Source of the DNA: Mycobacterium sp.
Lineage (GTDB): Bacteria > Actinomycetota > Actinomycetes > Mycobacteriales > Mycobacteriaceae
DNA length: 64,000 nt
NCBI GenBank assembly: GCA_049683935.1
Contig: JBAUJR010000071.1
Direction: 5' to 3' (one strand)
Shown: in pieces, positions 1 through 64,000 of the stretch
Numbering within the stretch: position 1 is the stretch's first letter
Layout of the letters: the number at the start of each line of letters is the position of its first letter
Position numbers and translations under genes: made by a program
Notes under the pieces: model-generated
Databases searched by the model: none
What the model was told of the DNA's origin: nothing
Seen by the model: the letters and a program-made list of their open reading frames with translations, nothing else

Positions 1-1339
1 CGAACACACACAATGCGTCGTCCACCCGTTCTGAGCGGCCCATGTAGCCGGCGATCATCGAGGCGCCACTGGTCCGCGCATGACCTTTGGCGAGAAGCTG
101 CCCGACGACTCCCGTGTAGTCGATGAGTGCCTTGGGGTCCATCGCATCCAGCGGGATGGTGCCCTTCATGTTGCGGAACTGACGCACGTAGAACTGCAGG
201 CCGTTGACAGTCGTCCAACCCAACAGCGGGTCGCTGACCGTCTGAAGGGCCTGCTGGTACTCGACCACGCGCTGGCCCTGATGTGCGTGCCACGCCGACT
301 CACCGTGCACGTAGCGCGCGAGCACCGAACGGCGGGCCTGCTTGAGTTGCAGGAAGACGACGTCCTCCGGTGATGATCCCTCCAGCAGCGCCACATACGC
401 GCGCAGACCGACGCTGCCGACGCCGACCACCTTGTGCGCGACGTCGAGCAAGGTGTAGCCGCCGAGAACCCGGCGCCAGTGGGTGGACAGGGTGGGCAGA
501 TAGTTGTCGAGCGCCTCGGCCAGGGCGTCCGCTTCGCGCGACGGCAGCCGGGTGATCAACGGTGACTCTTCGACGATCCGGCGGACGCCGTCGACCTCAC
601 GGGTGAAGCGGGGCAGCGCGCGGTCGCTGGTGCGATTGCGCGCCCGTTTGGCCGACCGTTTCACCTCGTCGGCGAGCGGACCGGCGGTTTCGCCGGCCAG
701 CCGGTCGACCTCCAATCGGGTGAACGAGCGCGAGAACAACGGCTCGTCGGCCAGTCGACGCAACTCCTGGTGGTAGGCCGCGACGCAGGAGCGCACCGCC
801 GAGCCACAGTCGTCCTCGGAGGCGCCATTGTGACGTCCCGCCACCCAGATGCTGGCCACCAACCGGCGCAGATCCCACTCCCACCCGCCTGGGTGCGCTT
901 CGTCGAAGTCGTTGAGATCGATCACCAGATCGCGCTCGGGTGAGGCGTAGAACCCGAAGTTGCCCAGATGGGAATCGCCGCAGACCACTGGTGTGATGCC
1001 GGTCGACGGGAGGTGGGCGACGTCGTCGGCCATCACCACGGCGGTGCCGCGCAGAAAGCCGTAGGGGGAAGCCACCATGCGGCCTACCCGGATCGGAATC
1101 AGGCGGTCCAGTCGACCCTGGTGATTGACCTCGATGAGATGCACCGGATCCGGCCGGTCCGGGGGCGCCGTCCACTCGGCCAGCGTCCGCCGAGGCACCC
1201 GTTTGCGCAGGCTCTTTCCGAGCGCGTACCGCTCCGCGCGGGTCACGGGTCGCTGTCGCAGTGAGTGATAGGCGCCGCTGTCGATCTCGGCAAGCACGGT
1301 ATGCCTGGCCGGCTGGGAACCCTCCACCGCGCTGCTCAC
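1..1339 (-). CDS. DUF2252-like protein; 3' end runs off the left edge of the window (absent from the supplied ORF track)
   Basis: Hand translation of the minus strand (codon first bases 1339, 1336, ...) is stop-free down to position 1. It reads GTG(1339) VSSAVEGSQPARHTVLAEIDSGAYHS...VVCGDSHLGNFGFYASPERDLVIDLNDFDEAHPGGWEWDLRRLVASIWVAGRHNG...YTGVVGQLLAKGHARTSGASMIAGYMGRSERVDDALCVF. The NDFDE and WD+RRL pattern is what I recall for DUF2252. The listed ORFs in this span (597..1379 -, 968..1264 +) are Arg/Gly/Pro-rich off-frame artefacts. Confidence 0.7.
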   Translation of the reverse strand, partial: MSSAVEGSQPARHTVLAEIDSGAYHSLRQRPVTRAERYALGKSLRKRVPRRTLAEWTAPPDRPDPVHLIEVNHQGRLDRLIPIRVGRMVASPYGFLRGTAVVMADDVAHLPSTGITPVVCGDSHLGNFGFYASPERDLVIDLNDFDEAHPGGWEWDLRRLVASIWVAGRHNGASEDDCGSAVRSCVAAYHQELRRLADEPLFSRSFTRLEVDRLAGETAGPLADEVKRSAKRARNRTSDRALPRFTREVDGVRRIVEESPLITRLPSREADALAEALDNYLPTLSTHWRRVLGGYTLLDVAHKVVGVGSVGLRAYVALLEGSSPEDVVFLQLKQARRSVLARYVHGESAWHAHQGQRVVEYQQALQTVSDPLLGWTTVNGLQFYVRQFRNMKGTIPLDAMDPKALIDYTGVVGQLLAKGHARTSGASMIAGYMGRSERVDDALCVF

Positions 1340-1464
1340 TGCGAACACCCCTCCCTCGTGGCTGAATTGCCGGTCCCATGGTGCGCCGGTCGGGCGGTGG
1401 TGTGGGGTGACTTCACCGAATCGGGGCTGATCTGTGCGTCCCGGAGCCCATCGACCACACTGAG

Positions 1465-2373
1465 GTGATGACGGAACTCGGCGCCACTCGCGTTGCGGTG
1501 TACCTCGACTTCGACAACATCGTGATCTCGCGGTACGACCAGGTGAATGGTCGCAACTCCTTCCAGCGCGACAAGGCCAAGGGCCTGGACGAGGATCCCG
1601 GCCGGCTCAGCCGGGCCACCGTCGATGTCGGGGCGATCATCGACTTCGCATCGTCGTTCGGCACCCTGGTGCTCACTCGCGCCTACGCCGACTGGTCGGC
1701 GGAGATCAACGCCGGATACCGCGGGCAACTGGTGGGGCGCGCTGTCGATCTGGTCCAACTGTTCCCCGCTGCGGCATACGGCAAGAACGGCGCGGATATC
1801 CGTCTGGCCGTTGACGCGGTCGAGGACATGTTCCGGTTGCCCGACCTCACCCACGTGGTGATCGTGGCCGGCGACTCCGACTACATCGCGCTGGCCCAGC
1901 GATGCAAACGGCTCGGGCGGTACGTGGTGGGCATCGGGGTGGCGGGCTCGTCGAGTCGCATGCTCGCCGCGGCATGCGACGAGTTCGTCACCTACGACAC
2001 GCTGCCCGGGATCCCGGTGTTCGAGCCCGTCGAGGTCGCCGAGGAGAAGCCCGCACCCAAGCGTAGGTCCGGAAAGTCCAAGTCCGCCGCGGCCGACCAG
2101 CAACTGCAGAGCGACGAGCCCGACCCGCCGGACCAGCAGGCTGCGGCCACCGGGCTGTTGACGCGGGCGCTGCGCATCGGCTTGGAGAAGGACGACGCCG
2201 ACTGGCTGCACAACTCCGCCGTGAAAGCTCAGATGAAGCGCATGGATCCGTCGTTCAGCGAAAAGTCTTTGGGATTCAAGTCCTTCAGCGACTTCCTGCG
2301 CTCGAGGTCCGACGTCGTCGAGCTCGATGAGAGCTCGACCACCCGGATGGTGCGGTTACGGGACAAGGCCTGA
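1465..2373 (+). CDS. NYN (LabA-like) domain protein with C-terminal OST-HTH/LOTUS-like domain
   Basis: 302-aa ORF starting GTG 1465 / ATG 1468. The N-terminus VAVYLDFDNI...VVIVAGDSDYIALAQRCKRLGRYVVGIG is the NYN/LabA pattern. A low-complexity linker follows. The C-terminus DADWLHNSAVKAQMKRMDPSFSEKSLGFKSFSDFLRSRSDVVEL resembles OST-HTH. Confidence 0.8.
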   Translation: MMTELGATRVAVYLDFDNIVISRYDQVNGRNSFQRDKAKGLDEDPGRLSRATVDVGAIIDFASSFGTLVLTRAYADWSAEINAGYRGQLVGRAVDLVQLFPAAAYGKNGADIRLAVDAVEDMFRLPDLTHVVIVAGDSDYIALAQRCKRLGRYVVGIGVAGSSSRMLAAACDEFVTYDTLPGIPVFEPVEVAEEKPAPKRRSGKSKSAAADQQLQSDEPDPPDQQAAATGLLTRALRIGLEKDDADWLHNSAVKAQMKRMDPSFSEKSLGFKSFSDFLRSRSDVVELDESSTTRMVRLRDKA

Positions 2374-2393
2374 ATCGCCGCGGTGACTCCTGC

Positions 2394-3122
2394 TCACCAG
2401 TGCAGCTCGGGCAGTTGGCGGAACACCTGACGGGTGCCTTCGCCCCAGGCTTGGCCCAGAGCACTGACATACGGGTCGCCGTCATGGAATCTGCGACGCA
2501 ATTTCACCTCGACGCTGTCCCGTTCATAACAGATGAGGTCGATCGGCATCCCTACCGACAGGTTGCTGCGCATGGTCGAATCAAAGGACACCAGTACACA
2601 CTTGGTGGCGTCGGTGAGGGAGGTGTCGGAGGAGACGACCCGATCGAGGATGGGTTTGCCGTACTTGGTTTCGCCGGACTGCAGGAAAAGCGTGTCCGGC
2701 CCGGCCTCGATGAAATTGCCTTCGGCATAGATCCGGAACAACCGCATCGGCTCCCCGGCGAGCTGGCCGCCGACGATGAACGAGGCGTTGAACCCGCCTT
2801 TGGTCCGCCGCAGGTATTCGGCGTCGCGTTGCTCGGTCTCCCGCATCGCATCAGAGATCAACCTCACGACGTCGAACATCGTCCGGGCACCCAGCACATT
2901 GCTCTCCGCGGCGCCGTCGGCACAGCGCTGGGTCAACAGGCTGACGATCGCCTGGGTGCCGGCCAGGTTTCCCGAACTCAGCAGGACGATGACGCGGTCC
3001 CCGGGACGCTCGAAAACGGTCATTTTGCCGAACTTTGCGAAGTTGTCGACGCCGGCGTTCGTCCGGGAATCCGACGCGAAGATGATGCCCTCGTCGAGCA
3101 TCACGCCGATGCAGTAGGTCAC
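2394..3122 (-). CDS. Proteasome-type Ntn protease (Anbu / COG3484-like)
   Basis: 242-aa ORF with GTG start at 3122. The N-terminus M-TYCIGVMLDEGIIFASDSRTNAGVDNFAKFGKM puts Thr directly after the initiator Met, as expected for an N-terminal nucleophile. This matches my recollection of Anbu-type sequences. Confidence 0.7.
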   Translation of the reverse strand: MTYCIGVMLDEGIIFASDSRTNAGVDNFAKFGKMTVFERPGDRVIVLLSSGNLAGTQAIVSLLTQRCADGAAESNVLGARTMFDVVRLISDAMRETEQRDAEYLRRTKGGFNASFIVGGQLAGEPMRLFRIYAEGNFIEAGPDTLFLQSGETKYGKPILDRVVSSDTSLTDATKCVLVSFDSTMRSNLSVGMPIDLICYERDSVEVKLRRRFHDGDPYVSALGQAWGEGTRQVFRQLPELHW

Positions 3123-3124
3123 GT

Positions 3125-3192
3125 GACGCGTCTGCGATTCATCAGAGATTCCCGTTCATGAGACGCGTGATTCTGGCGGGCGACAGACGCGT
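3125..3192. promoter_or_regulatory. Three copies of GACGCGT (each contains the ACGCGT palindrome) in the divergent Anbu/SnoaL intergenic region
   Basis: GACGCGT occurs at 3125-3131, 3162-3168 and 3186-3192. The first copy is part of the 8-bp palindrome GACGCGTC, 3 bp from the GTG start at 3122. TTCATCAGA and TTCATGAGA half-repeats lie between the copies. A TANNNT box (TAGGCT, 3280-3285) sits 8 nt before the ATG at 3294. Confidence 0.3.
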
Positions 3193-3293
3193 AGGCGGGC
3201 GATTACGATTCGGAGTTGATACCGCCCAGATGCCTTTGGAGAGTTCCAGCTTACGCCGCTGCTCGCGGCGTCACGCGACTAGGCTGAGGCGCG

Positions 3294-3839
3294 ATGGCAC
3301 CCTCAGAATCGCTGCTGCAGGAAATGTTCGACGAATTCGAGTTGCGCAGGCTCGTCCACAGCTACTGCCGCGCCGTCGATCGTGGCGACATCGCTGCGCT
3401 TCGTGATCTCTACCATGACGATGCACAGGACGACCACGGCGCCTTCTCAGCGGGGTCCGCCGCTGAGTTCCTCGACCAGCTCGTCGCGGCTCGGCCCTAC
3501 ATCCGGTCCATGCAGCACCACATCACCACGGTGAACTTCGCCATCAGCGCGGATCGCGCCGAAGGCGAGATCTACACCATCTCGAACCACACGTTCGTCG
3601 CGGGAGGTCACGACGTCGATGTCGTCGTGGGCGGCCGCTACCTGGACAAGTACGAGAAACGCACCGGTACATGGAAGTTCAGCGACCGCAGGATCGTCAC
3701 CGATTGGGCGCATGTCCATGATCCGTCCACCGTCGACATGAGCCACCCGATCACCAGGGACACCCCTAAGGGCAGCCCCGGGGCCGACGATCCCGCGCAC
3801 GGGTTCTTCACGCTGTTGACCGGCAGTGCCCGCCCCTGA
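3294..3839 (+). CDS. SnoaL-like / NTF2-fold protein
   Basis: 181-aa ORF. LRRLVHSYCRAVDRGDIAALRDLYHDDAQDDHG...RYLDKYEKRTGTWKFSDRRIV is the typical SnoaL_4 pattern. Confidence 0.75.
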   Translation: MAPSESLLQEMFDEFELRRLVHSYCRAVDRGDIAALRDLYHDDAQDDHGAFSAGSAAEFLDQLVAARPYIRSMQHHITTVNFAISADRAEGEIYTISNHTFVAGGHDVDVVVGGRYLDKYEKRTGTWKFSDRRIVTDWAHVHDPSTVDMSHPITRDTPKGSPGADDPAHGFFTLLTGSARP

Positions 3840-4952
3840 TCAGGACACCGAGGTGGGTGCTCGCGACAGTGTCACCAGTTCGGCTTGTGGCCGGGCCGGC
3901 ACCTGCTCGACATGGAACCAGCGAAAGGCGAGGTTGCCACGCGGATAATCCACCGTGGAAACCGAATTCGGATGCTCGGTCCTGCCTTTGGAGATGACGA
4001 TGGTCACCGAACCGTCGCTGTTGGGAACCGCGGTGCGTGCGTTGACCGAGACCCGGGCGTCGGTGACGATGTGTCCACCCATGAACTGGTTCCACACCAC
4101 CATGTTCCAGAACCTGCAGACAGGTGGGTGATGAGTGACCACGAGTGCCTCGTCGTCCTCGAGGACGAAGCTACCGTAGGAGTAACAGGCATCACGGGCC
4201 GACCATCCGAAATTGCTGTCCCCCACCTGGTACGGATCACCGAATTCGTTTGCCACCTGTGAGGTTTCGTGACCGAGAGCGTGACCTTCGTCGACGCGGG
4301 CGCCGACGGCGAGCGGTACGATCGCGAACATGGTGCGTAGCCAGGCCGCGCAGGCCCGCAGCGCCGCCGCCGTTTCGTCGTCTCCGTGCCGGATCGGGTC
4401 AGGCTCCTCGAGTGCCTCGATCTTCCAGCTGACCGGGCGGCCGACCAGCGGGTCGACCTGATAGTCGCGGGTCACCAGCACGGCCATCTGCGGTAGCGGA
4501 CCGATCTCGAACGAGAAGTCACCGTTCACGTCGACGGCCCCTGAGCTCTCCAGATCGCTGTCGTTGACGATCTTCACCACCCGGTCCGACCAGGTCCCGG
4601 GAGTGGGTTCGTTGTAGGCGGTGACCGAGAAGTACACGCTGTCACCACGATTGCCGCTGATCCGGTACCGACGTCGGTCGTCGACCGGGCACATGTGGTA
4701 CCACGCGTCGGTGTTGTCACCACCCCAGCGCCGGTCCCGACGAAACGGCGTGTTGAGTTCGACGAACTGAGGTCTGCTCGGCTCGGGGAACAGGTAGGTG
4801 TCGAACGCCACTCCGAGCGTGGTGGCCAGCATCCGGTACCCGTCGGCGAGGTGGCGGTCGTCGGTGACGGCCCGGTCCCCCTCGAGGAAGCTGCGATCCA
4901 GCCCTCCGAGCGTCTCGATCAGTTCCCGCCACGCTGCGGTGGATTCGGTCAT
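3840..4952 (-). CDS. Conserved hypothetical protein, DUF1214-like
   Basis: 370-aa ORF with normal composition. RWGGDNTDAWYHMCPV...YRISGNRGDSVYFSVTAYN and CRFWNMVVWN resemble DUF1214 signatures from memory. It is translationally linked to the upstream TetR gene (4-nt overlap at 4949-4952). Confidence 0.6.
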   Translation of the reverse strand: MTESTAAWRELIETLGGLDRSFLEGDRAVTDDRHLADGYRMLATTLGVAFDTYLFPEPSRPQFVELNTPFRRDRRWGGDNTDAWYHMCPVDDRRRYRISGNRGDSVYFSVTAYNEPTPGTWSDRVVKIVNDSDLESSGAVDVNGDFSFEIGPLPQMAVLVTRDYQVDPLVGRPVSWKIEALEEPDPIRHGDDETAAALRACAAWLRTMFAIVPLAVGARVDEGHALGHETSQVANEFGDPYQVGDSNFGWSARDACYSYGSFVLEDDEALVVTHHPPVCRFWNMVVWNQFMGGHIVTDARVSVNARTAVPNSDGSVTIVISKGRTEHPNSVSTVDYPRGNLAFRWFHVEQVPARPQAELVTLSRAPTSVS

Positions 4953-5524
4953 GCGCGTATTCCTCTCAGGATCAGGGCGGCGGCTCGGTCCATCCAGCCG
5001 TCGTCGAGGGCAGTCCCCCGGGCCAGCAGCGACACCAGGGCGATTCCGGTGACAGCCTCGGCCAACTCATCGGCCGTCACCTCGGAGCGGATCTCCCCAC
5101 GGTCGGCCGCACCTGCCAGGAAGTCACCGAGGCCGCGGGTGATGATGTCGCCGAACCGGGTCAGCAGCGCGGCGTGCAGGGTCGGGTCGGCCGCCATCTC
5201 CCCGATCAGACCGGGCAGCGCCGCGCGGGCAGGTGGCGCTGACAGCACGCCGGCGACGCGGCGCACCATCTCCCGGATGTCGTCGGGAAGGGATCCGGTG
5301 GAGGGGATCTCGGTCGACTCACCGATCGGGAACACCGCTTCGTGAACCAGATGGGCCTTGCTCGGCCAGCGCCGGTAGATGGCGGGCTTGCTGGTTCGGG
5401 CTCGCCGGGCTATCGCGTCGACCGACAACTCGGCGTACGGGATCTCGCCGATCAACTCGACGGTCGCGGTCAGCACCGCGTCGTCGATCAGCTGATTCCG
5501 GGGGCGTCCCAGGTCTGTTCTCAT
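4949..5524 (-). CDS. TetR family transcriptional regulator
   Basis: 191 aa. The N-terminal HTH is AELSVDAIARRARTSKPAIYRRWPSKAHLVHEAV. Confidence 0.9.
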   Translation of the reverse strand: MRTDLGRPRNQLIDDAVLTATVELIGEIPYAELSVDAIARRARTSKPAIYRRWPSKAHLVHEAVFPIGESTEIPSTGSLPDDIREMVRRVAGVLSAPPARAALPGLIGEMAADPTLHAALLTRFGDIITRGLGDFLAGAADRGEIRSEVTADELAEAVTGIALVSLLARGTALDDGWMDRAAALILRGIRA

Positions 5525-5552
5525 TACGTAACGCAGAGTAACATAACTGGCC
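5524..5552. promoter_or_regulatory. AT-rich 28-bp divergent intergenic spacer with palindrome TTACGTAA and GTAAC-N5-GTAAC repeat (candidate TetR operator; leaderless arrangement likely)
   Basis: TTACGTAA lies at 5524-5531 and GTAAC at 5528-5532 and 5538-5542. The TetR ATG ends at 5524 and the sulfotransferase GTG begins at 5553, which leaves too little room for two leaders. Confidence 0.35.
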
Positions 5553-6800
5553 GTGACCGAACCTCCAGGCGATCTGATCGTGCTCGACGACCTGTCTGCT
5601 CCGCGTTATAGCGCTGAGGCACAACAGATTCGCGATCTGATGACACCCCTCGCGGCTGACTGCGCGCTGGACTCCGACGTGTTGCACCGCCATGCGCGCG
5701 AGGCGACCGGGCTCGACGACTTCGGACCCGATGACTACCGCGACCGCCTCGACCGTTATCTGGTGGCGCTCAACGACATCGAGGACATGCACACCCCCGG
5801 GGTGGTGAACTTCTTCAGCCAACTCTCCCAGTGGCTGAAAAATCGGCTACTCCTCACCGATCTCCTCACCCGCCACCCCGAGATCCACGACGTCGAACTC
5901 GTTCCGCCGGTGGTGATCGCCGGCCTGCCGCGCACCGGCACCACCCATCTCCACAATCTGCTCGCCGCCGGCCCGACATTCCGCACCATGCAGTACTGGG
6001 AGAGCGTCGAACCGTTCCCCCTGCCGTCGGAGGCCGGAATCGAGCCGGATCCGAGGCGGGCCCGCATGGATGTGGCACTGTCGATGATGGACCTGATGAT
6101 GCCGCATTTTCGCAGCATGCACGAGATGACCACCGATCATGTGCACGAGGAGATCCAGCTCCTCGCCAATGACTTCTCCACCATGCTGATGGAGACGCTG
6201 GCGCATGTGCCGACGTGGCGTGACCACTATCTGGAGTTGGATCAGACGCCTCACTACGAGTACATGGCAACACAACTCAAAGCGATGCAGTTCCTGCGCG
6301 GTGGGCGGCGCTGGCTGTTGAAATCACCGCAGCACCTCGAACAGTTGCCCGTGCTGAACCGGGTCTTCCCGGGTCTGGTCGTCGTCTGCACCCACCGAGA
6401 TCCCGTTCCGGTGGCGCTGTCGATGGTGGCGATGGTCGCGTACTCCTCACGGATGTACAGTGCCGCCCCGCCGGTGCGCGAGATCGGGGCGTCGTGGGTG
6501 AACCGACTCGACCTGTTGCTGTCCGCGATGGTGCGCGACCGCGAGGTCATCCCTCCTGATCGGTCGATGGACGTCCGATTCGACGATTACATGTCCGACC
6601 AGATCGGGGTCGCCGAAAGGGTTTACGCGGTGGCGGGCGAGCCGATGACCGACGACGACCGGATCGCGATCGACGGCTATCTCGCCGAGCACAAGCGCAA
6701 CCGGTTCGGCAGGGTCCAGACCTCCTGCGACATGTTCGGCATCGACGAACACGACCTCCGGGAGAGGTTCGCGCCCTACGCGCAACGATTCCTCAACTGA
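5553..6800 (+). CDS. Sulfotransferase family protein
   Basis: 415 aa. The PAPS-binding 5'-PSB-like motif is GLPRTGTTHLHNLLA, followed downstream by RWLLKSPQHL. Confidence 0.8.
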   Translation: MTEPPGDLIVLDDLSAPRYSAEAQQIRDLMTPLAADCALDSDVLHRHAREATGLDDFGPDDYRDRLDRYLVALNDIEDMHTPGVVNFFSQLSQWLKNRLLLTDLLTRHPEIHDVELVPPVVIAGLPRTGTTHLHNLLAAGPTFRTMQYWESVEPFPLPSEAGIEPDPRRARMDVALSMMDLMMPHFRSMHEMTTDHVHEEIQLLANDFSTMLMETLAHVPTWRDHYLELDQTPHYEYMATQLKAMQFLRGGRRWLLKSPQHLEQLPVLNRVFPGLVVVCTHRDPVPVALSMVAMVAYSSRMYSAAPPVREIGASWVNRLDLLLSAMVRDREVIPPDRSMDVRFDDYMSDQIGVAERVYAVAGEPMTDDDRIAIDGYLAEHKRNRFGRVQTSCDMFGIDEHDLRERFAPYAQRFLN

Positions 6801-6811
6801 GCGAACAGTTT

Positions 6812-9058
6812 TCAGGAAGCAGTGACCGGATCCTCTTGCTCTTCGCCCTGAGTCTCCACCAGCAGGGACATGCCGTGCAGCGGCGTCAACTCGACGGCAA
6901 AACTGTGCAGGTCGTCGACGGTGGCCAGTTCGGTGCCGGTGAACATGTCCGACACCCGCGCGCCCGGGGGCAGATGGTCTGACCGGACTGTTCCCGCACT
7001 GGGCTCGTTGGCGAAGTTCAGCACGGTCAGCTGCAACCGTCCCTGCCCTTCGAGCTCATGGACGAGCACCAGCATTCCCCGGTGGGACACCTCGGGGATG
7101 TCGAGCTGACGGCTGGTCGCGACTCCGTAGTGGGATCTGACCTTCAGGATCGCTTGCAGCTGTCGGATGAAGCTGGTGTCGTCGGCGAGCTGCTCGGGGA
7201 TCGAACCGTAGAGGCTCCGGCCGCGCGGCATGCCGGCACTGGACTGCTGAGCCTGCGGGTTGGTTCCCATCAGGTCGTGCGCGGCGCGGTTGATCCAGCG
7301 GGTGTCCCCGCCGGCGATGAGTTCGGACACCTTTCCCGTGGGAAGCGTCAGCATTCCGCACAGATCCCAGCCGGACAGCGCGAACACCCCTGGCTGCAGG
7401 GCGTTGAACATCGCGAGCAGCAGATGCGCGCGCCGGATCAGGTCGATGTCGTCGATGGTGTCGAGGTCGCGGACGCCCAGCGCCGCGGCCACCACCGTCG
7501 CGGTCGTGCAGGCGATGCCGTTGGTGGTGAAGACCCGGTTGTAGGGCGCGTTCGCCCCGGTCAGCTGGTCCGTCAGGTCGCCGCGCACCGAGGCGGCGAT
7601 CTGTTCACCGGTGAGCTCTGCGCCCTTGTAGCTGTAGATGTCGTCGCGGTGACCGTTCTCCCAGTGGAGCAGTTCGTAGGTCAGTTCATCGTGGTTCTGC
7701 AACGCGTGCACCAGAGACGCCGGGTCGACACCCAATTCGAGAGTGGTGCGCAGCGTTAGCCGGAGGAACTCGGTGTCGGCGGTCGCGAGCGCGTGATGGT
7801 AGGCGGGACGATTGACGAAGTCATACGAGAGGTCGGCGCCCGCCTCACCGATCTGACGGATGTCGTCGATGGTGAGATTCAGTTCCTGGAATGTGAAGCC
7901 GCCGACTTTGCGCACCATGCTCGCGATGAGGTGGTTGGCGGCCTCCGAGAGCGGATGACCCTCGGACCACGCGGTGCTGCCCTCGGATGCGGCCTTTTCC
8001 ACGCCCAGGAAACCGTTGGCGTCCAGCCGCAGCGCCCCTGTTCCGAGGTCGGCCAACGAGTGCAGGGCATCACCGATGACCATCCGCATCCCGGCGAACG
8101 AGGGATCCAGCCAGTTGATCGACGGCTGACCGTCCTTGAAGTAGTGCAGATACACCCATCGCCGCGCGACCCCGTCGATGCCGGTGACCGCGCGGGTGAC
8201 ACTCCAGTTCGTCTCCTTGACGCCTTCGGCGTAGAAGATGACCCGCTGCAGGCGCCCGATGATGTAGCCCGCCTTGTCCAGCCACTCTTCGGTCGCCGCA
8301 TCGATGTTCACCGAATCCGCGCCGCCGGGCACCTCGGGCAGTTCATGCCAGTCGCGCGGGTCGATCTCGACCATGTGATAGATGCCCGGGTAGTCGGCGT
8401 ACTTCATCTCGGCGAGCCGGAAGTCGGCACCCTTGCCCGTGTGACCGGGCACGATGTCGTCGATGATGGTTCCGCCGTACCAGGTTGCGGTGGAACACAT
8501 TTGACGGAACTCCTCTTCGGTTCCGAATGCCGGGTCGATCTGGGTGCTGATCCGGTCGAAGTGGCCGTCCACGCTCGGCGTGTGCTGCCAGCCCGCGATC
8601 CCGCCGGCCCGCTTCACCGGACCGGTGTGGACCGCCTCGATGCCGATCTCGGCGAAGGCCTGCCACATGTCCTCGTTGGCCATGGCCTTGAGAAACGATT
8701 CATCGGCCCGGGTGATGAGCGACAACGGGTAGGCCGTGAACCACACCGACGCGGTGTCCACCGCGGCGCGCGGGTTCGGCGTGGCGAACGGGTTCTGCCA
8801 CATCGAGCCCTGACCGGAGAACTGCTGGCTGATCTCGTTGGCGTCGGCGAGCATCGACTGGGCGCGCAACCACTCCACGTAGGCGGGATTGCTGCCGTTC
8901 GCGGGTCCGTCCTGCGTGACGGACCGGCGGGCGAACGGCGCTTTGACCCGCGGCCGGTACCGCAGCGTCCGCGGACGCGCGGGGTGAAGGTGTTCGGCGA
9001 ACGTCGGCTCGACCGGGTCGGGAGCCTCCTCGTCACCGAAGTCCTCCAACTCCGACAT
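6812..9058 (-). CDS. GH13 alpha-amylase-family enzyme (TreY/TreS-like transglycosidase or hydrolase)
   Basis: The ORF runs to 9091, but the ATG at 9058 is preceded by GAAGGAGAGG. GH13 regions are readable: DDIVPGHTG (region I, Gly where Asn is usual), ALRLDANGF (II, nucleophile Asp), FTFQELN (III, Glu) and ALQNHDELT (IV). Confidence 0.75.
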
Positions 9059-9268
9059 GGGCCTCTCCTTCTCAGTTCTTGCAGTGCGCACGCAGCAGCC
9101 GCAACGCGATCATGGCCGTATTGCCACCTGACCGCATACGGAAACGCCGTCGGCCTTCAGGATCGATCACCCCCAAAGTAGAGGAACTCGGTGGGAAAAC
9201 CCTCCCGGCGGATTCCACGCTCCCCGAAACGCGGCCAAGAACTGCTCGCTTACGGCCACAATGTGCGA

Positions 9269-10429
9269 ATGCGCTTCGGAAACTTCATGGCTCCCTTCCA
9301 TCCGGTCGGGCAGAACCCGACCCTCGCCATCGAACGAGACCTCGACCTGATCGTGATGATGGACCGCCTCGGATTCGCCGAGGCGTGGATCGGCGAGCAC
9401 CACTCCGCCGGGTTCGAGATCATCGCCTCCCCCGAGGTCGTCATCGCCGTCGCCGCCGAGCGGACCAAGCACATCAAGCTCGGGACGGGCGTCAGCTCGC
9501 TGCCGTATCACAACCCGTTGATGCTCGCCGACCGGATGGTCCTGCTCGACCACCTCACCCGGGGCCGCGCCATGCTGGGCTGCGGTCCGGGCCAGCTCAC
9601 GTCCGACGCCCACATGCTCGGCATCCCCGCCGATCAGCAACGACCCCGGATGGAGCAGAGCCTCGACGCGATCATGCGCCTGCTGCGCGGCGAGACCGTC
9701 ACCATGCATACCGACGGCTTCACCCTGCAGGACGCCCGACTGCAGCTGAAGCCGTACAGCGACCCGTGCTTCGACGTCGCGGTGGCGGCATCGTTCTCCC
9801 CCACGGGTCCGCGGGGCGCCGGTAAGCACGGCGTCGGGATGTTGTCGATCGCCGCCACCGCCAAGCAGGGCATGGATCTGCTGGCCCAGCACTGGGCGAC
9901 ATGGGAGGAGGTCGCGCTCGAGCACGGCCACGTCGCCGACCGCTCGAAGTGGCGGCTGGTCGGCCCGATGCACCTCGCCGACACCCGCGAGCAGGCAGAG
10001 CGCGATGTCGAGTACGGAATCGCGGAATTCTCAAGGTATTTCACCCACATCCTGCCGGCAGGGCCGGTTCAGGGCGACACCGCGGCCGAGATCATCGCCA
10101 ACAACCGAGAATCCGGCTTCGCGGTGATCGGCACGCCCGAGGACGCGGTGGCCAAGATCTCCGAGCTCGTCGAGGCCAGCAATGGCGGGTTCGGGGCCTT
10201 CCTGCTGTTCGACCACGACTGGGCACCGCCGGCGGCGAAACTGCACAGCTACGAGCTGTTCGCGCAGTACGGGATGCCGCATTTCACCGGCCAGCTTGCG
10301 CCGCCGACCGCGTCGCGCGACTGGGTGACCGGACACGGAACCGAGTTCGTCGACCGCGCTGCGCACGCGATCGGCAAAGCCATCGAGGACCACGCCGCGG
10401 AACAGGACGCCAAGAAGGTCCCGCAGTAG
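9269..10429 (+). CDS. LLM-class (luciferase-like) flavin-dependent monooxygenase
   Basis: The true start is probably ATG 9269 (MRFGNFMAPFHPVGQNP...) inside ORF 9191..10429. The composition upstream of that ATG is Arg/Pro-rich. Confidence 0.8.
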   Translation: MRFGNFMAPFHPVGQNPTLAIERDLDLIVMMDRLGFAEAWIGEHHSAGFEIIASPEVVIAVAAERTKHIKLGTGVSSLPYHNPLMLADRMVLLDHLTRGRAMLGCGPGQLTSDAHMLGIPADQQRPRMEQSLDAIMRLLRGETVTMHTDGFTLQDARLQLKPYSDPCFDVAVAASFSPTGPRGAGKHGVGMLSIAATAKQGMDLLAQHWATWEEVALEHGHVADRSKWRLVGPMHLADTREQAERDVEYGIAEFSRYFTHILPAGPVQGDTAAEIIANNRESGFAVIGTPEDAVAKISELVEASNGGFGAFLLFDHDWAPPAAKLHSYELFAQYGMPHFTGQLAPPTASRDWVTGHGTEFVDRAAHAIGKAIEDHAAEQDAKKVPQ

Positions 10430-10488
10430 CGGACGTACCGACGCCCGGCGTAGGGGTTCTGACGCCGGATCGGGGGAACACGGGTCGC

Positions 10489-11163
10489 ATGGAGACTCAG
10501 GAGTACGCCCCGGGCCGTGCGGTCGATCTCTACGGAGAGATGTCGGAACCCACGGTGCTGCTATGGCACGGCATGCAGACCGACGCCCGCGCGGCAGTCC
10601 GCCCACTGGCCGAACGGCTCGCCGAACGTCGGTTCGGCGTCGTGGTGCCCGACTGGAACTCACATGCCGCCGACGGCGGCCGGTCGGACCTGTTGAACTC
10701 GGCGGCCTTCGCCCGCCGATTCACCGGAGCTGCCGACGGTCTGGGACTGGTGGGCTGGTCGATGGGTGGTCTCGCGGCTGCCGGACTCACGCTGCATGCA
10801 ACGGAATTCGACATCCCGCTCACACACACGGTGTGCCTCGGCGGCGCCTTCATAGCGAAGGATCCGATATCCGGCGGGTTACTGCTCGACGGCCCGGCAC
10901 CCGGTTGCGTGGGATCGCCCATCACGTTGCTGCACGGGGTGGATGACGACGTCGTCCCCGTCACGTCCAGCCGTGAGTTCGCGGCCGCCCTGGGACAGGT
11001 CGGCTGGCCGGTGGACGTCGTCGAGATCGACACCGATCACGGGGCGATCGCCGGTGCACGCTACGACGCGGCGCTCGACTGCTACCTTCCCGCCGAGGAC
11101 GCGCCGACACTGGCGGTCGCCGCCGAAGTCGCCGCCCTGATCGCCGGGGCGCTGGGGCGCTGA
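10489..11163 (+). CDS. Alpha/beta hydrolase
   Basis: Start is ATG 10489 (METQEYAPG...) inside ORF 9901..11163. Readable motifs are the nucleophile elbow GWSMGG, HGVDDDVVP and DTDHG. Confidence 0.75.
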   Translation: METQEYAPGRAVDLYGEMSEPTVLLWHGMQTDARAAVRPLAERLAERRFGVVVPDWNSHAADGGRSDLLNSAAFARRFTGAADGLGLVGWSMGGLAAAGLTLHATEFDIPLTHTVCLGGAFIAKDPISGGLLLDGPAPGCVGSPITLLHGVDDDVVPVTSSREFAAALGQVGWPVDVVEIDTDHGAIAGARYDAALDCYLPAEDAPTLAVAAEVAALIAGALGR

Positions 11164-11184
11164 AGCCGTCAATCAGACACGCCC

Positions 11185-11871
11185 TCAGACCGCTGAACGC
11201 CGGGTTGCTGCGCGCGCCAGTACGTACAGCACCACGCCCACGGCCATCAGGATGGCCGCGAACAGCCACACCTTGCCGCTCTGCTGGGTCATCAGCAGAA
11301 GACACGACGCGACGCCGAGCACCGGGATGGCAGTCCACACCCGGAAGTGGTCGTGGGCGACGGTGTCGCGGCGCAGCACCAGCACCGCGACGTTGGTCGA
11401 GATGAACACCACCAACAGCAGCAGGACGACCGTCTCCGCCAGAGTCGACAGATCACCGGTCAGGGTGAGCAGCATCGCCACCAAGGTCGTGGCGAGGATG
11501 GCCGCCCAGGGGGTACGCCGATTGGGCAGTACCCGGCCCAACACGCTCGGCAACAGCCGGTGCTCAGCCATCCCGTAGGTCAGGCGGCTGGCCATGATCA
11601 TGGTGAGCAGGGCCCCATTGGCCACGGCCACCAGCGCGTACATGACGCCCGCGGTGATGAGGGCGCCGAAGAGCGCGGCCGGGTACACCTTGGCCGGGTT
11701 TCGGATCTCTTCTGCGACGTTGGCTGAGGTCTCGAACCCGACGAACGAGTAGTAGGCGACGATGGCGCCGCTGAGGATCGCCGGCGCGGGAACGGAGCCG
11801 TCGGGCAGTTCGGTGATGCGGCCCACCTCACCGCGACCGCCTCCGACCATGACTGCCACCGCGATGATCAC
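11185..11871 (-). pseudogene. C-terminal half of an APC-family amino-acid permease (N-terminal ~200 aa missing)
   Basis: The 228-aa ORF begins in the middle of a TM helix (GLLIVIIAVAVMVGG). It contains the mid-protein APC signature AYYSFVGFETSANVAEEIRNPAKVYP and six further TM segments. Its 5' end abuts and overlaps the 3' end of the PucR-like gene in another frame. Confidence 0.6.
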
Positions 11872-13039
11872 GATGAGCAGGCCGCGACTGCACCTTCGCG
11901 TTCGGGACCGCCAGCGCCACGGTCAGCTCCATCACCGTCTTCGGGTCGTTGAGCCGGTCGCCGAACAACTCCCGCAGTTGGGTCATCCGGTAGCGCACCG
12001 TCTGCGGGTGGACGAACAGTTCCGCCGCGACCACCTCGCGCTGGCCTCGATGCAGCAGCCACGACCTCAGGGTCTCGGCCAACCGCTCGGCGGTGTTGGG
12101 CCGCAGACCCGCCAACGGCGCCAACGCGTGGCGGCGGAGATCGTCGGCAGCGTCCCGATCGGCGGTCAGGACGAGTTCGACCAGGTGATCGTCGGTGTCG
12201 ATGACCTCGACGGTGGCATCGCCGGCCACCGTCAGCTCCCGTGCCCGCAGGGCTCGTTGATACGACGACCGGACCAGCATCCACGGCCGAGCCGGACCCA
12301 CCAACGCTCGTCGGCCCTGCAGCGCCGAACGCAACTGGCCGCGATGCCGGTCGTCCAGATCCGGGACCAGCAACACCGCCAGCGACTCCGACGGGCTGAT
12401 CCCCGGCAGGTCTTCGTTGAGCTGCAACGTGGACGCGCCGAATCGAGCGGCCAAACCGCGGGTTTGGGACACCGCGAGCACCACGGCGGTCAGGGTGGCC
12501 GGAGATTGCCAATCGGCTTTGTCCGCGCTGTCGTGCAGAACCTCGACAGGCTCCCCGTCGAGCAACTGACGGGCCAACCGTTCGAGATAGCGTTCGCGCA
12601 CCCGCCCCGTGGTGGCCAACTGGTCGGCGTGGCCGGCGACACTGGACGCCGACAGTTGATCGATGAACGCGAAGACCAACTCTGCGAACCGGGCCACGGT
12701 GTCGGCCGGCACGCCGGCGTCCACGGCCGTCGACGACAGCTCGCGCCAGGCCACCCGAGCGCCGACGCGGTACGCCGAGAGCAGCGCGTCCATGGACCGG
12801 CCCTGACGCGCCTCGCCGCGTCCCAGTTCGTAGGCGCCGTCCAGTGCCGGGCTCAGCGTCGCCGTGGCATCGGAGTCCTGCGCGCGGACCGCCAGCCGCA
12901 GAAAGCCGCCGAGCGCCATCTGCACCGCGTTCTCGATGTTGTCGCCCATTCGACCGCTGAAAGCTCCGGCGTAACTGGGCACCTCTCCGGTCACCGCGGC
13001 CACGGTGCGTTCCGCCATGCTCGGTAGCACCGCCAGCAA
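11828..13039 (-). CDS. PucR/CdaR-like transcriptional regulator
   Basis: 403 aa with TTG 13039 (alternative ATG 13018). The C-terminal HTH is ELFVHPQTVRYRMTQLRELFGDRLNDP. The last ~20 residues (QSRPAHRDHRGGSHGRRRSR) are Arg-rich and are read from permease-remnant DNA. Confidence 0.75.
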   Translation of the reverse strand: MLAVLPSMAERTVAAVTGEVPSYAGAFSGRMGDNIENAVQMALGGFLRLAVRAQDSDATATLSPALDGAYELGRGEARQGRSMDALLSAYRVGARVAWRELSSTAVDAGVPADTVARFAELVFAFIDQLSASSVAGHADQLATTGRVRERYLERLARQLLDGEPVEVLHDSADKADWQSPATLTAVVLAVSQTRGLAARFGASTLQLNEDLPGISPSESLAVLLVPDLDDRHRGQLRSALQGRRALVGPARPWMLVRSSYQRALRARELTVAGDATVEVIDTDDHLVELVLTADRDAADDLRRHALAPLAGLRPNTAERLAETLRSWLLHRGQREVVAAELFVHPQTVRYRMTQLRELFGDRLNDPKTVMELTVALAVPNAKVQSRPAHRDHRGGSHGRRRSR

Positions 13040-13184
13040 CGCCGACGCGACGTCCTCCGACAGGTCGAGTCCAGTGAAGCGGAGCTCCGGTTCTGAAATA
13101 ACTATCCTCTCCGAACAAATTCATGCGGCTTCTTCACGCCCAGAGTCCAAGAGTTTATACCTCTACCTCAGTCAGAGTGGAGTC

Positions 13185-14276
13185 ATGACCACAACGGCAC
13201 CCCGCACGACCTCGCTCGGTGTGCTGCGGGCGCGCGTGATGAAGCTCGCGGAGCGGGTGACCACTCCTCTGGTTCCTGCTGATTACCTCGACGTCATCGA
13301 CCCGTTGCGCTCCGGCGCCGATCTCCGTGGCCGCATCGTCGCGCTCCACCCCGAGACCCGCGATTCCGTCACCGTGGTGATCAAGCCCGGCCGCGGATGG
13401 CGCGGCCACACCCCCGGCCAATACGTGCGGATCGGGATCGACGTCGACGGAGTCCGCCAGTGGCGGGCCTACTCGCTGACCTCGGAGACCTCCAGACCCG
13501 ACGACTGCATCACCATCACCGTGAAGGCGATCCCGGGCGGCACCGTGAGCAACCATCTGGTCGGTCGCGCGACCGTCGGCACTGTCATCCAGCTGGACCA
13601 GCCCGCAGGCGAATTCACCCTCGAAGGACACCAGCCGGCAAAGATCCTCTTCGTCACCGCGGGCAGCGGTGTCACCCCGGTGATGGGGATGCTGCGCAAC
13701 ATGACCGATCAGCACCGCGACGTCACAGTCGTGCACTCCGCGCCCACCGCGGGCGACGTGATCTTCGGAGAAGAACTCAGGACGATGGCACGCCGAGGCC
13801 GAATCCGTTTGGTGGAGAGGCACACCGACGCCGAAGGAGTGCTCGACATGGAGACCCTCGCCGACCTCGTCGACGACTTCGCCACCCGCCAGACGTGGGC
13901 CTGCGGACCCGCCGGGATGCTCGACGCCCTCGAAGCCCGCTGGGACGCTGCCGGAATCGCCGACCAACTGCACACCGAGCGCTTTCGCCCGACGATCATC
14001 ACCGCGGGCGACGGCGGCGCCGTCACCTTCGCGAAGTCCGGAACAACCGTCGATGCGGAAGCATCCCAGACGCTGCTCGACACCGGCGAGGCCGCAGGAG
14101 TGCTGATGCCCTCTGGGTGCCGGATGGGCATCTGCTTCGGCTGCGTCGCTCCGCTGCGCCAGGGTGCGGTGCGTGACCTCCGCACCGGCGACGTCACCAC
14201 CGCCTCACCGGGCGACAACGTCCAGATCCAAACCTGCGTCTCCGCCGCCGCGGGCACCTGCGAAATCGATCTTTAG
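13185..14276 (+). CDS. FNR-type oxidoreductase with C-terminal 2Fe-2S ferredoxin domain (DesA3 partner; Rv3230c-like)
   Basis: Start is ATG 13185 (MTTTAPRTTS...) inside ORF 13005..14276. It carries the flavin-binding RAYSLTS, the NAD-binding LFVTAGSGVTP and the cluster motif GCRMGICFGC. Confidence 0.8.
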   Translation: MTTTAPRTTSLGVLRARVMKLAERVTTPLVPADYLDVIDPLRSGADLRGRIVALHPETRDSVTVVIKPGRGWRGHTPGQYVRIGIDVDGVRQWRAYSLTSETSRPDDCITITVKAIPGGTVSNHLVGRATVGTVIQLDQPAGEFTLEGHQPAKILFVTAGSGVTPVMGMLRNMTDQHRDVTVVHSAPTAGDVIFGEELRTMARRGRIRLVERHTDAEGVLDMETLADLVDDFATRQTWACGPAGMLDALEARWDAAGIADQLHTERFRPTIITAGDGGAVTFAKSGTTVDAEASQTLLDTGEAAGVLMPSGCRMGICFGCVAPLRQGAVRDLRTGDVTTASPGDNVQIQTCVSAAAGTCEIDL

Positions 14277-14291
14277 TCAAGGAGATTCGAC

Positions 14292-15425
14292 ATGACCGTT
14301 TCCACCCTCGAGCCGACAACTGAAACCAACACCGGCCCGGCCGCCCACCTCACCGACGACGACATCACGAACATCGGCCTCGAATTGGACGCCATCCGTG
14401 ACCAGATCCTCTCCGAACGCGGCGAGCACGACGCTGCCTACATCCGCAAGGTCATCGACGGCCAGCGCAAGCTCGAACTGAGCAGCCGCGCCGTGCTGTT
14501 GTTCTCGCTGTTCCCGCCCGCCTGGATCATCGGCACCGCGGGCCTGTCGGTATCAAAGATCGTCGAGAACATGGAGATCGGCCACAACGTCATGCACGGC
14601 CAGTGGGACTGGATGCGCGACTCCAAGATCCACTCGACGACATGGGAGTGGGACAACGCCTCCCCGTCGGATATGTGGAAGCACTCCCACAACGAGGTGC
14701 ACCACACCTACACGAATGTGCTCGGCAAGGATCACGACCTCGGTTACGGCATCATGCGCGTCGACGAGGACCAGAAGTGGATCCCGTTCTACCTCGCGCA
14801 GCCGCTGTGGAATGCCATCAACGCCTGCATGTTCCAGTACGGCATCGCCGCGTACGACCTCGAGATCGGCAAGTTCCTGAAGGGCCGGACCGACAAAGAC
14901 GAGTTCCGCCGCAATGCCAAGCAGGTCGTCGCGAAGATTCGCAAGCACGCGACCCGCGATTACCTTCTGCACCCGCTGATGTCGGGCCCGTCGGCGCTGC
15001 CGACCCTCACCGCGAACGTGACGGCCAACCTGGTCCGTAATCTGTGGACGCACTCGGTGATCATGTGCGGACACTTCCCCGAAGGTGTCCAGACATTCGA
15101 GAAGAGCTCCATCGACGGCGAGACCCGCGGCGAATGGTACCTGCGCCAAATGCTGGGATCGGCAAACATTTCCGGCAGTTCGCTGCTGCACTTCATGACC
15201 GGCAACCTGTCGTTCCAGATCGAGCACCACCTGTTCCCCGATCTGCCCAGCAACCGCTACCAGGAGATCGCGCCCAAGGTGCAGGACCTGTTCGAGCGCT
15301 ACGGCCTGACGTACACCAGCGGATCGCTTCCCAACCAGGTTGCCTCGGCGTGGAAGAAGGTGTTCCGACTTTCGTTGCCCAACAACTTCAGCCTCTTCGG
15401 GCGGGGCAGCAACACCGAGAACTGA
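14292..15425 (+). CDS. desA3: Membrane acyl-CoA (stearoyl-CoA) desaturase
   Basis: 377 aa. The three His boxes are HNVMHG, HNEVHH and QIEHHLF. It lies directly downstream of the reductase, as in the Rv3230c-Rv3229c pair (from memory). Confidence 0.8.
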   Translation: MTVSTLEPTTETNTGPAAHLTDDDITNIGLELDAIRDQILSERGEHDAAYIRKVIDGQRKLELSSRAVLLFSLFPPAWIIGTAGLSVSKIVENMEIGHNVMHGQWDWMRDSKIHSTTWEWDNASPSDMWKHSHNEVHHTYTNVLGKDHDLGYGIMRVDEDQKWIPFYLAQPLWNAINACMFQYGIAAYDLEIGKFLKGRTDKDEFRRNAKQVVAKIRKHATRDYLLHPLMSGPSALPTLTANVTANLVRNLWTHSVIMCGHFPEGVQTFEKSSIDGETRGEWYLRQMLGSANISGSSLLHFMTGNLSFQIEHHLFPDLPSNRYQEIAPKVQDLFERYGLTYTSGSLPNQVASAWKKVFRLSLPNNFSLFGRGSNTEN

Positions 15426-15474
15426 CAGTCGCGAACCGCCTCTGGTTTGAGTTCATCAACGTCACAATGAGCCC

Positions 15475-15804
15475 ATGACCCACACGCCCGACGACCTCCC
15501 CTCGCCCGCTGATTTCCGAAGGAAGCTGGCCCACGTCGATCGGGAGTTCTCCGATGCCCGTCGGTATCTGTCAGCGTTGTGCGCCGAAGACTATGAGGCG
15601 CTCCAGGCACTGATGGTGGAGATCCACCACAGCGAACGGGCCATGAAGGTGTTGGCAGCCATGGCAGTTCAGGCGCTCGACTTCGCCCAGCTGTCCGCGG
15701 ATCGCCTCGGCGGTGATGTCCAGCAGTGGCTCGACGAGTCGGTGATGGCCCAGGATGCCGGCGAGAACGAGCGGGACCGGACCGAGCTCGGCGGCGAGGG
15801 CTGA
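15475..15804 (+). CDS. Hypothetical helical protein
   Basis: 109-aa ORF with ordinary composition and no motif I recognise. Confidence 0.45.
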   Translation: MTHTPDDLPSPADFRRKLAHVDREFSDARRYLSALCAEDYEALQALMVEIHHSERAMKVLAAMAVQALDFAQLSADRLGGDVQQWLDESVMAQDAGENERDRTELGGEG

Positions 15805-15827
15805 CTTCTCGAACCCCAAACCGGGCG

Positions 15828-16601
15828 CTACTGCGCGAGATACCCGCCGTCGACAGGCAGCACCACGCCGGTGATGAAGGAGGCGTCGTCAGAGGCCAGG
15901 AAGACGATGGCGCTGGCGACTTCGGCCGGTTCGCCGAGACGGCCCATCGGGTGCATCCCCTCGATGGTCGCCAGGTATTCCGAGCCGCCCGGCTCGTCCG
16001 GGAGCCGCCTGACCCGCTCGGTCCGAATCGTTCCCGGTGCAACGGCGTTGACTCTGATCCCCTGGTCGGCCCACTCGACCGCCAGATGCATGGTCAGGCC
16101 GGTTGCGACGAACTTGGCGGGCCCGTAGGCCGCCTGCCGCTTCTGCCCGGCCAGCCCCGAGATCGAGGAGAGGCAGACGATGGCGCCGCCACCGGTCGGC
16201 AGCATCTCCTCGATCGCGAACTTGCACGTGAGGAACATGCCGCGTCCATCGATGCCCATCACCTCGTCCCAGCTGTCGGCGGTCATCTCCCTCACATCGC
16301 CGAGCGGGATGATTCCGGCGTTGGCCACCAGCACATCGAGCCGGCCGAAGCGGTCGACCGCGGCCCCGATCATCCGTCGCGCGTCCTCCTCGACCGAGAC
16401 GTCGCCGATGACCGTCTCGACCTCCGCATCGGCGTGCCGCAATTCATCGGCCAGCGCCAGCAGCGGTTCGCCCTGAATGTCGGTCAAGGTCAGCCGCGCC
16501 CCCTCGCGGGCGAACAGCTCGGCGGTCGCCCGACCGATGCCGAACGCCGCCCCGGTGATCACAGCCGACTTCCCGAGAAGACGCCCCGGTTCCTGGCTCA
16601 C
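15828..16601 (-). CDS. SDR-family oxidoreductase
   Basis: GTG 16601 is preceded by GGGGAAG. Motifs are TGAAFGIGRA (TGxxxGxG), NAG and YGPAKF (YxxxK). The ORF track extends it to 16664. Confidence 0.85.
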   Translation of the reverse strand: MSQEPGRLLGKSAVITGAAFGIGRATAELFAREGARLTLTDIQGEPLLALADELRHADAEVETVIGDVSVEEDARRMIGAAVDRFGRLDVLVANAGIIPLGDVREMTADSWDEVMGIDGRGMFLTCKFAIEEMLPTGGGAIVCLSSISGLAGQKRQAAYGPAKFVATGLTMHLAVEWADQGIRVNAVAPGTIRTERVRRLPDEPGGSEYLATIEGMHPMGRLGEPAEVASAIVFLASDDASFITGVVLPVDGGYLAQ

Positions 16602-16801
16602 AACTTCCCCATCGCGGTCAGCCCGTCGATATTCGCCCCTGAGTTCACCGCCGCATCGTGTCACCGCTGGTCGGACGGTGTCCGGGCTTTGGTCGCCGCG
16701 GTGCGTTCTGTGGCCGAAATGAGAGCAGGTGCAAGGCGTCGACAGCGCGATCGGCCCTACTGGACTCCGCCGTACCGGAGCCGGTTTGTAGGCTTTCGGG
16801 C

Positions 16802-18589
16802 ATGCCGTTGAACAACGGCGAGGAATTCGCCGGGTACGTGATCCAGCGGTTACTCGGCACCGGTGGGATGGGCGAGGTCTACCTCGCCCAGCATCCTCGG
16901 CTGCCTCGTCACGACGCGCTCAAGATCTTGTCGCCCACCTCAACGGCGGACACCGAGTTCCGCGCACGATTCATTCGCGAGGCCGAACTGGCCGCGACCC
17001 TGCGACACCCGCACATCGTCGGCGTTCTCGATCGAGGTGAGTACAACGGCCGGCTGTGGATTTCGATGGACTACGTGGACGGGATCGACGCCGGCCGGTT
17101 GATCAAAGAGTCGTACCCGCGCGGTATGCCGGAGCGCGATGTCCGGGAGATCGCGTCGGCGGTGGCCGACGCGCTCGACTTCGCCCACGAGCACCGTCTG
17201 CTCCACCGTGACGTCAAGCCGGAGAACGTCCTCGTGACCGAGTCGGATGGACGTCGGCGACGGGTGCTCCTGACCGACTTCGGCATCGCACGCCGGTTCG
17301 ACGACGTCAGCAATCTCACCGACGACAACGTCGCGATCGGAACCGTCAGCTACATGGCGCCCGAGCAACTGCGCGGCCAGTCGCTCGACGGCCGCGCCGA
17401 CCAATATGCGTTGGCTGCCACAATTTTTCATCTTTTGACCGGTGCGCCGCCCTTTCCCGATGCCAATCGGGCGGTTGTCATCAGTCACCATCTGGGCACT
17501 CCGCCGCCGCGGATATCGGAGCGCCGACCCGATCTCGCACACCTCGACGACGTCCTCGCCAGAGCGCTGGCGAAGGATCCCGACGAGCGATATCCCAGTT
17601 GTCTCGACTTCACCCACGCCCTCGCGCAACCAGGTCGAAGCCTCCACGCTCCACCGCATCCGCGGTCGGGTTCGCCGGCGTCGGAAGGCCGTCTCGGCAC
17701 GCAGCGTCTCGAGCGGGTGACCCTTCATGGGACAGCGCGCGCGGTCACGCACAGCGCGTCCGGCGGGCCGGGCCAACCAGGGACCCTGTCGTTCCACCTG
17801 ATGCCGGATGGCCCGACCAACAACCTCCCTGTCCCTGTCCCGGTCGACATCCCCGCTGAACTCGAAGCGGGTCGACTGTCAGAAGGCGACCAGGTCGAGG
17901 TCAGTGGTGTCTGGGACGGCCATACCCTCGACGCCGACGAGGTCGGCATCTTCCCGGCCGCCACCCCTCCCCAGCGCCGGTCGTCTCCGCCCAGCACTAC
18001 GGCGAGGTGGGAAACCGAAACGGCGCCCCGACGCGGTCGCGCTCGGTTGGCGGTGGTCGCCGCCCTCGTCGGTGTGATCGTGGTGGTGGCGGGCGCGGTG
18101 GTGTGGTTCACCGATGGGTTCGGCCTGTGGACTCGCCCGGGCCCGATCCTCACACCCGAGAGCGTCACGGTGTTCGCGCCCGACAGCGCGCCGGACAATC
18201 CGCAGGAAGCCGAACTGGCGATCGACGGTGACCCCGACACGTCCTGGTCCACCGTCACCTACCGGGACGCGGTCCCGTTCCCGAACTTCATCGAGGGACA
18301 GGGACTGATGTTGCACCTGTCCGAACCGGCGGCGCTGGGTGCCGTCACCATTGACTTGTCCAGCACGGGAACCGAAGTGCAGATCCGCTCGTCGCCCACC
18401 GAGACTCCGGCCTCGCTGGCCGACACCGCGGAACTGACCCCGGCCACGACCTTGCAGCCCGGCGAGAACCGCATCGAGGTCGATGACGCGACCGAGACCT
18501 CCAATGTGCTGGTGTGGATCAGCACATTGGGCACCACCGACGGCCAGAGCCGGACGGAGATCTCCGAAATCACGCTGCAGGCTCGCTGA
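16802..18589 (+). CDS. Transmembrane Ser/Thr protein kinase (PknF/I/J-like kinase domain) with discoidin-like extracytoplasmic domain
   Basis: Start is ATG 16802 (MPLNNGEEFAGYVIQRLLGTGGMGEVYLAQHPRLPRHDALKIL). Kinase motifs HRDVKPEN, DFG and APE are present. A single TM helix is LAVVAALVGVIVVVAGAVVWF. The C-terminus contains ELAIDGDPDTSWST...TEISEITLQ. Confidence 0.85.
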   Translation: MPLNNGEEFAGYVIQRLLGTGGMGEVYLAQHPRLPRHDALKILSPTSTADTEFRARFIREAELAATLRHPHIVGVLDRGEYNGRLWISMDYVDGIDAGRLIKESYPRGMPERDVREIASAVADALDFAHEHRLLHRDVKPENVLVTESDGRRRRVLLTDFGIARRFDDVSNLTDDNVAIGTVSYMAPEQLRGQSLDGRADQYALAATIFHLLTGAPPFPDANRAVVISHHLGTPPPRISERRPDLAHLDDVLARALAKDPDERYPSCLDFTHALAQPGRSLHAPPHPRSGSPASEGRLGTQRLERVTLHGTARAVTHSASGGPGQPGTLSFHLMPDGPTNNLPVPVPVDIPAELEAGRLSEGDQVEVSGVWDGHTLDADEVGIFPAATPPQRRSSPPSTTARWETETAPRRGRARLAVVAALVGVIVVVAGAVVWFTDGFGLWTRPGPILTPESVTVFAPDSAPDNPQEAELAIDGDPDTSWSTVTYRDAVPFPNFIEGQGLMLHLSEPAALGAVTIDLSSTGTEVQIRSSPTETPASLADTAELTPATTLQPGENRIEVDDATETSNVLVWISTLGTTDGQSRTEISEITLQAR

Positions 18590-18600
18590 GTAGTCCGCTT

Positions 18601-19267
<667 letters not shown>

Positions 19268-19368
19268 CGGCCTGCGTTTTATCTGAGGTTGGGCGAGTCG
19301 GCCGCCACCCGCGCTCGATAGACGCGACGCGACGCGTCCATTCGCTGCAAAATTCCTAGACCGTGCCT

Positions 19369-19407
19369 CCACAAAGAAAACAGGCCAGGGATTATGTCCC
19401 TGACCTG
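19369..19407 (-). terminator. Intrinsic terminator of ssrA
   Basis: The minus-strand RNA reads CAGGUCAGGGA-CAUAA-UCCCUGGCCUG, an 11-bp stem with one G-U pair. It is followed by UUUUCUUUGUGG and begins 8 nt after the tmRNA CCA end. Confidence 0.75.
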
Positions 19408-19415
19408 GTTCCTTC

Positions 19416-19784
19416 TGGTGGAGCTGCCGGGAATCGAACCCGGGTCCTACGGCATTCCCTCGAGGCTTCTCCGTGCGCAGTTCGCTATGTCTCTACTCGG
19501 ATCTCCTGATCACGCGAACAAGTCAGGATGACGATCCCAGTCGCTGTTTGATGTCCCGATATGTCCCGCGACCGGACGTATCGGTGGGTCCCTCTAGATG
19601 ATGCCAGGGTCCGGGCCGAGGGCGCTCCCGGTCTGACAGACTCACCGTCGCTTAGGCAGCGAGGGCGAAGTCGCGCTGATTGGAATCGGCGCTTAATTGG
19701 TTGCAACGACGCTTACGGTGGTCAATTGCCTGCACCGGCACGCTTCCCTTGATTCGATGCGCGAAGTCGAAACCGTTCAGCCCC
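19416..19784 (-). ncRNA. ssrA: tmRNA (SsrA)
   Basis: The 5' end GGGGCUG... pairs with the 3' end ...CAGCUCCACCA, including the G3-U pair. The T-arm GGGUUCGAUUCCC is present. The tag frame at 19690..19652 reads GCC GAT TCC AAT CAG CGC GAC TTC GCC CTC GCT GCC TAA, which is ADSNQRDFALAA. It is 369 nt long and on the same strand as smpB. Confidence 0.95.
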
Positions 19785-19956
19785 TCGCACCCCCACCGAC
19801 CTCCGGCGGGATAGTTCATAATACCGGCCGTTTCAACATCGGCCAGCGAATAAATGTTCCAGGTTGAAAACGACCCGCTCGCGAGCGTGCAACCACTGCT
19901 GCGAAAACTGCGCGAGAGCGGCAGTGAGTGCACGTTCGGCGCATCAAACGGCCACA

Positions 19957-22203
19957 TCAGACCGGCGCGTTGCGGGTCTCATAGCCATGGCCGAGTTCCG
20001 AGATGGGCACCGCACTTCCGAACAGGTGGCCCTGGCCCAGCCGGCAGCCGGCGTTTAAGACCGTCTCCGCCTGTGCCGGGGATTCGATACCCTCCACGAT
20101 CACCGCGAGCCCCAACTCGTTGCACAGCCCGACCACCGATCGATACAGCGCGAGACTGCGTGCCGGATCGGTGCCCGAGGCGAAACTGCGGTCGAGTTTG
20201 ACGACCTGCACCGGCAGCGCGTGCAGATACATCAGCGAGTTGAACCCGGCACCGAAGTCGTCGAGCGCCACCTTCACACCCAGCGCATTCAACCGGGTGA
20301 TCTGGGCCGCGGCGTCGGCGAGGTCGACGATGGGCACGGTCTCGGTGATCTCCACGACCAACCGGCTCGGATCGATGTCGTACCTCGCCAGAGCGAAGCG
20401 GACATGCTGTTCGAAGGTCGGGTTGCCCAGCCGCGCTGCGCCGATGTTCACGTGGATGTCGAGATCCAGGCCGGCCGTCTGGACCGCACTGCACGCCATG
20501 TCGAGGACCAGGGCGTCGAGGTCGGCACCCAGCCCGGACGCTTCCGCGGCGGCGACGAAGGTCTCGGGCGAGATGTCGATACCGCTCGGCGCGGTCCACC
20601 GCGCCAGGGCTTCGACTGCCACCTGCGCCCTGTCCGGGAACCGCACGATGGGCTGATAGGCCAGGCTGAATCCGGCGGGAACTCCACCGGCTGCCTTGCG
20701 CAGCGCCGTCGGGAAGTCCCCGCGGACCCCCGCCGTCGGTTGGTACACCACCGCGGTGTCCTTGCCGAGCCGCTTTCCCGCGTACATCGAGATATCTGCC
20801 TGCCTGAGCAGGTCGTCGGAGGTCTGCGTCATGTCGCCGACACTCGGCCGGACCAGTCCCATGCTGGCCCGCACCCGCACCGATGAGCCGTGCACGGGGA
20901 AGGGATCCCGGAGGGCCACCCGCAGACGGTCCGCGACCACCTCCGGCTCCTCGGACTCACCGTCGATCAAGATCGCGAACTCGTCGCCACCGACGCGGGC
21001 CAGGATGTCGACGTCGCGCACGCACCGCTGGAGTCGCTCACCGACCGCCCGCAGCAGCGAATCCCCCGCGGCGTGGCCGAACCGGTCGTTGACCTCCTTG
21101 AAATCGTCGAGGGCGACGAAGATCAAGACGAATCGCCCGCCTCCGCGCATCGCACTGTCGAGCCGCTGGCCGAACAGCAGGCGGTTGGGCAGGCCCGTCA
21201 GCGCGTCGTGGTGTACCTGATGTGCCAGCCCGAGTTGCGCCCACGACAGCTCCTGGGTCAACACGTGCTGGGCGCGGATCGCCACCACCTGCCGAATAGC
21301 CACGAGCAAGACCAGCAGCACCGTCACCCAGACCACGAACGGCTGCAACTGCTGACCGATCAGGACGTGGAAGGCAAAAAGGACCGCGATTCCGAGGAAT
21401 CCGAGATACGGCAGGATCAGCTGCGCCCAGTCCATCTCCTGCTCGCGCAGCTTGCGGGGCGCTACGGCGGACTGCCGATAGTCGAGCATCGCGTAGGCGA
21501 GCAGCAGCGGCCCGACGACAAAGCCGACGCCGCTCCACAGGTCTGCGTTGTCCACGCCCACCTCGTCCAGATAGGCGCGCATTCGGTCGGATGCGGCCAT
21601 GGTGACGATGCCGCCGGCCAAGAACAGATAGTGCGACCGATGGGGCTGGTCGGGTGTGTAGAGCATCGTGATCACGACGGCCGCGACCACCACGACCAAC
21701 TCGGCAATCGAGAAGATGATCTCCACCGCCGCGTTTCCCGAGCGGGGCAGCGACGCCATCGAGTGGGCGCCCAACCCGCCCATGGCGATCAGGATGATGA
21801 AGGACGTGGCCGCCACCACACCGTCGAGGACGGTCGTGAGCACGGAATGCCGGGGCGGGCCCGCCGATTTTTCAGGCGCAGCGCCACTGGCTCGCACGAG
21901 CGCGACCACCGCCGCCAACGCGAACACCGGGCAGATCAGGTAGGCGACGACAGCGGCCGGCGGCGCGGGCGCCGCATCCGCACCGGCTCCGCTGGACCAC
22001 CAGAACGCCTGGCCGACAAGCCAACTCAGCAACGCCGCCGCAGTCAGCAGCCGCCACCAGCGCGCCGCCCCGGTCACCCGCAACGCGACGACCACGCCGA
22101 AGACCACCGCCCCCAATCCGGTACTCAGCTGGAGTAACGCTTCTCCGCGACGAGCCGCCTCGTCCCCCCATAGCGCCAGCGCGTTGACCGACACCACCAG
22201 CAC
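19957..22203 (-). CDS. Membrane-anchored GGDEF-EAL diguanylate cyclase/phosphodiesterase
   Basis: 748 aa with about 9 N-terminal TM helices. Readable motifs are the I-site RDVD-5aa-GGDEF, EALARW, EITE, DDFGAGF, KLDRSF, EGIES and GQGHLFG. The true start may lie upstream of GTG 22203 (see findings). Confidence 0.85.
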   Translation of the reverse strand: MLVVSVNALALWGDEAARRGEALLQLSTGLGAVVFGVVVALRVTGAARWWRLLTAAALLSWLVGQAFWWSSGAGADAAPAPPAAVVAYLICPVFALAAVVALVRASGAAPEKSAGPPRHSVLTTVLDGVVAATSFIILIAMGGLGAHSMASLPRSGNAAVEIIFSIAELVVVVAAVVITMLYTPDQPHRSHYLFLAGGIVTMAASDRMRAYLDEVGVDNADLWSGVGFVVGPLLLAYAMLDYRQSAVAPRKLREQEMDWAQLILPYLGFLGIAVLFAFHVLIGQQLQPFVVWVTVLLVLLVAIRQVVAIRAQHVLTQELSWAQLGLAHQVHHDALTGLPNRLLFGQRLDSAMRGGGRFVLIFVALDDFKEVNDRFGHAAGDSLLRAVGERLQRCVRDVDILARVGGDEFAILIDGESEEPEVVADRLRVALRDPFPVHGSSVRVRASMGLVRPSVGDMTQTSDDLLRQADISMYAGKRLGKDTAVVYQPTAGVRGDFPTALRKAAGGVPAGFSLAYQPIVRFPDRAQVAVEALARWTAPSGIDISPETFVAAAEASGLGADLDALVLDMACSAVQTAGLDLDIHVNIGAARLGNPTFEQHVRFALARYDIDPSRLVVEITETVPIVDLADAAAQITRLNALGVKVALDDFGAGFNSLMYLHALPVQVVKLDRSFASGTDPARSLALYRSVVGLCNELGLAVIVEGIESPAQAETVLNAGCRLGQGHLFGSAVPISELGHGYETRNAPV

Positions 22204-22302
22204 GACGAAGACGAACAGGTAGATCCGCAGGTGGTATGCCTTGATCGACCGCTCCTTCCCGCCGCGGGCAGCCCCGGAGTTCGGGCGTGCCCATGACGGT
22301 AG

Positions 22303-23148
22303 CTAACCCGCGGCGATCATTCCGACAGATGCCAGAGCCAGCACCATGCCGGTTGCTTGCCAGCGGGTGACCCGCTCACGCAGCACCATGATCGCCAGCA
22401 GTACCGTCGCCGCCGGGTACAGCGCGATCAGCACCCCGGCCAGCGACAACATCGACGATTGCAACGCCAGCAGTGTCGCGACGTTGGCGACGGTGTCGAG
22501 CACCCCGGCGAACACCGCCAACCGGAGCGGAATGCCGCGTTCGAGCACCAGATTGGCCGTGACGGCCGCCGCCAGCAGCACGATCGCGGTCGCAGCTATC
22601 CGCCCGAACACCAGCGGCCACAACTCCGCCTCGACCGGCACCTGGTCGAGGATCACGAAGTTCATCCCGAACGCGACCCCGGAGCCGACGGTCAGCCAGG
22701 CCACTTTCACCGTGAACTTGTGCGCGGTGACGTCCTCATCGCTTGCCTCGCGACTGACCAGCACCACGGCGGCGAGCGCGAGCACGACCCCGACCAGGGC
22801 AATCGGCCCGGGCCGCTCCCCCAGCGCCAGCCCGACACCCACCGGGATGCCGGCAACCAGGATTGCCGTCAGCGGCGACACCACCGAGATCGGACCCGAC
22901 CCCAGCGCCGCGTAGAACCACCACACACCGAACGCCTGGGCCACTCCGGACAGCAGGCCCCACACGATGGCAGCGGTACCGACCTGGCCCCCGAACGGCA
23001 CCGCGATCACGATCAGCATCACCAACGCGACCGGATAGGAGACCAGCACCACCCGAAGGGCGGCGACCCGGCGCGACGCGATGCCGCCGACGAAGTCGCT
23101 GACGCCGTAGCCCAGCGCCGCGATCAGCGCAGTGATGATGCCGGTCAG
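22303..23148 (-). CDS. EamA/DMT-family transporter
   Basis: The track ORF starts at GTG 23052. The same frame stays open to 23178 and encodes a first helix, [27 protein letters not shown], typical of EamA N-termini. No ATG, GTG or TTG is available there, so the start coordinate is uncertain. Confidence 0.7.
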
Positions 23149-23642
23149 GAGGTCATGCCCTTGACGCGGCGGCCCAACTCACGGGTGACCTCACGCTCGG
23201 CATCCCGGCGGGCCAGGTCCTGACGTTTGTCGTGGGCCTGCTTGCCGCGTGCCAGCGCCAGCTCCACCTTGACCTTGCCCCCGGTGAAGTACAGCGACAG
23301 CGGGACCAGGGTCAGGTTGCCGTCACGGATCTTGCCGATCAGATTGTCGATCTCCCGGCGGTGGAGCAGCAGCTTGCGATTCCGCCGGGGCGCGTGGTTG
23401 GTCCAGCTGCCGTGGTGATACTCGGGGATGTGCAGGTTTCGCAACCAGATCTCGCCGTCGTCGAGGGTGGCGAACGCGTCGGCCAGCGATGCCTGGCCCT
23501 CGCGCAGGCTCTTGACCTCGGTGCCCATCAGCGCAATCCCGGCCTCGAAGGTCTCGAGAATCGCGTAGTTGTGCCGCGCTTTGCGATTGCTGGCCACCAC
23601 CTGGTTGTTGCTGTCCTTGGCCACTTTGGGTTTCTTGGCCAT
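23145..23642 (-). CDS. smpB: SsrA-binding protein
   Basis: Start is ATG 23642 ([47 protein letters not shown]...). The track ORF 23145..24308 is an upstream off-target extension into ftsX DNA. Confidence 0.95.
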
Positions 23643-23644
23643 GG

Positions 23645-24538
23645 CTATCTTCGGACGTAGAGCCGCAGCGTGACGTACGCCGTGACACCTGCCATCGCCA
23701 CGCCCACGAACAGCAGGATGGGGGCGATGTAGAGGATGTCGGCATAGTCGATGCGGGCAATCAGATTGGCTTGATAGAACTGGTCGAGAGCCTTCTCCAG
23801 GAACAGCGCCCGCACCGCGATCAGGCCGCCGATGGCGATCAGGACACCCAGCAGTGCCGCCAGCATCGCTTCGACGAGGAACGGCAACTGCGTGTACCAG
23901 CGACTCGCGCCCACCAGACGCATGATGCCGATCTCGGTGCGTCTCGTATAGGCCGCGACTTGGACCATGTTGGCTATCAGCAACACCGCCCCGATCGCCT
24001 GCACCAACGCCACCGCAAACGCCGCGTTCGACAACCCGTCGAGCACCGCGAACAGTCGGTCGATCAGGTCCTTCTGATTCAGGACGTTGAGCACGCCGGG
24101 CTGACCGACCATCGCCTGGTCGAAGTCCTGGTGCTGTTCGGGATCCTCGAGCCTGACGACAAAGGACGCCGGGAACGCGTCTCGGCCCGCGACGTCTTCG
24201 TACTGCGGGAACTTGCGGATCGCGTCGTCGTACGCCTCGTCGCGGTTGAGGAACCGCACGGAGCGGACGTCGTCTCGGTCTTCGATCGCCTGGCGCAGCG
24301 CCGTGCACGGGTCGGCGTCACACGACGGGTCGTTGGCAGAGACGTCGTTGGTGAGGAAGACCTGGCTCTCCACCCGGTCGAGGTAGATGTCGCGGGACTG
24401 GTCGGCCAGTCGCACCACCAGTAGCCCGCCACCGAGCAGACCGATCGAGATCGCCGTGGTCAGGATCATCGCGACCGTCATGGTCACGTTGCGTCGAAGC
24501 CCGGTAAGGACCTCGTTGATGAGAAAGCCGAAGCGCAC
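23645..24538 (-). CDS. ftsX: Cell-division ABC transporter permease FtsX
   Basis: 297 aa with GTG start. It has four TM segments, a periplasmic loop and the C-terminal [10 protein letters not shown] motif. It directly follows ftsE. Confidence 0.9.
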
Positions 24539-25228
24539 TTATCGGTCCATTCCGTAGACGCCGCGCTGTTCGTCGCGAATCAGCCGGCCGAGTTCGAGTT
24601 CGACGACGCGCTGGCGCATCGAGTCGACGATGTGGTGGTCGTGGGTGGCCATCAGGACCGTCGTGCCCGTGCGGTTGATCCGCTCGAGCAGGTCCATGAT
24701 GTCCTTGCTGGTGTCAGGGTCGAGGTTGCCTGTCGGCTCGTCGGCCAACAGCACCAGCGGCCGGTTGACGAATGCGCGGGCGATGGCGACGCGTTGCTGC
24801 TCGCCGCCGGACAATTCGGCGGGCAATCGGTTCGCTTTTCCCGACAGGCCCACCATTTCCAACACGTCGGGGACCACCCGGTTGATCACGTCACCGCGCT
24901 TACCGATCACCTCGAGCGCAAACGCCACGTTCTCGAACACCGTCTTCTGCTGCAGAAGCCGGAAATCCTGGAAAACGCAGCCCATCACCTGCCGCAGACC
25001 CGGGATGTGTCGCCCGGACAACTTGTTGACGTGGAACTTCGACACCTTGATATCGCCGGACGAGGGTTGGTCCTCGGCCAGCAGCAGTCTCATGAACGTG
25101 GACTTGCCAGAACCCGACGGTCCGATGAGGAAGACGAACTCACCCTTGTCGATCTTCAACGAGATGTTGTCGAGCGCTGGACGTGCCGACGACTTGTACT
25201 GCTTTGACACGTGGTCGAGGGTGATCAT
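24539..25228 (-). CDS. ftsE: Cell-division ATP-binding protein FtsE
   Basis: Start is ATG 25228 ([12 protein letters not shown]...). It has Walker [10 protein letters not shown], the signature LSGGEQQR and Walker B LLADEP. The track ORF extends to 25990 through Pro/Arg-rich off-frame sequence. Confidence 0.95.
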
Positions 25229-25272
25229 CACGGCACGCCAGTGTAGCGGGGAGACATCCGATTTCCTCAGCG

Positions 25273-25782
25273 CTACTGCGGTGGCGCCGGTGTGGGCGGC
25301 ACCGGACCGGTCACCGTGGGTGTGGCGTCGGGCGCCTGGGTGAAGGTCTGCGGACCCTGCGGACCGGCCCCGTCCGGGTCGATCATCGTTGTCGTCGGCG
25401 GGGCGAACGGATCGCCCGGAGCGGTGGTGGTCGGCGTCTCCCCCGGTGACGTCGTCGGCTCTGTCGGGCTGGTCGTCGGTGTGGGTTCGGCGGTCGTCGT
25501 CGTGGTGGTGGTGGTTTCCGCGGGGGTCTCGGTCTCGCGGGGGCGCACGTTGGTCCGCGGCACCCAGGTGTAGTTCGGGTCGGGCACGAAGCCCGGTGGC
25601 ACGATCGCCGATTCCGGGGCTGCCGGCTGGGCCGGTGGCTCGTAGACCTGGGAAACCCAGGACAACAGGATGAAGGCGACGATGAGGCCGGCGGTCGACG
25701 TGCGGATCCGGCCGCCCGGCAGGTAGTGGGGCCAACCGCGGCCTTCCCGGCGCCAACCACTCAGCTTCTGTCGGATGTTCAC
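25273..25782 (-). CDS. Pro/Thr-rich membrane-anchored protein (Rv3103c-like)
   Basis: 169 aa with a GTG start that overlaps the mscS stop (GTGA). It has one TM helix ([11 protein letters not shown]), then a Pro/Thr-rich tail that includes T8. Confidence 0.7.
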
Positions 25783-26735
25783 TGCTTCGACTCCGACCGG
25801 CTCTGAGCCACCTCCGCCTTGCCGGCGATGGTGTCCACCGTCGGCGGGTGGTCGCTGGTGGCGATCCCGGCGCGGTTGAGCGCCGCGATGATCCGGATGC
25901 GCAGTCGGCGGCCGACTTCGTACTGCTTGCCGGGTAGCGTCCGGGCCACCATCCGCAGGTTGACGGTGTCCAGTTCGATGCTCTCCACACCCATCAACTG
26001 CGGGGTGTCCAGCAGAAGTGCGCTGAGTCCCTCATCTTCCATCGCGTCCACGCCGACGGCGTGCAGCAGCTCGTTGACCTTGTTGAGGTCGGCGGTGGTG
26101 GGCACCGGGATGTCGACCACGGCGCGCGCCCAGTCCTTGGACATGTTCAGCGAACGGACGATGTTGCCGTTCGGGACGGTCCACACCTCGCCCTCGCTGG
26201 TGCGCAGTTTGGTCACGCGCAGGGTGACCTCCTCGACAGTGCCCTCGGCCTCGTTGGGCGCGCCGAGCATGTTCACCTGCACCAGGTCGCCGAACCCGTA
26301 CTGGCGTTCGGTGATGATGAAGAACCCGGCCAGCAGATCCTGCACGAGCTTCTGCGCGCCGAAACCGAGTGCCGCACCGAGCACCGCCGCCGGTGCCACC
26401 AGGGAACCCACCGGAACGTTGACCACGTCGGTGATCTCGACCGCGACGACGACGAACAGAATCGCGATCGACACCCACGAGATCACAGACGCCACCGCCT
26501 GGCGGTGTTTGGCGCTCTCGGAGCGCACCAGCTGGTCGCTTTCCTGATACTCGGCATCGATGCGCCGCGTCACCCGGCGTGCGATCCAGCTGATGAACCG
26601 GGCGGCCAGCAGCGCGCCGACGAGCAGCAGCGCGATCTGCAATCCCTGTGTCAGCAGCCATCTGCCGATCTCGCCGTGCCAGAAACTGTGCCAGCCCTCG
26701 GCGAAGTTGATGGCCTGATAGGTACTAGTCGTCAT
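25779..26735 (-). CDS. MscS-family mechanosensitive channel
   Basis: 318 aa with three TM helices. The conserved beta-domain reads [14 protein letters not shown]...[26 protein letters not shown]. Confidence 0.85.
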
Positions 26736-27840
26736 CTTTTCTGTTGCGCCACCGGATACCGGCCTCCAGGAAGCCGTCGATGTCTCCGTCCAGCACGGCG
26801 GCTGGATTTCCGACCTCGTATTCGGTGCGCAGATCCTTCACCATCTGGTAGGGGTGCAGCACGTAGGAACGCATCTGGTTACCCCAGGAGCTGCCGCTGT
26901 CGCTCTTGAGGGCGTCCATCTCGGCCCGCTCCTCTAAACGCTTGCGTTCCAATAATTTTGCCTGGAGCACGCGCATCGCAGACACCTTGTTCTGCAGCTG
27001 CGACTTCTCGTTCTGGCAAGTCACCACGATACCGGTCGGGATGTGGGTGAGTCGAACCGCCGAGTCGGTGGTGTTGACCGACTGACCGCCGGGCCCGCTG
27101 GACCGGTAGACGTCCACCCGGACGTCGCCTTCGGGGATCTCGATGTGGTCGGTGGTCTCGGTGACGGGCAGCACCTCGACTTCGGCGAACGACGTCTGAC
27201 GCCGGGCCTGGTTGTCGAACGGGCTGATCCGCACCAGCCGGTGGGTGCCCTGCTCGACCGAGAGCGTGCCGTAGGCGAACGGGGCGTGCACGGCGAAGGT
27301 CGCGCTCTTGATGCCCGCCTCCTCCGCGTAGGAGGTGTCGTAGACCTCGACCGGGTACTTGTGCTGCTCGGCCCAGCGGATGTACATCCGCATCAGCATC
27401 TCGGCCCAGTCGGCGGCGTCCACGCCTCCCGCGCCGGAACGGATGTTGAGAAGGGCTTCCCGCTCGTCGTACTCACCGGAGAGAAGGGTGCGGACCTCCA
27501 TCGCCGCGAGGTCCTCACGCAGCTTCTCGAGTTCGGCGTCCGCCTCGGCGAGGGCTTCCTCGGCGCCGGCGCCGCCCTCTTCTGCGGCCATCTCGTAGAG
27601 CACCGGCAGATCGTCGAGCCGGCCGCGCAGTTCCTCGACGCGACGCAGTTCGTTCTGCGCGTGCGACAGCTCGCTGGTCACCTTCTGCGCCCGCGACTGG
27701 TCATCCCACAGGTTCGGGTCGGAGGCCTCCTGCTCCAGCTGCTCGATACGGCCGCGAAGCGCCTCGACATCGAGCACACGCTCCACGGTGGTGAGCGTGG
27801 AGTCCAGGGTGGCGATATCGGATTGACGGTCAGGATCCAC
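26725..27840 (-). CDS. prfB: Peptide chain release factor 2
   Basis: 371 aa with GTG start. It contains the SPF motif (RISPFD) and GGQ (SGPGGQSVN). It is a single uninterrupted frame. Confidence 0.95.
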
Positions 27841-28043
27841 GAGAGTTCAGGGTACTCACCGTGCAGCTCGGTGATGCCACGGCTGTCTCGGCACATTCTC
27901 GAATCCGATCCCGGCGACCGCCGCAGAATCCCGCGTCCGACCTCGGTGGCGATCTAGCATCGGGTTGGACCCTCGTTCGGCCACACCGCGACAGCCCTCG
28001 CATGTGGCCCGCCAGCGACAGAAGGCAGCCCTATATGCCCCCA

Positions 28044-29408
28044 ATGCGGCCGTATCACGTGGCCATCGTCGGCTCAGGACCCTCCGGGTACTTCGCCGCC
28101 GCGTCCCTGTTGAAGTTCGCGGCCTCCGGTGACCGCGACGTACGCGTCGACATGCTCGAGATGCTTCCGACCCCGTGGGGCCTGGTGCGTTCGGGCGTGG
28201 CTCCCGACCACCCGAAGATCAAATCGATCAGCGCCCAGTTCGAGAAGACGGCGCTGGACCCGCGGTTCCGGTTCTTCGGCAACGTCGCGGTCGGTGACCA
28301 CGTACACCCGGCGGAGCTGGCGGAGCGCTACGACGCCGTCGTTTATGCCACCGGCGCACAATCGGATCGGGCACTGGGAATCCCGGGAGAGGATCTGCCG
28401 GGCAGCGTCGCCGCCGTCGACTTCGTCGGTTGGTACAACGCGCATCCCCACTTCGAGGAGATTGCACCCGATCTGACCCGTCATCGCGCCGTGGTCATCG
28501 GCAACGGCAACGTGGCACTCGATGTCGCCCGGATCCTGGTGAGCGACCCCGAGAGTCTTGCGGGCACCGACATCGCCGACCACGCGCTGAAGTCGCTGCA
28601 CGCAGGTGGCGTCGAAGAAGTCGTGGTCGTGGGCAGGCGCGGCCCGCTGCAGGCACCGTTCACCACCTTGGAACTCCGAGAACTCGGCGAGCTCGAGGCG
28701 CTCGGCGATGTGGACATCGTCGTCGACCCCGCCGACTTCGCCGACATCACCGACGAGGATCTGGAGGCAGCGGGCAAGACGGTCCGCAACAACATCAAGG
28801 TGCTGCGGCAGTACGCCGAACGCACACCGAGCGAGGCCACCCGTCGGATCGTGTTCCGGTTCGGCACCTCGCCGATCGAGATCCGGGGCGACGACCGGGT
28901 CGAGTCGATCGTGCTCGGGCGCAACGAGCTGGTCAGCGACGCCGACGGCCGGGTGTCGGCCAAGGACACCGGCGAGCGTGAGGAGCTGGCGGTCCAGCTC
29001 GTGGTGCGGGCGGTCGGCTACCGCGGGCTGCCGACCCCCGGCCTACCGTTCGACGAGCGCGCCGGGACCATTCCGCACGTCGACGGACGGGTGGCGGGTA
29101 GCCGCAAGGAGTACGTCGCCGGATGGATCAAGCGCGGACCCAGCGGAGTGATCGGCACCAACAAGAAGGACTCCCAGGACACCGTCAACACGCTGCTGGC
29201 CGACCTCAGCGTCGCCGACCTCGCCGACTTCCCCGACGATCACGCTGATCACCTCGCGCAGTGGCTCGTCGAGCGACAGCCGAAGGTCGTGACCACCGAT
29301 CACTGGCAGCTGATCGACGCGCACGAACGCTCGGCGGGCGAAGGTAGCGGCCGGCCCCGCGTCAAGTTGACGACTGTGGCCGAGCTGCTGCGCATCGGGC
29401 ACGGCTGA
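28044..29408 (+). CDS. fprA: NADPH-ferredoxin reductase (adrenodoxin-reductase type)
   Basis: Start is ATG 28044 (MRPYHVAIVGSGPSGYFAAASLLK...MLEMLPTPWGLVRSGVAPDHPKIKSI), which is close to the Mtb FprA N-terminus as I recall it. An alternative ATG lies at 28035. Confidence 0.85.
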   Translation: MRPYHVAIVGSGPSGYFAAASLLKFAASGDRDVRVDMLEMLPTPWGLVRSGVAPDHPKIKSISAQFEKTALDPRFRFFGNVAVGDHVHPAELAERYDAVVYATGAQSDRALGIPGEDLPGSVAAVDFVGWYNAHPHFEEIAPDLTRHRAVVIGNGNVALDVARILVSDPESLAGTDIADHALKSLHAGGVEEVVVVGRRGPLQAPFTTLELRELGELEALGDVDIVVDPADFADITDEDLEAAGKTVRNNIKVLRQYAERTPSEATRRIVFRFGTSPIEIRGDDRVESIVLGRNELVSDADGRVSAKDTGEREELAVQLVVRAVGYRGLPTPGLPFDERAGTIPHVDGRVAGSRKEYVAGWIKRGPSGVIGTNKKDSQDTVNTLLADLSVADLADFPDDHADHLAQWLVERQPKVVTTDHWQLIDAHERSAGEGSGRPRVKLTTVAELLRIGHG

Positions 29409-29486
29409 TGACGAAGCGGGCGAGGGACGAGCCCGTGAGGAGTCAGCCCATCAAGCACGGCTGACGGGCTGACGACGACGCGGGAG

Positions 29487-29873
29487 TCAACCGTGCTGCG
29501 CGGGTGGCGGCGGAGGTGGCGGCGGCGGCTCCATCTGCGGAGCGAACCGCCAGTTGTCGGGGTTCTTCGGGGAGTAGACGACCGGGAACAGCTGTCCCAT
29601 CGTCGGCCACTGGTCGACGTCGACGGAAAGGCGTTGATACACGGCGTGTTCGTTGACCGTGGGTCCGTTCATGACGCCGGTGATCGTGACGAACTGCTCA
29701 CCCGTGACATCGTCAGGTCGGGGGCTGACTCCGGTGACCAGGAGGGTGCCCTGCGGCCATCCGGAACCGGCGCCACCGCCACCTCCGCCACGGCGCCGCA
29801 TGAGATACGGCCGCGCAATGAGAAACAGCGCGCCGACGAGCATCAGGATGATCGCGAGTTCGAACACCCCCAC
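29487..29873 (-). CDS. Small membrane protein with poly-Gly and poly-Pro tracts
   Basis: 128 aa with GTG start. It has an N-terminal TM helix, then [11 protein letters not shown], a globular part and a C-terminal P9 run. Confidence 0.6.
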
Positions 29874-29890
29874 ATGGTAGGACGGCTGCT

Positions 29891-30670
29891 ATGAGCACCT
29901 ATGCAAATGACCTGCAGCTGGCCCTCCAGCTGGCCGACGAGGCCGACTCGCTGACGATGCAGCGGTTCGGTGCGGTCGACCTGCGCGTGGAGACCAAGCC
30001 CGACATGACGCCGGCGACCGACGCCGACCTCGACACCGAGACGCTGCTACGTGACCGGCTCGGCGAGTTGCGGCCACAGGACTCGGTGTTCGGCGAAGAG
30101 TTCGGCGGCACCAGGGAATTCAGCGGTCGGCAGTGGGTGCTCGACCCGATCGACGGCACCAAGAACTTCGTCCGGGGGGTGCCGGTGTGGGCGACGTTGA
30201 TTGCGTTGCTCGTCGACGGGGTGCCGGTGGTCGGCGTCGCCAGTGCACCCGCGCTGGGCCGGCGGTGGTGGGCCGGCCAGGATCAGGGCGCATTCACCTC
30301 ATTCGGTGGCACCACCAGGAAGATCTCGGTGTCCGGGGTCAGCGACCTCGGCTCGGCGAGCCTGTCGTTCTCCGACCTGTCGACCGGCTGGGACGAGGAC
30401 CGGTCGAAGCTTGTCGAACTCACCGACGCCGTGTGGCGGATGCGCGGCTACGGCGACTTCTGGTCGTACTGCCTGGTCGCCGAGGGCGCCGTCGACATCG
30501 CTGTGGAACCGGAGGTCAAGGTGTGGGATCTGGCGCCACTGGACATCCTGGTGCGCGAGGCAGGCGGCCGGTTCACCGACATGGCGGCCCAGCCGGGCCC
30601 CCACGGCGGCAGCGCGGTGGCGACCAACGGGTTGCTGCACGACGCGGTGATCGCCCGATTCGGCGTGTGA
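29891..30670 (+). CDS. hisN: Histidinol-phosphatase (IMPase family)
   Basis: 259 aa. It carries the IMPase motifs FGEEFGG and [12 protein letters not shown], plus WDLAPL. Confidence 0.75.
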
Positions 30671-30690
30671 CGTGCCTTACACATCGCAGT

Positions 30691-30735
30691 ACCTTACTCG
30701 TCGGTCAGTTCCTATACCTTACTCTGGAGTCAGTT
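30691..30735 (+). repeat. Tandem imperfect 20-nt direct repeat ACCTTACTC-N4-GTCAGTT (25-nt period) upstream of fadE24
   Basis: ACCTTACTCGTCGGTCAGTT lies at 30691-30710 and ACCTTACTCTGGAGTCAGTT at 30716-30735, with 16 of 20 positions identical. A third CCTTAC is at 30675-30680. The fadE24 ATG is at 30779. Confidence 0.5.
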
Positions 30736-30778
30736 GCGCGTTCGCGCATCTCCGACCATCAACCGAGGGCAGCTGCCA

Positions 30779-32164
30779 ATGACGAACACCCTGCCGTCCA
30801 AGCAACGCGGTCGCGAGAGCGCCGTCGGCCTCCAGAAGCACAAGCGCTCAGCGATCGACATCGGAATGGCGCTGCTCACGCCGATCATGGGCCAGGAGTT
30901 CCTGGACAAGTACAACCTGCGCGACCCGCTCAACCGGGGCATCAAGTACGGCGTCAAACACGGCTTCTCCGCAGCGGGTGCCTCGACCCGGCAGTTCAAG
31001 CGCATCCAGGGCCTCGGCAAGCCGGCGACCCGACTCAAGCCCAGCGGCGCCGACTACTTCGACCTGACCCCCGACGACGACCAGAAGATGATCGTCGAAA
31101 CGGTCAACGAGTTCGCCGAGGAGATCCTGCGGCCCGCCGCGCACGACGCCGACCAGGCAGCCACGTACCCGCCGGATCTGATCGCCAAGGCCGCCGAACT
31201 CGGCATCACGGCGATCAACATCCCCGAGGATTTCGACGGGATCGCCGAGCGGCGCAGCACCGTCACCAACACGCTGGTCGCCGAGGCGCTGGCATACGGC
31301 GACATGGGGCTGGCCCTGCCGATCCTGGCGCCGGGAGGCGTCGCATCGGCGCTCACCCACTGGGGAAGCGCCGACCAGCAGGCCACCTACCTCAAGGAGT
31401 TCGCAGGCGAGAACGTTCCGCAGGCCTGTGTCGCGATCGCCGAGCCGCAGCCGCTGTTCGACCCGACTGCGCTGAAAACCACCGCGGTGCGCACCCCGAG
31501 CGGATACCGGCTCGACGGCGTCAAGTCGTTGGTACCGGCTGCCGCGGACGCCGAGATCTTCATCGTCGCCGCCCAGCTCGGTGGAAAGCCGGCGCTGTTC
31601 ATCGTCGAGGCGGCCAGCAAGGGGCTCACCATCACGGCTGACCCGAGCATGGGCATCCGCGCCGCCGCGCTGGGCCGGGTCGAACTCGACAAGGTCTCGG
31701 TTCCGCTCAGCGCGCGTTTGGGTGAGTTGGACGCTCCCGCAGCCGATTACGCCCAGCTCTACAGCGACGCGATCGCGCTGTCACGCCTCGGCTGGGCAGC
31801 GCTGGCGGTGGGAACCTCACACGCGGTGCTCGACTACGTCATCCCCTACGTCAAGGAGCGCGAGGCCTTCGGAGAGCCGATCGCCCGCAGGCAGTCCGTC
31901 GCCTTCATGTGCGCCAATATCGCCATCGAACTCGACGGACTGCGGCTGATCACGTGGCGCGGCGCGGCGCGGGCCGAGCAGGGGCTGTCCTTCGCCCGCG
32001 AGGCGGCTCTGGCCAAGAAGCTCGGCACCGACAAGGGCATGCAGATCGGCCTCGACGGCGTCCAGCTGCTCGGCGGCCACGGCTTCACCAAAGAACACCC
32101 GGTCGAGCGCTGGTACCGCGATCTGCGGGCCATCGGCGTCGCCGAGGGTGTCGTGGTCCTCTAA
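30779..32164 (+). CDS. fadE24: Acyl-CoA dehydrogenase
   Basis: Start is ATG 30779 (MTNTLPSKQRG...). It has the ACAD fold with a long N-terminal extension. It is paired with the next ACAD gene, as in Rv3139/Rv3140 (from memory). Confidence 0.75.
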   Translation: MTNTLPSKQRGRESAVGLQKHKRSAIDIGMALLTPIMGQEFLDKYNLRDPLNRGIKYGVKHGFSAAGASTRQFKRIQGLGKPATRLKPSGADYFDLTPDDDQKMIVETVNEFAEEILRPAAHDADQAATYPPDLIAKAAELGITAINIPEDFDGIAERRSTVTNTLVAEALAYGDMGLALPILAPGGVASALTHWGSADQQATYLKEFAGENVPQACVAIAEPQPLFDPTALKTTAVRTPSGYRLDGVKSLVPAAADAEIFIVAAQLGGKPALFIVEAASKGLTITADPSMGIRAAALGRVELDKVSVPLSARLGELDAPAADYAQLYSDAIALSRLGWAALAVGTSHAVLDYVIPYVKEREAFGEPIARRQSVAFMCANIAIELDGLRLITWRGAARAEQGLSFAREAALAKKLGTDKGMQIGLDGVQLLGGHGFTKEHPVERWYRDLRAIGVAEGVVVL

Positions 32165-32193
32165 CTCACCGACCTGACGGAAAAGAGACTCAC

Positions 32194-33405
32194 ATGGCAA
32201 TCAATCTGGAACTGCCGAAGAAGCTGCAGGCGGTCATCGAGAAGGGGCATCAGGGCGCGGCGGAGATCCTGCGACCGATCTCACGCAAGTACGACCTGAA
32301 GGAACACGCGTACCCCGTCGAACTGGACACCGTCGCGACCCTGTTCGAGGGCATCTCCGAGGCCAAGACCATCTCGTTCGCCGGCGCCGAGGCGTTCCGG
32401 GACGGAGACGACGGCCCGAAGGGAAACATCAACGGGGGCAACATGTCCGCCGTGCTCAACATCGTCGAGGTCAGCTGGGGCGACGTCGGCTTGGTGCTGT
32501 CGATCCCCTTCCAGGGACTGGGCAATGCGGCGATCTCCGGTGTCGCGACCGACGAGCAACTCGAGCGGCTCGGCAAGGTGTGGGCCGCGATGGCGATCAC
32601 CGAACCGGGTTTCGGGTCCGACTCCGCCGCCGTGACGACCACCGCGAAACTCGACGGCGACGAGTACGTGATCAACGGCGAGAAGATCTACGTCACGGCC
32701 GGATCGCGCGCCACGCACATCGTGGTCTGGGCGACGCTCGACAAGACCAAGGGACGGGCGGCGATCAAGTCGTTCATCGTGCCGCGCGAACACCCCGGCG
32801 TCACGGTGGAGCGTTTGGAGAACAAGCTCGGAATCAAGGCCTCCGACACCGCCGCGATCCGTTTCGAGGATGTCCGCATCCCCAAGGACTACCTGCTGGG
32901 TAGCCCGGACATCAACGTCGAGAAGGGTTTTGCCGGGGTCATGGAGACCTTCGACAACACCCGCCCCGTCGTTGCGGGCATGGCGGTGGGTATCGCCCGC
33001 GCCGCGCTGGAAGAACTGCGCAAGATCCTGACCGACGCCGGCATCGACATCTCCTATGACAAGCCCGCTCACGCCCAGAGCGCTGCGGCCGCGGAGTTCC
33101 TGCGGATGGAGGCCGACTGGGAGTCCGGTTATCTGCTCACCCTGCGGTCGGCGTGGCAGGCGGACAACAAGATCCCGAACTCCAAGGAAGCCTCGATGGG
33201 CAAGGCGAAAGCTGCCCGCGTCGCCAGCGACATCACGCTCAAGACCGTGGAATTGGCGGGCACCGCCGGCTACTCGGAGGGGGCGCTTCTGGAGAAGTGG
33301 GCCCGCGACTCGAAGATCCTCGACATCTTCGAGGGCACCCAGCAGATCCAGCAGCTGGTGGTGGCCCGCCGCCTGCTCGGCCTGTCATCGGCTGAACTGA
33401 AGTAA
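32194..33405 (+). CDS. fadE23: Acyl-CoA dehydrogenase
   Basis: Start is ATG 32194 (MAINLELPKKLQAV...). The C-terminus reads IFEGTQQIQQLVVARRLLG. Confidence 0.75.
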   Translation: MAINLELPKKLQAVIEKGHQGAAEILRPISRKYDLKEHAYPVELDTVATLFEGISEAKTISFAGAEAFRDGDDGPKGNINGGNMSAVLNIVEVSWGDVGLVLSIPFQGLGNAAISGVATDEQLERLGKVWAAMAITEPGFGSDSAAVTTTAKLDGDEYVINGEKIYVTAGSRATHIVVWATLDKTKGRAAIKSFIVPREHPGVTVERLENKLGIKASDTAAIRFEDVRIPKDYLLGSPDINVEKGFAGVMETFDNTRPVVAGMAVGIARAALEELRKILTDAGIDISYDKPAHAQSAAAAEFLRMEADWESGYLLTLRSAWQADNKIPNSKEASMGKAKAARVASDITLKTVELAGTAGYSEGALLEKWARDSKILDIFEGTQQIQQLVVARRLLGLSSAELK

Positions 33406-33410
33406 CCGGG

Positions 33411-33433
33411 GCGCACGGCTTGCTACCGTGCGC
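33411..33433 (+). terminator. 8-bp perfect hairpin between fadE23 and the next gene (weak terminator or attenuator candidate; no U-tract)
   Basis: The hairpin is GCGCACGG-CTTGCTA-CCGTGCGC. It ends 2 nt before GTG 33436. Confidence 0.25.
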
Positions 33434-33435
33434 TC

Positions 33436-35694
33436 GTGGAGCACCGCATCACCTGTCCGTTGTGCGAGGCGATGTGTGGCTTGCGGGTCGCCGTGGACGG
33501 CGACGCCGTGGGCGCTGTTCGGGGCAACCCCGACGATGTGTGGTCCCGCGGGCACCTGTGCCCCAAGGGCGCCTCGCTGAACCAGATCCACGAGGACCCC
33601 GATCGATTACGTCTACCCATGGTGCGTCACCGCGGCGGTGAGCACGTGCAGGTGTCATGGGACGACGCGTTCGCCGAAGCGGAGAGGGTCCTACGGCCGG
33701 TTCTGGACCGGCACGGAGCGGGCGCGATCTCGGTGTACATCGGAAACCCGGTCGCCCACAACCTCGGGCTGGAGACCTACGTCGGAGCGCTGGTCGGCCT
33801 GGCGGGGGCGGCGGGAATGCCCGCGTACTACACCCCGGGCACGGTCGATCAGTGGCCGCTCAACGTGGTCAGCGCGCTGCTCTTCGGCGGGATGTGGAAT
33901 GCGCCCATACCCGACCTGGACCGCACCGACCACCTGATGATGTTGGGCGCCAACCCCTCTGCGTCGCAAGGATCGATGCTCTCCGCCCCCGACATCATGG
34001 GTCGACTGGCGGCGATCCGCGAGCGTGGTGGCACCGTTGTGGTCGTCGATCCCCGCAGGACCCAGACGGCACGGCGGGCGACGGAATGGGTACCGGTGCG
34101 CCCCGGCACGGACGCACTGCTGTTGTTCGCGCTGCTGCACACTCTCGAAGAACGGAACTGGATCCGCCGCCCGAGCCATCTCGACGAGATGGTGGCAGGA
34201 CTCGACGACGTCATCGCGCTGGCTGCGCAGTTTCCACCTGAGCGGGTAGCCGCGGCCACCGGCATCCCCGCCGACACGATCCGTCGACTCGCGGCTGGGC
34301 TGGCCGACGCCGAGAGTCCGGTGATCTACAGCCGAATAGGCACGTGTACGCAGGAATTCGGCACGCTGGCCACCTGGCTGGTGTTCGTGCTGAACGTGGC
34401 ACTCGGCTCGGTGGACCGTCCTGGCGGCGCGGTCTTCCCCAAAGCCGCGGTCTGGTCGCCGATGTTCATGAAACCCCCCGACCAGGACGGGCCGGGCTGG
34501 CAGTTCGGCCGGTTCCGCAGTCGCGTGCGCGGGGCACCGGAAGTTCTCGGGCAATTCCCGATCAGCTGCCTGGCCGAGGAGATCGACACTCCCGGCGACG
34601 GTCAGATCCGCGCGCTGGTCACCGTCGCCGGCAATCCGGCGATCTCGGCACCGGGGGCACGCCGCCTCGATGCGGCGCTCGGCGGGCTGGAAGCCATGAT
34701 CTCGGTGGACAATTGGCTCAACGAGACAACACGGCACGCACACGTGATCCTGCCCGGCCTGTCTCCGCTGGAACGCGCCCACTGCGACGACCTGTACTGG
34801 ATGTACGCCATCGCATCGTGTGTGAAATGGTCCGACGCCGTCTTACCTGCCCCTGCGGGGCGCCCCGAGGAATGGGAGATCATGCTCCGCCTGGCGGGAG
34901 CAGTGGTCGGCACACCGATCCCTGACGTCGACATATCCGCGATGGACGACCTGTACACCCAGGGCATCATCCACACCGCGTGCCAGGCTGCCGACACTCC
35001 CCTGTTCGGCCGTGACCCGATGGAAGTCTTTGCGGCGCTGAGGGGCCGGGGACCCGAGCGGATGATCGACCTCGGTATCCGCACCGGCCCCTGGGGTGAC
35101 GACCTCGGGCGCCGGCCGGGCGGACTGACGCTGGACGAGGTCCGTCGCCACCCCGATGGGCTGAGGCTGGGCGAGTTGGAGGGCGGTCGTCTCTCGGAAG
35201 TGCTGACCACACCGTCGGGCCGGATCGAACTGATGCATCCGCTGCTGACCGCCGACCTCCCGAGGCTTCTCAGCCGGATCGACCGCGCCAGTGACGGATT
35301 GGTGCTGACGAGCAGACGACACCTGCGATCGAACAACTCCTGGCTGCACAACGTCGCCGGTCTGATGCGTGGCAGGGATCGCTGCACGCTGCTGATCCAT
35401 CCCACCGACGCCGCTCACCTCGGCGTCTCCGACGGCCTACCGGTTGATGTCTCCACCACCGAGGGCTCCATCCGCGTGCCCGCCGAGGTGACCGAGGAGA
35501 TGATGCCCGGCGTGGTGTCGCTACCCCACGGCTGGGGCCATGGCGTCGACGGCACTCAGATGAGCATTGCGAACGCCCACCCGGGCGTCAACACAAATGT
35601 GCTCAATCCTGCTGCGCTGATTGATGTTCCCAGCAACACCCAGGTCGTCAACGGGGTGCAGTGCCAGGTGGTTCCGGCGCCCGCCGCCGGGTGA
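33436..35694 (+). CDS. Molybdopterin-dependent oxidoreductase (formate-dehydrogenase-like)
   Basis: 752 aa. The N-terminal 4Fe-4S motif is CPLCEAMCG. The length and layout fit molybdopterin plus molydop-binding domains. Confidence 0.8.
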   Translation: MEHRITCPLCEAMCGLRVAVDGDAVGAVRGNPDDVWSRGHLCPKGASLNQIHEDPDRLRLPMVRHRGGEHVQVSWDDAFAEAERVLRPVLDRHGAGAISVYIGNPVAHNLGLETYVGALVGLAGAAGMPAYYTPGTVDQWPLNVVSALLFGGMWNAPIPDLDRTDHLMMLGANPSASQGSMLSAPDIMGRLAAIRERGGTVVVVDPRRTQTARRATEWVPVRPGTDALLLFALLHTLEERNWIRRPSHLDEMVAGLDDVIALAAQFPPERVAAATGIPADTIRRLAAGLADAESPVIYSRIGTCTQEFGTLATWLVFVLNVALGSVDRPGGAVFPKAAVWSPMFMKPPDQDGPGWQFGRFRSRVRGAPEVLGQFPISCLAEEIDTPGDGQIRALVTVAGNPAISAPGARRLDAALGGLEAMISVDNWLNETTRHAHVILPGLSPLERAHCDDLYWMYAIASCVKWSDAVLPAPAGRPEEWEIMLRLAGAVVGTPIPDVDISAMDDLYTQGIIHTACQAADTPLFGRDPMEVFAALRGRGPERMIDLGIRTGPWGDDLGRRPGGLTLDEVRRHPDGLRLGELEGGRLSEVLTTPSGRIELMHPLLTADLPRLLSRIDRASDGLVLTSRRHLRSNNSWLHNVAGLMRGRDRCTLLIHPTDAAHLGVSDGLPVDVSTTEGSIRVPAEVTEEMMPGVVSLPHGWGHGVDGTQMSIANAHPGVNTNVLNPAALIDVPSNTQVVNGVQCQVVPAPAAG

Positions 35695-35710
35695 GCACAG
35701 CGAGCCCGCG

Positions 35711-36709
35711 TCAGAAGCCGTCGTGCACGACCACCCGGGTGCGGCCGGTGACGCCGCCCCCGATGATGCGCCCGAGAACGTCGGCGACCTCGCGGACCGG
35801 GACGTCCTGGGTGATCCGCGCCAGGTGCCGCGGCTGTAGCTCGGACTCGATCTGAGCCCACACCTCGCGGCGCTGCTTGATGGGGAGCAGCACCGAGTCG
35901 ATGCCGGCGAGCGTCACCCCCCGCAGGATGAAAGGCAGAACACTGGCCGGCAGGTCCGCCGACCCGGCGAGTCCCGAAATAGCGGCCACGCCAGCGTAGT
36001 TCAGTGTGCTGAGCGCATGGGCCAGCGTCTTCCCGCCGACGCAGTCGACCACTGCGGCCCATTGGGACTTACCCAGGGGACGCACTTTGTCCTCGGGGCC
36101 GGTAACCCGGTCGATGACCTCGGCGGCACCCAGTTCCCGCAGCAGATCGTGCGCGTCGGCCTTCCCCGTCGACGCCACCACCTCGTAGCCGAGGCCGGCG
36201 AGCAGGTCGACACTGACGCTGCCCACACCGCCGGTGGCGCCGGTCACCAACACAGGGCCGGCGGACGGCGTGATGCCATGTGTCCGCAGCGCATTCACAC
36301 TCATGGCCGCTGTGAAACCGGCGGTGCCGATCGCCGCCGCCTCGGCCGGGCTCAAGGTGGTCAGTTTGACCACGAGGTCAGCGGGATACCTCGCCGCCTG
36401 CGCGTAACCGCCGTGCCGACCGGTGCCGATGTCCTGACCGTGGGCGACGACCGCGTCACCGACGGCGAACTCCGGCGACGTACTCGCGGTCACGGTACCT
36501 GCGACGTCGATCCCCGGAATCAACGGATACGACCGCGCCACTCCACCTTTGGGCGTGACCGCCAGTGCGTCCTTGTAGTTCACGCTCGAGTACTCGACAC
36601 GGATCTCGACGTCACCCTCGGGCAGGAACGATTCGTCGACCACCTCGTGGCGCAGCACGATGCCGCCCTCGGCATCCTCGTGGGCCACCATCGCGTTGAT
36701 TTCCGTCAT
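35711..36709 (-). CDS. fadB4: YhdH/AcuI-type NADPH quinone oxidoreductase (MDR family)
   Basis: Start is ATG 36709 (MTEINAMVAHEDAEGG...); the track uses TTG 36727. Readable segments are VEYSSVNYKDALA, PLIPGIDVAGTV and VLVTGATGGVGS. The symbol is assigned by synteny with Rv3141 (from memory), so it is tentative. Confidence 0.75.
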   Translation of the reverse strand: MTEINAMVAHEDAEGGIVLRHEVVDESFLPEGDVEIRVEYSSVNYKDALAVTPKGGVARSYPLIPGIDVAGTVTASTSPEFAVGDAVVAHGQDIGTGRHGGYAQAARYPADLVVKLTTLSPAEAAAIGTAGFTAAMSVNALRTHGITPSAGPVLVTGATGGVGSVSVDLLAGLGYEVVASTGKADAHDLLRELGAAEVIDRVTGPEDKVRPLGKSQWAAVVDCVGGKTLAHALSTLNYAGVAAISGLAGSADLPASVLPFILRGVTLAGIDSVLLPIKQRREVWAQIESELQPRHLARITQDVPVREVADVLGRIIGGGVTGRTRVVVHDGF

Positions 36710-36740
36710 GACGGCCACAGTAGCCAACGCGGGTACTCAG

Positions 36741-36784
36741 ACGAAGAAGCCCCCGACCGCCAAGCGGTCAGGGGCTTCGTTCGT
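36741..36784 (-). terminator. Strong hairpin terminator downstream of the Ag85 gene
   Basis: The plus strand reads ACGAAGAAGCCCCCGACCGC-CAA-GCGGTCAGGGGCTTCGTTCGT, a stem of about 15-20 bp with one mismatch or bulge. It begins 8 nt after the stop at 36792 and is followed on the minus strand by CUUCUUCGUC. Confidence 0.6.
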
Positions 36785-36791
36785 CAGCTTG

Positions 36792-37796
<1,005 letters not shown>

Positions 37797-37940
37797 TTAC
37801 CGCATGATGCGGTTTGTCCTGCGATTTCTCGGCCGGTCACAGCCGACATCGAGGTATTCACCCCGTTGCCGGACGATTGCGCAGCAGCCAGTAGGCAGCG
37901 CCGAAGGCCGAGAAACCTTCAGTTGTAGCGGTTGCAGTAA

Positions 37941-37960
37941 AGCATGTGACCAGCATGTGA
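37941..37960. repeat. AGCATGTGA direct repeat with 11-bp phasing in the long Ag85/TetR intergenic region
   Basis: AGCATGTGA occurs at 37941-37949 and 37952-37960. Confidence 0.4.
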
Positions 37961-38112
37961 GAAAGTCCGGCCACGCCGAACAGCGCACTTCCTGCAGGAA
38001 TCGGAAACTGACGCCGAGGAAAGCCGACCGCCCCAAATCTGCGAAATCACTGGAAGTCGGTGGCGCGAGTGAGCCGACAGGCCCGTCATGCACCCGTAAC
38101 AGGTGTGAGTCA

Positions 38113-38124
38113 TGACCGCGGTCA
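38113..38124. promoter_or_regulatory. Perfect 12-bp palindrome TGACCGCGGTCA, 9 bp upstream of the TetR start (candidate autoregulatory operator)
   Basis: Read directly from the sequence. It is adjacent to the 8-bp palindrome GTCATGAC at 38108-38115. Confidence 0.4.
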
Positions 38125-38133
38125 CACGCGGGC

Positions 38134-38718
38134 GTGTTCAGTAGGCTGCAGCGGATGGCCAATGCCCCCGCAGGCGCAGGCAGATTGTCTGCTGACGACT
38201 GGATCGAGGCCGGCTACGCGATCCTGGCCGACGACGGCCTGGAGGCACTGAAGATCGACCGACTGTGTGCCCGCCTCGGTGTCACGAAGGGCAGTTTCTA
38301 CTGGCACTTCAAGGACATGGCGAGCTACCGAGTCGCTGTCGTCGCGGCGTGGGCCGGGTTACGCGACCGCGACCGGAGTCACTTCGGCGAGTTGGGGGTT
38401 CTCCCGCCCCGCGAACGGCTCGCACAGATGATGGGCGCCCTGGTGGGCCCACGGCAGTGGACCCTCGAGCGCGCGATGCGCGAGTGGGCGCGCACCGACC
38501 CCGCCGTCGCCGAGAGCGTGCACACCGCCGACCAGAGGGTGCTCAGCGCGGTCCGACACGCGTTTCGAGATGCCGGGTTCGACGCCGACGACGCCGACGT
38601 GCGCGCGAACGCGACGTTCGCGGCGGGTATCGGGTTCCTGCACCTCTCCAACGCGCCACCCGGGGCCCAACTGGCTGCTCAACAGGAGCGGTTTCTCGAC
38701 CTGATGCTCGCTCACTGA
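38134..38718 (+). CDS. TetR family transcriptional regulator
   Basis: 194 aa with GTG 38134 (alternative ATG 38155). The HTH is LKIDRLCARLGVTKGSFYWHFKD. Confidence 0.85.
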   Translation: MFSRLQRMANAPAGAGRLSADDWIEAGYAILADDGLEALKIDRLCARLGVTKGSFYWHFKDMASYRVAVVAAWAGLRDRDRSHFGELGVLPPRERLAQMMGALVGPRQWTLERAMREWARTDPAVAESVHTADQRVLSAVRHAFRDAGFDADDADVRANATFAAGIGFLHLSNAPPGAQLAAQQERFLDLMLAH

Positions 38719-38724
38719 CCACTT

Positions 38725-38742
38725 CCATACTAAAAGGTATGG
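38725..38742. promoter_or_regulatory. Inverted repeat CCATAC-N6-GTATGG in the AT-rich spacer between the TetR gene and the monooxygenase gene
   Basis: CCATAC lies at 38725-38730 and GTATGG at 38737-38742. It overlaps a TANNNT box (TATGGT, 38738-38743) 11 nt before ATG 38755. Confidence 0.4.
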
Positions 38743-38754
38743 TACGTTCGGATT

Positions 38755-39933
38755 ATGCTGTTGACCTCGACCGACGCCCCGGCCATCACCTCTGACTACG
38801 TCGCCGGACTGGCCGCCCGCGCTGCGGAGGCCGAGCAACTCCGCCGCTTGCCCACCGCCACGCTGGCCGACCCGGCAACGTCGCAGTTCATCGAACTGCT
38901 GGTTCCAGCCCGCTACGGCGGCACTCAGGCGCCGTTTCCGGCCATCCTGGATCCCGTGCGCGCGATGGCCCACGGCTGCGCCTCGAGCGCATGGACGTTG
39001 GGGTTCTACGCGCTCCACAACTGGATGCTCGCGCTCTTCGGCGAGCAGGCGCAGAGCGAGGCCTTTGCCACTCGGCCCTTCCTGGCCCCGGCGCCGCTCG
39101 CGCCCACGGGCCACGGCACGGCCTGCGACGGGGGCATCCGACTGTCCGGGCGGTGGTCGTGGGCGACCGGGGTGATGGACGGCAACTGGGTGATCGTGGG
39201 CGCGCTGTGTGAACGCCAACCGGATGACCCGAGCACGCTCCATCCGGTGCTGGCACTGTTGCCGATCGAGGCCGTGCGCATCGAGGACGTCTGGCACACC
39301 GATGGCATGCGTGCGACGGGGTCCAACGACGTCGTCATCGACGGGGGTTTTGTGCCGGCGCACCGCCTGGTGGCCGTGTCCGACATCTATACGGGTAGCG
39401 CACCCGGCGCCGCGTTGCACGACTCCGACACCTATCGCTGGCCGATGGTGCCCGCACTCGCACTGCTGGCTGCGATGCCCGCACTGGGCAGCGCCGAACG
39501 GGCTGCCGACATCTATACAGAGCGACTCTCGCAGCGATACCTGGCCTACGAGGGCGTCATGCAGAAAGACAAGCCGGTGGCGTCCGTACACCTCGGGCAG
39601 GCGCTGGTCCGGCTTCGGTCGCTACGCGGCTTACTGGCCGACACCGTGGGCGAGATCGAGGCCGTCGTCGCCGCAGGCGATCCGGTGACGCGCGCAGTAC
39701 GCGGGCAGGCCAGGCTGGCCGCGGCGCACATCGTGCACGAGTCGCGCGCGCTGATCGCCGATCTGCTCGGGACGTCGGGGGCAAGCGCCCATTTCCTGGA
39801 CAATCCGCTGCAGCGGATCAAACGCGACGTCGACGTCATCGCGGGCCACGTGGTGTTCGACTACGACACGAGCCGCGAACTCGCGGGGGCGCTGACCCTG
39901 GGGATGACGATCCCGCGCACCGCCATGGTGTGA
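38755..39933 (+). CDS. Acyl-CoA-dehydrogenase-fold flavin-dependent monooxygenase (HsaA / C2-HpaH-like oxygenase component)
   Basis: 392 aa. Readable segments are LLVPARYGGTQAPF, SGRWSWATGV and a C-terminal four-helix region. There is no CoA-binding style terminal motif. Confidence 0.65.
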   Translation: MLLTSTDAPAITSDYVAGLAARAAEAEQLRRLPTATLADPATSQFIELLVPARYGGTQAPFPAILDPVRAMAHGCASSAWTLGFYALHNWMLALFGEQAQSEAFATRPFLAPAPLAPTGHGTACDGGIRLSGRWSWATGVMDGNWVIVGALCERQPDDPSTLHPVLALLPIEAVRIEDVWHTDGMRATGSNDVVIDGGFVPAHRLVAVSDIYTGSAPGAALHDSDTYRWPMVPALALLAAMPALGSAERAADIYTERLSQRYLAYEGVMQKDKPVASVHLGQALVRLRSLRGLLADTVGEIEAVVAAGDPVTRAVRGQARLAAAHIVHESRALIADLLGTSGASAHFLDNPLQRIKRDVDVIAGHVVFDYDTSRELAGALTLGMTIPRTAMV

Positions 39934-39951
39934 GCTCCAGAGAGGATTCCG

Positions 39952-40341
39952 ATGGCCGAAACCGCACGCGACCGCGTCACCAAGTTCTTCCAGAAGAATG
40001 TCGCCAACCGCGTGATGCGGCGCATGCCGTTTCAAACGTTGCTGGAGACAACCGGACGTAAATCCGGTGAGCGGCGCACAACTCCTGTGGGCGGCCGGCG
40101 GGTGGCTGATGCGTTCTGGTTCGTCTCGGAGTTCGGCGAAAAATCGCAATACGTCCGCAACATCCTTGCCGACCCGAGTGTGCGGGTTCGGTTGAACGGC
40201 CGCTGGCACCGCGGTACCGCACACCTACTTCCGGACGACGACGCCAAGTCACGGATGCGCACATTGCCGGGGTACAACAACATCGGCGTGCGCACGTTCG
40301 GCACCAACCTGCTGACGGTGCGTGTCGACCTTGTCGACTAA
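39952..40341 (+). CDS. F420H2-dependent reductase family protein (DUF385 / Ddn-like)
   Basis: 129 aa. TTGRKSGERRTTPV and YVRNILADPSVRVRL are the DUF385 pattern. Confidence 0.75.
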   Translation: MAETARDRVTKFFQKNVANRVMRRMPFQTLLETTGRKSGERRTTPVGGRRVADAFWFVSEFGEKSQYVRNILADPSVRVRLNGRWHRGTAHLLPDDDAKSRMRTLPGYNNIGVRTFGTNLLTVRVDLVD

Positions 40342-41978
40342 TCCTTTGTCTGACAGCGGCTTTCATGGACCGCGCCCGTCTTTGAGCGAGTCGCCTTCGG
40401 GTGAGCCCCCGTCTTCGGGTGGGTCGTGTTCGGGCAGGAGGTATCGCTGGGGGTGGTGGTAGTTGTTGATGCGGGTTTGGCCGGTGTCGAGGTCTGGTGG
40501 TGGGATCCATTCGGTGTCGCCGTGGTTGTTTTTGCGGGTGGTCCAGCCGGTCTTCTCGATGAGCCGGTTGTCGGGGCCGCAGGCGAAGGTGAGGTCGTCG
40601 ATGTTGGTCTGGCCGTCGTTTTTCCAGTCGGCGACTGCGTGATGGACCTGGCTGTTGTAGCCGCACACGGTGCACCCGGGGCGGGTGCAGCCTCGTTCCT
40701 TGGCGTGCAACACGATTCGTTGCGCCGCCGACGCCAACCGTTTGGTGCGCCCGAGGTACAGCGATTCTTTGGTGTGGTGGTCGTAGATGTAGAGGTAGTG
40801 ATGGGCGCCCCGGGCGGCCATCCGGATCAGTGTCGGGATGGGCAGTTTGGATCCGCCGCCGGTGACCGCCAACCCGGCACCTTGCTCGAGGTCCTGCAGG
40901 GTCGTCGACACGATCACCGTGACCGGCAACCCGTTGTGGGTGCCCAGGTTCCCCGAGGCCAGCGCGGCCCGGCCCACGGCTTTGAACGCATCATGGTTGC
41001 GTTGGGCCTGGGTTCGGGTATCGGACCCAGCCCGCGGCTCACCGGCCCCGCCGTCGGCCCCGCCGTCGGCACCGGGTTCGCCGTCGGCACCGGCCTCGCC
41101 CTCGTCAGGCTCGTCGTCTGGGATGTTGGCACCGGGGGCGGCTTCTTTGGCCAGGATCGCCTCCCAGTAGGAGCCGGCCTCGGCGTCCAGGCGCCCGCGG
41201 ATCGACCTGGTCCCGTCACGCTGCTGTTTACCCAGCACGATGCCGCGGGTGCGGGCCTGCTCCTTCTCGCACGGTTCGGGGCCGTCCTGATCGATCATCA
41301 TCAACAACGCCCCGGCCGCTTCGTCCAACGCTTCGGGTCCCAATCCGGCAGCCTTGCTGGCCAACTGGGCCTCCGCGTCCACCCGGGTGCCCACATCGAC
41401 CCAGGACGGCAGCAATTTGTGGAACCCGGCGATGATCTCCACATGCTCGGCCCCGATCGACCCTCGAGCCTGGGCGGCGGCGGTCGCCTCCCACACCGGC
41501 GCCAACGGTTGCCCGGTCAACGACCGGCGCGGCCCCAACACCGCGGCCTCGCGCAACCGGCGTTTGGCGTCTTTGCTGCTGACCCGCAACGCCGTCGTGA
41601 GCACCTTCGGCCACGACGACTCCCCCAACCGGTGCGGTTCGGTCTCCGCGACAAGCCGGCTGAGCACGCGATGCTCCAACGCCGGGATCGACCGAGCGAT
41701 CGTGGTCACCTCGGCCAGCAGCCCGACCAACTCGCGATGCGACACCACCTCACACGCCTGGTGCAGGATCTCCAGCTGAGACCTGATCGCCGCGACCGCG
41801 TCCGACACCTCACCCATGAATCGAACACTAGTTCGAACCACCGACAAATCCGGTACTCGATGTGACTCCAGAAACCACAGTGACACAAGAGGTTTGATGG
41901 CGTACCCGGGCTGAGCGTTGACTCGCACCAAAGATAAAAGTAACGTCAGTTTCACTTTTGGTCGTCACAGGAGCTCCC
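40342..41978. mobile_element. Possible REP13E12-like insertion carrying the DUF222/HNH gene (boundaries undefined)
   Basis: It is the only minus-strand gene between two plus-strand metabolic operons. It has its own upstream region, with TCGAAC-ACTAGT-TCGAAC at 41823-41840 and an AT-rich stretch at 41930-41960. I could find no terminal repeats or target duplication by eye. Confidence 0.3.
40363..41817 (-). CDS. DUF222 / HNH-endonuclease protein (REP13E12 family)
   Basis: Start is ATG 41817 (MGEVSDAVAAIRSQLE...). The N-terminal part is DUF222-like. The C-terminal HNH region reads RGCTRPGCTVCGYNSQVHHAVADWKNDGQTNIDDLTFACGPDN. An internal Gly/Ala/Asp/Glu/Pro low-complexity linker is present. Confidence 0.85.
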   Translation of the reverse strand: MGEVSDAVAAIRSQLEILHQACEVVSHRELVGLLAEVTTIARSIPALEHRVLSRLVAETEPHRLGESSWPKVLTTALRVSSKDAKRRLREAAVLGPRRSLTGQPLAPVWEATAAAQARGSIGAEHVEIIAGFHKLLPSWVDVGTRVDAEAQLASKAAGLGPEALDEAAGALLMMIDQDGPEPCEKEQARTRGIVLGKQQRDGTRSIRGRLDAEAGSYWEAILAKEAAPGANIPDDEPDEGEAGADGEPGADGGADGGAGEPRAGSDTRTQAQRNHDAFKAVGRAALASGNLGTHNGLPVTVIVSTTLQDLEQGAGLAVTGGGSKLPIPTLIRMAARGAHHYLYIYDHHTKESLYLGRTKRLASAAQRIVLHAKERGCTRPGCTVCGYNSQVHHAVADWKNDGQTNIDDLTFACGPDNRLIEKTGWTTRKNNHGDTEWIPPPDLDTGQTRINNYHHPQRYLLPEHDPPEDGGSPEGDSLKDGRGP

Positions 41979-43082
41979 ATGGAATCGTTTGTCCACTTAC
42001 GCAAAGGCACAACACCCCGTCGCCTGCACGCCGACCTCGACGGCCTCAAGGACGACGAACTCGGCCGCGGCGGATTCGTCGGTCGCACGGCCAACCTGTA
42101 TCGCCGCCACGATCCGACGGCATACCGCTCGGTGGGGCCATTGCGGCCCGTCGACGTGTTGTCGAGCGAACTCAAGCCCGGGGACGCCACCGATGCCGAC
42201 GGCGGTCCCCTGCTGATGTTCTCCAATGCCGACTGCGAGGTGCTGCTGTCCCGGCGCGCTGAACCGATGCCGTACTTCGCGCGCCACATCGACGGCGACC
42301 TGCTGTGCTTCGTGCACGAGGGCGACGGTCTCATCGAGACCGAGTTCGGACCACTGCGCTACCGCAAGGGTGACTGGATCTACCTGCCGAAGGCGTGCAC
42401 GTGGCGCCACGTCCCCGACGATCAGTGCACCTGGCTGATGATCCAGGCCACCGACGACTTCAGGGTGCCGCCGCCCGGCCAACTCGGCCGTCATTTCCCC
42501 TTCGACCCTTCCCAAGCGGTCATCCCCGATCCCCAACCCTTCGACGACGACGGCCGGGACGAATACGAGGTTCGGCTGGTTCACTCGCCGATCGACGGAG
42601 CCGGCACCACTTCGCTTTTCTACCAACACCATCCGCTCGACGTCGAGGGCTGGCGCGGCGACAACTTCGCGTTCACCTTCAACATCGACGACTACAACGT
42701 GGTGACCTCCGACAGCGTCCACCTCCCGCCGACAGTGCACCTGTTCATGCAGGCCACCGGCGTGTACGTGATGAACTTCCTGCCCAAGCCGGCCGAAGGG
42801 GTGGCGGGCACCGAACGCACCCCGTGGTATCACCGCAACGTGGACTTCGACGAGATCGCGTTCTTCCACGGCGGCTCGCTCTACGGCATCCCGATGCCGC
42901 CCGGGCTGATCTCGCATGCGCCGCAGGGGGTTCATCACGGGGCACCGGAGAAGGCCCGGGAGAGGGCTCGGCGCAAGTTCGACGATTTCCAGTCCGTGGA
43001 CTGGCGGGTGATCGCGATCGACACCCGGCGGCGACTGGTTCCGTCGGCCGTGGTGCTGGCGAACGACCTCGGGCAGCACTAG
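41979..43082 (+). CDS. Homogentisate-1,2-dioxygenase-family cupin protein (short variant)
   Basis: Start is ATG 41979 (MESFVHLRKG...). It contains TPWYHRNVDFDEIAFFHGG...LISHAPQGVHHG, which resembles the HGD metal-site region. At 367 aa it is shorter than canonical HmgA. Confidence 0.65.
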   Translation: MESFVHLRKGTTPRRLHADLDGLKDDELGRGGFVGRTANLYRRHDPTAYRSVGPLRPVDVLSSELKPGDATDADGGPLLMFSNADCEVLLSRRAEPMPYFARHIDGDLLCFVHEGDGLIETEFGPLRYRKGDWIYLPKACTWRHVPDDQCTWLMIQATDDFRVPPPGQLGRHFPFDPSQAVIPDPQPFDDDGRDEYEVRLVHSPIDGAGTTSLFYQHHPLDVEGWRGDNFAFTFNIDDYNVVTSDSVHLPPTVHLFMQATGVYVMNFLPKPAEGVAGTERTPWYHRNVDFDEIAFFHGGSLYGIPMPPGLISHAPQGVHHGAPEKARERARRKFDDFQSVDWRVIAIDTRRRLVPSAVVLANDLGQH

Positions 43083-44276
43083 ATGGGGACCGCCGCGACC
43101 TCCGTCAAGCACGACTACCAGCGCATCCCGTATCTGGTTGCCTACCAGAACAACTCAGACGTCCGCGATGTGTACGGCGGTGTCGCCGAGCTGGTGGTGC
43201 TGGAGAGCTATCTGCTCAAACCGGCCGTGCCGTCGGACACCGTGCTGGTGTTCATGCATCCCATCGGTGGTGGTGCCTACCTGCCGATGATCAACGCCCT
43301 GGCCCGCGCCGGGCACCACGTCATCTACTGCAACAGCCGGTTCCGGGGCACCGACTCGGCGCTGTTGATGGAGAAGGTCGTCGAGGACCTCGGCGAGTGC
43401 ATCAAGGACGCCAAGAATCGACTCGGCTACGCAAAGGTGGTGCTCGCCGGCTGGAGTGGCGGCGGGTCGCTGTCGATGTTCTACCAGCAGCAGGCGCAGC
43501 ATCCGACGGTGACGGCCAGCCCATCCGGCGATGGTCCCGATCTGACGAAGCTCGGGCTGATCCCGGCCGACGGCATCATGCTGCTCGCCGCGCACATCAG
43601 CAGGCACGGCACCATGACCGAGTGGATGGACGCCTCCATCCTCGATGAGAGTGACCCCACCCGACGGGATCCCGAACTCGATCTCTACAACCCCGCCAAC
43701 CCCAACCAACCGCCGTATACGCCGGAATTCCTCGAGCGTTATCACCAGGCGCAGGTGGCGCGGAACCGCCGGATCACGGCGTGGGTCAAGGCCAAACTCG
43801 CCGAACTCGAGGCACAGGGACGACCCGATGACGAGTTCGCGTTCGTCGTGCACGGCACGATGGCGGACCCACGATGGCTCGACCCGACCGTCGATCCCAA
43901 CGAACGCACACCGGGAACCTGCTATCTGGGTGATCCTCAGGTGGTGAACATGAGTCCGGTGGGCCTGGCGCGGTTCTGCACACTGCGCAGTTGGCTGTCG
44001 CAGTGGAGCTACGACGACGCCCGCGGCGACGCCGTGACGTGCGGACCTGATATCGCAGTGCCGGCGTTGGTGATCGGTAACCTCGCAGACGATGCCTGCA
44101 CACCGAGTCACACCCGTCGGATCTTCGAGGCGATCGGACACCCCGACAAGGAGATGCACGAGATCACCGGCGCCAACCACTACTACGCCGGGCCTGATCA
44201 GCGCGACAAACTGCGCGAGGCTGTCGGCATCGCCACCGACTGGCTGGTACGTCACGATTTCGCGGTAGCCCGGTGA
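43083..44276 (+). CDS. Alpha/beta hydrolase
   Basis: 397 aa. The ATG immediately follows the upstream TAG. The nucleophile elbow is GWSGGG, and the C-terminus has GNLADD and GANHYY. Confidence 0.7.
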   Translation: MGTAATSVKHDYQRIPYLVAYQNNSDVRDVYGGVAELVVLESYLLKPAVPSDTVLVFMHPIGGGAYLPMINALARAGHHVIYCNSRFRGTDSALLMEKVVEDLGECIKDAKNRLGYAKVVLAGWSGGGSLSMFYQQQAQHPTVTASPSGDGPDLTKLGLIPADGIMLLAAHISRHGTMTEWMDASILDESDPTRRDPELDLYNPANPNQPPYTPEFLERYHQAQVARNRRITAWVKAKLAELEAQGRPDDEFAFVVHGTMADPRWLDPTVDPNERTPGTCYLGDPQVVNMSPVGLARFCTLRSWLSQWSYDDARGDAVTCGPDIAVPALVIGNLADDACTPSHTRRIFEAIGHPDKEMHEITGANHYYAGPDQRDKLREAVGIATDWLVRHDFAVAR

Positions 44277-45481
44277 CCACATCGACGGGGCCCCTCGACG
44301 GGATCCGGGTCATCGAGGTCGGAACGCTGATCTCGGGGCCGTTCGCCGGTCGACTGCTCGGCGACATGGGCGCGGAAGTCATCAAGATCGAGCCCCCTGG
44401 CGCGCCGGATCCGCTGCGCACCTGGGGGCAGGCCGAACTCGACGGACACCACTTCTTCTGGACGGTGCACGCGCGCAACAAGAAGTCCGTCACCCTCAAC
44501 CTGCGTGAGGAGAAGGGACGAGACCTCTTCCTCGAACTCGTCGACCACAGCGACGTCATCGTCGAGAACTTCCGGCCCGGCACTCTGGAGAAGTGGGGCC
44601 TGGGCTACGACGCACTGCACAACCGCAACCGCGGCATCATCCTGGTGCGGGTGTCCGGGTACGGACAGACCGGGCCGGACGCCCACAAAGCCGGCTATGC
44701 CTCGGTCGCCGAAGCCGCCAGCGGCCTTCGCCACATGAACGGGTTTCCCGGCGGCCCTCCCCCGCGACTGGCGCTGTCGTTGGGTGACAGCCTGGCCGGG
44801 ATGTTCGCCGCCCAGGGCGCGTTGGCCGCGCTGTACCGCCGCTCGGTTTCCGGCGAGGGCCAGATTGTCGACGCGGCACTGACCGAATCATGCTTGGCGG
44901 TACAGGAATCCACGATTCCCGACTACGACGTCGGCGGGGTGGTCCGCGGGCCCTCCGGCACCCGGCTGGAAGGTATCGCGCCGTCGAACATCTATCCGAC
45001 CGCGGACGGCAGCTGGGTGGTGATCGCCGCCAACCAGGACACCGTCTTCCGCAGGTTGTGCGGGGCCATGGGCCAACCTGAACTCTCGACCGACGAGAGA
45101 TTCGCCAATCATGTTGCGCGGGGTCGTAACCAGGACGAGCTCGACACGATCATCGGTTCCTGGGCCGCGGAGCGCCACCCTGCCGACATCATCGCCACCC
45201 TCTCGGGGGCAGGGGTGATCAGCGGTCCTATCAACACCGTCGCCGAGGTGGTCGAGGATCCGCAGCTACAGGCCCGCGGCATGATCGCCGACCACTGGGA
45301 CGAGCGCATCGGACGCAACGTCAAGGGGCCCGGAGTGGTGCCGGTCCTCTCCGAGACCCCGGGAACCATCCGGCACGCCGGGTCGGCCAGCCCCGGTCAG
45401 CACAACGACGAGATCTATCACGGCCTGCTCGGTAAGAGCCACGCCGAAATCGAGACACTGCGATCGGAGGGCGTGCTGTGA
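44273..45481 (+). CDS. Family III CoA-transferase (CaiB/BaiF)
   Basis: 402 aa with GTGA overlap to the previous gene. It contains GIRVIEVGTLISGPFAGRLLGDMGAEVIKIEPP. Confidence 0.9.
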   Translation: MTTSTGPLDGIRVIEVGTLISGPFAGRLLGDMGAEVIKIEPPGAPDPLRTWGQAELDGHHFFWTVHARNKKSVTLNLREEKGRDLFLELVDHSDVIVENFRPGTLEKWGLGYDALHNRNRGIILVRVSGYGQTGPDAHKAGYASVAEAASGLRHMNGFPGGPPPRLALSLGDSLAGMFAAQGALAALYRRSVSGEGQIVDAALTESCLAVQESTIPDYDVGGVVRGPSGTRLEGIAPSNIYPTADGSWVVIAANQDTVFRRLCGAMGQPELSTDERFANHVARGRNQDELDTIIGSWAAERHPADIIATLSGAGVISGPINTVAEVVEDPQLQARGMIADHWDERIGRNVKGPGVVPVLSETPGTIRHAGSASPGQHNDEIYHGLLGKSHAEIETLRSEGVL

Positions 45482-46383
45482 GCGAACCACCTGCCCACGT
45501 CGACATCAGGGATGTGTCCCTGCGTGACGGGCTGCAGATCGAGGACCCGATTCCGTTGTCGGCCAAACTCGATCTGCTCGCCGCCATCGCCGCGACGGGG
45601 GTGCGGGAGATGGAGGCGACAGCCTTCGTGTCGCCGTCGAAGGTGCCCGCGCTGGCCGATGCGGCCGAGCTTGCCGCTGAGTTGCACCACTTCGGCGACA
45701 TCGAGTTCTCCGCGCTCGTGGCCAGTCCCAACGGGGCCAAGCGCGCGATCGCCGCCGGACTGAGGTCGATCGAATACGTGGTGTCGGCAGCCGACGGACA
45801 CAGCCGCGCCAACGTGGGTCGGACATCGGACGAGGCGACGGCACAGATCCGGGAGATCGTCGCGATCGCCCACGACAGCGACGTCACTGTCGAGGTCATC
45901 GTCGCCACCGCATGGGACTGCCCGTTCGACGGTCCGACGGATCCGCAGCGGGTGCTGGACGTCGTCGCCGCCGGCACCGAAGCCGGGGTGGACCGACTCG
46001 CCATCGCCGACACCATCGGAACCGCCACGCCACGGCGGGTGCGCGACCTGATCGCCCTGGTCCGGCCGAGGATCGGTGACATCCCGCTCGGTGCACACTT
46101 CCACAACACCCGCGGTAGCGGATTGGCCAGTGCCTACGCGGCCGTCAGCGCCGGCGTCACCCGCCTCGACGCTTCGGTCGGTGGCCTCGGCGGCTGCCCG
46201 TTCGCCCCCGGCGCGAGTGGCAACATCGCCATCGAAGATCTGGTCTACCTGCTGCGCGACAGCGGAATTCACGTCGATGTGGACTTGCAGGCCGCCATCG
46301 CCGCCGCACGCGTCGCGCAGGACGCGGTCGGCCATGACCTGCCCAGTGCGCTGCTGCGGGCCGGCGACCGGAAGCTGGGCTAG
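45478..46383 (+). CDS. HMG-CoA-lyase-like (HMGL family) lyase
   Basis: 301 aa with GTGA overlap. It contains DVSLRDGLQ, HFHNTRG and GGCPFAPGASGN. Confidence 0.85.
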   Translation: MSEPPAHVDIRDVSLRDGLQIEDPIPLSAKLDLLAAIAATGVREMEATAFVSPSKVPALADAAELAAELHHFGDIEFSALVASPNGAKRAIAAGLRSIEYVVSAADGHSRANVGRTSDEATAQIREIVAIAHDSDVTVEVIVATAWDCPFDGPTDPQRVLDVVAAGTEAGVDRLAIADTIGTATPRRVRDLIALVRPRIGDIPLGAHFHNTRGSGLASAYAAVSAGVTRLDASVGGLGGCPFAPGASGNIAIEDLVYLLRDSGIHVDVDLQAAIAAARVAQDAVGHDLPSALLRAGDRKLG

Positions 46384-46388
46384 CGGCC

Positions 46389-47009
46389 GTGCCGCCCCCG
46401 ACGTCGGGAACGTTGAGCGCCAAGGGGCGTCAGACACAGCTGGCCATCGAGCAGGCGGCTCGGAAACTGTTCGCCGAGCACGGTTTCCACGGCACCACGC
46501 TTGGTGACATCACTTCCGCCGCGGGCAAGTCACCCGCCGCGTTCTACCGGTACTTCACCGACAAGGAGGATCTGCTGGCGGCGCTGGCCCAGTCGTTCCT
46601 GCGGGAGGTCGTGACGCCGTCGGGGCTGAGCCTGCAGCTGCCCGACTCCCCCGACGACGACGCCTTCTTCACCGCGGTGGTCTCCGGCTATTGGACGATG
46701 TTCAAGCAGAACATCGGAATCATGATCGCTGTGGCACAGCTGGCGACCACCCAGCCGCGCTTCGCACAGGTGCAGAACGAGTTCCGCCGCTTCGGCATCG
46801 ACATCGTCGCCGCCTCGGTGCGCCGCGCCCAGGAGCAGGGATATGGCGCTGACCTGAATCCCGAGTACACCGCCGCCGCGATTGCGCTGCTGTTCGAGAA
46901 CTTCACCACAGTCTTCGTCGGTACGCCCGATCTGGGACTCGACATCAACGACGAGGACGCGGTCACCACACTGGCGCGTATCTGGAAGAGAACGCTGTAC
47001 GGGTTTTAG
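46389..47009 (+). CDS. TetR family transcriptional regulator
   Basis: 206 aa. The GTG lies 5 nt after the lyase stop. The HTH is TTLGDITSAAGKSPAAFYRYFTDKEDL. Confidence 0.85.
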   Translation: MPPPTSGTLSAKGRQTQLAIEQAARKLFAEHGFHGTTLGDITSAAGKSPAAFYRYFTDKEDLLAALAQSFLREVVTPSGLSLQLPDSPDDDAFFTAVVSGYWTMFKQNIGIMIAVAQLATTQPRFAQVQNEFRRFGIDIVAASVRRAQEQGYGADLNPEYTAAAIALLFENFTTVFVGTPDLGLDINDEDAVTTLARIWKRTLYGF

Positions 47010-47045
47010 CACGACTGTCAACGGGGACCGTCCAAAGGAGAAATT

Positions 47046-48284
47046 GTGGATTTCAGCCTGCCTGACCATCTTCCCGGGCTGCTGGCCGACATGGATGCGT
47101 TCATCGAGGCGGAGATCAAACCGCTCGAGCGCGAACACATCCAGTACTTCGACCAGCGCCGCGAGTATGCCCGCACCGACTGGGACAACGACGGCATCCC
47201 GCGACGGGAGTGGGAGGATCTGCTCGGCGAGATGCGAAGACGAGCCGACAAGGGGGGTTGGCTGCGCTACGGGCTGCCGTCACGGTTCGGCGGCCGCGAC
47301 GGCAGCAACATCGACATGGCGGTCATCCGAGAACATCTGGCGCATAAGGGACTCGGTCTGCACAACGACCTGCAGGACGAGTCCTCGATCGTGGGCAACT
47401 TCCCCCAGGTGATCATGATGGACCGGTTCGGCACCGAGACCCAGAAGAAGGAATGGACCGAAGCCCTGATCACCGGGGAACGGTCGATGGCGTTCGGGCT
47501 CACCGAGCCCAATCACGGATCGGACGCCACCTGGCTGGAGACCCGCGCTGTTCAGGACGGCGACGAATGGGTCATCAACGGCGCCAAACGATTCAACACC
47601 GGCGTGCACCGGGCGACCCATGACCTGGTGTTCGCACGAACCTCGGGCGACCAGGGTCAGGCCAGAGGCATCAGCGCGTTCCTGGTGCCGACCGATACCC
47701 CGGGGTTCTCCGTCCCGTACTACTGGTGGACGTTCAACATGCCCACCGATCACGGCGAGGTTCTGCTGCAAGATGTGCGGGTGCCTGCCGACGCGGCGCT
47801 CGGCGAGGTGGACCGCGGCCTCGAGGTCGGGCAGACGTTTCTGCACGAGAACAGGATTCGACAGGCAGCCAGCAGTCTCGGCGCGGCCCAGTACTGCATC
47901 GACCGCGCCGTCGGGTACGCGAAGGAGCGCTCGGTGTTCGGCAAGCCGCTGGCGGTCAATCAGGCGGTGCAGTGGCCGTTAGTGGAGCTTCAGACCGAGG
48001 CGCAGATGGTTCGGCTGCTGGTGCGCTATGCGGCGTCCGAGCTCGACCGCAATCACCACATGGAGGTCTCCGACAAGGTGTCGATGGCCAACTACCGCGC
48101 CAACCGCCTGGTGTGTGAGGCCGCCGACCGTGCGATGCAGGTGTTCGGCGGCGTGGGCTACAGCAGACACGAACCGTTCGAGCACATCTACCGGCACCAC
48201 CGCCGCTACCGGATCACCGAGGGCGCCGAGGAGATCCAGATCCGCCGGGTCGCGCAGCGGCTCTTCGGGTTCGGCCACAAGTGA
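47046..48284 (+). CDS. Acyl-CoA dehydrogenase
   Basis: 412 aa. GTG is preceded by AAAGGAGAA. It contains FGLTEPNHGSD and a C-terminal ITEGAEEIQIRRVAQRLFG. Confidence 0.85.
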   Translation: MDFSLPDHLPGLLADMDAFIEAEIKPLEREHIQYFDQRREYARTDWDNDGIPRREWEDLLGEMRRRADKGGWLRYGLPSRFGGRDGSNIDMAVIREHLAHKGLGLHNDLQDESSIVGNFPQVIMMDRFGTETQKKEWTEALITGERSMAFGLTEPNHGSDATWLETRAVQDGDEWVINGAKRFNTGVHRATHDLVFARTSGDQGQARGISAFLVPTDTPGFSVPYYWWTFNMPTDHGEVLLQDVRVPADAALGEVDRGLEVGQTFLHENRIRQAASSLGAAQYCIDRAVGYAKERSVFGKPLAVNQAVQWPLVELQTEAQMVRLLVRYAASELDRNHHMEVSDKVSMANYRANRLVCEAADRAMQVFGGVGYSRHEPFEHIYRHHRRYRITEGAEEIQIRRVAQRLFGFGHK

Positions 48285-49249
48285 CCGACACACTGGCCAG
48301 GGCGCTGGAACGGGTGCTCCACCCGATTGTGGGAGAAGTGAGCGTCGAGAACCTGCAGCCGCTCACCGGCGGAGCGAGCAGGATCACCTGGGCGTTCGAC
48401 GCGGTGGCGGACACACGTCGCGCCCTGATCCTTCGCACCGGTGCCGACGACGACCTGCACGCCGGTATGGAGTTGGAGGCGTCGGTGCAGCGGCGTGCTG
48501 CTGCCGCGGGTGCACCGGTCCCCCATGTGCTGACCGCCGACAACTCCCCGGCCGCCCTGGGCAACCCGTATCTGATCTGTGACGCCGTCGCCGGCGAGAC
48601 GATCGCACCCCGGATCCTCCGCAGGCTCGACGACGCGGGTCGGGCACGACTGCTCGAGCAGTGCGCCGCAGCGCTCGCGGCCATCCACCATGCCGATCCG
48701 GACGGCATCGGGTTGACATCGTCGGATGAGCTGGCCGGTTGGCGCGCCCGCCTCGATGAGATGGGTGACACCACAGCCCCTTTCGAATGGGCGTTTCGCC
48801 GCTTGGCGGAGCAGCGCCCCGCAGCGTCGCCGATGCGGCTGGTGCACGGCGACTTCCGGATGGGGAACCTGATCGTCGACGACTCCGGCCTCGCGGCGGT
48901 CCTCGACTGGGAGCTGACACACCTCGGCGAGGTCTACGAGGACTTGGCATGGTTCTGCATCCGGGCGTGGCGGTTCGGCGCGCCGCAGACACTCGGTGCG
49001 GGCGGGATCGGCAGCGTCGAGGCATTCCTGCGCGCGTACGAAGTCGCTTCGGGGACGGCCGTCGACCGCGGCGCCTTCCGCTGGTGGTTGACGGTGGCGA
49101 CGTTGCGGTGGGGGGTCATCTGCCGGCACCAGGCCGAGCGGCACCTCTCCGGCGAGGCCCGGTCGGTGGAACTCGCGGCGATCGGTCGCCGGGTCAGCGA
49201 AACCGAATGGGACGTACTCGATCTGATGTCGGGAGGCGGACCGAGATGA
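48281..49249 (+). CDS. APH-family phosphotransferase (kinase-like fold)
   Basis: 322 aa with a 4-nt overlap with the ACAD gene. It contains LVHGDFRMGNLIV and VLDWELTHLGEVYEDLAW. Confidence 0.85.
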   Translation: MTDTLARALERVLHPIVGEVSVENLQPLTGGASRITWAFDAVADTRRALILRTGADDDLHAGMELEASVQRRAAAAGAPVPHVLTADNSPAALGNPYLICDAVAGETIAPRILRRLDDAGRARLLEQCAAALAAIHHADPDGIGLTSSDELAGWRARLDEMGDTTAPFEWAFRRLAEQRPAASPMRLVHGDFRMGNLIVDDSGLAAVLDWELTHLGEVYEDLAWFCIRAWRFGAPQTLGAGGIGSVEAFLRAYEVASGTAVDRGAFRWWLTVATLRWGVICRHQAERHLSGEARSVELAAIGRRVSETEWDVLDLMSGGGPR

Positions 49250-49584
49250 CAGCCTTGAACGGGCGCCCCACGGCGGCCGAACTCGTAGCGGCCGTCGCCG
49301 AGTTCCTCGACAACGACGTCCGCGCGGCGTGTAGCGGTCAGGTGGGGTTCCACGCCCGCGTCGCCGCCAACGTCCTGCGTATCGTCGAACGCGAACTGCT
49401 CGACGACACGGCCGACGCGGCGGTTGCCGCGCTGAACGATCTCGGATACGCCGACGAGGCCGAACTGTCCCACGCGATCCGCAGTGGCCTGCTGGATGAT
49501 CGCCCTGAGGACGTGATGGCGTGTTTGACGGCTCTGGTCCGTCACCGGTTGTCGATCGCCCACCCCGGCTACGAAGAAGTTTGA
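49246..49584 (+). CDS. Small conserved protein (DUF6285-like, from memory)
   Basis: ATG 49246 overlaps the APH stop (ATGA). The 112-aa product reads MTALNGRPTAAELVAAVAEFLDNDV... The track ORF 48787..49584 is an off-target extension. Confidence 0.6.
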   Translation: MTALNGRPTAAELVAAVAEFLDNDVRAACSGQVGFHARVAANVLRIVERELLDDTADAAVAALNDLGYADEAELSHAIRSGLLDDRPEDVMACLTALVRHRLSIAHPGYEEV

Positions 49585-49602
49585 CGAACGCGCACCGGTG
49601 AC

Positions 49603-49914
49603 TCAGTTCGACGAGGCCGCAGACCCTGGTCCGTAGGGCACCGCACCGGCAAGAATCCGCGCATCAACATCCGGGGTCAATCGCTGTGGAAGCGCACCGG
49701 CGCGAGTGCATACCCGCAGTACCTCTTCGGCGGATCCGGCAGTGAAGAGTGCATACACCGCGTCGTCGGCCGACACGGAGAGCACCAGAAGCAGCCGGGC
49801 TGAGAACTCCGTGGTCGCGACCGCAGCGCTGCAGGACTCCAGCAACGCGACGAACTTGGTGATCGCGGGGTCGGTGAATGCGGACCGGTGCCATTCGGCG
49901 AGGAAGTATCCCAT
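49603..49914 (-). CDS. Small hypothetical protein (possibly DUF4242-like), translationally coupled to the upstream LAL regulator
   Basis: 103 aa. The ATG at 49914 lies 1 nt after the regulator stop (49916-49918). The pattern MGYFLAEWHR...VYALFTAGSAEEVLRVCTRAGALPQRL loosely recalls DUF4242. Confidence 0.5.
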   Translation of the reverse strand: MGYFLAEWHRSAFTDPAITKFVALLESCSAAVATTEFSARLLLVLSVSADDAVYALFTAGSAEEVLRVCTRAGALPQRLTPDVDARILAGAVPYGPGSAASSN

Positions 49915-49915
49915 C

Positions 49916-52855
49916 TCAGCCCGACACCTCGCGCAGGGTGTCGATCTGTCGCCCCAGTTCGGCGCGACCGCGGATGCCGAGCTTGCGATAGATGCGACCG
50001 AGGTTGTGTTCCACCGTTTTCGGGCTGATGTACATCGCAGCTGCGACGTCCCTGTTCGTCATTCCGGACGCGACCAACTCGGCGACGCGTAACTCGGACG
50101 GGGTGAGGATGTGCTGCGACGGGCCGGCGGCGGCGCGCTCGAGTTCGGCGCGGGCCCGGTCAGCCCACAGTGATGCCCCGAGACCTTCGAACGTTGCGAG
50201 AGCGTCGGCGAGAGTGACACGGGCGGCGTGCTTCTGCCGCAGGCGGCGCTGCAACTGGCCGACGACCAATTGGGTGCGGGCGCGCTCGAAGGGCATCGGC
50301 AGCGCGTCGTGTGCCTCGAGCGACCGGGCGGCGGCTTCTTCGGCGGCATGGATCTCACCGCGCGCCGCCAGCAGCATGGTTCGGCACCGGGCACCGATCG
50401 CGATCATCCACGGGCGGTTCAGGCGGGCACCGTTGTCCTCGAGTGCGTCGACCCACGGCTCGAACTCGTCGGTGCGGCCCAGTGCGAACGCCGCCTCCAT
50501 CAGGTCCGGCAGGAACCACCACGACGCGATCTCGGTGTGTCCGTCGACGCCGCCGCGGGCCAGCAGCGGATGGAGTACTTCGACCGCCGCAGCGTGCTGT
50601 CCCAGCGAGAGCTCGAGAAAGCCCAGCACCATTCGTGGTCCGTCGAGCAGCGTCGTCTCCCCAAGTTGATCCGAGTGCTCCAAGACCAGTCCGATCTCGG
50701 CCCGGGCGTCGGCCTCGCGACCCTCCAGCGCGGCGATCAGCCCCCGCGGTACCGCCGCCAGGGCGCGGGCTGGAATGCTGTCCAGTTGCTCGGCACCGAG
50801 CAGCATGTCGTCGGTGACCTGCGTGGCGTCTCGGTGCCGCCCCAGCCAGATGTCGACCATGGCCGCGTGGGATTGGACCCAGAGCATGTCGACATCGGAA
50901 CCCCTGGCAGCGCAGTATCTCTGGGCGTCGATGAATTGCCCACGGGCCTCCGTCAACCTGCCGGTCCACGACGAGACGAGCGCCTTGACGATGTGCGCGC
51001 TGAAAGGTGCCGCGGTGTGCACGCCGGTGTCGTGGCGCTGCTCCAGATCGATCGCCCGCTGTAGGGACACCTCGTCCACACCCTGCCCGTTGGCACAACG
51101 GAACAGCACCTGCGCAGCCAGCGCCTGGCTGATCAACATCCGGTCGGCGAACTCGTCTGCACGTGTCCGGGCCAGTTGCGCATGGCGAGCGGCACCTTCG
51201 GCGTCCCCGGCGGTCGACAACGTGATCGCCAAGGTGAGGTGGGTTCGCACCGTCAGCGCCGGATCGTCGGCGGCATCGACGACGGCGGCGTGGAGTTGTT
51301 CGATGGCGCGGCGGAAGTCGCCGCGGACGGAGAGGGCGCCGCCCAGCAACACCCGGGCGCGGGCGCGTAGCGGTCCTTCGGGGAGTTCGGATGCGGCGGG
51401 CTCCAACAGTGCGAGCGCGCGATCCACGTCACCGGAGAGGAGGTGGCTGTGTGCGGCGTTCACCCGACGTGTCGCGGTGCCGCCTCCGAGGCCGATGGCG
51501 AGTTCGAGCAACTCCGCGACAACTGCCGGCGAGGCCTTCGCACGCGCGGCATCTGCCGCTGAGTCAAGTGCAAGAAGGGTTTCGGGGTCACCTGTCGTCG
51601 CCGCCAGAGCCATGTGCCGGGCCTGACGTTCGAGCACCGGCTCGATACCGGCGACGGTCCGGTGGATGCGTCGTCGGTCCGCCGGGCGTGCCTGGCTGTA
51701 GACGACATGGGCGAGCAGGGGGTGGGAGAAGTGTAGCTGGCCGCCGTCGATGACGACGATGCCACGATTCTCCGGGACCTCGAGCAGCGTCACGATCCGC
51801 CGGACCGGCCGCCGCAGGATCGCCGCGAGCAGGTCCAGCGTCGGGTGGGTGACGCAGGCCGCGGCAAGCAGCACCTCGTGGACTTCCTCGTCGAGCTGGC
51901 CCACACGCAGACCCATGACGTCGGTCAGGGTCGACGGGAGCGCGGATCCCCAGGCCGAGTCCGCGGTGTCCAGTGCGTGGGCGAGTTCCAATGCGTAGTA
52001 GGGGTTTCCACCCGAGATCTCAGCGATTCGCGCCATCGTGGAGCGGGGGAACGACCGGCCGGTCCGACTCGACATGAGGCGGTGGAGCCGACCGAGCGGC
52101 ATCGGCGCGATCGTCAGGCGCGTCACGCTCTCGGACCGTCCCAGATCCAGCCAGGACGCCGCACCGGAACGGTCCGGAACAGTCCGCTCGGTCACGACGA
52201 TCCCGATCCGACCTCGCACCCGCCGCAGCGCATACGCCAACACGTCACGCGTCGCCGCATCGATCCACTGCACATCGTCAACCGCCAGCAGCACCGGCGT
52301 GCGCACCGCCAGTTCCTCGATGATCGACATGAAAGCCGCGGCGACCGAACGACGGTCGATATCGGCACTCGGGCCACCCGCGCGGATCAAGACCTGCTCG
52401 AGCGCCTCCCGCCGCGCGGCGGGCAGACAGTCGAGCACCTCGGGTTCGACATCACCGAGCAGATCGTCGAGCCCGACAAAGTCCAACAGCGACTCCGCTT
52501 CGCTCGCCCGCGTGGACAGCACACGGAAGCCGGCCTGCCGCGCCTCGTCATGCGTGGCCAGCCACAGTGTCGTCTTGCCGATCCCCGGCTCACCGTCGAT
52601 GAGCAGCGCCGACGGTTGGCGCGCTGCCGCGTCGATAAATTCGGTGACGCTTGCTGCTTCGTCCTTCGCATTCACGGGCCGGCCTACCGGTGGAGGCGAT
52701 CCGGGACCGGCGAAGTACGGGCGGAACTGCAGCCCGAGACAAGCGCCGGTTCGAGGGTTGCTCGGGAAGGATGAGGGCAGGTCACGTCGGTACCTCCATT
52801 GTGGAAGGGCGCGCAGGTCGGGCACGCTGGGAATCTCGATCACCGGCACCGTCAT
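49916..52855 (-). CDS. Large ATP-binding LuxR-family regulator (LAL / MalT-like: P-loop NTPase, helical repeats, C-terminal LuxR HTH)
   Basis: It has Walker A GEPGIGKTT, Walker B LLAVDDVQW and the C-terminal HTH LTPSELRVAELVASGMTNRDVAAAMYISPKTVEHNLGRIYRKLG. The first 60 codons are Pro/Arg-rich. GTG 52675 (VNAKDEAAS...) is the more likely start. Confidence 0.85.
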   Translation of the reverse strand: MTVPVIEIPSVPDLRALPQWRYRRDLPSSFPSNPRTGACLGLQFRPYFAGPGSPPPVGRPVNAKDEAASVTEFIDAAARQPSALLIDGEPGIGKTTLWLATHDEARQAGFRVLSTRASEAESLLDFVGLDDLLGDVEPEVLDCLPAARREALEQVLIRAGGPSADIDRRSVAAAFMSIIEELAVRTPVLLAVDDVQWIDAATRDVLAYALRRVRGRIGIVVTERTVPDRSGAASWLDLGRSESVTRLTIAPMPLGRLHRLMSSRTGRSFPRSTMARIAEISGGNPYYALELAHALDTADSAWGSALPSTLTDVMGLRVGQLDEEVHEVLLAAACVTHPTLDLLAAILRRPVRRIVTLLEVPENRGIVVIDGGQLHFSHPLLAHVVYSQARPADRRRIHRTVAGIEPVLERQARHMALAATTGDPETLLALDSAADAARAKASPAVVAELLELAIGLGGGTATRRVNAAHSHLLSGDVDRALALLEPAASELPEGPLRARARVLLGGALSVRGDFRRAIEQLHAAVVDAADDPALTVRTHLTLAITLSTAGDAEGAARHAQLARTRADEFADRMLISQALAAQVLFRCANGQGVDEVSLQRAIDLEQRHDTGVHTAAPFSAHIVKALVSSWTGRLTEARGQFIDAQRYCAARGSDVDMLWVQSHAAMVDIWLGRHRDATQVTDDMLLGAEQLDSIPARALAAVPRGLIAALEGREADARAEIGLVLEHSDQLGETTLLDGPRMVLGFLELSLGQHAAAVEVLHPLLARGGVDGHTEIASWWFLPDLMEAAFALGRTDEFEPWVDALEDNGARLNRPWMIAIGARCRTMLLAARGEIHAAEEAAARSLEAHDALPMPFERARTQLVVGQLQRRLRQKHAARVTLADALATFEGLGASLWADRARAELERAAAGPSQHILTPSELRVAELVASGMTNRDVAAAMYISPKTVEHNLGRIYRKLGIRGRAELGRQIDTLREVSG

Positions 52856-52978
52856 CGGATCGATCCGTCGTTAAGCGAAGTTCGGGCCATCTCGACGACG
52901 TGCACTGGTGCCTCCTAGGTACTGCCCAAACGCGTTGGGTGACGAGGAGGAGCGTATGAACGCGACGACTGTGGCGTC

Positions 52979-53024
52979 ACGCGTAGTCGACTACGTGTTT
53001 ATGCTCGTAGCGCTACTTAGTAGC
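52979..53024. promoter_or_regulatory. Cluster of GTAG/CTAC palindromes between the LAL regulator and the GMC oxidoreductase (candidate lux-box-like operators)
   Basis: ACGCGTAGTC|GACTACGTGT at 52979-52998 is a 20-bp inverted repeat with one mismatch per arm. Its core CGTAGTCGACTACG is perfect. GTAGCGCTAC at 53007-53016 is perfect. G-CTACT-T-AGTAG-C at 53012-53024 is perfect around a central T. Confidence 0.45.
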
Positions 53025-53085
53025 AAGCAACTCGCGACCGCGTGAGTGCTCGCTGATCTGCATGTAGTGCGGGCTTCGCCCGGCT

Positions 53086-54810
53086 ATGGTGACGCACATG
53101 GTGGGGTGGCAGGTAGGACCTTCGAAGTGCCTGATCAAGAAGGGCGTCGACTATCTGGTGATCGGCAGCGGCTTCGGCGGGTCGGTGGCGGCGGCTACTC
53201 TGGCCGAAAACGTGGACGATAAGACTTCAGTCTGTCTGTTTGAACGTGGCAAAGCGTATCCGCCGGGGTCTTTTCCCAGAACATGGAACGGCCTCAACGC
53301 CAGCTTCTGGGATCCGCCCTACCGGAACGGGATGTTCCAGATGTGGTCGTTCACCGGAATTGACGCGATCACAGCGAGCGGGCTCGGTGGCGGCTCGCTC
53401 ATCTACGCCAATGTCATGTTGGAGAAGCCCGAGGCTTGGTTCACTCAACCGAACCCCGACGGATCAGGCACCGAATGCTGGTCATTCCGACACGGGGAAC
53501 TCGCAAAGTACTACCAACAGGTGAGGGATTTCCTCAAGGTGGAGGAGCTACCGGACGAGTTGAGAACATGCTCACCCAAAACCACGCGGTTTCTCGAAGC
53601 ACTGCCGGATGCCCAGCTGGCTCCGTTGGCGGTGCGCTTTTCCGCCACAGAAGGCAACCCGCAGTTCGGCGTCCCGCTCCCGGCGGAAGATTATGCAAAC
53701 ATCCACGGAGACGTGCAGCGCACCACGTGCCAGATGTGCGGTGAGTGCGATTTCGGGTGCAACGTCGGCGCCAAGAACACCATGGACCATACCTACCTGT
53801 CGAAGGCCGCCGACGACGGCGCGGAGATCTGCGTCCAGACCGAGGTGCGCGAGATCCATAGCTGCAATGACGGAAAGGGCCACCTGTTCCACGTCGGCTA
53901 TATCGTCCACCGAGACGAGCCCGTCGCACAGGACCAGCCCGATCCTCCGCTGCAATGGATTAGGGCCAAACGTGTTGTCCTGGCTGCAGGAACCCTCAAC
54001 ACCACGCTCCTCATGTTGAGCAACAGGGGGAACCTCAACATTTCATGCGACGAACCGATCGGCAAGCGATTCTGCGGCAATGGCGACCTTCTCGGGTTCG
54101 CCCTACCTAAATTCTGTTCCCGGGGTCTGACTCCCAGCGGGGGTCCGGTCATCACCACCTACCATCAGAACGAGGAAGGTGGCCAACGAATTCTGTTACA
54201 AGACGGTGGGGCACCAAATTTGAGAAGTTGGAAACTGACTTGGAAAGAGGCCCGCGATCTAATCGTCGCGCTGGGCCGAGAGTGGGTCGAGCGCATTCGG
54301 AGGCCTCCTCGGGGCATTACAACCGCTACGCAGGAGCGCTCCGGTTGGCCGCGATGGCACTGGCCGCTGCCGATTCTGGGCATGGGCGCCGATACGCCTA
54401 GTGGCCAATTGACATTGGACAAGTCAAACTCCACCTTGGAGTGTGACTGGACGATCGACAAATCCCAATCTCACTTCAATGAAGTGCGGCAGCGCATGGA
54501 GTCACTCTCCCAGCGACTCACAACGCGCTTCCTGCTCAAGCCCCGATGGATCCTGAATCGCGTCATCACCGTTCACCCGCTGGGTGGCTGCCCCGCCGAC
54601 ACGACGGCCGACAAGGGTGTCGTCGACAGCTACGGCCGAGTCCACTCGGTGCCCGGACTGTGGATCGCCGACGGCTCGGTGATGCCGGGACCGATCGGCG
54701 CCAACCCCTCGCTGACCATTGCCGCCTTCGCACGCCGTGCTGCCTGCGAGCTCCTCAAAGAAGGCCTCGGAACGCCCTCCACCCCAGAGCCGTTCATTCG
54801 TTCTGAATGA
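53086..54810 (+). CDS. GMC-family FAD oxidoreductase, ChoD / cholesterol-oxidase-like
   Basis: 574 aa. It contains the FAD motif DYLVIGSGFGGSVAA, the CQMCGECDFGCNVGAKNT motif typical of ChoD-like enzymes, and the C-terminal HPLGGC...VDSYGRVHSVPGLWIADGSVMPGPIGANPSLTI. No signal peptide is visible. The alternative ATG 53098 would be leaderless behind TATGGT (53085-53090). Confidence 0.85.
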   Translation: MVTHMVGWQVGPSKCLIKKGVDYLVIGSGFGGSVAAATLAENVDDKTSVCLFERGKAYPPGSFPRTWNGLNASFWDPPYRNGMFQMWSFTGIDAITASGLGGGSLIYANVMLEKPEAWFTQPNPDGSGTECWSFRHGELAKYYQQVRDFLKVEELPDELRTCSPKTTRFLEALPDAQLAPLAVRFSATEGNPQFGVPLPAEDYANIHGDVQRTTCQMCGECDFGCNVGAKNTMDHTYLSKAADDGAEICVQTEVREIHSCNDGKGHLFHVGYIVHRDEPVAQDQPDPPLQWIRAKRVVLAAGTLNTTLLMLSNRGNLNISCDEPIGKRFCGNGDLLGFALPKFCSRGLTPSGGPVITTYHQNEEGGQRILLQDGGAPNLRSWKLTWKEARDLIVALGREWVERIRRPPRGITTATQERSGWPRWHWPLPILGMGADTPSGQLTLDKSNSTLECDWTIDKSQSHFNEVRQRMESLSQRLTTRFLLKPRWILNRVITVHPLGGCPADTTADKGVVDSYGRVHSVPGLWIADGSVMPGPIGANPSLTIAAFARRAACELLKEGLGTPSTPEPFIRSE

Positions 54811-55420
54811 GTTCTTTGCGCACATAGATCCGCCACAGGCCCCTTACGAAGAAGGCGACGTAGGCACCGACGGCGCGCCAGCGAGTGAACAATCCTCCGT
54901 CGCCGTAGCCACGCATCCTCGTCATCTGACGGACGAACTCCCACAGGGTGATCGAGATGACGCCCGCTGCACGCCGCGGCCGCTGCTTGTCATCGTCCGG
55001 TGTGACGTCGACGAGCGTCACACGAAGCCGCGTGGTGTCACCCCAGACCCGCCAGATGCGCCCTCCCCTCGGTTCGAGCACCTTGCGTGCCGTCATTTTG
55101 AATTGACGGTCATCGTTGATCAGGTCCGCGGTGTAGAGCATCTGTTGCACTGTTGTGCCGTTTGGCCCCTGGCCCGACTCAAACAATACGAATTTGCCGT
55201 TTTCGGTGACGAATCGTCCACCAAGCACGGGGATCACGACATCAGCACGCATGTCCGCTTCGCGCGAACTGCCTGCGATGAAGGCGGCGACGTTCGGGAT
55301 ATCAATGGTCAGATGCATCGCGGTGGCAAATCCGTCGACACGCTCATAACCGTCCACCGGGTCCAGCGCACGCAGTGCGATGCGCCCCGTCATCGTCTCC
55401 CGGAAACGTAACCCCGTCAC
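54794..55420 (-). CDS. Orphan 208-aa protein, no recognisable family
   Basis: The GTG start overlaps the stop of the upstream 4-TM gene (GTGA). The 3' end overlaps the convergent GMC gene by 17 bp. The sequence has ordinary globular composition (MTGLRFRETMTGRIALRALDPVDGYERVDGF...). Confidence 0.6.
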   Translation of the reverse strand: MTGLRFRETMTGRIALRALDPVDGYERVDGFATAMHLTIDIPNVAAFIAGSSREADMRADVVIPVLGGRFVTENGKFVLFESGQGPNGTTVQQMLYTADLINDDRQFKMTARKVLEPRGGRIWRVWGDTTRLRVTLVDVTPDDDKQRPRRAAGVISITLWEFVRQMTRMRGYGDGGLFTRWRAVGAYVAFFVRGLWRIYVRKELIQNE

Positions 55421-55767
55421 CGATTACTCCGAGCCTGCGCGGCCAATACTGCGAACCAGACCACCGTTGCCCCCCATGCAACCCCCCAGGCGCACACACT
55501 GACCAACGGCACCTCAGTACTTCCACACACCGCAATCCAACCCACCACTGCGGCCACCAGTGCAGCGACCGCCGGCCACCGCAAACCCGAAAACACTTCG
55601 GTGATCGCCAGGACCCCGGCGAGCACGGCCGCCACTACCGCCAGATAGCCAACATTCGGAGCCACGACGCCCGGTCCGGAACCGAGATGTATTGCCAGGC
55701 TGGGAAACAGCAGGGCGGACAGAACAAAGAGCAGACCCATATGGCTGACCAGCACAAGTTTTGTCAT
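55417..55767 (-). CDS. Small 4-TM membrane protein
   Basis: ATG 55767 lies 2 nt after the hydrolase stop (55770-55772). The 116-aa product has four hydrophobic helices. The track ORF start at 55866 lies inside the hydrolase gene. Confidence 0.6.
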   Translation of the reverse strand: MTKLVLVSHMGLLFVLSALLFPSLAIHLGSGPGVVAPNVGYLAVVAAVLAGVLAITEVFSGLRWPAVAALVAAVVGWIAVCGSTEVPLVSVCAWGVAWGATVVWFAVLAAQARSNR

Positions 55768-55769
55768 CG

Positions 55770-56882
55770 TCAGCCACTCAGCCAATCGATCATTCGGGGG
55801 AAGATGTTGACGGCTGAATACTCCCCCAGGAAGGTGTCGAGGTGGCCATATCCCTCGGGCTCCCAAAGATCATGAGGTCCAGTGGTCTTGGCCTTGAAGA
55901 CCCGGAAGGATCGCTCCATCCCTTGCGGATGGAATGTCTTGTTGTCGGCCCCGCAGACAAACAGGAACCGCGCGTCGGTCTTCGGCTCGTGGGCAAAATT
56001 CACGGGGATATCGTCGTATCCGCGCACCGCGACCAACTGCTTTGCCTTGAGGCATCTGCGAGTCTGCCGGAACAAGCTCACCGGTACATGCGCGAACTCC
56101 CCCTTGATCCAGTCGTGGGTCACGTCGTCGAGGTTCTGATGGCTCCACAGAGTCGGAAAGCCCACGCCGTAGGTGAAACTCGAGTGCTTACACACCGGGT
56201 TATTGCATTCGTGATGGAATGTCCGAACGAGGAAATCCAACAGTTTGGCGCTGAAACTCGATGCGTACAGCCCGAATTGCGGATTGAACCAGCTCGTCAT
56301 CCTGCCCAGTGTCGCCAGCGCAATAGGCAGCTTGACCCCGGCGGACCACCGAACCTTCGGGTGCATCGCGGTCGAGTTGGCCACCACCGTCGTGACTTCG
56401 CGCAGCAGGCCGGACGCGATGGACATCATGAAGGCGTGGGAGCCCTGACAGTGCACAACAGCTTTGACTGCGTTGTTCTTCTTGGCGGACTCTGACGTTG
56501 TGAGCCTGAGGATCTCGGCTACCGCTGCCGGGAAATCATGCACCGCGGCGTCGTCGAACGTGTACTGCGTCGGTTCGAGATCGATGCTGGCACGCCAGTT
56601 GAGAAGCCAGACGTCGAAACCCGCCGCTGACAGCATCGCCGGAAGCGTGATCGTACTCGGAGGGCAGAAGAGGTTCGCTCGGGTGCCGGACCCGTGGACG
56701 AACATCACCGCGCCCATGTCACGCTCAGCTTCCGGGTCCGGACCGAGATGCTGGAAGTTGAGTTGAAATCCGTCCTTCGCCTTGAACCAGACGGTCTCCA
56801 TCTTCGGCAGTGCGGCACCGTCCGGGTTCCGCAGCGAGATGTCGGACTCGGTCAGCAACGGCGATATCGAGAACATCCCCAT
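55770..56882 (-). CDS. Alpha/beta-fold protein with Cys at the nucleophile elbow (PhaC / lipase-like)
   Basis: 370 aa. It has the oxyanion-region FVHGSG. The elbow KAVVHCQGSHA aligns with xGHSxGG and places Cys at the nucleophile position. Asp and His candidates are FVCGADNKTF and GYGHLD. The ATG abuts the LAL regulator stop (TGAATG). Confidence 0.7.
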   Translation of the reverse strand: MGMFSISPLLTESDISLRNPDGAALPKMETVWFKAKDGFQLNFQHLGPDPEAERDMGAVMFVHGSGTRANLFCPPSTITLPAMLSAAGFDVWLLNWRASIDLEPTQYTFDDAAVHDFPAAVAEILRLTTSESAKKNNAVKAVVHCQGSHAFMMSIASGLLREVTTVVANSTAMHPKVRWSAGVKLPIALATLGRMTSWFNPQFGLYASSFSAKLLDFLVRTFHHECNNPVCKHSSFTYGVGFPTLWSHQNLDDVTHDWIKGEFAHVPVSLFRQTRRCLKAKQLVAVRGYDDIPVNFAHEPKTDARFLFVCGADNKTFHPQGMERSFRVFKAKTTGPHDLWEPEGYGHLDTFLGEYSAVNIFPRMIDWLSG

Positions 56883-59543
56883 TCACAAAACCCCTTCACG
56901 TGTATCAACAGCGCCCACGGTTGTCGCCATCGCCGCCCGATCGGGGACGCCGAGTTTCATACATGCCTTGTACACATGGCCTTCCACGGTTCGCACCGAG
57001 ACACACAGTCGGTCCGCGATGGCCTTGTTGGTCATGCCCTGCGACACCATCACCGCCACCTCGCGCTCACGTCCGGTCAACGGCATCGGGTTGAGGACAC
57101 GTTCCAGTGCCGGCGTCGTCGGGTTGCCGCACCGTTGGGACAGTTGACTCGCGCGCGACTTCGCGGCGATCTCCCCTGCGCGGTCACCACTTGCCTGGTG
57201 GGCGGCCGCGGCCTGCGCGGCGGCGTCGGCAGCGACGGCGATCATCCCCGCCGCCTCGAGGTCCACCGACACGTCATTCAAGCCGGCACCGTCGCCACTG
57301 GCCAGCGCTGCGGTGTGCGCGACACACAGATATCCTGCAGCACAATCGATCTTGGCGTTCACCCGACGGGCTGCCGCCAGTCCCTGAACGTCGCCCAATC
57401 GCGCGCCGTCATGCAGTACCCGCAGCAGGATCGCGTCCTGACCCGACTGCTCGGCGGCATGAGCGGCATCCCGGACGGCACCGACCGCACCGCGGAGGTC
57501 GCGGGCCGCAGCCAGTGTCCACGCCCGAGCCAGCGCGAGGTCGGGCGCATACACCTGCGAGCGCAGGCCGTGGCTGGCCTCGGCGCGCTGCAGCGTGCTG
57601 GCGGCATCGGCCGCGCGACCCTGCTGACCGAGGGCCTGCGCGAGTCCAATCAGCGCCAGCGGGCCCCAGCTGTAACCGGTCGAGGTGAGCGCTGCCGCCG
57701 CCTGGCGTAGCAGGATCACCGCGTCGTTGTAGGAACCCGACGCCAAAAGTGTGTGACCCAAAAGCACTTCACCAATCGCGCGCCCCGGCTGCTGGAACTC
57801 CGAGAAACTCAGATAATGCCGTGCCAGGCGTTCGGCAGCGGGCACATCGCCGGCCATGATGAGCGCCAGCGCTTGGCCCAGCCCCATCGTGAACCGCAGC
57901 AACCCGGGGTGCGTCGCGTTCAGACCACGCTGTGCGATCGGTTCGACGTCGGCAAACCGGCCCAGACGCGCGCTGGACAGTGTCGCCGCCGCAGAAGCCC
58001 AGGCCACTGCGAGATCTTGGGCATCGTCGGCGTCGAGCACACCGTCGGCGACGCGGACAGCCTGTACCAGATCGCCGGAGTTGAACGAAAACGTCGCTGC
58101 CAGGGCATCAATCGTGTGCAGCGCGGCGCGCTCGGTGATTCGCGCCCGCATCTGCGACAGATAGACCACGGCCTCAGCGGATTCGGAGAGCATCCAGAAT
58201 CGGTTGGCGGCCTTGGGCAAAGTCCAGGCCATCAAGTCCCATTGCGACAGCGTGTCCGGGTCGACCGGGGACAGCACGTCGTCGGCGTCGCGGCCACGGC
58301 CCTGCCAGGACAGTGCGTGGGCGAGCGGCAGTCGAGCCGACAGCGCGCCGGTCTGGTCCAGCGCGCCACGCGCCAACCGCTCCCCGAGTGCGAGGTCACC
58401 CAACCGCATCGCCTCCCACGCCAGACCGGTCAGTTCGTCGGCCCGCGGCGGATCGTCGGTGTCGATTGCCAGTCCGGCCAGCCGCAGCCGTGCGCTGATG
58501 CTTTCCGGTGCGCGGGCCGAGAGTTGTTGCACCAGTTGGGTTCGGAGCCGGCGAGCCGCGAGGCGGCCCAACCCCGATCGGACGCGTTCAGTGTAGAGCG
58601 GGTGAAAAGGATGGACGACCAGGGTTCCGGCTTGATCACTGACCGCGACGACCCCGGTCGTCTCGGCCTGATCAACCGCGTCGAGGCCGGTGAGCTCCGC
58701 TAGGTCGGACACCGCCAATGGTTCCTCGATGGCGAGGAACTCCAGGACTGTGCGCACCGGCGACGGCAGCGTGACCAGGTGCTGGTCGATCAGGGTGGAG
58801 AGCTGCGGGGTCAGTGGCATCTCGCCGCGAAGCTGCCACACTCCCTCCACCTGTCGCAGCGAGCCGGTGTTGAGCGCGGACTCCACGAGGTGCCGCAGGT
58901 AGAGCGGATTACCCTGGCTGACATCGAACACCCTTGTGGTGCTGACATCCTCGACCACGCCGCCCAGCGTCTGCTCCAGGAAGAAACCGGTCTCGTCGTA
59001 GTCGAACGGGAAGATGTCATGGCGCGCGAGGATGTCGTCCTTCCAGAGCGCGGTGACAGCGTCGGGGACCGACTCGCCCTCGCGAACAGTCAGCAGCATG
59101 TGCGCTTCGCCGTTGACGGCAAGCTGATGCACCAGCGTCGCCGACAGCGTGTCGAGTTGATGTGCATCGTCGACCACGAGGATGAGGCCACGCGCGGCCC
59201 CGGCCCGTAGGGCTTCCCGGGCGGCCCGGAGCACGGTGGCCGGTTCGTCGGCGCCGGCCACCGCGATCAGATGGCTGAAGGCTCCGAACGGAATGCCTTT
59301 CGCCGATGCGGTCGCCGAAATCCACTGCGCCGCGAATTGGGGATGCTTCCTGGCGAATTCCTTGAACAGCTTGCGCGCCATCGACGTCTTTCCGACGCCC
59401 GGAGCCCCGACGAGCACAGCCGACAGACTCGCGCCACCGATCGCCGATTCCACCTGCTGACGCACCAGGCCCCGACCCACGGTCATACCGCGCACCCCCC
59501 TCGCCCGAATGCTAACTGCCGGATCGTCCGGGGGCGGGCTCAA
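56883..59543 (-). CDS. Large ATP-binding LuxR-family regulator (LAL)
   Basis: It has Walker A GAPGVGKTS, Walker B ILVVDDAHQ and the C-terminal HTH LTGREREVAVMVSQGMTNKAIADRLCVSVRTVEGHVYKACMKLG. The track start is TTG 59543. ATG 59486 (MTVGRGLVRQQ...), preceded by GAGGGGGG, is a plausible alternative. Confidence 0.85.
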   Translation of the reverse strand: MSPPPDDPAVSIRARGVRGMTVGRGLVRQQVESAIGGASLSAVLVGAPGVGKTSMARKLFKEFARKHPQFAAQWISATASAKGIPFGAFSHLIAVAGADEPATVLRAAREALRAGAARGLILVVDDAHQLDTLSATLVHQLAVNGEAHMLLTVREGESVPDAVTALWKDDILARHDIFPFDYDETGFFLEQTLGGVVEDVSTTRVFDVSQGNPLYLRHLVESALNTGSLRQVEGVWQLRGEMPLTPQLSTLIDQHLVTLPSPVRTVLEFLAIEEPLAVSDLAELTGLDAVDQAETTGVVAVSDQAGTLVVHPFHPLYTERVRSGLGRLAARRLRTQLVQQLSARAPESISARLRLAGLAIDTDDPPRADELTGLAWEAMRLGDLALGERLARGALDQTGALSARLPLAHALSWQGRGRDADDVLSPVDPDTLSQWDLMAWTLPKAANRFWMLSESAEAVVYLSQMRARITERAALHTIDALAATFSFNSGDLVQAVRVADGVLDADDAQDLAVAWASAAATLSSARLGRFADVEPIAQRGLNATHPGLLRFTMGLGQALALIMAGDVPAAERLARHYLSFSEFQQPGRAIGEVLLGHTLLASGSYNDAVILLRQAAAALTSTGYSWGPLALIGLAQALGQQGRAADAASTLQRAEASHGLRSQVYAPDLALARAWTLAAARDLRGAVGAVRDAAHAAEQSGQDAILLRVLHDGARLGDVQGLAAARRVNAKIDCAAGYLCVAHTAALASGDGAGLNDVSVDLEAAGMIAVAADAAAQAAAAHQASGDRAGEIAAKSRASQLSQRCGNPTTPALERVLNPMPLTGREREVAVMVSQGMTNKAIADRLCVSVRTVEGHVYKACMKLGVPDRAAMATTVGAVDTREGVL

Positions 59544-59565
59544 ACAGCGAAAACGCCGTCTGATT

Positions 59566-60195
59566 TCAGATTCGGCGAATCCGCGCCAGCCACGCGGGTT
59601 CGTCCACCCGGGTTCCGACAGCCAGCTTCAGCGCCTCGGCGTGTACGTCGGTGACGAGCCCGCGGTAGGTCGTCGTGGTCAACTCTTCGATGTCCCAGCC
59701 GGTGCCGAACGCCTCACGGATGGTCTCCTCGCTGACCTCGGGTCCGAATCCGCGGCCGGCGTCGGACAAGGCGAGCACATGCACAACCGCTCCGGGTCGA
59801 GTGGCGGTGTGCAGGCTGCGCACGTACTTCGCACGGTCACCGTCGTCGAAGACATGGAAGAGCGCGCTGTCGACGATCGTGTCGTAGCCGGGCACATCGT
59901 GCAGGTCCAGCGCATCGGCAACCTCGAACCGCGCGTCGACGCTGCGCTCGGCGGCATTGCGGCGGGCCTGCTCGACGGCTGTCGGGGCACCGTCGACACC
60001 GAGCACGTCGTATCCCGATCCTGCCAACAGGATCGTGTGCTCGCCGGTGCCGCAGCCGACATCGAGCACCCGACCGGTGATGAGTCCGCGGCGTTCCAGC
60101 TCGACGATGGTCGGCTGCGGCTCGCCGATCACCCAGGGCGGGATCTGGTTCTTGTAGAAGTCGTCGAATCGGGAGATCGTTGGCGTTTGGTCCAT
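59566..60195 (-). CDS. Class I SAM-dependent methyltransferase
   Basis: 209 aa. Motif I is VLDVGCGTGEHTILLA, and post-I is VLGVDGAP. Confidence 0.85.
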   Translation of the reverse strand: MDQTPTISRFDDFYKNQIPPWVIGEPQPTIVELERRGLITGRVLDVGCGTGEHTILLAGSGYDVLGVDGAPTAVEQARRNAAERSVDARFEVADALDLHDVPGYDTIVDSALFHVFDDGDRAKYVRSLHTATRPGAVVHVLALSDAGRGFGPEVSEETIREAFGTGWDIEELTTTTYRGLVTDVHAEALKLAVGTRVDEPAWLARIRRI

Positions 60196-60237
60196 GAAGC
60201 CCAGTGTTCAACCTGAACTGAAGTTGAGGTCAACAGG

Positions 60238-60639
60238 ATGTCCGAAACCGGAACGCGGACTGTCACCGACGTGGCCGAGCGACTGTTCGACGCCATCGAA
60301 CGCAGCGATATCACCACCGTGGAGCAGCTGTTCAGCCCCGCGGTAGCGGTGTGGAAGAGCGGTGACGACAGACCCAGCGGCCGGGAGCGATCGGTTCGCA
60401 TCATCGGGTGGTTCGTCAACACCACCGTGGGCCGGCGGTACGAGATTCTCGACCGCCAGGTGTTCAACGGCGGCTTCGTCCAGCAGCACATCCTGCACGC
60501 CGATGGCCGCAACGGTGCGTCGATCGCGATGCGGGTCTGCATCGTGATCAAGATCGGCATCGACGGCCTGATCACCCATATCGACGAGTACTTCGACCCG
60601 GCGGCGATCGCTCCCCTGCTCTCCGACGACCGAACATGA
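60238..60639 (+). CDS. SnoaL/NTF2-like protein
   Basis: 133 aa. It reads VAERLFDAIERSDITTVEQLFSPAVAVW...GLITHIDEYFD. Confidence 0.65.
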   Translation: MSETGTRTVTDVAERLFDAIERSDITTVEQLFSPAVAVWKSGDDRPSGRERSVRIIGWFVNTTVGRRYEILDRQVFNGGFVQQHILHADGRNGASIAMRVCIVIKIGIDGLITHIDEYFDPAAIAPLLSDDRT

Positions 60640-60705
60640 CGGATGTTGCCGACAAGGCAGGCGTTTTCGGGGACGCGACATTCCCGTCGGGCTACCATCG
60701 CGCCC

Positions 60706-61125
60706 ATGGCTGTGCCCTTGCCGGCGTCATCGCGCACGTCCGGGCCGCTGCGGATCCTGGTCTACAGCGATAATCCGAGAACCCGGGAGCAGGTGCAGCT
60801 CGCGCTGGGCAAGCGCGTCCACCCCGAACTACCGGAGCTCAGCTACCTCGAGGTTGCCACCGCCGCGATGGTGATCAAGCAGATGGATGCGGGCGGATTC
60901 GATCTGGTCATCCTCGACGGCGAGGCCAGCCCGGTAGGCGGAATGGGCATCGCCAAGCAGCTCAAGGACGAGATCAAGCACTGCCCCCCGGTACTGGTGC
61001 TGACCGGACGTCCCGATGACGCATGGCTGGCCCGGTGGTCTCGCGCCGAAGCGGCGGTTCCGCACCCGATCGACCCGATTCGCCTGGGCGACGCGGTCGT
61101 GTCGTTGCTGCGCACCCCCGCCTGA
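60706..61125 (+). CDS. Stand-alone response-regulator receiver-domain protein (Rv3143-like)
   Basis: Start is ATG 60706 (MAVPLPASSRTSGPLRILVYSDNP...). The acceptor-like Asp is in DLVILDGEA and the Thr in LVLTGRP. There is no output domain. It lies immediately upstream of nuoA, as in Mtb (from memory). Confidence 0.7.
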   Translation: MAVPLPASSRTSGPLRILVYSDNPRTREQVQLALGKRVHPELPELSYLEVATAAMVIKQMDAGGFDLVILDGEASPVGGMGIAKQLKDEIKHCPPVLVLTGRPDDAWLARWSRAEAAVPHPIDPIRLGDAVVSLLRTPA

Positions 61126-61290
61126 CAGCTGGAATCGCCAAAAGTGCTGTGCCACTTGGGTTTTTAGGGCACAACGGGATCGCCGCACGACGCTAGTAGC
61201 GATACTAATCAAAATGTGTGGCTTGCATCCAAAAGCGGGCTAGGCTGTGTGCTAGCTCACATCGACAGCCCCGAGGAGCGCCTGCTCAGC

Positions 61291-61665
61291 ATGAATTTGT
61301 ACACACCGATCCTGGTGCTTGGCGCGATCGCCGCTGTGTTCGCCGTCGGTTCGGTCGGGATCGCCCTGCTGATCGGACCCAGGCGCTACAACTTCGCCAA
61401 GCTGGAGGCCTACGAGTGCGGGATCGAACCGATGGACGCGTCCGATCCCGCCGCGGCCGCCACCGGGCAGCGATTCCCGATCAAGTACTACCTGACGGCG
61501 ATGTTGTTCATCGTGTTCGACATCGAGATCGTCTTCCTCTACCCGTGGGCCGTGGCTTTCGACAGCCTGGGCGCCTTCGGCGTCATCGCGGTGGGCCTGT
61601 TCTTGTTCAACGTTTCTGTGGCGTACGCCTATGAATGGCGGCGGGGAGGCTTGGTGTGGGACTAG
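61291..61665 (+). CDS. nuoA: NADH-quinone oxidoreductase subunit A
   Basis: Start is ATG 61291 ([17 protein letters not shown]...YECGIEP...[15 protein letters not shown]). Confidence 0.95.
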
Positions 61666-62210
61666 AAGAAAAACTGCCCGGTGGGATTCTGCTGTCGACG
61701 GTGGAGATGGTTGCGGGCTACGTACGTAAAGGGTCGCTGTGGCCTGCCACCTTCGGCCTGGCCTGCTGCGCGATCGAGATGATGGCCACCGCCGGCCCCC
61801 GCTTCGACATTTCCCGCTTCGGCATGGAGCGGTTCTCCGCGACGCCGCGCCAAGCCGATCTGATGATCGTCGCAGGACGCGTGAGCCAGAAGATGGCGCC
61901 GGTGCTGCGTCAGATCTATGACCAGATGGCTGAACCGAAGTGGGTTCTGGCGATGGGGGTCTGCGCGTCGTCGGGCGGGATGTTCAACAATTACGCCGTC
62001 GTGCAGGGCGTCGATCACGTGGTACCGGTCGACATCTACCTGCCCGGGTGTCCGCCTCGACCGGAGATGCTTCTGCACGCGATCTTGAAACTGCACGACA
62101 AGATTCAGGAGATGCCACTCGGGGTCAACCGCGAGGAAGCGATCCGGGAGGCCGAGAAGGCGGCGTTGGCGGTGCAGCCGACGATCGAATTGAAAGGCTT
62201 GCTGAGGTGA
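61656..62210 (+). CDS. nuoB: NADH-quinone oxidoreductase subunit B
   Basis: Start is GTG 61656 ([17 protein letters not shown]...), which overlaps the nuoA end. It contains [10 protein letters not shown] and LPGCPPRPE. Confidence 0.95.
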
Positions 62211-62890
62211 GTGAGTCCCGAAATGACGACGAGTCACCTGAGGTGATCGGTGTCCGCCGCGGCATGTTCGGTGCGAAGGGCAGCGGCGACACCTCGGGCT
62301 ACGGCCGGCTCGTGCGCACCGTGGCGCTGCCGGGCGGGTCGCCGCGGCCCTACGGCGGGTTCTTCGACGAGGTCGTCGACACGCTGTCCGCCGTGATAGG
62401 CGAAGACGCGTTCGCGGCAGCGATCGAACGTGTGGTGGTGCACCGCGAGGAGCTGACCCTGGAGGTCACCCGCGAAGCGCTACCCGCGGTGGCACAGGCG
62501 CTGCGCGACGACCCGGGACTGCGCTTCGAACTGTGCCTCGGCGTCAGCGGCGTGCACTACCCCGACGAAATCGGCCGCGAACTGCACGCGGTCTATCCAC
62601 TGATGTCGATCACCCACAACCGTCGTATCCGCGTCGAGGTGGCGGCGCCGGATGCCGACCCCCACATCCCGTCCCTGTTCCGGGTGTATCCCACCACCGA
62701 CTGGCACGAGCGCGAGACCTACGACTTCTTCGGAATCATCTTCGACGGCCATCCGTCGTTGACCCGGATCGAGATGCCCGACGACTGGGTCGGTCACCCG
62801 CAACGCAAGGACTATCCACTCGGCGGGATTCCGGTCGAGTACCACGGTGCCGAGATACCCCCGCCCGACGAGCGGAGGGCCTACAACTGA
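62207..62890 (+). CDS. nuoC: NADH-quinone oxidoreductase subunit C
   Basis: GTG 62207 overlaps the nuoB stop (GTGA). It contains [20 protein letters not shown]. Confidence 0.9.
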
Positions 62891-64000
62891 TGGCCACCTC
62901 ACAACGTCCACCCGACCGGGTGGTGGTCGTCGGCGGCCAGGACTGGGACGAGGTCGTCACCGCGGCGAGGCAGAACGCCAGGGAGCACGCCGGCGAGCGC
63001 ATCGTCGTCAACATGGGGCCGCAGCACCCGTCGACACACGGGGTGCTACGCCTCATCCTCGAGATCGAGGGCGAGACCATCGTCGAAGCACGGTGCGGGA
63101 TCGGCTACCTGCACACCGGCATCGAGAAGAACCTGGAGTTCCGCAACTGGACGCAGGGCGTCACCTTCGTGACCCGGATGGATTATCTCTCACCGTTTTT
63201 CAACGAAACGGCCTACTGCCTCGGAGTGGAGAAGTTGCTGGGCGTCACCGATGCGATCCCCGAACGGGCCTCGGTGATCCGGGTGATGCTGATGGAGCTC
63301 AACCGGATCTCGAGTCACCTGGTCGCACTCGCCACCGGCGGTATGGAACTCGGTGCGATGACGGCGATGTTCCTCGGCTTCCGCGAGCGCGAACTCATTC
63401 TCTCGGTGTTCGAGTCCATCACCGGGCTTCGGATGAACCACGCATACATCCGACCCGGCGGCGTCGCCGTCGACCTTCCCGACGACGGGATCAGTCAGGT
63501 CCGGGATCTGTTGGAACTGCTACCCACGCGGTTCTGTGATCTGGAGGATCTGCTCAACGAGAACTACATCTGGAAGGCCCGCACCCAGGGCATCGGGTAC
63601 CTGGACCTGACAGGGTGCATGGCACTGGGTATCACCGGACCGGTGCTGCGTTCGACGGGCCTGCCGCACGACCTGCGCAAGGCCCAACCCTATTGCGGCT
63701 ACCAGACATACGACTTCGACGTCATCACCGATGACGGCTGCGACGCCTACGGTCGGTACCTGATCCGGGTGAAGGAGATGCGTGAATCGCTCAAGATCGT
63801 CGAGCAGTGTGTCGAGCGGCTCGAGCGACTCGAGGGTCAACCGGTGATGGTCCAGGACAAGAAGATCGCGTGGCCCGCTGATCTGAAGCTCGGACCCGAC
63901 GGTCTGGGCAACTCGCCCGAGCACATCGCCAAGATCATGGGGCACTCGATGGAGGGCTTGATCCATCACTTCAAGTTGGTGACCGAGGGCATCCGGGTGC
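62890..64000 (+). CDS. nuoD: NADH-quinone oxidoreductase subunit D (3' end beyond the window; absent from the ORF track)
   Basis: ATG 62890 overlaps the nuoC TGA. Hand translation gives [23 protein letters not shown]...[25 protein letters not shown]...[10 protein letters not shown], stop-free to position 64000. Confidence 0.9.

Follow-up and report, generated by a model that had tools for sequence, protein, structure and literature searches.

The region at 52856–56882 of the window (the whole 64-kb stretch of mycobacterial DNA analysed here) encodes an oxidase, a new barrel protein and a Cys-lipase-like enzyme, which constitute a conserved module without any description so far. The genes are functionally linked, since fusions of the GMC oxidoreductase, the barrel and the Cys-hydrolase exist, and the three proteins clearly form one functional unit, acting together. 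Consistent with the original prediction that the ensemble matches no described system, our literature search found no paper describing any member of the module. The best explanation, to which we assign a probability of about 0.4, is a conserved enzyme module in which the trio acts together on a hydrophobic ester, which is de- or trans-acylated before the freed alcohol is oxidised.

Gene organization and regulators

The module is flanked by two regulators (Table 1), both of which possess the predicted LAL architecture by Pfam domains: LAL1 matches AAA_16 (1e-15), TPR_19 and GerE (1e-12), and LAL2 matches AAA_16 (3e-10), TPR and GerE (2e-13). On the minus strand, LAL2 and the hydrolase gene are joined by GTGAATG, in which the TGA of LAL2 abuts the ATG of the hydrolase, the hydrolase and 4-TM genes by TGA-CG-ATG, and the 4-TM and 208-aa genes by a GTGA overlap, in which the GTG start of the latter lies over the stop of the former. 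The 208-aa and GMC genes converge, with stops at 54794 and 54810, respectively, so that they share 17 bp. All of these junctions and the overlap were read directly in the sequence as first claimed. LAL2 would be a dedicated regulator co-transcribed with the hydrolase operon, and LAL1 a second regulator, divergent from the oxidase gene. The hydrolase gene lies directly downstream of LAL2 in M. gilvum, M. thermoresistibile, Rhodococcus, L007, L008, L010–L012 and L018, LAL1 adjoins the GMC gene in L001 and L007–L011 with 46–64% identity, and the M. brumae module is likewise adjoined by an LAL.

Table 1. Features of the module and its flanking regulators
Feature	Position	Strand	Remarks
103-aa small protein	49603..49914	-	Coupled translationally to LAL1 (TGA-G-ATG)
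LAL1, large ATP-binding regulator, LuxR family	49916..52855	-	AAA_16 + TPR + GerE HTH; divergent from GMC gene
LAL1/GMC divergent intergenic region, 230 bp	52856..53085		Holds 20-bp palindrome
GMC-family FAD oxidoreductase, 574 aa, ChoD-like	53086..54810	+	GMC_oxred_N, GMC_oxred_C
208-aa protein, new domain family	54794..55420	-	Predicted beta-barrel + long C-terminal helix; GTG start
116-aa 4-TM protein	55417..55767	-	Four hydrophobic segments (hydropathy)
370-aa alpha/beta hydrolase, acid-lipase-like fold	55770..56882	-	Cys nucleophile, V-H-C145-Q-G-S
LAL2, LuxR family, N-terminal ATPase domain	56883..59543	-	First gene of operon; start codon uncertain

An inverted-repeat search located the palindrome (ACGCGTAGTC/GACTACGTGT) at 52979–52998; no such palindrome was reported by this search in the LAL1/GMC intergenic region of M. 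gilvum. Scanning of 52700–59800 found no sigma-70-like promoter, and an Rfam search of 49000–60500 gave no match. The 103-aa gene accompanies LAL1 in the nuo-locus variant, and its product is 62% identical to the 95-aa M. gilvum protein whose gene follows LAL1. It matched no family in Pfam or NCBIfam, and shows no convincing resemblance to the small genes that follow GMC in M. thermoresistibile and Rhodococcus.

Fusions and co-occurrence of the trio

The 208-aa protein had no match in Pfam, NCBIfam or PADLOC, and a PDB sequence search returned nothing at E <= 10. A profile search recovered ~1020 representative relatives of its domain, free or fused, and the family keeps the N-terminus MTGLRFRETMTG from residue 1 onward, with the signature F-x-E-x-M-x-G at residues 6–12. 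Among the best 150 of these representatives, the domain is free in 91, whereas the remainder comprise patatin–barrel (22, the commonest fused form), barrel + hydrolase (15), GMC + barrel (13) and GMC–barrel–hydrolase (5) architectures. The fusion P0214 (1140 aa) consists of a GMC domain, the 208-aa domain (residues 578–773) and a Cys-hydrolase in this order. The GMC protein aligns over its full length with the N-terminal part of P0214 (29% identity, E 6e-44), and the hydrolase with its hydrolase part (26% identity, E 6e-24), which carries GHCLGG. A GMC–barrel–hydrolase fusion of ~1150 aa is core to Ralstonia megaplasmids and present in 127; other fusions occur in Pseudomonadota and Verrucomicrobiota, and a patatin–barrel fusion in Thermomicrobiales. 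The automatic annotations of the Ralstonia fusion conflict, naming one gene choline dehydrogenase, cholesterol oxidase or alpha/beta hydrolase.

Separate or fused, the GMC, barrel and hydrolase genes co-occur in 17/17 distinct loci examined, the trio being counted wherever the sequence is long enough (that of L018 breaks off within the barrel gene). The actinobacterial loci are those of the eight nuo-locus mycobacteria, L012, M. thermoresistibile, M. brumae, Rhodococcus and Streptomyces, and the others come from Acidisoma, Bradyrhizobium, Ralstonia and two metagenome contigs. In M. brumae, a GMC protein with 45% identity to ours heads a GMC–barrel–hydrolase operon. The check proposed with the original prediction of a real ensemble, namely fused versions and co-occurrence across phyla, thus came out positive.

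Extended proteobacterial clusters add a patatin, a membrane metallophosphoesterase, an ADC-family protein and DUF4345. The metallophosphoesterase, present in the Rhodococcus, Streptomyces, Ralstonia, Acidisoma, L016 and Bradyrhizobium clusters, the frequent patatin fusion and the label 'choline dehydrogenase' on the Ralstonia copies would suit glycerophospholipid turnover, in which a phospholipid would lose its acyl chains to patatin and the Cys-hydrolase, the metallophosphoesterase would split the glycerophosphodiester and GMC would oxidise the released choline- or glycerol-type head-group alcohol. However, the mycobacterial module has neither patatin nor metallophosphoesterase, the BetA models match only the last ~60 residues of GMC (29–36 bits against cut-offs of 605–732), and automatic labels for the same gene disagree, so that we regard this reading as distinctly improbable. 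Across loci, the genes outside the module do not point consistently to any one pathway; the L015 copy, for instance, lies amid sugar and inositol-type genes.

Members of the trio and candidate chemistry

The hydrolase (AF2 model with pLDDT 90) has C145 as its nucleophile, together with His347/Asp349. As predicted for a Cys-type enzyme, all 120 free homologues and all 14 alignable fused ones have Cys145; His347, Asp349 and Asp116 are invariant as well. After strand 7, where the acid canonically sits, no acid is conserved; the position holds an invariant Asn314. In addition, the cap contains a putative Cys2His2 metal site (C226, C231, H248 and H256), a set that is all-or-none across the fused homologues. 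Foldseek ranks the gastric lipases of dog and human highest, along with lysosomal acid lipase (E ~1e-14, TM 0.65–0.71), and the profile match to gastric lipase (E 1.6e-10) aligns GHSQG with VHCQGS and YNHLDF with YGHLDV. The hydrolase thus shares the fold class of the gastric and lysosomal acid lipases, but its nucleophile is Cys instead of Ser.

Both GMC_oxred_N (1e-11) and GMC_oxred_C (8e-16) exceed their Pfam gathering cut-offs in the GMC protein. In the PDB, the closest sequence is that of cholesterol oxidase 1coy (E 4e-18); the HPLGG (His) and NP(S/F)xTI (NP Asn) segments align, although the match comprises only three local pieces. The earlier designation as a ChoD-type oxidase holds in that cholesterol oxidases are the protein's closest relatives in the GMC superfamily, but the label is loose, and a canonical cholesterol oxidase was rejected as its identity, the score against the equivalog NF058674 being 158 bits for a cut-off of 850. 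The class I enzymes covered by PMC6694107 are TAT-exported, whereas no TAT or signal peptide is apparent here. These relationships also bear on steryl-ester catabolism, whereby the hydrolase would be a steryl/cholesteryl esterase, GMC a true 3-beta-hydroxysteroid (cholesterol) oxidase and the barrel a sterol carrier. Such a pathway would agree with lysosomal acid lipase being a cholesteryl ester hydrolase, with the 'cholesterol oxidase' auto-annotation of many homologues and with hosts that are soil mycobacteria and a plant pathogen. We nevertheless consider it unlikely, given the low equivalog score, the fragmentary 1coy match, the missing export signal and the Cys nucleophile; moreover, the steroid-degradation genes kst, hsa and mce4 were not seen beside any examined locus, and the patatin, metallophosphoesterase and ADC-family protein of the extended clusters would be superfluous to a sterol pathway.

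A Cys nucleophile is equally suited to acyl transfer or polymerization as to hydrolysis. The G/V-H-C-x-G-G/S elbow resembles the PhaC box G-x-C-x-G-G, the hydrolase profile matches PHA synthase 9knj (E 2.5e-4), RhlA, PhaZ and PhaC are among the Foldseek matches, and an ADC-family gene lies directly 3' of the hydrolase gene in Acidisoma, Bradyrhizobium, L016 and Streptomyces. The enzyme could accordingly be PhaC-, PhaZ- or RhlA-like, acting on 3-hydroxyacyl esters or thioesters and making or mobilising oligo- or polyesters, with GMC oxidising the 3-hydroxy to the 3-keto acid and the ADC-family protein, where present, decarboxylating the product. This acyl-transfer chemistry is conceivable but doubtful: neither PhaC_N nor PHB_depo was matched in Pfam, lipases rather than PhaC are the top fold matches, the acid position is replaced by Asn314, the mycobacterial module lacks an ADC gene, and acetoacetate decarboxylase activity is missing from many members of the ADC family.

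The AF2 model of the 208-aa protein (pLDDT 88) contains ~9 strands and a helix at 177–206. In a Foldseek search of the PDB, no match had an E below 0.04, and those returned were weak lipocalin/calycin-type barrels. As the barrel has no significant structural neighbour, this weak calycin-like resemblance is the sole hint of a possible lipid-binding role, and the conserved polar residues E8, K113, Y96 and usually H53 could serve catalysis instead of binding. The C-terminal helix retains an F/F/L/Y face even when internal to fusions, which argues against a simple membrane anchor.

Because patatin cleaves acyl groups from lipids and the hydrolase most closely resembles lipases in structure, we infer that the module performs lipid or ester chemistry. 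The sterol, hydroxy-lipid or polyester substrates suggested earlier are conjectural. In the preferred reading, the trio acts together, probably as a complex; we tentatively picture a membrane-associated system in which a hydrophobic ester is de- or trans-acylated and the alcohol so released is then oxidised. The barrel would bind or present the ester at the cytoplasmic membrane face or a lipid body, the Cys-hydrolase would remove or transfer the acyl group through a thioester acyl-enzyme, and the GMC alcohol oxidoreductase, predicted to be cytoplasmic and FAD-dependent, would turn the freed hydroxyl group into a ketone or aldehyde.

In the source lineage, the trio is joined by the small membrane protein, a reduced, distant relative of DUF1772/anthrone-oxygenase-like proteins. 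Its equivalents in M. gilvum, M. thermoresistibile, Rhodococcus and Acidisoma, encoded at the corresponding position, are 109–159 aa long and align with it, TE..SGL.W being invariant; the Acidisoma counterpart scores 22 bits against Anthrone_oxy, under the cut-off of 27.3. The four hydrophobic segments of the original prediction are confirmed, but the gene is an optional member of the ensemble, because the gene coordinates in L008–L011 are too tight to accommodate it and it is absent in M. brumae.

Base composition and conservation at the locus

The region has 60.6% GC compared with 66.4% in the remainder of the window and is the lowest among all same-length (~4-kb) windows across the 64 kb, ~5 SD under 13 non-overlapping windows (mean 0.665, sd 0.011). 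The mean G+C per 60-nt line is 36.4 inside and 39.8 outside (Mann-Whitney p = 2e-12), and seven earlier hand counts (32, 28, 35, 37 and 31 inside; 40 and 38 outside) were all exact. GC3 is also reduced (hydrolase 0.78, 4-TM 0.66, 208-aa 0.73, GMC 0.73; most other window genes ~0.80–0.90), so the predicted lower-GC module is borne out. The edges of the dip coincide with gene boundaries and include neither LAL gene; LAL1, with a GC of 0.687, lies outside it. Since GC1 of the module genes is low too (0.57–0.63), part of the dip stems from amino-acid composition, and the lower GC is partly this and partly a lineage-specific fall in GC3.

The horizontal acquisition proposed from this dip is only partly supported. 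The dip itself is real, but it is a lineage feature of the source lineage and its nearest relative L018, not proof of fresh insertion: eight mycobacterial genomes carry the module and both LAL genes at one locus, with the nuo operon on one side and APH/acyl-CoA dehydrogenase on the other, the orthologues of M. gilvum, M. hodleri, M. yunnanensis and M. thermoresistibile have GC3 near that of the host, and no tRNA, integrase or flanking repeats were found at the locus. The lower GC is unlikely to reflect a recent insertion here. A foreign island of unrelated genes acquired not long ago, with accidental order and a low GC marking the donor, might also be suggested by the synonymous divergence from the nearest relative (0.26–0.42 in the module vs 0.06–0.22 in the flanks), the sporadic distribution among mycobacteria, the different site in M. 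thermoresistibile, the integrase beside the L016 copy and the plasmid location in Rhodococcus, Arthrobacter and Streptomyces. Beyond the shared locus and gene order, however, module identities order the relatives as the flanks do, the LAL genes, conserved parts of the module, lie outside the dip, and the fusions prove functional linkage; the notion of unrelated genes is largely refuted, and we hold such an island to be very improbable. Furthermore, the module is under purifying selection, as dN/dS relative to L018 is 0.07 for LAL2 and 0.15 for both the hydrolase and the barrel.

The GMC–barrel–Cys-hydrolase trio and its fusions

The GMC oxidoreductase, the 208-aa barrel protein and the Cys-hydrolase of the module, together called the trio, very probably form a functional unit. 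Close homologues of the 208-aa protein are rare, with just 30 in 5.8 billion proteins, and those with a named source are all mycobacterial. A barrel profile searched against 1.84 billion representatives recovered 1020 relatives, and local HMMs assigned architectures to the best 150 of these. Within these 150 the barrel stands free in 91 proteins, is joined to a patatin domain in 22, to the Cys-hydrolase in 15 and to a GMC domain in 13, has over 150 aa of unassigned sequence added to it in 5, and lies in a single GMC–barrel–hydrolase chain in 5; the fused architectures were confirmed with Pfam. In the 1140-aa fusion P0214, all three domains can be aligned to the respective window proteins, and its Cys elbow reads GHCLGG. 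Pseudomonadota and Verrucomicrobiota are the sources of the fusions, with one patatin–barrel protein originating from Thermomicrobiales. One fusion is present in 127 of 127 matching Ralstonia megaplasmids; this core megaplasmid gene of the plant pathogen Ralstonia solanacearum carries three different annotations (choline dehydrogenase, cholesterol oxidase and alpha/beta hydrolase).

The trio also occurs as separate adjacent genes in M. gilvum, M. thermoresistibile, Rhodococcus and a three-gene metagenome locus, and in M. brumae the separate genes follow the order of the fusion, GMC–barrel–hydrolase. In Streptomyces, GMC and barrel share one polypeptide of 810 aa, encoded two genes upstream of the hydrolase. 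The links of the barrel domain span at least four phyla, which on the reading of the module as a novel system are Actinomycetota, Pseudomonadota, Verrucomicrobiota and Chloroflexota. A genome-collection scan with the barrel alignment returned six loci, in close mycobacterial relatives only, its peptide patterns being clade-specific. The original prediction had treated the genes as one ensemble, to be tested by fused versions and by co-occurrence across phyla; both exist, in P0214, in Ralstonia and in the separate-gene loci. It had also matched the ensemble to no described system, and our searches of the full-text literature likewise found no description of the trio or the module. As a combination, the conserved trio is new; the component superfamilies are known, the regulators are ordinary LALs, and accessory lipid-enzyme operons as such are familiar. 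A defence system was considered and rejected: PADLOC returned nothing for the four structural proteins and matched the regulators at the HTH or P-loop level only.

Features of the module and its surroundings in the window
Feature	Coordinates	Strand	Remarks
tmRNA gene	19416-19784	-	tag ADSNQRDFALAA
Acyl-CoA-type gene set	44273-49249	+	upstream of the module
LAL1, 979 aa	49916-52855	-	coupled 103-aa small protein
Palindrome, 20 bp	52979-52998		ACGCGTAGTC/GACTACGTGT; divergent LAL1–GMC intergenic region
GMC oxidoreductase	53086-54810	+	GMC_oxred_N 45.5 bits (cut-off 23), GMC_oxred_C 59.4 bits (cut-off 24.6), Pfam
Barrel protein, 208 aa	54794-55420	-	GTG start at 55420 overlapping the upstream stop (GTGA)
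4-TM protein, 116 aa	55417-55767	-	four hydrophobic segments
Cys-hydrolase, 370 aa	55770-56882	-	Abhydrolase_1 barely matched (Pfam)
LAL2, 886 aa	56883-59543	-	upstream of the hydrolase
SnoaL–methyltransferase pair	59566-60639		

Properties of the module proteins and their partners

The barrel domain family is new. The 208-aa protein has no sequence match in Pfam (2025 copy), NCBIfam or PADLOC, and none in the PDB at E <= 10. Its predicted structure (pLDDT 88) comprises about nine long antiparallel strands and a 30-residue C-terminal helix, and a Foldseek search against the PDB retrieved weak calycin-type barrels only (E >= 0.04, TM 0.2-0.3), none of them a true match. The calycin/lipocalin barrels (nitrobindin-like Rv2717c, AttH, nitrophorins and barrel Diels-Alderases) are its only, weak neighbours, from which it differs in its own signature, F-x-E-x-M-x-G, G-x-K and W..TTTL, and in the conservation of the C-terminal helix. 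The idea that the barrel is a diverged ADC-family domain was rejected, since hhalign against four ADC proteins of the clusters gave a probability of 0.05%. Counted from the GTG start, conservation covers the N-terminus MTGLRFRETMTG, and residues 1-9, MTGLRFRET, which contain most of F-x-E-x-M-x-G, are conserved in all 27 aligned homologues. The NCBI version P0001 (100% identity, 96% query coverage) has 199 aa, nine residues fewer than the GTG-start product. The conservation from GTG suggests that P0001 probably begins nine codons late, in which case it would miss these residues, and that GTG at 55420 is probably the true start.

The conserved polar residues of the barrel are Glu8, Lys113, Tyr96 and usually His53. 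The window protein carries Asn43 and Arg53, positions at which Asp (81%) and His (85%) prevail among the 150 representatives of the family; P0002, a barrel homologue 91% identical to it, has Arg53 too, and His is kept in most other mycobacterial homologues. It is rather unlikely that the barrel, instead of being a passive carrier, would itself supply a third catalytic activity (for example isomerase, hydratase or lyase through Glu8/Lys113/Tyr96/His53) within an undescribed multi-phylum system modifying lipids or esters. If it did, each fusion of ~1150 aa would work as an assembly line of three steps, on a class of substrates so far unrecognised in bacteria.

The Cys-hydrolase represents a new Cys-nucleophile branch of the acid-lipase fold bearing a putative metal site. 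Its family profile matches gastric and lysosomal acid lipases (E 1.6e-10), placing lipase GHSQG over VHCQGS and YNHLDF over YGHLDV. The predicted model (pLDDT 90) is an alpha/beta hydrolase with a cap, and its top Foldseek matches are 1HLG, 1K8Q and 6V7N (E 8e-15 to 9e-14, TM 0.65-0.71). The human and dog gastric lipases and the lysosomal acid lipase/cholesteryl ester hydrolase are thus its best match in fold and profile, alike in size, cap domain, aligned elbow and His-x-Asp. By comparison, the hydrolase is bacterial and cytoplasmic, its elbow V-H-C-Q-G-S lacks the Ser nucleophile of the lipase G-H-S-Q-G, and the canonical acid position is variable, with the adjacent Asn314 (after strand 7) invariant. 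All 134 alignable homologues, of which 120 are free and 14 fused, have Cys145, and His347, Asp349 and Asp116 are equally invariant. Abhydro_lipase (PF04083) did not match the window protein and matched only the homologue P0074, weakly. In the cap, which also distinguishes the protein from acid lipases, C226, C231, H248 and H256 are invariant in the 120 free homologues, and in the fused ones all four are present in 9 and all four missing in 4. This all-or-none pattern is the one expected of a metal site, and so suggests that the Cys2His2 set binds a metal, possibly a structural zinc. The elbow Cys and the conserved His are also shared with PhaC and other Cys-nucleophile alpha/beta hydrolases. 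Unlike PhaC, however, the hydrolase has no PhaC_N domain and is much less similar to it than to lipases: Pfam and NCBIfam gave no PhaC match, and the family profile matched PhaC 9knj only weakly (E 2.5e-4, core strands). Where PhaC has its box G-x-C-x-G-G, the window protein has the Cys but reads V-H-C-Q-G-S, and P0214 has G-H-C-L-G-G. No pha genes were seen nearby.

Both Pfam domains of the GMC protein exceed their gathering scores and assign it to the GMC superfamily, and its closest relatives in the PDB and NCBIfam are class I cholesterol oxidases (1coy, E 4e-18, in three local pieces). The FAD-binding GxGxxG lies in VIGSGFGGS (residues 24-32), aligned to the N-terminus of 1coy. In the catalytic segments, tvHPLGGc aligns with tyHPLGGv and igaNPsltiaafa with vgvNPfvtitala; we take the HPLGG His and the NP Asn to be His447 and Asn485 of cholesterol oxidase. 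Glu361 is the isomerisation base of class I cholesterol oxidase, and the surroundings of 1coy residue 361 fall outside every aligned stretch. The protein shares with the cholesterol oxidases (ChoA/ChoM, 1COY, 1B4V and the mycobacterial ChoD-like GMC group) the fold, both Pfam domains, GxGxxG, the HPLGG His and Asn-Pro, but differs from them in several respects. It scores 158 bits against the NCBIfam equivalog NF058674 (CholsOxChoxAB), below the curated cut-off of 850, and it has no apparent export signal: the N-terminus MVTHMVGWQVGPSKCLIKKGVDYLVIGSG leads directly to the FAD motif, and no twin-arginine or hydrophobic leader was seen. Barrel and Cys-hydrolase always accompany it, whether as partners or in a fusion, an association that to our knowledge does not occur in cholesterol oxidases. 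It also carries, at residues ~215-225, CQMCGECDFGC, a C-x2-C-x2-C-x3-C motif of ferredoxin-like spacing. In 1coy this stretch is free of cysteines, and in the Rhodococcus homologue it is CVHCGSCDVGCP. A TAT signal has been described for class I cholesterol oxidases (PMC6694107), and the enzyme treated in this ChoD paper is class I, TAT-exported and unrelated.

Steryl-ester catabolism, in which the two enzymes would act on a steryl ester, draws on the kinship of one with cholesterol oxidases and of the other with cholesteryl ester hydrolase; with the low equivalog score and the apparent lack of export on the other side, we consider it distinctly unlikely.

The core of the system is the trio, and the 4-TM protein, the patatin, the metallophosphoesterase and the ADC-family protein are accessories. 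The 4-TM protein can be aligned with proteins in the same position of other clusters. DUF1772/Anthrone_oxy (PF08592) did not match it, and its longest homologue, from Acidisoma and homologous by alignment, reaches 22.1 bits, just below the 27.3 cut-off. An extended cluster in Acidisoma, Bradyrhizobium and another contig reads hydrolase–ADC–DUF1772-like–(DUF4345)–patatin::barrel–metallophosphoesterase–GMC. The ADC gene of this cluster would be accounted for by 3-hydroxyacyl chemistry like that of PhaC, PhaZ or RhlA, forming a 3-keto acid; set beside the remoteness of the hydrolase from PhaC, such chemistry is unlikely. Patatin and metallophosphoesterase in turn suggest phospholipid turnover, a very unlikely reading of a system with both as accessories. 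In the Ralstonia megaplasmid locus L013, a 628-aa protein (8198-10084) adjoins the fusion and is followed by a metallophosphoesterase; its N-terminal region is hydrophobic and probably crosses the membrane several times, and it contains a RoxA-like cytochrome c domain as well as two CxxCH haem motifs. Such a neighbour may point to what accepts the electrons of the flavoenzyme in the Ralstonia lineage.

Proposed chemistry

We tentatively propose a deacylating and oxidising route, to which, as a whole, we give a probability of roughly 0.4. The proposal draws on the repeated fusion of the three proteins, the fold of an FAD alcohol oxidase, including the region of the catalytic His and Asn, the lipase fold with an invariant Cys-His, and the organisation as cytoplasmic proteins that have a single small membrane protein as partner and regulators of their own. 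The substrate would be a hydrophobic ester. The barrel, which is attached to each catalytic partner in different organisms, may bind or localise it; the hydrolase would form an acyl-thioester and then release or transfer the acyl group, and the oxidase would convert the exposed hydroxyl to a carbonyl.

About 1000 clusters at 50% identity contain a domain that is covered neither by the 2025 copy of Pfam nor by NCBIfam or the PDB and that fusion and gene order tie to three lipid-type enzymes. Once solved, the chemistry would explain what thousands of genes do that are at present annotated as 'cholesterol oxidase', 'choline dehydrogenase' or 'alpha/beta hydrolase' and establish a new Cys-nucleophile branch on the acid-lipase fold, and it might reveal an unknown mycobacterial or rhodococcal lipid pathway. 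The trio is a good lead for enzyme discovery, not a change of paradigm.

Regulators, base composition and history of the locus

Both flanking regulators have the common LAL architecture, with an AAA_16 P-loop, central TPR and C-terminal GerE HTH (Pfam). LAL2 heads an operon that is presumably under its own control, and it shows translational coupling with the hydrolase gene. The 103-aa small protein after LAL1 was rejected as a core component, being conserved in the nuo-locus variant only. The palindrome between LAL1 and GMC is a candidate LuxR-type operator; it was rejected as a conserved one, with no counterpart reported in the LAL1–GMC intergenic region of M. gilvum. No Rfam element matched within 49-60.5 kb, no sigma-70-like promoters were found around the module, and terminator-like sites there are no commoner than expected from shuffling. 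In L002 (M. gilvum GCA_052695285.1, 10586-13356), LAL1 is split into ORFs of 825 and 98 aa, and in L005 (Rhodococcus, Logan assembly, 3320-5920) the LAL gene is split into 322 and 535 aa; sister assemblies of both have it intact, and the splits are either regulator inactivation or assembly error.

The original prediction described a lower-GC region with coupled genes, and renewed analysis upheld this throughout. GC of 52856-56882 is 60.6% against 66.4% in the remainder (~66% for the whole window, which derives from a Mycobacterium sp. metagenome-assembled genome, MAG), the minimum among 4-kb stretches of the 64 kb, ~5 SD under 13 non-overlapping windows and, by 60-nt lines inside and outside, different at p = 2e-12. 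A recount of the seven 60-nt lines counted by hand gave identical values. The junctions TGAATG, TGA-CG-ATG, GTGA and, between LAL1 and its 103-aa partner, TGA-G-ATG were all read in the sequence, and the 17-bp convergent overlap was found. The dip is confined to the four structural genes, whose ends are its limits; LAL1 and LAL2 have 68-69% GC. GC3 is 0.78 in the hydrolase, 0.66 in the 4-TM protein, 0.73 in the 208-aa protein and 0.73 in GMC, compared with 0.80-0.90 in most genes; GC1 of the four is likewise low, so protein composition explains part of the dip.

The horizontal acquisition that this composition had suggested stands only in part. In favour, base composition is atypical, as in a genomic island, and the module is clearly accessory and mobile over longer time: it is sporadic among mycobacteria, occupies a different locus in M. 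thermoresistibile, lies beside an integrase in L016, and is found on plasmids of Rhodococcus, Arthrobacter and Streptomyces. Against it, a tblastn comparison of the window genes with all the module-carrying loci of the comparison set places the module (LAL2 to LAL1 and the small protein) between a nuo operon with a response-regulator-like gene and APH/acyl-CoA dehydrogenase in eight genomes: the window, its nearest relative L018, Mycolicibacterium sp. BiH015, M. gilvum, M. hodleri, M. yunnanensis and two MAGs. A related locus lacking the module, as a genomic island would show, was not seen among these module carriers, which hold it at nuo/APH in L001, L007-L011 and L018. Nor do the neighbours include a tRNA, an integrase or flanking direct or att-like repeats, and the only tmRNA is 30 kb away. 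Identity is lower in the module than in the flanks, yet relatives keep the same rank order. Again in favour, dS against L018 is higher in the module (0.26-0.42) than in the flanks (0.06-0.22).

Low GC3 is shared with L018, whereas orthologues in more distant relatives have GC3 near that of the flanks. The low GC is therefore a recent, lineage-specific feature and is no evidence of insertion at the nuo/APH site; its source may be either weak codon bias, the genes being fast-evolving, or the exchange of the allele for one of lower GC. The locus is thus a cautionary case of a clear GC dip without a fresh insertion. The dN/dS values against L018 (hydrolase 0.15, barrel 0.15, 4-TM 0.46, LAL2 0.07) show that the module genes are under selection, not in decay. 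Its atypical composition notwithstanding, an accidental island of unrelated genes is extremely improbable beside this selection and the recurrent fusions.

The tmRNA gene coincides with a GC minimum, the kilobase 19001-20000 (60.6%), which is the second lowest in the window. Only the SnoaL–methyltransferase pair (13647-14709 in L001) switches sides: the window, L018 and BiH015 have it next to nuo, M. gilvum and L008 next to APH, and just one of its members was detected in L009-L011. The switch amounts to a rearrangement of the surroundings, the module itself staying in place. The gene set upstream of LAL1 (family III CoA-transferase, HMGL-like lyase, TetR/EthR-like regulator, acyl-CoA dehydrogenase and APH-family kinase) looks acyl-CoA catabolic. 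In five relatives APH has not switched sides relative to the module, and in M. gilvum it is followed by an acyl-CoA dehydrogenase.
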